Shown piece after piece: positions 1 to 26,300 of a stretch of DNA of 26,300 bases. The notes under the pieces are model-generated. The model searched no databases. It worked only from the letters and a program-made list of their open reading frames with translations, and was not told where the DNA came from. Each line of letters begins with the position of its first letter. The first letter of the stretch is position 1. Made by a program: the position numbers and the translations under genes. Location: positions 1-26,300 of the IMG/VR virus record IMGVR_UViG_3300010043_000070. One strand, given 5' to 3'. This DNA is from a virus. Taxonomy: Duplodnaviria > Caudoviricetes.

Positions 1-520
1 CCTTGAGAACAATCCCCGACTCGCTGAATGCGTCGGCCTCCTCCGACTCAGCCGCAGCCAGATTTGCGGTAGCCTGCTCGATCAGGCTTGCCCCCATCGG
101 GCCATCAAGCAGCTGATTGGCCCACCGGGTGATATCCTTGGTGTCAAGGTGCGACACCTTGAGGCCTTGCTTCTTGGCCTTGGCCTTGACATGAAGCTTG
201 GCGATCCGCCGAGCCTCAGTCATGACCGCGCCACTGACGCCAGCCTTGCCCTTCTTGGACCGGGTGGCCTTCAGCTTGCCAGCCTTCAGGTTCTCCAGGT
301 TCTCGACCGCCTTGGCGGTGATCTTCTCCACCTCATCGACCGCGATGGGTTCCTTCTTGGTTCCGGTGCAGCCCTTGCGGAGAAAGACTTGGAGCCCCTC
401 CGCAAAAATGCGATTGTAGACCTCGATGTCGAAGCCATTGATGACCTCCACCGGGACTACCACTTCGGCGTCCCCTCGGATCGGAATGGTCCAGGCTTCT
501 GCATTGATAGTAATAGGCAT
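1..520 (-). CDS. Lys/Ala-rich hypothetical protein, 3'-truncated by the window edge (>=173 aa); absent from the ORF track
   Basis: Hand translation from ATG at 520 (SD GGAG at 532-529): MPITINAEAWTIPIRGDAEVVVPVEVINGFDIEVYNRIFAEGLQVFLRKG...KAGKLKATRSKKGKAGVSGAVMTEARRIAKLHVKAKAKKQGLKV...; open to position 2. Confidence 0.85.
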   Translation of the reverse strand, partial: MPITINAEAWTIPIRGDAEVVVPVEVINGFDIEVYNRIFAEGLQVFLRKGCTGTKKEPIAVDEVEKITAKAVENLENLKAGKLKATRSKKGKAGVSGAVMTEARRIAKLHVKAKAKKQGLKVSHLDTKDITRWANQLLDGPMGASLIEQATANLAAAESEEADAFSESGIVLK

Positions 521-559
521 TTGGATTGCTCCTAGGTGCGGAATTGCACCAACACGACC

Positions 560-588
560 AGCCTAGCACATTGCCGCCGCGATGTCGA
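560..588 (-). promoter_or_regulatory. Leftward sigma70-type promoter
   Basis: Minus strand TCGACA (588-583) - 17 nt - TAGGCT (565-560), preceded by TGc (extended -10); GCTA core typical of alphaproteobacterial -10 elements; about 40 nt upstream of ATG 520. Confidence 0.6.
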
Positions 589-632
589 TGCGGCAAGATG
601 CCGCACCCCCTGCGACATTTTGTCGCACCCCC
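589..632. promoter_or_regulatory. Two tandem palindromic operator boxes resembling RegR/RegA/PrrA sites
   Basis: TGCGGCA-AGA-TGCCGCA (589-605) and TGCGACA-TTT-TGTCGCA (611-627), each followed by CCCCC, with a 22-bp period; the second matches the RegR consensus GNGRCRTTNNGNCGC exactly. Confidence 0.7.
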
Positions 633-663
633 TTGATAACACTAGGCTTTCGACCGAATTAGC

Positions 664-692
664 TTGACTTTGTGTCATTTTTGTGGTATAAT
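664..692 (+). promoter_or_regulatory. Strong rightward sigma70 promoter
   Basis: TTGACT (664-669) - 17 nt AT-rich spacer - TATAAT (687-692) with extended -10 TGg. Confidence 0.88.
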
Positions 693-723
693 GCTTGATC
701 AAGATGGGGAGACCTCCCCCCAC

Positions 724-933
724 ATGAATGATATCGAACGGTTCAATGCCATTCGTGCCAACCTGTCCACACAGTTAGACTGGCGTGGGCCGAACGGCAA
801 GGCACAGGGTGTGCTCACACTCACCCGTACCGAAGCTGAGGCTGTCTGTCTCGCGCTAGCGACGCTATCCAAAAGCCAGCCTGCTACGTCCCCAACACCG
901 GAGGATATTCCTAATGGCAACCCTAAATCCTGA
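724..933 (+). CDS. Hypothetical early protein (69 aa)
   Basis: ATG 724 downstream of the promoter and GGGGAG; the track's TTG start at 664 is the -35 box. Confidence 0.65.
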   Translation: MNDIERFNAIRANLSTQLDWRGPNGKAQGVLTLTRTEAEAVCLALATLSKSQPATSPTPEDIPNGNPKS

Positions 934-1174
934 GCGGCCGGAGTGGTCGGCCTACATCTGGCACGACGGCCGCGACCTGTTCCTACAGCTTCCCCGGAGC
1001 ACCCATGTTACCAAGTTCATCCTAAACGAAGCCGGGCTCAGCAAGGCTCTGAAGCTCCTGCCGAAGGCCCCGCCGAACTCGTACGTTGCTCCGAAGCCCA
1101 CCAACCGTCGAAAAGATCCGCTCGACCCCAACGTGATGGCCGCGCTCGACGACATCATGAAGGATCTCAAATGA
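914..1174 (+). CDS. Hypothetical protein (86 aa)
   Basis: GGAGG SD upstream; stop overlaps the next ATG (ATGA). Confidence 0.75.
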   Translation: MATLNPERPEWSAYIWHDGRDLFLQLPRSTHVTKFILNEAGLSKALKLLPKAPPNSYVAPKPTNRRKDPLDPNVMAALDDIMKDLK

Positions 1175-1332
1175 GCGACGTCGAGGACGACATCGACGAG
1201 CTCGCCAAGCAAATAATCGTCATGCTCTACGAGACTTTCGACAACCCAAGAGACGCATTGCTTTGTGTGGCCATTGTGCTCGGCAACCTCTTGGAAAGAC
1301 CTTCAACGGACGATAAAGAGCTTCCCAAATGA
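1171..1332 (+). CDS. Small acidic hypothetical protein (53 aa, MSDVEDDIDELAKQ...)
   Basis: ATGA coupling at both ends; AAGGA SD. Confidence 0.7.
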   Translation: MSDVEDDIDELAKQIIVMLYETFDNPRDALLCVAIVLGNLLERPSTDDKELPK

Positions 1333-1628
1333 GCGACCTCGGCTGCTGGCGCCAAGGCGAGTACATCGTGGTTCGCTACTACGGCTCGGAGCACATGATG
1401 ACCCAAGCCGACTGCGAAGAACTGCTCGCCCACATGCGCCGGATAGCCCTCGAAGGTGCAACCGAGTCCCTTGGCGAGGAATATGCCGAATTGCGCAGGC
1501 GACCGAAGCCAAAGTTCGGTCAACCGTCGACCACCGACCGAAAGGTAGCCCTGGCCATGATGGAGGCCCTTGGGCTGATTGCGAATATCCGCAGACATCA
1601 TGGAGGCACACATGAAGATCGTGATTAG
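1329..1628 (+). CDS. Hypothetical protein (99 aa)
   Basis: ATGA-coupled start; fills the gap before the endolysin. Confidence 0.72.
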   Translation: MSDLGCWRQGEYIVVRYYGSEHMMTQADCEELLAHMRRIALEGATESLGEEYAELRRRPKPKFGQPSTTDRKVALAMMEALGLIANIRRHHGGTHEDRD

Positions 1629-3177
1629 CTCAGGGCACGGCAAATACATCCGCGGCGCCAGTGGATATCTGGATGAAGTCGATGAGGCCCGCAAGGTGGT
1701 TGAGCGGGCTGCGGACTTTTTCCGATCCGTCGGCGTCGGCGTGACAACATTCCACGATGACGTGAGCACGACCCAGAACCAAAATCTGAACCGGATCGTG
1801 AACTTTCACAACTCCAAGGTCCGCGACCTCGACGTTAGCGTCCATTTCAATGCCTACCAGACGACCAGCAACCCCATGGGGACCGAATGCCTCTACGTCA
1901 CCCAGATCAACAAGGCTCGGGCCGTCAGCAGCGCTGTTGCACTTGCAGGAAGATTCACCAACCGCGGCCCGAAGCAGAGAACCGATCTGTTCTTCCTCAA
2001 CAACACCGCAATGCCGGCCGTGCTGATCGAGACTTGTTTCGTTGATTCGAGAGCGGACGCGGACCTTTACCGCGGAAACTTCGAGGCCATTTGCCGCGCC
2101 ATCGCCGAGTCGCTGTCGGGCCAAGAGATCACCGAGACACCTGGGGAACCGCCTCCGGTCGAGCCCCCACCGGTTGAGCGTCCGACCGATCCGTGGGCCG
2201 TCCCGATCGAGAGCCGGCCTGTGCTGGGCCGCGGCGATGATGGAGTCGATGTCGAAGACCTTCAAAAGATGCTGCCGCACTTCACCGGCGTGGTCGATGG
2301 CGACTTTGGCCCGATCACCGAAGAGGCCGTCTATGGCTACCAGATGTCCCGTGGGCTCTCAGTCGATGGTATCGTTGGCCAGCAGACTTGGGGAGCTCTC
2401 TATGCTCGACAGCCAGCGCTGCCACCACCGACCCAAGCGTTCACCCCAGCCCAGCAACAGCGGATCATGGAGATCGCCAACAACAGCACGATTGCCCGCT
2501 ATTCCTGGCGCGACCGTGGCGTAGCACCCAAAGGCTACACCCAAGGCATGGCCCTGGCCTTTGCCGGCTCGTACAAGAAGCTTCAAACCGGACACGCTGC
2601 CATGGAGGAAATGTCCAAGGCCCGAACGAACTCGGACAAAGATGCACTAAACATTTACCGTGCCGACTTCGAACGCCTCAACATGAACAACGAGCAAGAA
2701 GGCGCCAACGTCCTACGCCACCTATACGCTCTGATGCTCGGCCACGGGATGCGGGAGTCGGCGGGCAAGCACTGCGAGGGACGGGACCAGAGCGCTTCCA
2801 ACGTTCAGTCCGACACCGCAGAGGCCGGCCTGTTCCAAACGAGCTACAATGCCCACAACGCCAGCGACCCTGAGTTCGATGCTGTGATGAACGAGTTCAC
2901 GGCTAGCAGCGCCGGGTGCTATCTCGATCAGTTTGCTGTGAATGTGACCTGCTCCAATAGCTCGTGGGCCAACTATGGCAGCGGTCGCGGTCGTGATTTT
3001 CAGGCGTTGTGCAAAAGCTGCCCAGCATTCGCAGCGGAGACCTGTGGGCTGACGCTACGTAACTTGGCCAACCACTACGGGCCGATAGTCCGACACGAAA
3101 CCGAGCTAAAGGCTGACGCCGACGCCATGTTCAAGCAAGTCCAAGACTACGTCGACTCAACGAAGGCGATAGCATGA
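1612..3177 (+). CDS. Modular endolysin: N-acetylmuramoyl-L-alanine amidase (Amidase_3) + Pro-rich linker + peptidoglycan-binding domain + C-terminal lysozyme-like domain (521 aa)
   Basis: Zn ligands and catalytic residues ISSGHG, LDEVDE, VSVHFNA, VLIETCFVD; PPPVEPPPVE linker; PG_binding_1 pattern LGRGDDGVDVEDLQ...DGDFGPITEEAV...Q...GLSVDGIVG; MRES...AGLFQ; GGAGG SD at 1602. Confidence 0.92.
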   Translation: MKIVISSGHGKYIRGASGYLDEVDEARKVVERAADFFRSVGVGVTTFHDDVSTTQNQNLNRIVNFHNSKVRDLDVSVHFNAYQTTSNPMGTECLYVTQINKARAVSSAVALAGRFTNRGPKQRTDLFFLNNTAMPAVLIETCFVDSRADADLYRGNFEAICRAIAESLSGQEITETPGEPPPVEPPPVERPTDPWAVPIESRPVLGRGDDGVDVEDLQKMLPHFTGVVDGDFGPITEEAVYGYQMSRGLSVDGIVGQQTWGALYARQPALPPPTQAFTPAQQQRIMEIANNSTIARYSWRDRGVAPKGYTQGMALAFAGSYKKLQTGHAAMEEMSKARTNSDKDALNIYRADFERLNMNNEQEGANVLRHLYALMLGHGMRESAGKHCEGRDQSASNVQSDTAEAGLFQTSYNAHNASDPEFDAVMNEFTASSAGCYLDQFAVNVTCSNSSWANYGSGRGRDFQALCKSCPAFAAETCGLTLRNLANHYGPIVRHETELKADADAMFKQVQDYVDSTKAIA

Positions 3178-3404
3178 AAGTCGATCCTGTCTTCACGTTC
3201 TGGCTCGGTCTGATCACTACGATCCTGCAAGGCATTGCCAGCGGGACTGTACATCTGACTGGCGTTGTTCCAGAAGCGTACATGAATACGGTCACCGGTT
3301 GGATCGGCCTGATCGTATTCATCAACATGTCACTGATGACCGCACTAACCGGTGTGTCGAGTCCTAAAGCTGGTCCACTCGTACCGAAGGATGATAAGTC
3401 ATGA
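3174..3404 (+). CDS. Putative holin (76 aa, two hydrophobic segments)
   Basis: FTFWLGLITTILQGIASG and WIGLIVFINMSLMTALTGV segments, charged C-tail, ATGA-coupled to the endolysin. Confidence 0.7.
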   Translation: MKVDPVFTFWLGLITTILQGIASGTVHLTGVVPEAYMNTVTGWIGLIVFINMSLMTALTGVSSPKAGPLVPKDDKS

Positions 3405-3811
3405 ACACACTTCAGATCATGCAGCTGGCCTTCCAATGGGGGCCGACGATCAAGTCGATCATCGATATCTCGTCTTCCAACGAGGACCTGATATCCAAGC
3501 TCAAAGAGCTAGCGGCACCAGTAGCAGGCCTGCTGGAAACCGAGGGTGCGAGGCTGTTCCCCAAAGCGGCCTCGGCGCTCCACATTGCAGCCGGTGCGAT
3601 CGCCGCGTTCGATCCCAACGTGACGAAGTGGCTGCAAGGCACGCTCAACAATTACTTGAGCCTCGAACCGCCCCTAGTCGTCGATGGTGTCTATGGCGAG
3701 CACACCCGAGACGCAGTAACGAAGCTCCAAGAAAAGCTAGGTCTGACGGTAGACGGTTTCTTTGGGCAGAAAACCCGTCTCGCCTTCGAAGCGGTACTGG
3801 CTAAGCTATGA
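3401..3811 (+). CDS. Peptidoglycan-binding domain protein (136 aa) with no evident catalytic domain
   Basis: C-terminal VTKWLQGTLN...LVVDGVYGEHTRDAVTKLQEKLGLTVDGFFGQKT fits the PG_binding_1 pattern. Confidence 0.85.
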   Translation: MNTLQIMQLAFQWGPTIKSIIDISSSNEDLISKLKELAAPVAGLLETEGARLFPKAASALHIAAGAIAAFDPNVTKWLQGTLNNYLSLEPPLVVDGVYGEHTRDAVTKLQEKLGLTVDGFFGQKTRLAFEAVLAKL

Positions 3812-4050
3812 TGAACCCCGGCGTTTCAGAAGAAGCGGGCCAAACCGCTCGCAGCTTCATCGACGTGTTCAGAGGCAATGCCGCCATGCTTGCGCTGATC
3901 GCGGCGAATGTCGCCATGATGGTGTTTACCTTCTACGCTCTGCTGAGGGCCGGCGAGATGAGGGACAACAACTTCAAAGAGCAGATGGCATACCAGCGCC
4001 ATGTCGATGAACTGCTATCAAGATGCGTCGTGCCGGCGCCGACGCCATGA
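3808..4050 (+). CDS. Single-TM membrane protein (80 aa), possible lysis accessory
   Basis: Hydrophobic AAMLALIAANVAMMVFTFYALL followed by a helical segment ending in RCVVP; ATGA-coupled. Confidence 0.7.
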   Translation: MMNPGVSEEAGQTARSFIDVFRGNAAMLALIAANVAMMVFTFYALLRAGEMRDNNFKEQMAYQRHVDELLSRCVVPAPTP

Positions 4051-4265
4051 AGTTTCGCCTCGTCTTCGCTTGGTACGATTTATGGGTCGGATTCTACTCG
4101 GACCGCGACGCAGCGACGCTCTACGTCTTACCTGTGCCGTGTCTCGGCGCAGCAGTTCAGTTTGGTCAACTGTGCGACCTCTCAAGTTCTGACTGCAATG
4201 GCGGCGTCAGAGGAAGATGCCGATGCCGCCGAAAGGATATGTATGAAACAGACACTCGAGGCTGA
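4047..4265 (+). CDS. Small aromatic/Cys-rich hypothetical protein (72 aa)
   Basis: ATGA-coupled start; FAWYDLWVGFY...LYVLPVPCLG resembles small phage proteins I recall but cannot name. Confidence 0.6.
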   Translation: MKFRLVFAWYDLWVGFYSDRDAATLYVLPVPCLGAAVQFGQLCDLSSSDCNGGVRGRCRCRRKDMYETDTRG

Positions 4266-4482
4266 TCTGATTGCTGTCGTGCGAATACTTCAGCAACATA
4301 ATCTGTTAGAAGCAAGGTGGATTGTGTCGTCGGCAGCCACAACTATCTACTGCTTCTCCAATGAAACCCTATCAGAAGCTATCGACGACGCAAGGAAGGA
4401 TCTATCTCGTACCGAAGGCCAGATTAGAGCCTCGTTTGGCCACATAAAGGACTTCCGACTGCGAAAGAGAGCAAAGCAATGA
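4243..4482 (+). CDS. Hypothetical protein (79 aa, MKQTLEADL...)
   Basis: AAGGA SD at 4233-4237; stop ATGA-coupled to the next gene; AT-richer than neighbours. Confidence 0.6.
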   Translation: MKQTLEADLIAVVRILQQHNLLEARWIVSSAATTIYCFSNETLSEAIDDARKDLSRTEGQIRASFGHIKDFRLRKRAKQ

Positions 4483-4787
4483 CCGAACGACCTTTTCCAA
4501 TGCCCAAGGAACTGAAGGCCATCGAGGACCAAATCCGGCGGCTGCCCTACGATGACTACGCTCCAAAGCCCCAGGTCGACATGGCCGCGCTGGACGATGC
4601 GGTCCGGCGCACCAACGAACCCATCGACGTGCTGGCCGAGATCACGTCCGAGATCGGCTACATCCCCATGATGGACTACTGCAAGGCGATCCTCGCCACG
4701 GAAGGTTGGGGCGAGGGCAAGCCAGAGATCCACCAACTCGCAGCGATCCTCTGTGCTTGGTCGCTGAAGCACCGGAGCGGCAAATGA
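4479..4787 (+). CDS. Hypothetical protein (102 aa)
   Basis: ATGA coupling at both ends, GC3-rich codon use. Confidence 0.78.
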   Translation: MTERPFPMPKELKAIEDQIRRLPYDDYAPKPQVDMAALDDAVRRTNEPIDVLAEITSEIGYIPMMDYCKAILATEGWGEGKPEIHQLAAILCAWSLKHRSGK

Positions 4788-4936
4788 CCCAAAAGGACGA
4801 GAACGCCATCCAAATGCACTGCTATATCTGCGGCAAGAAGTTTGAGAACGTCAAGTATCAATGTCCAACCTGCAAGGAATATCAATGTTCGGAGGAATGC
4901 CGCCGCAGGCACATCGAAACAATGGATAAAGTATGA
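4784..4936 (+). CDS. zf-HIT/MYND-like zinc-finger microprotein (50 aa)
   Basis: CYICGKKFENVKYQCPTCKEYQCSEECRRRH; GGAG SD; ATGA coupling at both ends. Confidence 0.78.
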   Translation: MTQKDENAIQMHCYICGKKFENVKYQCPTCKEYQCSEECRRRHIETMDKV

Positions 4937-5136
4937 CCACCGTCCCGACCGTCGGCGAGTGCTTCGCCCGCCTTACCGAATACCTCCGCAAAGCCCAAGA
5001 GGAAGCGGCAACCATTGCCCATCTCGAAAACGCCAACGACCAACACGAACAGGCGCTTCGTTGGCTCGCTGTCAGTGAGAACTTCAAGAAGATGCAACAT
5101 AGCCTTATATCGTTGGCCACAAAGAGGCTACAATGA
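4933..5136 (+). CDS. Hypothetical helical protein (67 aa)
   Basis: ATGA coupling at both ends. Confidence 0.72.
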   Translation: MTTVPTVGECFARLTEYLRKAQEEAATIAHLENANDQHEQALRWLAVSENFKKMQHSLISLATKRLQ

Positions 5137-6554
5137 CCACAGAGCAACCCAAGCCCACCGCAGAGCAGACCGAAATCCTCGACCTCGTACACAGCGGAAC
5201 CGATAATATCCAAATCGAGTCCTACGCCGGCACCGGCAAAACCCACATGCTCGGCCTGATCGAGCAAAGCCTCGACTGCCCAATACTTTGTCTTGCGTTC
5301 AATGTCCGGATCAAAGAGGAAATGGAGCAGCGCTTCAGGCGGACCGCGACCGTGCGGACCGTCAATGGACTGGGCCACCGGGTTTGGAGCCAAGCGCAGA
5401 ACAAGAAGCTAACCGTCGACCCTAGGAAATGCAACGGGTTGCTGTCCAAGATAATCAAAGAACTCCCGAAGGTCGAACAGAAGCCTGCTTGGGACTGCTA
5501 CCACGAAGTGCTCCAGGCCACGGCGATGGCAAAGGCCAAAGGCTACGTCCCTGCAAAGTGGGAGGACGCCAAGTGCCTGATTGACGCCGCCGAGTTCTGG
5601 GCCCAGCAAGAGGAGGAGCCGATCGCGCTGGTCGAACGGCTAACGGACAGGCTTCTGGACCAAAGCATAAGGACCGCCTACGATGGGTTTATCGACTTTA
5701 ACGATCAAGTATACATGCCCGCACTGTTCGGAGGAGCATTCCCAAAGTTTCCGGTTGTCTTGGTCGACGAGCAACAAGACTTCAACCCCACGAACTATGA
5801 AATGCTCCGAAAGCTCAGTGGTAGTCGGTTCATATCGGTCGGGGATCCTTACCAATCCATTTACGCCTTCCGGGGCGCGATGCAAAACTGTATGGATCGA
5901 GCTCGGAATGAGTTTTCCATGGCGCCGGCGCGGCTCTCGATTAGCTTTAGATGCCCCGAAACGATCGTAAACAACGTCCGGTGGCGGGTGCCGGCCTTCA
6001 AGGCATTTAAGCCCGGCGGGCACATTCATACCCTAGCTAACATACGCCTCCAAGACTTTGCCGAGGACTCGGCCATCATCTGCCGCAACAATGCTCCGCT
6101 GTTCAAGCTGGCGTTTGAGCTTATCGGGGCAGGCCGCCCGGTGAAGGTGGTCGGCTCGGACATTGGACCGAGGCTGATCGGCATCATGCACAAGCTCGGC
6201 GACCCGGATATGGAACAGGATCTGCTCTTTAGCGCCATCGACATATGGGAGAATGAAAAGCGCGAACGCGGCTCCGAGTCCGCCGCCGACATTGCCGAGG
6301 CCATGAGGGTGTTCGCCCGCATGGGCAGCAATCTTTCCCAGGCAATCGCCTACGCCGAGTACCTGTTCAAGCTCGAAGGCTCGATCCACCTGCTGACCGG
6401 GCACAAGGCCAAAGGCCTCGAGTGGGACATCGTGTACCACCTCGACCGGCACTTGATCCATGACGGCCAGTCCCAAGAGGACAATCTCCGCTACGTTATC
6501 GACACCCGGGCGAAGCAAACCCTGGTCTATGTCAACTCGGCAGGGATCCAATGA
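5133..6554 (+). CDS. Superfamily 1 (UvrD/Rep-like) DNA helicase (473 aa)
   Basis: Q motif TAEQ, Walker A AGTGKT, Walker B VLVDEQQD, motif III GDPYQSIYAFRGA, IV LSISFRCP, V HKAKGLEW, VI NLRYVIDTRAK. Confidence 0.95.
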   Translation: MTTEQPKPTAEQTEILDLVHSGTDNIQIESYAGTGKTHMLGLIEQSLDCPILCLAFNVRIKEEMEQRFRRTATVRTVNGLGHRVWSQAQNKKLTVDPRKCNGLLSKIIKELPKVEQKPAWDCYHEVLQATAMAKAKGYVPAKWEDAKCLIDAAEFWAQQEEEPIALVERLTDRLLDQSIRTAYDGFIDFNDQVYMPALFGGAFPKFPVVLVDEQQDFNPTNYEMLRKLSGSRFISVGDPYQSIYAFRGAMQNCMDRARNEFSMAPARLSISFRCPETIVNNVRWRVPAFKAFKPGGHIHTLANIRLQDFAEDSAIICRNNAPLFKLAFELIGAGRPVKVVGSDIGPRLIGIMHKLGDPDMEQDLLFSAIDIWENEKRERGSESAADIAEAMRVFARMGSNLSQAIAYAEYLFKLEGSIHLLTGHKAKGLEWDIVYHLDRHLIHDGQSQEDNLRYVIDTRAKQTLVYVNSAGIQ

Positions 6555-6898
6555 GCCTTCCTACAACCCGGCTTGCATACGCCGACGCATACGACGCCTT
6601 CGATCAGGCCCTGGCAGACAGCGTCGGCATCCGTATCCAGTTCGACACCGAGGAGCAGGCAAAGCATTTCCGGTTCCGCCTGAACTATGCCCGCCAGATG
6701 GACCGGGACGATAATCGAAAAACCTACGCCCCCGATCATCCACTGTTCGGTAAGAGTGCCTACGACAGGCTAGTCGCCCGGATCAGACGGGAGCAGGAAG
6801 ACGGCAAATGGTACCTTTACCTAGAGACTTCGCTAAACCCGGATCAACTCGTGATCCAATCGCTAGCGAAACTATACGAGAAGGAACCTGAAGAATGA
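6551..6898 (+). CDS. Hypothetical protein (115 aa)
   Basis: ATGA coupling at both ends. Confidence 0.8.
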   Translation: MSLPTTRLAYADAYDAFDQALADSVGIRIQFDTEEQAKHFRFRLNYARQMDRDDNRKTYAPDHPLFGKSAYDRLVARIRREQEDGKWYLYLETSLNPDQLVIQSLAKLYEKEPEE

Positions 6899-7143
6899 TC
6901 TCAGAGCAGGAAGCCTTGACGCTTTGGTACCGCGCCCTAGAGCAGCCCTTGGGGCTTGCCATTCGGACCGATAACCAGCGGAGCCTGATGTCCAGACTCT
7001 ACCACGTCCGGGCCCGGGAGGGCGATGAGGATCTTTACGCCCTTCAATGCCTGCTTGCGCAGGACCCCGAATGGGTGTTCCTCAAGCGGATCGAGTTCTC
7101 GGAGATCCGCCCCGTGACGGAGGCTGACCTTGACTCGCTCTGA
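6895..7143 (+). CDS. Hypothetical protein (82 aa), probable paralog of the preceding gene
   Basis: ATGA-coupled; shared AL...G-h-x-I...RL-x-x-x-R pattern. Confidence 0.78.
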   Translation: MISEQEALTLWYRALEQPLGLAIRTDNQRSLMSRLYHVRAREGDEDLYALQCLLAQDPEWVFLKRIEFSEIRPVTEADLDSL

Positions 7144-7297
7144 CCTGCGCAAGGTCACCCTGAACCTCTACGACGCCGACGTGGCTGAAATGGAGCGCCT
7201 GTTCGGCTGGGGCTGGTCCGCGGAGCTACGCCAGCTTCTGCACAACTACTTGGAGAAACGACGTGAGCGACACAGCACCCGAGGATTGGACCGATAA
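7130..7297 (+). CDS. Putative ribbon-helix-helix DNA-binding protein (55 aa); absent from the ORF track
   Basis: TTG start with GGAGG at 7119-7123; MTRSDLRKVTLNLYDADVAEMERLFGWGWSAELRQLLHNYLEKRR...: alternating strand KVTLNL, helix, G-x-S turn, helix; fills the 7144-7262 gap. Confidence 0.7.
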   Translation: MTRSDLRKVTLNLYDADVAEMERLFGWGWSAELRQLLHNYLEKRRERHSTRGLDR

Positions 7298-7460
7298 CGA
7301 CATAAAGGAAATCATCCGCGCCCAGCGTGAAGCCCGCATACGATTTACCTCAGGAGGCAAAGCCGTCAAGGAAAAGCCCAAGGCCGCTGACACCAGCGCG
7401 CTCGAAGAAGAGTTCGCCCTGCCCAAAGCCCCGGTCGCGAATATCCGAAGGAAACTCTGA
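7263..7460 (+). CDS. Hypothetical protein (65 aa)
   Basis: GTG start after GGAG; TGATG coupling to the nuclease. Confidence 0.7.
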   Translation: MSDTAPEDWTDNDIKEIIRAQREARIRFTSGGKAVKEKPKAADTSALEEEFALPKAPVANIRRKL

Positions 7461-8446
7461 TGCTCGACCAACCCGAAGATTCGCCGTTCCTGTCCGGAAC
7501 CAACATCCAATTCGCCTGGGACTCAACGAGCCTCGGCTGGGCCAAGACCTGTCCCCGGCTCTACTACTACAACATGCTCTGCGGCTATCGGCCCAAAGAC
7601 GAAAGCGTTCATCTCCGCTTCGGCATCGAGTATCACACCGCGCTCGAAGAATACGACTACTTTCGGGCCGCCGGCGCCGATCACGACGAGGCTGAGCACC
7701 TTGCCGTGGCCGATCTCGTCGAGCGACTCAAGGACTACAAAGACCCGGACGGCGAGTACGCAAAGCCCTCGGAGAAGGTCAAGACCAAGGAAAACCTCCT
7801 CCGAACCGTGATCTGGTACCTTGAGGAGTTCAAGAACGACGCCGCCCAAACCTACATCAAGACCGACGGCAAGCCAGCGGTGGAGCAGAGCTTCCGGTTC
7901 GAGCTCGACTTCGGCCCCCAAGCAACACCAGAAACAAGGCACAGCACAAACAAGGGCATCGTCGCAGACCAGCCGTATATCCTCTGCGGCCACCTCGACC
8001 GGATCGTCAACTACAACGACGGCCTGTTCATCATGGACCGCAAGACCACGACACAGACTCCGGGCCCGTACTACTTCAAGAAGTACGACCCCGATAACCA
8101 AATGACCCTGTACGCCTACGCCGGCCAAGTTGTCCTGCGATCCCAAATCACGGGAGTGCTCATCGATGTTGCTCAAGTTGCTGTTAACGGCAGCAAATTC
8201 GTCCGAGGTGTTTCGTACCGAAGCCCAGATCAGATCGAAGAATGGGTTCGTGACCTGCACGTTCATCTTAGGACATTTGAGCGGTATGCCGTCGAAGGAT
8301 ATTGGCCTCAGAACGATACCGCTTGTGATAAGTTCGGAGGCTGTCGCTTTCGTGGGATCTGCTCTAAGTCCCCAAGCTCACGACAGATGTTCCTCGACAA
8401 CGACTTCACACAGGAGGAGCCATGGAACCCGCTCAAGGTAAGGTAA
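7460..8446 (+). CDS. PD-(D/E)XK RecB/Cas4-like exonuclease with a probable Fe-S staple (328 aa)
   Basis: N-terminal CPRLYYY, FGIEYH, GHLDRI...IMDRKTT, QMTLYA, C-terminal CDKFGGCRFRGIC (1+3 Cys). Confidence 0.9.
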   Translation: MLDQPEDSPFLSGTNIQFAWDSTSLGWAKTCPRLYYYNMLCGYRPKDESVHLRFGIEYHTALEEYDYFRAAGADHDEAEHLAVADLVERLKDYKDPDGEYAKPSEKVKTKENLLRTVIWYLEEFKNDAAQTYIKTDGKPAVEQSFRFELDFGPQATPETRHSTNKGIVADQPYILCGHLDRIVNYNDGLFIMDRKTTTQTPGPYYFKKYDPDNQMTLYAYAGQVVLRSQITGVLIDVAQVAVNGSKFVRGVSYRSPDQIEEWVRDLHVHLRTFERYAVEGYWPQNDTACDKFGGCRFRGICSKSPSSRQMFLDNDFTQEEPWNPLKVR

Positions 8447-8646
8447 GGTTCAAGCTCGAACTCGGCAAGTTCCCGGTCAAGGGGATACGGCGCACCGCCA
8501 CCGGCTTCGAGTTCGCACTTGCGCTGCCGGGGCTCGTGCTTGTGATCCCCGTCTCGTCCCACGCCGATGTCCGCGAAGGCGACCTGCTAACGCTCTATAC
8601 CGAGGTACTCGTCAATGCCCCTCCTCAGCCAACATCAATCCAATGA
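8422..8646 (+). CDS. Small beta-rich hypothetical protein (74 aa)
   Basis: AGGAGG SD at 8412-8417; bridges the nuclease and ATPase genes. Confidence 0.68.
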   Translation: MEPAQGKVRFKLELGKFPVKGIRRTATGFEFALALPGLVLVIPVSSHADVREGDLLTLYTEVLVNAPPQPTSIQ

Positions 8647-9511
8647 CTACACCAAGATGCTTCTGGAAGGCGATAGCGGAAGCGGTAAGACAGGGTCTCT
8701 CGCATCCCTTGTTGCGGCCGGCTATAAGCTTAGAATCCTCGACTATGACAACGGCCTGGAGTCTCTCAAGCAGTATGCCCGAAAAGAATGCCCCGACAAA
8801 ATCAACAACGTCGAGTACCGAACCCTCAACGACAAGCTAAGGGCAACTCCGTCCGGCCCGGTTATCGAAGGGGTGCCGCGGGCATATCCCGACGGCCTCA
8901 AGATGTTGGACCACTGGAAGTACGGCGATGTCGATCTCGGCGTGCCGGCAGAATGGGGGCCCGAGTGTATCTTTGTGCTGGACTCGTTGACCTTCTTCTC
9001 CGAGGCGGTCTTCGATTGGTGCGAGCCCCTCGTCGCTAAGGGCCGGCCGGCCGATAAGTACGACAACCGGACGGTCTACTACAACGCCCAGTCCGCGGTC
9101 GAGAAGTTCCTACAATTCCTCAAGAGCGACTGGTTCCAAACCAACGTCATCGTGATCTCGCATATCAAGTACGTGGACAATCCCGACGGAACAAAGAAAG
9201 GCTACCCGACAGCGATCGGCTCAGCCATTTCCCCAACGATCCCGAGTTACTTCAACTCGGTCGCCCTATGTCAAACTGGCCCGGGAGGTAAGCGCACGAT
9301 AAAGACCGCCTCAACTGCAATGATCGACCTAAAGAACCCGAAGCCCTTCGCCATGCTTCCAAGCTACCCGCTGGAAACAGGGCTGGCCGAGTTCTTCAAA
9401 GTTCTGAGAGAGCAAGATGGAGAAGCAATCGAAGCAAAGCGAACAGAACCGAAACCAACCGAACCAAAGACACTCATCCCAGTGAAGCGAACCCTTGGAG
9501 TTAGAAAATGA
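8615..9511 (+). CDS. P-loop ATPase, AAA_24/Sak4-like single-strand annealing protein (298 aa)
   Basis: MLLEGDSGSGKT, ILDYDNG, Walker B FVLDSLT, VIVISH; lies between the exonuclease and the SSB-like gene. Confidence 0.85.
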   Translation: MPLLSQHQSNDYTKMLLEGDSGSGKTGSLASLVAAGYKLRILDYDNGLESLKQYARKECPDKINNVEYRTLNDKLRATPSGPVIEGVPRAYPDGLKMLDHWKYGDVDLGVPAEWGPECIFVLDSLTFFSEAVFDWCEPLVAKGRPADKYDNRTVYYNAQSAVEKFLQFLKSDWFQTNVIVISHIKYVDNPDGTKKGYPTAIGSAISPTIPSYFNSVALCQTGPGGKRTIKTASTAMIDLKNPKPFAMLPSYPLETGLAEFFKVLREQDGEAIEAKRTEPKPTEPKTLIPVKRTLGVRK

Positions 9512-9972
9512 AGACGAGAATCGAGCGCCCGAACTTTACCGACATCCTCGGCATGCATTCGGACGACATTGATCGGCCGAAGCCGTTGCCGACAGGGACC
9601 TACTCTGCCGTTGTGCAGGACATCAAGGAAGGGATCTTCGAGAAGTCCGGCACCCCGGTTGTTGAGGTGGTCTTCGGCCTCACTGGCGTCATTGACGCCG
9701 TTGACGAGGAGGCCCTGGCCGCTGCCGGCGGTCTCAACGGTAGGACCATTCGGCACACCTTCTGGCTCGACCCGACGAACCGCGACGGCGGGCACCGCGC
9801 TGCCTGGGAGTTGAAGAACTTCCTGGACAACTGCGGTGTCGAGCCGGGCATCATGGGCGCCCGTGTCGAGGCGGCCGTGAACGCCGAGGTCGGCATCGAA
9901 CTGGTCCACGTCCCAGACAAACGGAACACCGGGAATCTCTATGCTAACTATTCCCGTTCTGTGAAGCTGTAA
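9508..9972 (+). CDS. Putative single-stranded DNA-binding protein (DUF669-like OB fold, 154 aa)
   Basis: PKPLPTGTYSAVV start motif, beta-rich body, LKNFLDNCG, position after the Sak4-like gene. Confidence 0.7.
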   Translation: MKTRIERPNFTDILGMHSDDIDRPKPLPTGTYSAVVQDIKEGIFEKSGTPVVEVVFGLTGVIDAVDEEALAAAGGLNGRTIRHTFWLDPTNRDGGHRAAWELKNFLDNCGVEPGIMGARVEAAVNAEVGIELVHVPDKRNTGNLYANYSRSVKL

Positions 9973-9976
9973 CCAG

Positions 9977-10089
9977 ATTGTGGGGCAGGGAGCAACTAAG
10001 CCCAGTATGCGACTGTCCCCACAATGCCCGGTGGTGCAGAGCCATCGAAATCGGCCGGGAGTGCGGTTGGCCCCGTTCCTCCCGGCCGG
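9977..10089. other. Structured intergenic element with three consecutive stem-loops
   Basis: ATTGTGGGGCAG/CTG(T)CCCCACAAT (9977-10025); CGGTGGT/GCCATCG (10029-10047); CGGCCGGGAG/CTCCCGGCCG (10052-10088); no U-tract. Confidence 0.7.
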
Positions 10090-10106
10090 CGGCCCAAGAG
10101 GAATCA

Positions 10107-11150
10107 ATGCCCGATCTATTCCTGATCGGTGAAGCCTGGGGCGCTGACGAAGATCGCGAGAAGGCCCCCTTCGTCGGCGCTGCCGGCTATCACCTGACCC
10201 AGATGCTGGCCCACGCCGGCATCCGCCGCACCGATTGCTACCTGACCAACGTGTTCAACTTCCGGCCGCCGCTGAACGACATCTCAGCGGTCTGCGGCCC
10301 GAAGTCCGAGTCCATCGAAGGCTACCCGCAGCTTCTCACATCACGCCCAACATACAAGCACTGGAGAGGGGGATATGTCCGAGCCGAGTTCCAGCCCGAG
10401 CTCACCCGGCTGGCAGCCGAACTGGTGGCAGAGAACCCAAATCTGGTGGTTACTCTGGGTAATACGGCAATGTGGGCATTACTTGGTAAGACAGCAATAT
10501 CCAAATATCGGGGAACTACCGCCTTATCAACTCACACTGCGACTGGATTCAAGGTTCTTCCCACGTATCACCCTGCTGCAATCATGCGGCAATGGGAGCT
10601 ACGCCCCATCACGGTTATTGATCTTGCCAAAGCCCAACGAGAGTGTGCGTTTCCAGAAATCCGCAGACCAGAGGTAATGATCTATGTCCCGGAAACCGTC
10701 GAAGAACTCCAAGACCTCGCAACTGGAACTCTTGCTAAAGCTGAGCGCCTTGCAATCGACATTGAGACTAGCGGAAGCCAGATTACATGCATTGGATTCG
10801 CTCCCCTCAAAGGTCTTGCAGTCGTTGTGCCAATCCATGACTATCGCCGATCTGGACGGTCTTATTGGCCATCTCTGGAAGCAGAGTGCGCAGTGTGGAA
10901 AATCATACGTAATGTTTGCCAACGAGAGAGACCGCCTAAGGTCTTCCAGAATGGCCTCTACGATATTGCCTTTCTTTCGCGATCGTACGGAATCAGAGTT
11001 CGAGGAGCCGAGCACGATACCATGCTCCTCCACCACGCTCTACAGCCCGAAATGCTCAAAGGACTAGGATTCCTCGGGTCGGTCTATACAGACCACGGGG
11101 CATGGAAGCAGGAAAGGGAAAAGACATGGACAATCAAGAGGGACGAGTGA
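10107..11150 (+). CDS. Uracil-DNA glycosylase-like (family 4) domain fused to the N-terminal part of a DnaQ-like 3'-5' exonuclease; N-fragment of a split DNA polymerase (347 aa)
   Basis: IGEAWG...PFVGAAG, YLTNV, VVTLGNTA, PTYHPAA (UDG); AIDIET (ExoI), FQNGLYD (ExoII), HDTMLLHH; no ExoIII; AGAGGA SD before ATG 10107. Confidence 0.9.
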   Translation: MPDLFLIGEAWGADEDREKAPFVGAAGYHLTQMLAHAGIRRTDCYLTNVFNFRPPLNDISAVCGPKSESIEGYPQLLTSRPTYKHWRGGYVRAEFQPELTRLAAELVAENPNLVVTLGNTAMWALLGKTAISKYRGTTALSTHTATGFKVLPTYHPAAIMRQWELRPITVIDLAKAQRECAFPEIRRPEVMIYVPETVEELQDLATGTLAKAERLAIDIETSGSQITCIGFAPLKGLAVVVPIHDYRRSGRSYWPSLEAECAVWKIIRNVCQRERPPKVFQNGLYDIAFLSRSYGIRVRGAEHDTMLLHHALQPEMLKGLGFLGSVYTDHGAWKQEREKTWTIKRDE

Positions 11151-11281
11151 AGTGCCCAGAGTGCGGATTCGAGATGGTCAAGGAAGTAGATGGCTGGATC
11201 TGCAACGAGTGTGGCCACGAAGAACCGAACTTCGACGACGGGGACGACGACGACGACGAGGAGGAGATCGAATGGCCATGA
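11147..11281 (+). CDS. Zinc-ribbon microprotein with acidic tail (44 aa); absent from the ORF track
   Basis: GTGA-coupled start; MKCPECGFEMVKEVDGWICNECGHEEPNFDDGDDDDDEEEIEWP; stop overlaps the next ATG. Confidence 0.78.
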   Translation: MKCPECGFEMVKEVDGWICNECGHEEPNFDDGDDDDDEEEIEWP

Positions 11282-11475
11282 TCAGCAATGACAAGTACAC
11301 AGAACTCGGTCACCTATGCAAGACGGCGAGGGCCGGAAACCTTGTGGTCGACGCCTTTGCTGCCGAACTCATTGGCGAGGGCTACCCTGTGAGCAAGGCA
11401 ATCCGGGATATAATCTTCGAGCAATACTCTGATCTACAGCTTGGCAAAATGTTCGTCGAATGGTGCGACCAATGA
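11278..11475 (+). CDS. Hypothetical protein (65 aa; alternative start at 11272)
   Basis: GAGGAG SD, ATGA coupling at both ends. Confidence 0.68.
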   Translation: MISNDKYTELGHLCKTARAGNLVVDAFAAELIGEGYPVSKAIRDIIFEQYSDLQLGKMFVEWCDQ

Positions 11476-11675
11476 AAGCTCTACTCGATGTCGTGTGGAA
11501 CAGGCACGGCTGTTGCCATCCGTGCCACATATGTCGATGGCAGTTTGGATTCCTATCGAGAAGCTTTTGGGACATTTCCTACTATCTCGTCGGGCTCAGA
11601 GGCAGGTTATCCTATCGCAAAAGCAAGGGGAGCGTAGACGTTGCCAGATACATTAGACTCAGAGGTTGGAGATGA
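11472..11675 (+). CDS. Basic hypothetical protein with a CCHPCHIC cluster (67 aa)
   Basis: ATGA coupling at both ends, linking to the polymerase start. Confidence 0.6.
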   Translation: MKALLDVVWNRHGCCHPCHICRWQFGFLSRSFWDISYYLVGLRGRLSYRKSKGSVDVARYIRLRGWR

Positions 11676-13189
11676 AAGTCTACAACACCGCCGAGCTTCA
11701 ACCTGGGGACATCAACTCCCTAACCGAGAAGAACTGGATCTACAATGGACTCGACTGCGCAATCACCGCGGAAGTGCTTGAAGTGCTGCTCCCGCAACTT
11801 GATAATGCTACCGCCAAAACGTATAGCTTCTCACTGGATCTACAGGCGCCGGTGCTCGAAATGCGCCTACACGGCGTACGAGTGGATACCGCCCGTCAGG
11901 CCGAAGTCGTGGAGGAATACTACAACCGCCTCGACCGGCTCGAAACCAACCTTGAGCGAATCGTCCGAGAAGGCTGCGGGTTCGCCGGCTTCAACTGGCG
12001 ATCCAACCCAAACCTGAAAGAACTGTTCTACGACCGGCTGCGGATTCCGGTCATCAGATACCAGGGCCGGCCAACAGTCAACAGGGGCGCCCTCGAAAAG
12101 ATGGAGGCGTACCCGATCGCCCGGCCGATTGTCCGATGCCTCGAAGCTATGCGGGAGCTCAGCAAAAAGATCTCACTGCTCAGTACCGAAATCGATCCTG
12201 ACGGCCGAATGCGGACCAGCTACAACATCGGGGGGACCACGACCGGAAGATTATCTTCGAGCTTCTCGGAGTTCGGGACTGGGACCAACCTACAGAACAT
12301 CGAGGAGTCTCTTCGCTCCATCTTCATCGCCGACCCCGGAATGAAGATGGGTTACTTTGACGCCGAACAGGGAGAATCCCGTGTCGTTGGAGCCATCGAA
12401 TACAACCTCTTCGAAGACGGACGATACCTTGACGCTTGCGAAGGCGGCGACCTGCACACTTCTGTGGCAAAGCTTGTGTGGCCAGACCTACCTTGGCCGG
12501 GCACCCCTAGCAGTGACCGTAAGTTTGCGGAACAGCCGTATTATCGACATTACGATCGACGCTTCATGTGCAAGAAAATTGGTCACGGCACTAATTACGG
12601 CGGTAAGCCAGGGACACTTGCCAGTCAGGCTAAGGTTGATCCTACATTAGTCGAGGAGTTTCAGCCCAAGTACTTCAAAGCCTTTCCGGCCCATCAGGAA
12701 TGGCACAAATGGGTGGCCCGCGAGCTCCAGCAGACTGGGGTGCTGGTCTCGCTGGCCGGGCGCAAGCGGCACTTCCTGGGCCGCCGCAACGATCCCGCCG
12801 TGCTTCGAGAGGCGATCGCCTACGACCCGCAAGGATCGCTGGCCGATATCGTGAACCAAGGCATGCTTCAGGTCTGGCGAGCCGGAGATTGCCAACTGCT
12901 CATGCAGATCCACGACGCGATCGTCGTCCAATATCCGGAGGGGAAAGAAGACCGGATCGTACCAAGAATATTAAAGCAACTCGAATTTCCCATCGAACTT
13001 CGGGGAGGCCGAAGGTTCGTCATTCCATACGGCTGCGCAACCGGATGGAACTGGGGAAAATTCGAGGAGGGGAGCAATCCAAATGGCCTCAAAGCCTACA
13101 AGCCTGCGGATAAACGGACACGCCAACCGGAAACTGCCCTCTTGGATCGAGGGGTTCGTGGAGTACACAAAGGACTTGGAGTCGCCTGA
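11672..13189 (+). CDS. polA: Family A DNA polymerase, C-fragment (ExoIII + polymerase domain, 505 aa)
   Basis: WIYNGLDC (ExoIII), TTTGRLSS, NLQNI, motif A YFDAEQGESR, motif B RFMCKKIGHGTNYG, PQGSLAD, motif C MQIHDAIV. Confidence 0.95.
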   Translation: MKVYNTAELQPGDINSLTEKNWIYNGLDCAITAEVLEVLLPQLDNATAKTYSFSLDLQAPVLEMRLHGVRVDTARQAEVVEEYYNRLDRLETNLERIVREGCGFAGFNWRSNPNLKELFYDRLRIPVIRYQGRPTVNRGALEKMEAYPIARPIVRCLEAMRELSKKISLLSTEIDPDGRMRTSYNIGGTTTGRLSSSFSEFGTGTNLQNIEESLRSIFIADPGMKMGYFDAEQGESRVVGAIEYNLFEDGRYLDACEGGDLHTSVAKLVWPDLPWPGTPSSDRKFAEQPYYRHYDRRFMCKKIGHGTNYGGKPGTLASQAKVDPTLVEEFQPKYFKAFPAHQEWHKWVARELQQTGVLVSLAGRKRHFLGRRNDPAVLREAIAYDPQGSLADIVNQGMLQVWRAGDCQLLMQIHDAIVVQYPEGKEDRIVPRILKQLEFPIELRGGRRFVIPYGCATGWNWGKFEEGSNPNGLKAYKPADKRTRQPETALLDRGVRGVHKGLGVA

Positions 13190-14297
13190 GATATGCCGGC
13201 GCTGGACGGCCATCGGGACCCTTGCGGCGGTGATGCAGCAAAAGCTATCCGTGACCGTCGGCTCGGGGATAATCTGGCCAAACATGTACATTTGGCTGGT
13301 GTCGACCCCAGGGATCGGGAAGTCCATTGCGATCAAGGAAGCCCGGAAGTTCATCCAAGACCTCGACAAGATCTACATCGCGCCGACCAACGTCTCGTCC
13401 GCGTCGCTGATTGACTTCGTCGCCGAGGCCCGGTGTATCCTGACGCCGGTGCCGGGCCCGGCGATCCAGTACAACTCCGCGATCCTGCTGCCCGACGAGC
13501 TAATGGCCTTTATGGCCACCTATGACACCCAGATGATAGGGCTGCTGACCACGCTGTACGACACCGATGTGCCCTACGGCGAGGACAAGCGGACCCTAGG
13601 AACCAAGCATCGAATGGAGCGCCCCCAGCTGAACATGATTGTTGGCACGACCCCGTCGAACATCATGACCTATGTTCCCCAGACCGCCTGGGACCAAGGG
13701 TTCACGTCCCGAATAGTCTTGGTCTGGGCGACCAAACGCAAGGACGACCGTGATATATTCGCCGTGACCGCTCGGACCAGATCCGCGGAGCTTGAGCACG
13801 ACATCCGGGTCATCAATTCGACCGTCGGCAAGTTCGACATGGAGGAGTCCTTTAAGCAAAAGGTTCGAGACTGGCGGGCCGCGGACTATCCGCCGGCCCC
13901 AACGCATCCGAGGCTGACGCATTACCTTCCCCGGCGGCTGGCCCACTTTTTCAAGCTCGCTATGGTTAGCTCGATCGACCGGGGGCCGAGCTTGGTACTG
14001 ACCATGGCTGATTGGGAGCGGGCGACCAAGTGGCTGTTCGAAGCCGAGGCCACGATGCCGATCATCTTCGAGCAGGGGATTACGCACTCGGACACCGGGG
14101 CGCAGAACGAACTGGCCCATTTCATCAGATCGCAGAAGGGCGAGATCTCCGAGACTCAGCTGGTTCGAAAGGCCCGGACTCTGCTGCCAGTCTACGCCGT
14201 GACGAAGACCATTGAGGTGCTTGAGAAGTCCGGCGTGATCCAACAGATCAGGTACGATGTCAAGGCCCGCCAGAAGATCTTCAAGGCCGGTGCTTGA
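13083..14297 (+). CDS. DUF3987/YfjI-like P-loop AAA+ protein, probable replicative helicase (404 aa)
   Basis: PNMYIWLVSTPGIGKS (Walker A), LLPDEL (Walker B), GFTSRIVLV (Arg-finger-like), winged-helix-like C-terminus; GGAG SD at 13071. Confidence 0.8.
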   Translation: MASKPTSLRINGHANRKLPSWIEGFVEYTKDLESPEICRRWTAIGTLAAVMQQKLSVTVGSGIIWPNMYIWLVSTPGIGKSIAIKEARKFIQDLDKIYIAPTNVSSASLIDFVAEARCILTPVPGPAIQYNSAILLPDELMAFMATYDTQMIGLLTTLYDTDVPYGEDKRTLGTKHRMERPQLNMIVGTTPSNIMTYVPQTAWDQGFTSRIVLVWATKRKDDRDIFAVTARTRSAELEHDIRVINSTVGKFDMEESFKQKVRDWRAADYPPAPTHPRLTHYLPRRLAHFFKLAMVSSIDRGPSLVLTMADWERATKWLFEAEATMPIIFEQGITHSDTGAQNELAHFIRSQKGEISETQLVRKARTLLPVYAVTKTIEVLEKSGVIQQIRYDVKARQKIFKAGA

Positions 14298-17200
14298 CCT
14301 CCGCGGTGCCGTGCCACAGGCCGCCGAGCAGGCTGCGCCGCCGGTCGTGTGACCAAGGGGTCTGAACCAGCCCATGCGGGTGTTCGAGGTCTTGGTTGTA
14401 GTTGATCAGGAACCGTGCCGAGCGCCCCAACTGCATCGGGAATCCGGTCACCACACCAGCCAGTGCCGCGGTGTCCTCGACGAGCTTTCCCATATTTCGG
14501 TGGCTCAGCGGGTCGCGTTTGTTAAGGTCCCGCGGCGCCTGAAGGATGTTGTGGATCTCCGTGCCCATCAGACCCAAGCTCGGGTCATGGCCACCGAGTA
14601 GCGCATGAGCCACGTCGCGAACCACGGGCACCGACGAGGCCAAGCCACCGCCGACGACCTTGGCCGACCAGGCGCCCCAGGATTCGCGCTCTTGGTTGGT
14701 CAGCGGCGTGACGAGTTCCTCAACGATCGCCGGTGCCAGCACGTATGAGAATAAGAGCATCGAAATCCTTGGCACGTCCTTGGCGGCTTCTTTTAGGTCG
14801 CCGGCGTAGGCCTTCTTCGCCGCATCGGCCGAACGCCATGCGAGCTCATATTGGCGCTGGAAGATGTGGCTGAAGAACCCATACAGCGAGGTGAACCACT
14901 GGCTGAGTCCGCCCCGCCGCATAAGTTCTGGTCGCGAAGACGGGAGCATCGATCCGTGGGCTTGACGAACAACAAGGTCCGCCTGGTCCACCGCAACGCC
15001 GTGGAGCTTATCGTCGGTGATGTCTTTGCCTTCAGCGGCCAGCCGTCGTAGCTCACGGTCATAGGCTGCGAGCCATAGCGGCCGCGCTGACGCCGCGTCG
15101 GACGTTGCTACCATCCACGAGCCGAAATAGGCCATTTGCTGGCGCCATGTTGGTTTTCCCAGTGCCGAGGCGACGCCGCCGCCAAAGGTCTCAGCGTACA
15201 ACGGGTGCCGGCTCCGCATGAACTCGCTGGACTCATCGATGAACCTGTTCACGCTGGCGCCCCGACGCAGGCCCCCGCTGAACATCTGGGACATGGCTTG
15301 CACCATTCGGTGCGGCCCGACCTCGGTTATCGAGTTGATCATCGCCGTCGAGAAGTGCTTCATCACGGTCCCGGGGTTGACTCCGATCAGGCTCGAAACA
15401 AGATTCGTGCGCAGGGTCTCGATGACCTTCGAGGTAAGCGCCCCGTTCAGCGTATCGTGATTCTTCTGGTTGGCCATGTCGTCGAGCCATTGCTTCGACA
15501 TATTGTTCCACCGCTCGCCCCAGGTCCGGATTACCGCGTTCTGGAAGTTATTGCTTCTCAAGGCCTTGCCGGCTTCCTTGATGAATGGGTCCCAGGCAAC
15601 CCGATGGAGCATCTGCGGGATCTGGTTCGTGAAGTTGTTAATGTTGAGATCGACCGGGTAAATTGCTCCAGTGCGTTCTCTGGTGAATTTCCTCGGCACT
15701 GAGGCACGGATGTAGGGGAGTTCCTCCTGCTGGGCTTCTATGGTGTTAGGGGCCCGCCGAAGTGGGTCGGACCAAACGTGGGCATAGCCTCCATCGTAGG
15801 TCTTGTGTGGGGCGCGGATCTGGCGGTTCTGGAGTTCCTCCACGGGCAGGCCATTCTGCGACCGGACCATCTGGTCATCGAGGTCTTTGATCCGTCGGAG
15901 GATCTTGTGCAGCCCGTCGGCGAACTCGAAATGCTCGGGCTTGGCGACCCGAAAGACCTCTGCCTCCAGCGCCCGGCCATAGGCGTCCTGGGCTTCACGG
16001 TCCGTGATCCCAGCCCACAGAGCTTCGCCGCGGTAGAGCTTTTCCCAATTACTGTGGGTGCCCATGTTTATGATAATGCGGACTAGATTGCCGACGTTCA
16101 TGTCCAGCGGCGTGGTGCGATTAACGCCGAGAACCATTGGGATAGAGACCCGGTCTTTCATGCTGAACTTTGGGAGCTTCGCTAACTGCTCGCCGACCTC
16201 ACGGCCGAGCCTTCGTTCGTAGGCCGCGGCGGCTGCGCTGGGTTTGCCAAACGTATTCGTGAACACCCCATTTCGGGTATCGCCGCGGTCGAGGCGCGAA
16301 AGCCAAGCTTCGAATTGCATCAGCTGGGCTAGACCGGACTCAAGGGTGTCTATAGTCTTGCCGAACAGGGTCTTGTTGTAGGGCTGGTCGCGGCGCCCGA
16401 ATGTTTCGAGGAGGTTTATGAAGGCCTGCTCGACGCGGCGCCGGTCGCGCTTCTCGCCCTTGACGATGATGTTGTTTTCGTCCCGGGCGGCGTGCTCCAT
16501 CGATTTGAATGTGTTGTGAACCGCCTCAAACTCCTCGAATGTCAGGTGATCGACGTTCGCCAGAAACTGCGGGTCCCGCAAGAAGTCGGCAACGTACAGG
16601 TGCGGCTGCTCGGTGGCGATTTTGTCTTTGTAGAATGCTTCGAGGTCTGGGCCGCTCACCATCGAATCGAACTGCTTCTGGAGATCCTCCGGACTCCGGT
16701 CGACGAACAGGCCCACCTTGGTCATGATCTGGTGGATGAAGGCCATATAGTCGTGGCCGATCCCGGCCCGCTCCCGGTTGGAATTCTTCTTTGCGGCGGC
16801 ATCAAAGACCTCCCGCATGGATTCGTATTTCTTTGCGAGGTTCGCCAGATGCAGCGCGGCCATGTTTCGCATCCGGGCCTCCAGTGCACCGGCGGCGTTG
16901 CCAGCGAGGAGTTCCCTCTCAAGACCCCGGGCCGCGAACTGAGCGCCGAGCATGAGCCTTTTCGATGAGATCGTCCTAACCGGCATCTTGTCGAACGCGA
17001 CCTGTATGCCGCGCTTGAAGGTTGGGTAATCTTCGAGGTCGACTCCGAGAGACTTGCCGAGGTTTAACACCTGGGCGTGCAGCCGCTCAAGGATCGTGGG
17101 GGAGTACACGAACGATTCCATCTCCCGGACGATGTTTCCTTCGAGCGGGCCGAACTTTTCCTCCATGCGGGCCTCGACCTCGGCCTCGATGGTCCGGCTG

Positions 17201-19158
17201 CGCCACTCATCAGGGCCGATCCCATGTCGGCGCCGGATCTCTTCCATGTGGCGCAGATCGTTGAGCATCGCTTCTGCGGACGGGTAGCCGAAGGCATTGG
17301 CGAGGTCCTCAGGCTTGACGCCTTTGCCGAGTTCCTTAGAGAGAAACTCCTCGGGGATCCCCTTCATCTGCTCGCCGGTCAGATCGTCAGTGTTGATCTT
17401 GTACCTGATTCGCCGGATTGTCCCTTCTCGAATCACGCCCTGGCGTAGGTAGTTGTCCAACGCCACATCGGATCGATCGTCGATTTGCTCCTTGACTTCT
17501 TTGCGGATCTTGAGGGCTTCTTCTTTCCATTCTTTGGTCTGCCGGGCCCGGGCGATTCGCTCTTGCTGGCGACGGAGCCAGGCCTCGTCCTCGGCGTCTT
17601 GCTTGGCGATCTTCTCGTCGTAGGCCTCCCGGGCATCCTTTGGAAGGGTCTCGCGGATGATGTCGTCGATGCCGGTCACAGTCTTCTCGTCAAGGCCGGC
17701 AGCGCGCTTAACGATGTCGAGCACGGCTTCGGCCAGGGTCTGGACGGGCTTCGCAGCCTCAGCCTCCTCGGCCTTTGGAGGCTCCGCCTCTTTGAGCTTC
17801 TCCCCTTGATCGACCGAGATCCCATCCCGCGAATGGATTAGGTGATCGGCAAGCTCGTCCTGAAGCGTCTCGGGAACCCGAGTCACCCATTTGTTCAGCG
17901 GGATCTCGATGCTTGAAACCGTCCCGGGCACGAACCCTTGTACGACCTCTTCGATGTCGCCGAGCTTGCCGTCACCGGGCCGGGGGAATTCGCCCTCCGG
18001 ATAGACAAGGCGCAGGCCATCGGCCGAAAGCGCATGGGTCTTGTCGCCTTCGAGAAGGCTTGCCATTGCCTCAGGCGAGCGCTGGTACGTCGGCCGGGCC
18101 CGGATTTCCGTGACTAAGGTCTTATAATCCTCGGCGCTCTGCTTCGCGTCCTCGGTGTAGGCCTTGTCTGTGGTCTTGTCGGCTCCCGGCGGTGGCTTCT
18201 CGCCGGCCCGGAAGAATGCCGCATGAGCGCCGCCAAGCAGGCCACCAACCAAGCCCGAAGCGATGGCCCGTTCGAGATCAGGCTGATATGTCGCGGCCGG
18301 GTTGTAGAACTCCTTGGCGATGGCCTGGTTGATCGCCTCCTGGCCTTCGCCGACGGCGGTCATGGTCACGGCGCCGATGCCGGCTTTCTTAGCGAGGCCG
18401 GCGGTCCGGCCGATGGCGCCCAAAGGCAGCACCCCAAGGATCGCACCAGTGGCAGCGCCCGCAGCGAATGGGGCACCCCCAGGCTTGCCAGCGGCCTCAG
18501 CGGCCTTAAGCTGCTCCGAGCCGGACACCAAGCCCATGAACGCACCAGCCGTGCCAAGGGCAGCGACTTCTGGCAACAGCGCCGCCGGGGCGATATCGAG
18601 CAGGCCGCCAACCAGCCCGCCGATCCGTGCCGAGATGCTTCGCTGCTCGGCATCGGACATTGGGACCAAGTCCGTCGTGGCCTGCTGGAGCCGGTTGGCG
18701 ATCGCCCTCATCTCGGCCGAGCCGGACAGATACCCAAGGGCGTCAAGGGCGCTGGACCCACCCTCGCCCATGCCACGGGCAACGCCTCGGGCAAGCAGGC
18801 TGTACCATGGACGTTCGGTGGAGGCCAGGTACCGGTCATAGTGCTGGCTCACCTGTGCGAGCCCGCCTATGTCATCGTTGGAGATCTTGGCGTGCATGGG
18901 ATTGGCGCCGAGATACCGCTGCACCCGGGCATCGTTGGCTATGATGTCGTTGTCCAGCGCGGTTTTGTAGGTCCGCTCGAAGGCGCCATCATCGCCGTAG
19001 ATAAACTGAGGCTGGAGGCCGGTTTCGCGGCCGAGCCGTAAGGCCTTCGCCGCCTCGTCCGGGTCGGCCTCTTGGGCGCCTTGGTTGTACATCTGGATGG
19101 CAGCGGTACGACCGCCGAAGGCTTGGCGCCAAAGATTGAGTTCGTCGGGAGTGGCCAT
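14281..19158 (-). CDS. Large internal virion / DNA ejection protein (T7 gp16 position, 1625 aa)
   Basis: Very long Ala/Gly-rich helical ORF with hydrophobic Gly/Ala segments, last in the tailA-tailB-GNAT-internal protein series. Confidence 0.8.
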   Translation of the reverse strand: MATPDELNLWRQAFGGRTAAIQMYNQGAQEADPDEAAKALRLGRETGLQPQFIYGDDGAFERTYKTALDNDIIANDARVQRYLGANPMHAKISNDDIGGLAQVSQHYDRYLASTERPWYSLLARGVARGMGEGGSSALDALGYLSGSAEMRAIANRLQQATTDLVPMSDAEQRSISARIGGLVGGLLDIAPAALLPEVAALGTAGAFMGLVSGSEQLKAAEAAGKPGGAPFAAGAATGAILGVLPLGAIGRTAGLAKKAGIGAVTMTAVGEGQEAINQAIAKEFYNPAATYQPDLERAIASGLVGGLLGGAHAAFFRAGEKPPPGADKTTDKAYTEDAKQSAEDYKTLVTEIRARPTYQRSPEAMASLLEGDKTHALSADGLRLVYPEGEFPRPGDGKLGDIEEVVQGFVPGTVSSIEIPLNKWVTRVPETLQDELADHLIHSRDGISVDQGEKLKEAEPPKAEEAEAAKPVQTLAEAVLDIVKRAAGLDEKTVTGIDDIIRETLPKDAREAYDEKIAKQDAEDEAWLRRQQERIARARQTKEWKEEALKIRKEVKEQIDDRSDVALDNYLRQGVIREGTIRRIRYKINTDDLTGEQMKGIPEEFLSKELGKGVKPEDLANAFGYPSAEAMLNDLRHMEEIRRRHGIGPDEWRSRTIEAEVEARMEEKFGPLEGNIVREMESFVYSPTILERLHAQVLNLGKSLGVDLEDYPTFKRGIQVAFDKMPVRTISSKRLMLGAQFAARGLERELLAGNAAGALEARMRNMAALHLANLAKKYESMREVFDAAAKKNSNRERAGIGHDYMAFIHQIMTKVGLFVDRSPEDLQKQFDSMVSGPDLEAFYKDKIATEQPHLYVADFLRDPQFLANVDHLTFEEFEAVHNTFKSMEHAARDENNIIVKGEKRDRRRVEQAFINLLETFGRRDQPYNKTLFGKTIDTLESGLAQLMQFEAWLSRLDRGDTRNGVFTNTFGKPSAAAAAYERRLGREVGEQLAKLPKFSMKDRVSIPMVLGVNRTTPLDMNVGNLVRIIINMGTHSNWEKLYRGEALWAGITDREAQDAYGRALEAEVFRVAKPEHFEFADGLHKILRRIKDLDDQMVRSQNGLPVEELQNRQIRAPHKTYDGGYAHVWSDPLRRAPNTIEAQQEELPYIRASVPRKFTRERTGAIYPVDLNINNFTNQIPQMLHRVAWDPFIKEAGKALRSNNFQNAVIRTWGERWNNMSKQWLDDMANQKNHDTLNGALTSKVIETLRTNLVSSLIGVNPGTVMKHFSTAMINSITEVGPHRMVQAMSQMFSGGLRRGASVNRFIDESSEFMRSRHPLYAETFGGGVASALGKPTWRQQMAYFGSWMVATSDAASARPLWLAAYDRELRRLAAEGKDITDDKLHGVAVDQADLVVRQAHGSMLPSSRPELMRRGGLSQWFTSLYGFFSHIFQRQYELAWRSADAAKKAYAGDLKEAAKDVPRISMLLFSYVLAPAIVEELVTPLTNQERESWGAWSAKVVGGGLASSVPVVRDVAHALLGGHDPSLGLMGTEIHNILQAPRDLNKRDPLSHRNMGKLVEDTAALAGVVTGFPMQLGRSARFLINYNQDLEHPHGLVQTPWSHDRRRSLLGGLWHGTAEVKHRP

Positions 19159-21665
19159 TATCGGAGTGCCTCCCGTTCACGCTTGATCCGGGCCAGTTCT
19201 CGATCACGATGTACGACGGACCTGATCTTGTCCCTAGCATAAGCTTCCTGGCGATCAAGAAGCTCCAGCCGGGACTGGCGGATCTGTGCTTGCTGTGCGG
19301 CTATGTGCTCGGCCAGCCCAGGCCTCGGAACAGCGGCCGGCCCGCCACCTAATGGTCTCCGCAGGAACTCAGCCCTTTGCCTCTCGCGCTCGGCAGGGCG
19401 CCCAGCAATCTCCTGTTCCTGTGCAGCGACCTCAGCTTCGGAGAGCCTCTGTCCAGGCTGGCGCTCGCCACCAAGGAACGGCGCAGTAGATGCCGGCACA
19501 ATCGCCGGAGTCGGCGGTGCTTCCGGCCCCGGTGCAGGAACCGTCGGCGTGGCTCCCGGCCTAACGGGGATCGGGTACGAAACCGGCGTCGCGAAGGCGT
19601 CTTCGATGGCGGACACTCGGCGCTGGCGCTCGATGTCTTCTTTCTCGAACTGCTGAAGGCGCTTCCGAATCCGCCAAGCATGGACAATCTCGCCCTCAGA
19701 TGGGTGCTCCATACCGAGTTCGTTTCGAAGCTCGGTCTCGATGACTTGTTTCTCGGAATCGGTCGGCATCTGCATATAGAACGGCTCTTTGGAGCTAAAC
19801 AGACTGCTACCAAAGATCCCGGGGATGACCACTTCGCTGCCGATCTGCCGGCCGATCTTCATGAGCGCTTCTCGATCCGGCATGGTTTTGTTCTTCTGGA
19901 TATAGGCCTCGACCCAGACCTCCAGGGATTCCCGGTAGCGCTGCTTGGCATCGGGGTTCAACTGATCTGGGCCGAGCCCAGCATCACGTAGGAACGACAG
20001 TGCCCGGGTAAGCTGAAGCGGCTCGCCTGCCCGCCGTTCGTTTCGAACCTGCCGATCAAGGATGTGGCTCTTGGTGGCATCGGTGAGCTTGCCGTTGTCG
20101 ATGATGTCAGCGAGGCTCACGGCGGAAAGCTCCAAGTCCGACATCCGTCGAAACCGATCGACCTCGTAGGGATCGTTGGTCATAGCGGACTTTCGGGCAA
20201 GAGCCCGCTCGAACCGATCAGCCTCCTGTGGATGCTGGGCGCTGAACTCGTAATACTTGTCCGCAAGCTCGGGGTGCCGGACGAACATTTCCTCAACGTT
20301 CTGCGCCTTGGGCTGGTTATCCTTGGCCTTAGCAGCGTTCCAGAACGAGTTCATGTCCTGTTGTTTTTGCTGGTTGGCCATATGGGCTTTCTGGTTGAAC
20401 TGAGAGGAGATAGCGTTCACGGTCGCGATCTCCTGCCGCGGGTTCTGGCCGTAGTTGTCAACCGAGTATTTCTGCCCGCGGGCCGACCGGCTGGCAAATG
20501 ACTCCGGCATCGGCGGAGCTATTTTGCGGGAGTCGTACGGGTCGATGCTCATCCGGATGCCCTGATCGGTTTTCTCGAAGCTTGCCGTGAGGCCCATGGC
20601 GTCGGCTAGGCTCCGGTACTTCTCGAGCGCATCGTCCTTGTCGGTCACGGCGATGTCGAAGCTGCCGCCCGGACGCATGAACCTTGGGTCGCCGGTCATC
20701 GGCTGTGCCGGCCCCCGCTCGACATGGATGACCTGCTGATCGATCCCGGACAGCCAGCCCTGGCGAACGAGCTCGCCGCCGTTCTTGTCGCCGCGCTCGA
20801 TCATTTCGACCTCTTCGGCCTTGGCCGATGGCGGGTAGCTTGTGCCTTCCATGTGCGACGTGGATCGGTCGGCTATGCCCCGAGCCACCGGCCCGCTCTG
20901 CTTGGCGAAAAGGTAAGCCTGCGCCGGCCCGAAGTCCTTGTCATTCATCGACGGGCCGTACTTGTCCAAGAGCTTGCCGGCCATGTCCCAATCGTGGTTC
21001 GCGATGGCCTTGACGTGGGTGCCCATCAGCTTGCTTTCGTGATCCTCGAACTCGTTCTTTTCCTGCACCGGACTCCAGCCGCGGGCCCGGGCGAGGTCAT
21101 GATAGACACCACGGGATTCCTCTTTGGCGGCATCGAGGGCATCCAAGCTCGTCGCTTGCTGGAGCTTCTTGTCGATTTGGCCCAGATGGGCCTCCGCACT
21201 GCCGATAAAGGCTTCCCGCGTCTGGGTCGCGGTGTGCCCTACGGCATGGGCGTCATAGTACCGAAGGGTGCTAAGGGCTTTGCTGTCAAATGCTCGGCGG
21301 GCAGCGTCGTTGGCCAGACCCGCTCGGTACTGGTCGTAGAGGGCTTTGTTGCCAGCGGTCTGGGCTTTCAGGGTGCCCGAGTTGACATTGTTCCCTAGCT
21401 GAAGTTTGTATTTCTCGTAGCTCTCCCCAATCTTGCCCATGAAATCAGTGGCAGCGTTGTTGGCGTCGGTCTCGTTCCGAAGCTCCTGAAACTGCACGGC
21501 GCGCTGGAAGAGTTCATGGCCCACTCCGGCAAGCTGACCGCCAAAGCCTTCGGTGGCCCGGGCAATGCCTCCACCGAACGCGGCCTCTGGGGTGCTGACG
21601 CCGACCCTGGGCGTAGAGCCGGTCAGGCCGACATCGGGAACGGGATTGTATGGAACCTGGGGCAT
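19158..21665 (-). CDS. Internal virion / ejection protein (T7 gp15 position, 835 aa)
   Basis: MPQVPYNPVPDV...PEAAFGGGIARA N-terminus, helical body, gene order; TAATG coupling to the next gene. Confidence 0.78.
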   Translation of the reverse strand: MPQVPYNPVPDVGLTGSTPRVGVSTPEAAFGGGIARATEGFGGQLAGVGHELFQRAVQFQELRNETDANNAATDFMGKIGESYEKYKLQLGNNVNSGTLKAQTAGNKALYDQYRAGLANDAARRAFDSKALSTLRYYDAHAVGHTATQTREAFIGSAEAHLGQIDKKLQQATSLDALDAAKEESRGVYHDLARARGWSPVQEKNEFEDHESKLMGTHVKAIANHDWDMAGKLLDKYGPSMNDKDFGPAQAYLFAKQSGPVARGIADRSTSHMEGTSYPPSAKAEEVEMIERGDKNGGELVRQGWLSGIDQQVIHVERGPAQPMTGDPRFMRPGGSFDIAVTDKDDALEKYRSLADAMGLTASFEKTDQGIRMSIDPYDSRKIAPPMPESFASRSARGQKYSVDNYGQNPRQEIATVNAISSQFNQKAHMANQQKQQDMNSFWNAAKAKDNQPKAQNVEEMFVRHPELADKYYEFSAQHPQEADRFERALARKSAMTNDPYEVDRFRRMSDLELSAVSLADIIDNGKLTDATKSHILDRQVRNERRAGEPLQLTRALSFLRDAGLGPDQLNPDAKQRYRESLEVWVEAYIQKNKTMPDREALMKIGRQIGSEVVIPGIFGSSLFSSKEPFYMQMPTDSEKQVIETELRNELGMEHPSEGEIVHAWRIRKRLQQFEKEDIERQRRVSAIEDAFATPVSYPIPVRPGATPTVPAPGPEAPPTPAIVPASTAPFLGGERQPGQRLSEAEVAAQEQEIAGRPAERERQRAEFLRRPLGGGPAAVPRPGLAEHIAAQQAQIRQSRLELLDRQEAYARDKIRSVVHRDRELARIKREREALR

Positions 21666-21668
21666 TGG

Positions 21669-22235
21669 CTAGCTCCAAATGCTACTGGTCTCTGTCTGTG
21701 GTTCTATACCAACCCTCTTCGCAGTCATCCACTGACTACCAACGCTGCCGGCGGCGCCGAGCAATGAGCCAGCGGCGCCGATATAGCCGGCGGTCGTTGA
21801 CTCTCGGGCCGCAAACTGGTCGATTGTGGACTGCGCCGTGTCCATAATTCCTTGGACACGGTAGCCATAGGCTTCCTTGGACGCATTGGCCCGGATGATC
21901 GACTGGTCGAAGTCACCGATCCGTTGCTGGGAACCGCGAACAGCCACCGCCGAGCCCCGATTGACATCGATCCCCGAGGCCGCCTGCCCCGCAGTTATCT
22001 GCCCAATTTGCTGGGCGGTCTTCAGCCCGCTCCGAAATGCATCGAGCTCGCCTTTCTGTCGGGCGTAGACCGCATTCTGCTTGGCGATCTGGGCGTTCAT
22101 CTGGGCGATGCCAGCCTGATACTGGTACATCGAAGACTGGGCGCTGCCACCCATGATGTCACCAGCGGCCTTAATAACACCGGCCCCGGCGGTAGCGGCC
22201 ATGCTGGCGGCGGCTATGCTAAATGGATCCATCAT
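21669..22235 (-). CDS. Small internal virion protein (T7 gp14 position, 188 aa)
   Basis: Start MMDPFSIAAAS ATGA-coupled at 22235; Ala/Gly/Gln-rich; AGQAASGIDVNRGS motif; the track's 22550 start is an upstream extension. Confidence 0.8.
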   Translation of the reverse strand: MMDPFSIAAASMAATAGAGVIKAAGDIMGGSAQSSMYQYQAGIAQMNAQIAKQNAVYARQKGELDAFRSGLKTAQQIGQITAGQAASGIDVNRGSAVAVRGSQQRIGDFDQSIIRANASKEAYGYRVQGIMDTAQSTIDQFAARESTTAGYIGAAGSLLGAAGSVGSQWMTAKRVGIEPQTETSSIWS

Positions 22236-22639
22236 TTCCTCGCTATCGTGAATGACACGTACGGCCCCGGCTCCGTACTGAACTTTGCGCCAAGCCATTC
22301 GAGCCAGTTCTTCGTGTCCCGATGCCGAACATCGCAGTCCCCGACGATCACCGGGTACTCTTCGAGCATCTTCTTCATTTCCATCTGCGAGTGCCGGACG
22401 AAGCAGAACTTGTGCTCGCCAACGAGATCGGTCGTGAGCAGCCAGAGGTAGGCCCGCTCCGACAGCAGCGTCGGCGGCACCAGCCCCCACATACACGCCG
22501 GGACAGCGTCGACATAGCCCACCCAGGCCTTCGCAGACATGGATATGCACTTGAACAGAGTGACCGCCTGCTCGCCGGCCACACCAACCTGCTCGGCAAG
22601 CCTAGCGTCGTAAGATCGCAACGGCTCGACGTGGATCAT
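22232..22639 (-). CDS. GNAT-fold / internal virion protein A-like protein (T7 gp13 position, 135 aa)
   Basis: Start MIHVEPLR ATGA-coupled at 22639; PACMWGL...AYLWLLTT...NWLEWLGAKF pattern. Confidence 0.8.
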   Translation of the reverse strand: MIHVEPLRSYDARLAEQVGVAGEQAVTLFKCISMSAKAWVGYVDAVPACMWGLVPPTLLSERAYLWLLTTDLVGEHKFCFVRHSQMEMKKMLEEYPVIVGDCDVRHRDTKNWLEWLGAKFSTEPGPYVSFTIARK

Positions 22640-25446
22640 TTGGCCGTGTCTCCCACGCTGGCATCGGGAATCCACGCCAAGATCGTCGCCGGCCACGGGT
22701 TCGACTGCTGAAAGTACACCTGTCCGTAGACATCGTAGAGCGGATCGATGTTGAACCATTCGTCGCCGAAGATCATCGTCGGGAATGGCGCAAGCATAGG
22801 TGGCCCGGCGTCCTTGATGGGGATCAAGGTCGAGAGGCTTCGCCCGGCGGATAGCCCCCGGGTTTCCCGTACCTTGATTGACGCCGGGCCGACTCGCTTG
22901 CGCTTCCCCTGAATCGTTGGCTGGCCGATGTCGAGCGGGAGGGTTCCTAACTGCGGAACATAAGGCAGGCCGGCAAGGACCTTCGTGGCGGACTGCGGCA
23001 GGGTGATCGTCCCATTCGTGACCGTCAGGCCGGTCACAGGCACGCCATCTGCCAGCGCGGTAACGGTCCGGCCTTCTAGCTGCTGGAGCCCGGTGAAGAC
23101 GGTCGCGGGGCCGGTTCCGGCGGTGGCGCAGTCGAGGCACCAGGCATCGACGAGGCCGCCGGGCATGTAGCGATCGGCCATTCGCTCGATGTACTTGAGA
23201 GTGTGCCCATTGACGACTCGCTCGACAACGAAGTAAACGGCATCCACGTCATTGCCCGCCGCCGACTCATGGATGCTGGTGACTGATTTGAAGCTCCCCA
23301 GCGTGTCATGTTGTGCCCATCCATACAGTTCTTGCTCTTTCGAGAAAGTCAGTGAAAGCAGATGCCCATCGCTTCGCACAGCCCAGACAAGCTTAAAGGG
23401 TTCTTCGGCCCAGGCCCACTCAGGGATTTTGTATCCAAAGAATAGGTGCTCGGAGAGCACAGAAATGTCAGTTCCAGTATATACGGCGGAGTAGAAATTG
23501 AACCTGAGATCGCGGACGATAGCCCCCTTTGATTGTACATAGAGGATATCGTCGCTTGGTATAGTAGGCGGCACGTCGTTGGCGCCGCTGTAAGCCTGTG
23601 ACTGAGCGGAGATGTTGATCGGGGAAATCGGGGATCCTGCACCGGAGCCTCCATTGATCAGCCACGACGACGACGAGGTCAGGACCACCAGCCCCGCGGG
23701 CATCGGGAGCATCGATTTGATAGTGTTTAGCTCCTTGGACACCAGCGGCGCAGTGATGGCATCGTTGGCCTGGATGATCTGATGAGTGTTGAAGTTATAC
23801 GGCGAGCCCGGGATGCTGAAGTAAAGCGTCTGCGGCGCGGTCTGCGGTGCCGCGAGGACGAGGCGCTGCTGGAAGTAACAAGGCACCGATGGGTTGCCGC
23901 CCTGCGGACCGAGCACGGCGGTCGCCGCCGCTGCACCCGACGAAAAGGTCACTGCTGGCGGCGTGAGATACCCCGTGCCCGGCGCCGTGATCTGGATCGA
24001 GTTCACACCCCAGTTCAGCGTGTTGATGGTGGCAGGGACGTTGCCGGTCAACGCTGTCATCGAGCCCGGTGGGTTGCCGCTGGTGATCGACCCGGCCGAC
24101 GAACCAGGGAAGGTTAGCGGCTGGAACGCGGTTATGGCGCCGCCACCACCGATGCTCTGGACGATGAGCACCACGCCGTTCTTGAACGACACCGAGGCCC
24201 CGACGGTATAGCCAGCGCCGCCAGAGCCCACAGCAAATGAGGTCAGGCCCAACGAAACCACGCCCAGCGCCGTTGCACCCTGTGGCGGCGCCGCGAAGGT
24301 CACCGTTGGTACCGAGGCATTATAGGTCCCGGGCGTGGTGATCGTGGCGCCAACCACCGGGCCACCGAGGAACGGATTCTGCGGGTTCGGCGGAGTTATC
24401 GAGAAGTTCGGCGCCGGGGTGTTCAGCGCCCCCGTGCCAGAAGAATTGTCGACAAAGGAAGTCCCTTGGGTGCTTGCGATCAGCCCATACAGCGTGCCGG
24501 CCGGGATGCCGACGCTGTGATCGCAGACCGGGGCGCGATAGATGTTGTAATAGATCGCGCCGGACACTGCCGACCAGCTTAGGGTGTTGGTCATCGCCGT
24601 AGACTGCATGCCGATGCCGTCTTTGTTCGACAATAGGGCCTGGGCGGAAGCCGTGCTTTCTTGACCGTTGGCGTCGACCGCTGTCACAACGTATGCCGTG
24701 TCCCAGCCCGCCGGTGATGAGGCCGCCTGCACCACACTGATCCCCGTTGGCGCCTGGATCGTCGAGCCAAAGGTGATCGTGTTCAGTGTCCAACTCGTCG
24801 GACCGGAGAAGGTCAACAGCTGCGCAGGGTAGTTCGGGTGGCAAAGCACCATGAACTGGACGTTCTGGGCAAACTTCACCAGCGCCAAGTCCGCGCCTAG
24901 CCACGGAGACGTGATAGTATAGACCCGAGCGGTGGTGCCACCAGAGGAGTAGCTTCCAGACCACACGGGCGTATTGCCGTATAGATCAGTGACAGTATAG
25001 GGAGAAGCACTGTTAGTGACGATGTAGTAGTTGCCGTTGATTCCATTGACCCCAACGATATCGGTAACGAATATCCAGTCGCCGGCGATGTAGGTTCCCG
25101 CGGACGAGATAGTATGGCCTGAGACGTTGACTCCAGAAATCGCCGCCGTAGCCTCAAGGACAGGTCCTCCGTTGGTATGAAAGCGGATGTAGTTCTGGCC
25201 GAACTCCATCACGTACGAGACGTTGAAGCTTGCCTCGAACGGGATCAGCCGGACAGGGAACGCAGAGTTGTAGGCGGTCAGCACGTATTTCGTGCCGAAC
25301 CTCGTGCTTGCGCCGCCCCGATAGTCCGGGTAGAAGTTCCTCATCAGCGCCGCGGACTTCTTGTAGATCGCAAGGTCCACGGTGCCATAGAGGTTTTGCG
25401 AGAGCTCGCCTCCGAAGAAGCTGGTCTGGATAAGCGCCTGGGCCAC
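22636..25446 (-). CDS. Tail tubular protein B / nozzle (936 aa) with inserted accessory beta-domains
   Basis: QTSFFGGELS, RLIPFEAS, MEFGQNYIRF, YFQQRL, EQELYGWAQH, GLQQLEGRTVTALADG, QSNPWPATIL pattern. Confidence 0.9.
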   Translation of the reverse strand: MAQALIQTSFFGGELSQNLYGTVDLAIYKKSAALMRNFYPDYRGGASTRFGTKYVLTAYNSAFPVRLIPFEASFNVSYVMEFGQNYIRFHTNGGPVLEATAAISGVNVSGHTISSAGTYIAGDWIFVTDIVGVNGINGNYYIVTNSASPYTVTDLYGNTPVWSGSYSSGGTTARVYTITSPWLGADLALVKFAQNVQFMVLCHPNYPAQLLTFSGPTSWTLNTITFGSTIQAPTGISVVQAASSPAGWDTAYVVTAVDANGQESTASAQALLSNKDGIGMQSTAMTNTLSWSAVSGAIYYNIYRAPVCDHSVGIPAGTLYGLIASTQGTSFVDNSSGTGALNTPAPNFSITPPNPQNPFLGGPVVGATITTPGTYNASVPTVTFAAPPQGATALGVVSLGLTSFAVGSGGAGYTVGASVSFKNGVVLIVQSIGGGGAITAFQPLTFPGSSAGSITSGNPPGSMTALTGNVPATINTLNWGVNSIQITAPGTGYLTPPAVTFSSGAAAATAVLGPQGGNPSVPCYFQQRLVLAAPQTAPQTLYFSIPGSPYNFNTHQIIQANDAITAPLVSKELNTIKSMLPMPAGLVVLTSSSSWLINGGSGAGSPISPINISAQSQAYSGANDVPPTIPSDDILYVQSKGAIVRDLRFNFYSAVYTGTDISVLSEHLFFGYKIPEWAWAEEPFKLVWAVRSDGHLLSLTFSKEQELYGWAQHDTLGSFKSVTSIHESAAGNDVDAVYFVVERVVNGHTLKYIERMADRYMPGGLVDAWCLDCATAGTGPATVFTGLQQLEGRTVTALADGVPVTGLTVTNGTITLPQSATKVLAGLPYVPQLGTLPLDIGQPTIQGKRKRVGPASIKVRETRGLSAGRSLSTLIPIKDAGPPMLAPFPTMIFGDEWFNIDPLYDVYGQVYFQQSNPWPATILAWIPDASVGDTAK

Positions 25447-25453
25447 GACACAC

Positions 25454-26300
25454 CTAATAGATCGTTAGCAGTTGTCCCCAATCGAAGCCCATATTCGGGC
25501 TCCAGCCAAAGTCCGTGGGATAGGAGATCCCCCGGGACCTGATCCAGTCCGGCGTCACGTCGTTGACGGTCAGGCCCTCGTTACCGTCGGTATTCCGCGC
25601 CGCGATGATGATCTCGTTGGCGTACTTAGTGCGCTCGTTGGCCAAGGCCTTGTCGCCGGTCAGGGCATAGACTAGCCTAGCTCCGAGCCGCTGGATCACC
25701 GCCTGCGTGAACTGCGAATCCCAGATCGCCGGCTCGGTCGCAACGGCACTGCGCACGTAGGCTAGGATGGCAAATTCTTGGTTCGTGAGCAGGACCTTCT
25801 GATCCACGGCCGAGCTCAAGGTCAGGTTGAACGTAGCGCCGGCGCCGGACGCTTCCGGGACCGGGTTTATCGGGCTCGTCGAATAGGACCCCGACACGAA
25901 CACGCTGACCCCGGTGATGCCACCGTTGACATTGACCGAGGTCACGGTTAGCTGCCCAGCCACGCCGACGCCGCCTGCGAGGACGACGTTCTGGCCCACT
26001 GAGTACCCGATGCCCGCCGCGACCGGGACCGCACTCGTGATCGTCACCGGCTGATCGATAGCGACCCTGAACCTCGCCGGCGGGCCGTTCCAGAAGCTCG
26101 GGGCGCCCCCTGTGACCGCGGCCGTGATCGGGACACCGGAGGCGAACCCTGTCATGTACTGCGGAACCACAAAGCAGGCCCGCAGACAGTCCGCCGGATA
26201 GGCATACTCGTAAGCCCACGGCGGCGCTGGCAGGGTTTTGTTCCACTGGATCGGGCCCGACGAGGGGTTCTCCGGCGTGCCTGGCGCAGCGGTGATCAAG
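25454..26300 (-). CDS. Tail tubular protein A / adaptor, 5'-truncated by the window edge
   Basis: WAYEYAYPADCLR, WDSQFTQAVIQRLGARL...ALTGD, ARNTDGNEG, PDWIRSRG; directly upstream of tubular protein B. Confidence 0.88.
   Translation of the reverse strand, partial: LITAAPGTPENPSSGPIQWNKTLPAPPWAYEYAYPADCLRACFVVPQYMTGFASGVPITAAVTGGAPSFWNGPPARFRVAIDQPVTITSAVPVAAGIGYSVGQNVVLAGGVGVAGQLTVTSVNVNGGITGVSVFVSGSYSTSPINPVPEASGAGATFNLTLSSAVDQKVLLTNQEFAILAYVRSAVATEPAIWDSQFTQAVIQRLGARLVYALTGDKALANERTKYANEIIIAARNTDGNEGLTVNDVTPDWIRSRGISYPTDFGWSPNMGFDWGQLLTIY

Follow-up and report, generated by a model that had tools for sequence, protein, structure and literature searches.

The window analysed here is a stretch of 26,300 nucleotides (positions 1 to 26,300 of the IMG/VR record IMGVR_UViG_3300010043_000070, from a soil phage of the Caudoviricetes), in which the UDG, exonuclease, and polymerase domains are not encoded in a single polypeptide. 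A first gene ends at its own stop codon (TGA, 11148-11150) and a second one starts at its own ATG at 11672, leaving a gap of 521 nt, very close to the roughly 520 nt estimated in the initial annotation of this DNA. The two products are called subunit N and subunit C, and the features of the locus are as follows:

5133-6554, + strand: UvrD-like helicase, upstream of the split
7460-8446, + strand: PD-(D/E)XK exonuclease, upstream of the split
8615-9511, + strand: Sak4-like annealing protein, upstream of the split
9508-9972, + strand: 154-aa protein with no family match, upstream of the split
10107..11150, + strand: subunit N, 347 aa, with a family-4 UDG-like domain and the N-terminal part of a 3'-5' exonuclease
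10758-10769: ExoI in subunit N (DIET; D218, E220)
10944-10964: ExoII in subunit N (FQNGLYD; N282, D286)
11130..11150, + strand: conserved new C-terminal tail of subunit N, T-x-K-x-D/E (motif in 114/126 junctions)
11147..11281, + strand: gap ORF a, 44 aa, zinc-ribbon with an acidic tail, likely a real passenger gene
11278..11475, + strand: gap ORF b, 65-aa orphan, likely a real passenger gene
11472..11675, + strand: gap ORF c, 67 aa, open, with -4 overlaps at both ends, a doubtful gene
11672..11692, + strand: conserved new N-terminal head of subunit C, M-K/R-I-I-x-T (motif in 120/126 junctions)
11672..13189, + strand: subunit C, 505 aa, with the new N-terminal head, the ExoIII helix, and a family A polymerase domain
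11741-11755: ExoIII in subunit C (YNGLD; Y24, D28)
13083..14297, + strand: DUF3987 primase/helicase-like gene, overlapping the 3' end of the polymerase gene

Subunit N ends in WKQEREKTWTIKRDE, and a Shine-Dalgarno-like purine run precedes each gene (aagaggaatcaATG for 10107 and gaggttggagATG for 11672), in agreement with the independent start signals previously proposed for both; the earlier placement of DIET at 10758, FQNGLYD at 10944, and YNGLD at 11741, the last one at Tyr24 of the second protein, was also correct. Pfam searches located the UDG family (PF03167) at residues 3-165 of subunit N (E 8e-22) and DNA_pol_A_exo1 (PF01612) at residues 208-336, where the match stops at position 136 of the 173 of the profile; in the fused relative P0001, this profile was matched from 7 to 170. 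DNA_pol_A (PF00476) was found at residues 82-440 of subunit C (E 2e-35). A Logan contig from the probable source run, not independent of the window, covers 10763-13300 with zero differences. No sigma-70 promoter or terminator match was found in 9900-11800, and no second stand-alone exonuclease was detected, subunit N being the sole PF01612 match in the record (about 54% complete). The four genes upstream of the split belong to replication and recombination; for the 154-aa protein among them, an SSB-like role would be our guess from its position.

Conservation of the break among relatives

The search for homologues retrieved 183 loci, 24 of which were left out for lack of one half. The same break was present in 155 of the 159 loci having both halves, which makes it more than a chance event, although this proportion is not a natural frequency, as the split proteins themselves served as queries in the search. 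Mapping of the split point in homologues, as the initial annotation had suggested, revealed a fixed position over 126 distinct junctions, where the gaps ranged from -4 to 1357 nt and fell into each of the three frames (33, 38, and 55 junctions). In the cultured, plaque-forming Caulobacter phage Kuura, the polymerase is split in the same way, and two other genes separate its halves. Residues D218, E220, N282, and D286 were invariant in 66/66 distinct N proteins, as were Y24 and D28 in 77/77 distinct C proteins, in comparisons that reach down to about 38% identity, so the catalytic residues described earlier as intact are so throughout the group. All DnaQ-like motifs are present (ExoI D-x-E, ExoII N-x-x-x-D, and ExoIII Y-x-x-x-D), distributed over two genes. 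Alignments A4 and A5 were made without L006, which has an ambiguous base, and L161, in which the C frame is over-long.

Fused relatives showed at most 42% identity (best 120 of 212 matches), and split-length relatives showed 48-65% (best 120); SPO1 gp31 and Microcystis phage Mel-JY34 appeared among the tblastn matches. The span from the Asp of DTM to the ExoIII Tyr was of 64-69 residues in the split pairs (n = 88) and of 40-56, with a mode of 49, in 120 of 124 fused proteins, the other four being unparseable and dropped from the count. Separate trees of the two parts each showed one fused/split change (SH-aLRT 99), and by these phylogenies the split loci are a single clade among fused UDG-PolAs; the trees used a selection of 40/126 split and 45/124 fused rows and were built in quick mode, midpoint-rooted, and accompanied by long-branch warnings.

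Regarding the new termini, the ExoIII Tyr lies at position 23-25 of subunit C in 124/126 junctions, and 30/126 junctions are directly coupled, with gaps of -4, -1, or 0. The Thr of the N tail is encoded by all four of its codons across the junctions. The K-R-D codons often also provide the Shine-Dalgarno sequence for the gene that follows, a match of at least 4 bases being found in 71% of N ends vs 17% at random. The tail showed a pLDDT below 50 in the model of the lone subunit. Ribosome binding accounts for part of its constraint, and Kuura has a divergent version, so the tail may have no role in assembly.

Reading frames in the gap

The three coupled ORFs of the initial annotation indeed cover the gap in a chain of -4 overlaps, and ORFs a and b are coding-like, with scores of 0.33 and 0.26 per codon, but ORF c, at -0.17, scores like off-frame sequence (reference values of 0.24 ± 0.12 in frame, with a minimum of -0.05 in 93 windows, and -0.28 ± 0.11 off frame in 186 windows). 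ORF a gave weak zinc-ribbon and PHROG matches, and its one homologue occupies the corresponding gap of L020, the nearest relative. Homologue searches found no relative of ORF b, and ORF c had no family or atlas match and just one 9-residue match, results that do not disprove either gene. No RNA folding signal was detected in 11476-11675 (z -0.01).

Following the gap cargo through the homologues, another check put forward earlier, revealed a highly variable content. Inserts longer than 60 nt were present at 86/126 junctions, while 38/126 had none (3 nt or less between genes), and the 108 gap ORFs, chosen by a heuristic that yielded none in 5 of the 86 gaps, fell into 87 unrelated clusters, 76 of them singletons. 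Cargo changes between polymerases 98-99% identical (-4 nt in L021 vs 225 nt in L022, at 99%), and its presence is random on the tree, with 31 changes against a shuffled mean of 30.7. In addition, the boundary upstream of subunit N is equally gappy, with 60/99 longer than 250 nt vs 55/126 at the split. On cluster number, turnover, and random placement, the gap ORFs were rejected as conserved regulators, and the small gap genes are likely interchangeable passengers.

HNH genes were found in the gap of 11/126 relatives, scattered on the tree, and none in that of the window; a further seven follow the polymerase gene in the 89 loci whose flanks were long enough. The 10 nuclease-bearing rows of 106 required 10 changes, as in shuffles. 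Given this scatter and a profile built from members of the slot, the data document repeated arrival, not origin. Insertion of an endonuclease as the original cause of the fission is possible, though less likely than not.

Predicted complex and interpretation of the split

Subunit N alone was modelled by AlphaFold2 with a mean pLDDT of 92.8, and its best sequence and fold matches for the UDG-like domain, the latter by Foldseek, were family-4 UDGs, with 9qhs_A of the PDB as a fold match. Alignment to the T. maritima UDG showed the motif A Glu residues, the Phe, the Asn, and the motif B His to be present; E9 is kept in 63/66 relatives, E15 in 63/66 (Asp in the other three), N48 in 66/66, H155 in 64/66, and F22 in at least 90%. 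Active family-4 UDGs are characterised by the Pro of motif A and by Fe-S cluster cysteines. Here, that Pro is replaced by Trp or Tyr in 58/66, Leu or Phe stands in place of the Cys of NVVKCRPP, so that the family-4 cysteine before RPP is lacking, and the protein begins 2 or 3 residues before the first strand, without the N-terminal segment. These three changes make the putative UDG activity uncertain.

Subunit C is, by its motifs A, B, and C and its modelled Klenow-like fold, a family A DNA polymerase: the model aligned to Klenow from residue 472 of the latter (Z 32.2, rmsd 4.1, 417 aligned residues), catalytic residues D230 and K301 were found in 76/77 proteins (one gap) and D415 in 73/77 (four gaps), and a His occupies the 762-equivalent position. 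Its helix 17-42 carries ExoIII. In the multimer prediction called for by the initial annotation, N and C together scored 0.90, the best of three controls being 0.08, with a pass mark attained by 116/157 solved complexes and 2/215 mismatched pairs; this pass may stem from likeness to solved single-chain PolAs and hence indicates fit, not binding. Runs agreed in at least 95% of contacts, with partner pLDDT of at least 84, and the predicted interface comprises 229-243 contacts, in which the ExoIII helix packs on the exonuclease half. Confident positions were 216-218, 220, 279-281, 283-285, and 301-316 on the N side and 1-7 and 20-40 on the C side; neither D286 nor the N tail (338-347) was among them.

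The locus represents a split of a UDG-exo-pol gene between ExoII and ExoIII that runs through a large phage lineage, and we consider it probable that the two halves form a stable 1:1 enzyme, best read as an obligate heterodimer, with a predicted composite proofreading site. At the sequence level, there are two frames with their own starts, a fixed break, invariant residues on both sides, and conserved termini, all within one clade. Completion of the proofreading site in trans, as first proposed for this DNA, is likely in view of the invariant residues, the shared split, and the predicted complex. Both genes would be carried on one message and often be translationally coupled; helix 17-42 of subunit C would dock into the exonuclease half of N, putting Tyr24 and Asp28 beside Asp218, Glu220, and Asp286 to give the usual two-metal site, and the new C head (residues 1-7) would contribute to the interface. 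The UDG-like domain, in which the family-4 Glu, Asn, and His are kept, would ride along and probably strip uracil from the template, like the fused SP15-like enzymes. Fission would have occurred once, in a loop already of variable length in fused relatives, leaving about 17 extra residues, and the new gene boundary would then have become an ordinary slot for passenger genes, HNH endonucleases included.

A single polypeptide produced after all through RNA splicing, ribosomal bypass, read-through, or protein trans-splicing is very unlikely. In its favour, group I introns occur in polymerase genes of the SPO1 type, and 5/126 junctions have an in-frame stop right before the start (gap 0). However, frameshift or bypass was rejected on the range of gap lengths in three frames; Rfam detected no intron in 9900-13300 (two chance matches below the gathering score) and neither protein matched an intein (Hint) family at E 0.01, which, with 38/126 junctions of 3 nt or less, speaks against an interrupted polymerase. 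The extra sequence amounts to merely the 17 residues or so, and the C start is kept 23-25 codons ahead of ExoIII almost everywhere, so the initial view that this is no frameshift, intron, or intein holds. An artefact of assembly, or a dead polymerase gene that broke recently, has a negligible probability, for although the window is one uncultured contig, estimated to be 54% complete, the homologue survey refutes both: the break recurs at 126 distinct junctions, a cultured phage also has it, and the catalytic residues are invariant.

The initial annotation also regarded proofreading and UDG as a detachable module, its level possibly tuned by the subunit ratio or the interposed microproteins, which seems improbable to us. 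Two separate genes permit unequal expression, inserts over 60 nt are frequent, the nearest relative has ORF a at the same place, and subunit N folds well alone in silico; against tuning stand the junctions without insert, the 87 clusters with 76 singletons, near-identical polymerases with different cargo placed at random on the tree, the gappy boundary upstream of N, and an ORF c that is not coding-like. Detachment is disfavoured by the large predicted interface and the 30/126 directly coupled junctions, both of which fit a fixed complex. Just as improbable is an association that is structural, or halves acting partly apart, N then being a uracil glycosylase on its own, with weak or absent proofreading. 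The split could distort the site, D286 falls outside the confident contacts, and CCPol keeps three exonuclease helices with another protein as structural partner (PMC10201439). Nevertheless, every exonuclease carboxylate, like the ExoIII Tyr, is conserved without exception on the two genes, even between proteins with about 38% identity, which is hard to account for without catalysis. In the related Tt72 PolA, mutants of the ExoIII Tyr or Asp retain 3-4% of exonuclease activity (PMC9324360).

Going beyond the composite enzyme, a large, undescribed soil/freshwater podovirus lineage could be envisaged in which the proofreading site exists solely in the pair, the terminal peptides derive from the landing of a mobile endonuclease, and supply or exchange of subunit N sets the mutation rate. 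We regard this whole scenario as unlikely; in it, N supply or exchange could switch editing on and off because N carries the domain that senses uracil together with three exonuclease carboxylates out of four.

Comparison with known systems

Searches of open-access full text yielded no account of a PolA with its break between the ExoII and ExoIII motifs. The split also accounts for a blind spot, the first half being labelled "hypothetical" or "uracil-DNA glycosylase", and the His-bearing split polymerases would have been lost from a survey restricted to Phe, Leu, or Tyr at position 762 (PMC9069017). The cut is maintained across a deep, very common phage clade, for which Kuura provides a cultured host-phage pair, and it shows where the exonuclease fold of PolA naturally tolerates a break, which is useful for building split or switchable proofreading polymerases.

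Single-chain UDG-PolAs are known from SPO1-like phages, N4-like cluster 17, and the SP15-like phiLo and YerA41 (PMC10201439, PMC13697223; PDB 9qhs). They share with the present enzyme the domain order UDG-exonuclease-polymerase and the family-4 UDG fold; unlike them, the latter consists of two polypeptides, totals 852 aa vs 1122 for the phiLo chain, and has a His at the 762-equivalent position and GEAWG as UDG motif A. PolA is also encoded on two genes in the split T7-like polymerases of the S-SBP1 group (PMC10201439), PaP3, and phiEco32, the last two likewise with small genes between the halves. However, the exonuclease genes of the three phages checked hold all three motifs, with ExoIII as YCIQD, YCLQD, or YCEQD, so the cut differs: there it lies between domains and no UDG is present, whereas here it falls inside a domain and divides the proofreading catalytic residues.

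The split works like that of the ribonucleotide reductase NrdA-a/NrdA-b of Aeromonas phage Aeh1, in which a pair of genes shares the active-site residues, the break has given rise to new tails, and the composite site can be fully active (PMC3045599). It is a different enzyme, found in one phage and not in a whole lineage, and the gap of the window holds no endonuclease; the necessity of the tails was demonstrated in Aeh1 and would apply here by analogy. The present locus offers a second, lineage-wide case in which the rescue of a fragmented enzyme by new terminal peptides can be studied. Staphylococcal CCPol with MP is also a PolA chain starting at the last exonuclease helices, with predicted binding of a second protein (PMC10201439), but no gene for the missing exonuclease part exists there, whereas here it is encoded upstream with its catalytic residues intact. 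Finally, the PhiKZ replicase, a family B enzyme unlike the present polymerase, is a stable 1:1 complex of two phage gene products (PMC13648687), similar to what we propose for subunits N and C.

The divided polymerase gene and its surroundings

On the 26.3 kb record, about 54% complete and found in one soil metagenome run, replication genes form a module on the plus strand, the virion genes on the minus strand are of podovirus type, and there is an endolysin gene. Among cultured phages, both polymerase halves are closest to those of the Caulobacter podophage Kuura (39% and 36% identity). The initial annotation had described a DNA polymerase A cut through its proofreading domain into two genes, and both this division and the motif coordinates were confirmed, as follows:

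10107-11150 (+), protein 1 (subunit N), 347 aa; UDG domain at residues 3-165; 3'-5' exonuclease match ending at profile position 136 of 173 (Pfam)
10758 (+), start of ExoI motif DIET
10944 (+), start of ExoII motif FQNGLYD
11672-13189 (+), protein 2 (subunit C), 505 aa; carries the PolA domain (Pfam)
11741 (+), start of ExoIII motif YNGLD

The exonuclease domain itself is cut, since the profile match is truncated in protein 1 but extends over positions 7 to 170 of 173 in one fused, single-chain UDG-exonuclease-polymerase relative, and the ExoIII helix is on protein 2. The model of protein 2 starts with a short extended head, followed by a long helix (residues 17-42) bearing Tyr24 and Asp28, and its alignment to Klenow begins at residue 472 (Z 32.2, rmsd 4.1, 417 aligned). 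Three ORFs, annotated as microgenes, do tile the 521 nt between both genes with -4 overlaps, but just two of them are coding-like, the third scoring as off-frame sequence would.

Downstream, a DUF3987 primase/helicase-like frame shares the final 107 nt of the polymerase gene (13083-13189); in 93 of 104 loci its projected start precedes that gene's stop codon (median -80 nt), and inserts of around 400 nt, several of them HNH, occupy this boundary in 10 loci. Elsewhere in the window, a large amidase endolysin (1579-3177) combines a peptidoglycan-binding domain with an additional domain at its C-terminus (phrog_33367; weak Cel124_C); behind it lies the gene of another peptidoglycan-binding protein, a small one (3401-3811). 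A 1625 aa virion-type protein encoded at 14281-19158 (-) contains an LPD22 polyvalent domain.

Distribution and age of the break

Mapping of the split point in homologs, which the initial annotation had proposed, recovered the same break in 155 of 183 loci (window included; collected with the split proteins as queries, some being the same contig fetched twice), with 4 fused and 24 lacking one half. Reduction left 126 distinct junctions; all three frames were represented, gap length ranged between -4 and 1357 nt, and 38 gaps measured 3 nt or less. Splicing or bypass into one polypeptide is made very improbable by these junctions, found in every frame with or without an insert, together with the lack of any Rfam intron match in or around the gap and of any Pfam intein domain in either protein, in agreement with the original reading of no frameshift and no visible intron or intein hallmarks. 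Kuura, a plaque former (PMC9959647), has the identical break, with two other genes separating Kuura_029 (annotated "hypothetical") from Kuura_026; the accessible part of that article makes no mention of the split.

Of the first 600 matches to a profile run against viral contigs, 546 were confirmed as relatives, and the number of matching stretches was estimated at some 1400. The best 120 near-length protein matches all measured 335-366 aa (4619 matches overall, a total that may include stand-alone UDGs). Fused forms were more distant, none of the best 120 out of 212 long matches exceeding 42% identity. Trees were built separately for the C part and the N part, each from 40 split and 45 fused rows, and in both every split row fell on one side of one branch (SH-aLRT 99). 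As these were quick-mode, midpoint-rooted trees with long-branch warnings, a single origin is likely rather than proven. The split is real and old, and likely functional.

Among the fetched loci, the polymerase subunit was interrupted after about 42 residues in L039 (706-2266) and ended early in L005 (6523-7650), both of which may be assembly errors. In loci L060 and L072, the last 36 residues of the polymerase were matched a second time, over a short stretch (47% identity) about 450 nt past the polymerase stop, which suggests that an insert is flanked by a duplicated gene end.

Selection on both halves and their predicted fit

Residues D218, E220, N282, and D286 were kept in all 66 distinct N proteins, and Y24 and D28 in all 77 distinct C proteins, so that both sides of the proofreading site are under selection. 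In the phage Tt72 PolA, as described in the accessible part of PMC9324360, each of the matching residues, ExoIII Tyr and Asp included, is required for exonuclease, with 3-8% activity left. Retention of ExoIII on one gene and of ExoI/II on the other can be understood only if the motifs come together.

In fused proteins, the loop in which the break lies varies in length, with a DTM Asp to ExoIII Tyr span of 40-56 residues (mode 49; 120 of 124 parsed); in 88 split pairs this span was 64-69. New termini mark the break: subunit N ends in T-x-K-x-D/E/G at 114 of 126 junctions (Kuura's tail is divergent), and subunit C starts with an M-K/R-I-I-x-T-like head at 120; in 124 the ExoIII motif lies at position 23-25. 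Neither motif was matched in the parsed fused junctions (120/124). Since the tail Thr is read from all four codons, selection at the protein level seems to act on it, but the K-R-D codons often double as the ribosome-binding site of the next gene (71% vs 17% at random).

Multimer prediction, also proposed initially, scored the pair at 0.90 against 0.08 for the best control (paired alignments, 86 rows). Among solved complexes 116 of 157 attained that mark, and among mismatched pairs 2 of 215; contacts agreed between runs to 95% or more, with partner pLDDT of at least 84. The confident interface included residues 216-218 and 220 (ExoI), 279-281 and 283-285 (around ExoII), and 301-316 of subunit N, and 1-7 and 20-40 (ExoIII helix) of subunit C; the N tail lay outside it and was disordered in the lone subunit model. 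Split-gene halves tend to pass such predictions by likeness to solved structures, and thus the score indicates that the halves would fit as in Klenow, but does not demonstrate binding; the C-head contact is probably the part least due to that likeness. A heterodimer with a composite proofreading site is the best reading, and is quite probable.

The UDG-like domain belongs to family 4 by sequence and fold, with E9 (63/66), E15 (63/66), N48 (66/66), and H155 (64/66) kept. Its motif-A Pro is replaced by Trp or Tyr, and the Fe-S cluster cysteines, a feature of family-4 UDGs, are mostly missing, both of which count against UDG activity. The motif-A sequence GEAWG is older than the split, since 36 of 124 fused relatives have it too. 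SP15-like fused enzymes use a conserved Glu and His for template uracil excision (PMC13697223, accessible part), which may correspond to E15 and H155. Uracil excision is slightly favored, the alternative being a DNA-binding or processivity role. In a subgroup of subunit N proteins (L046, L077, L078, L086, L089, L005, L011, and others), this domain has a 25-30 residue insertion after residue 39.

In motif B of the polymerase (KKIGHGTNYG, 12572-12601), His305 aligns with the Taq/E. coli Phe (762-equivalent), and His was found there in 76/76 aligned split proteins and, by pattern, in 74 of 124 fused ones (42 unassigned). The accessible parts of PMC10201439 and PMC9069017 name Phe, Tyr, and Leu at this position, and no others.

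Gap cargo and comparison with known systems

Regulation by the interposed microproteins, as initially suggested, was not supported. The 108 ORFs picked from 86 gaps formed 87 clusters, 76 of them singletons, and cargo varied between polymerases 98-99% identical; its presence on a 106-row tree required 31 changes, equal to shuffled labels (30.7). Gaps above 250 nt were present at 55 of 126 split slots and upstream of subunit N at 60 of 99, making that boundary as gappy. In the window, the first gap ORF had a homologue only in the nearest relative (L020), and a search for relatives of the other two found none. Because the cargo is unrelated, turns over, and is random on the tree, with an equally gappy upstream boundary, the microgenes are likely passengers. 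Tuning by them or by subunit ratio is very improbable.

Pfam detected HNH endonucleases in 9 of the 108 gap ORFs (7 of these passing the threshold), one EndoVII, one weak GIY-YIG, a dNMP kinase, a T7 gp5.9-like protein, zinc ribbons, and DUFs. Of the 126 junctions, 11 had an HNH gene in the slot; such genes also followed the polymerase in 7 cases (89 loci with flank) and preceded subunit N in 1 (92 loci). This pattern is consistent with their having arrived repeatedly at polymerase boundaries, but does not date the fission. The slot of locus L091 (4756-4998) holds the T7 gp5.9-like RecBCD inhibitor gene (PF25708, E 1e-13).

What sets this split apart from the known split replicases, of which it is a variant, is the position of the cut, and no account of a PolA cut between ExoII and ExoIII was found in the main text of open-access articles. 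In the accessible part of Czernecki et al. (PMC10201439), UDG-PolAs are single chains, and the S-SBP1 split separates exonuclease from polymerase. The translated exonuclease genes of S-SBP1, PaP3, and phiEco32 all contain ExoIII, whereas here it is on the polymerase gene. Another split T7-like cyanophage polymerase is reported (10.1101/325100), with no cut position given in the part accessible. The predicted fit of both subunits resembles Klenow. The best working analogy is Aeh1 NrdA, in which, according to the accessible part of PMC3045599, an endonuclease insertion divided the active-site residues and the new tails are essential: as here, active-site residues lie on two genes, with new termini at the break.
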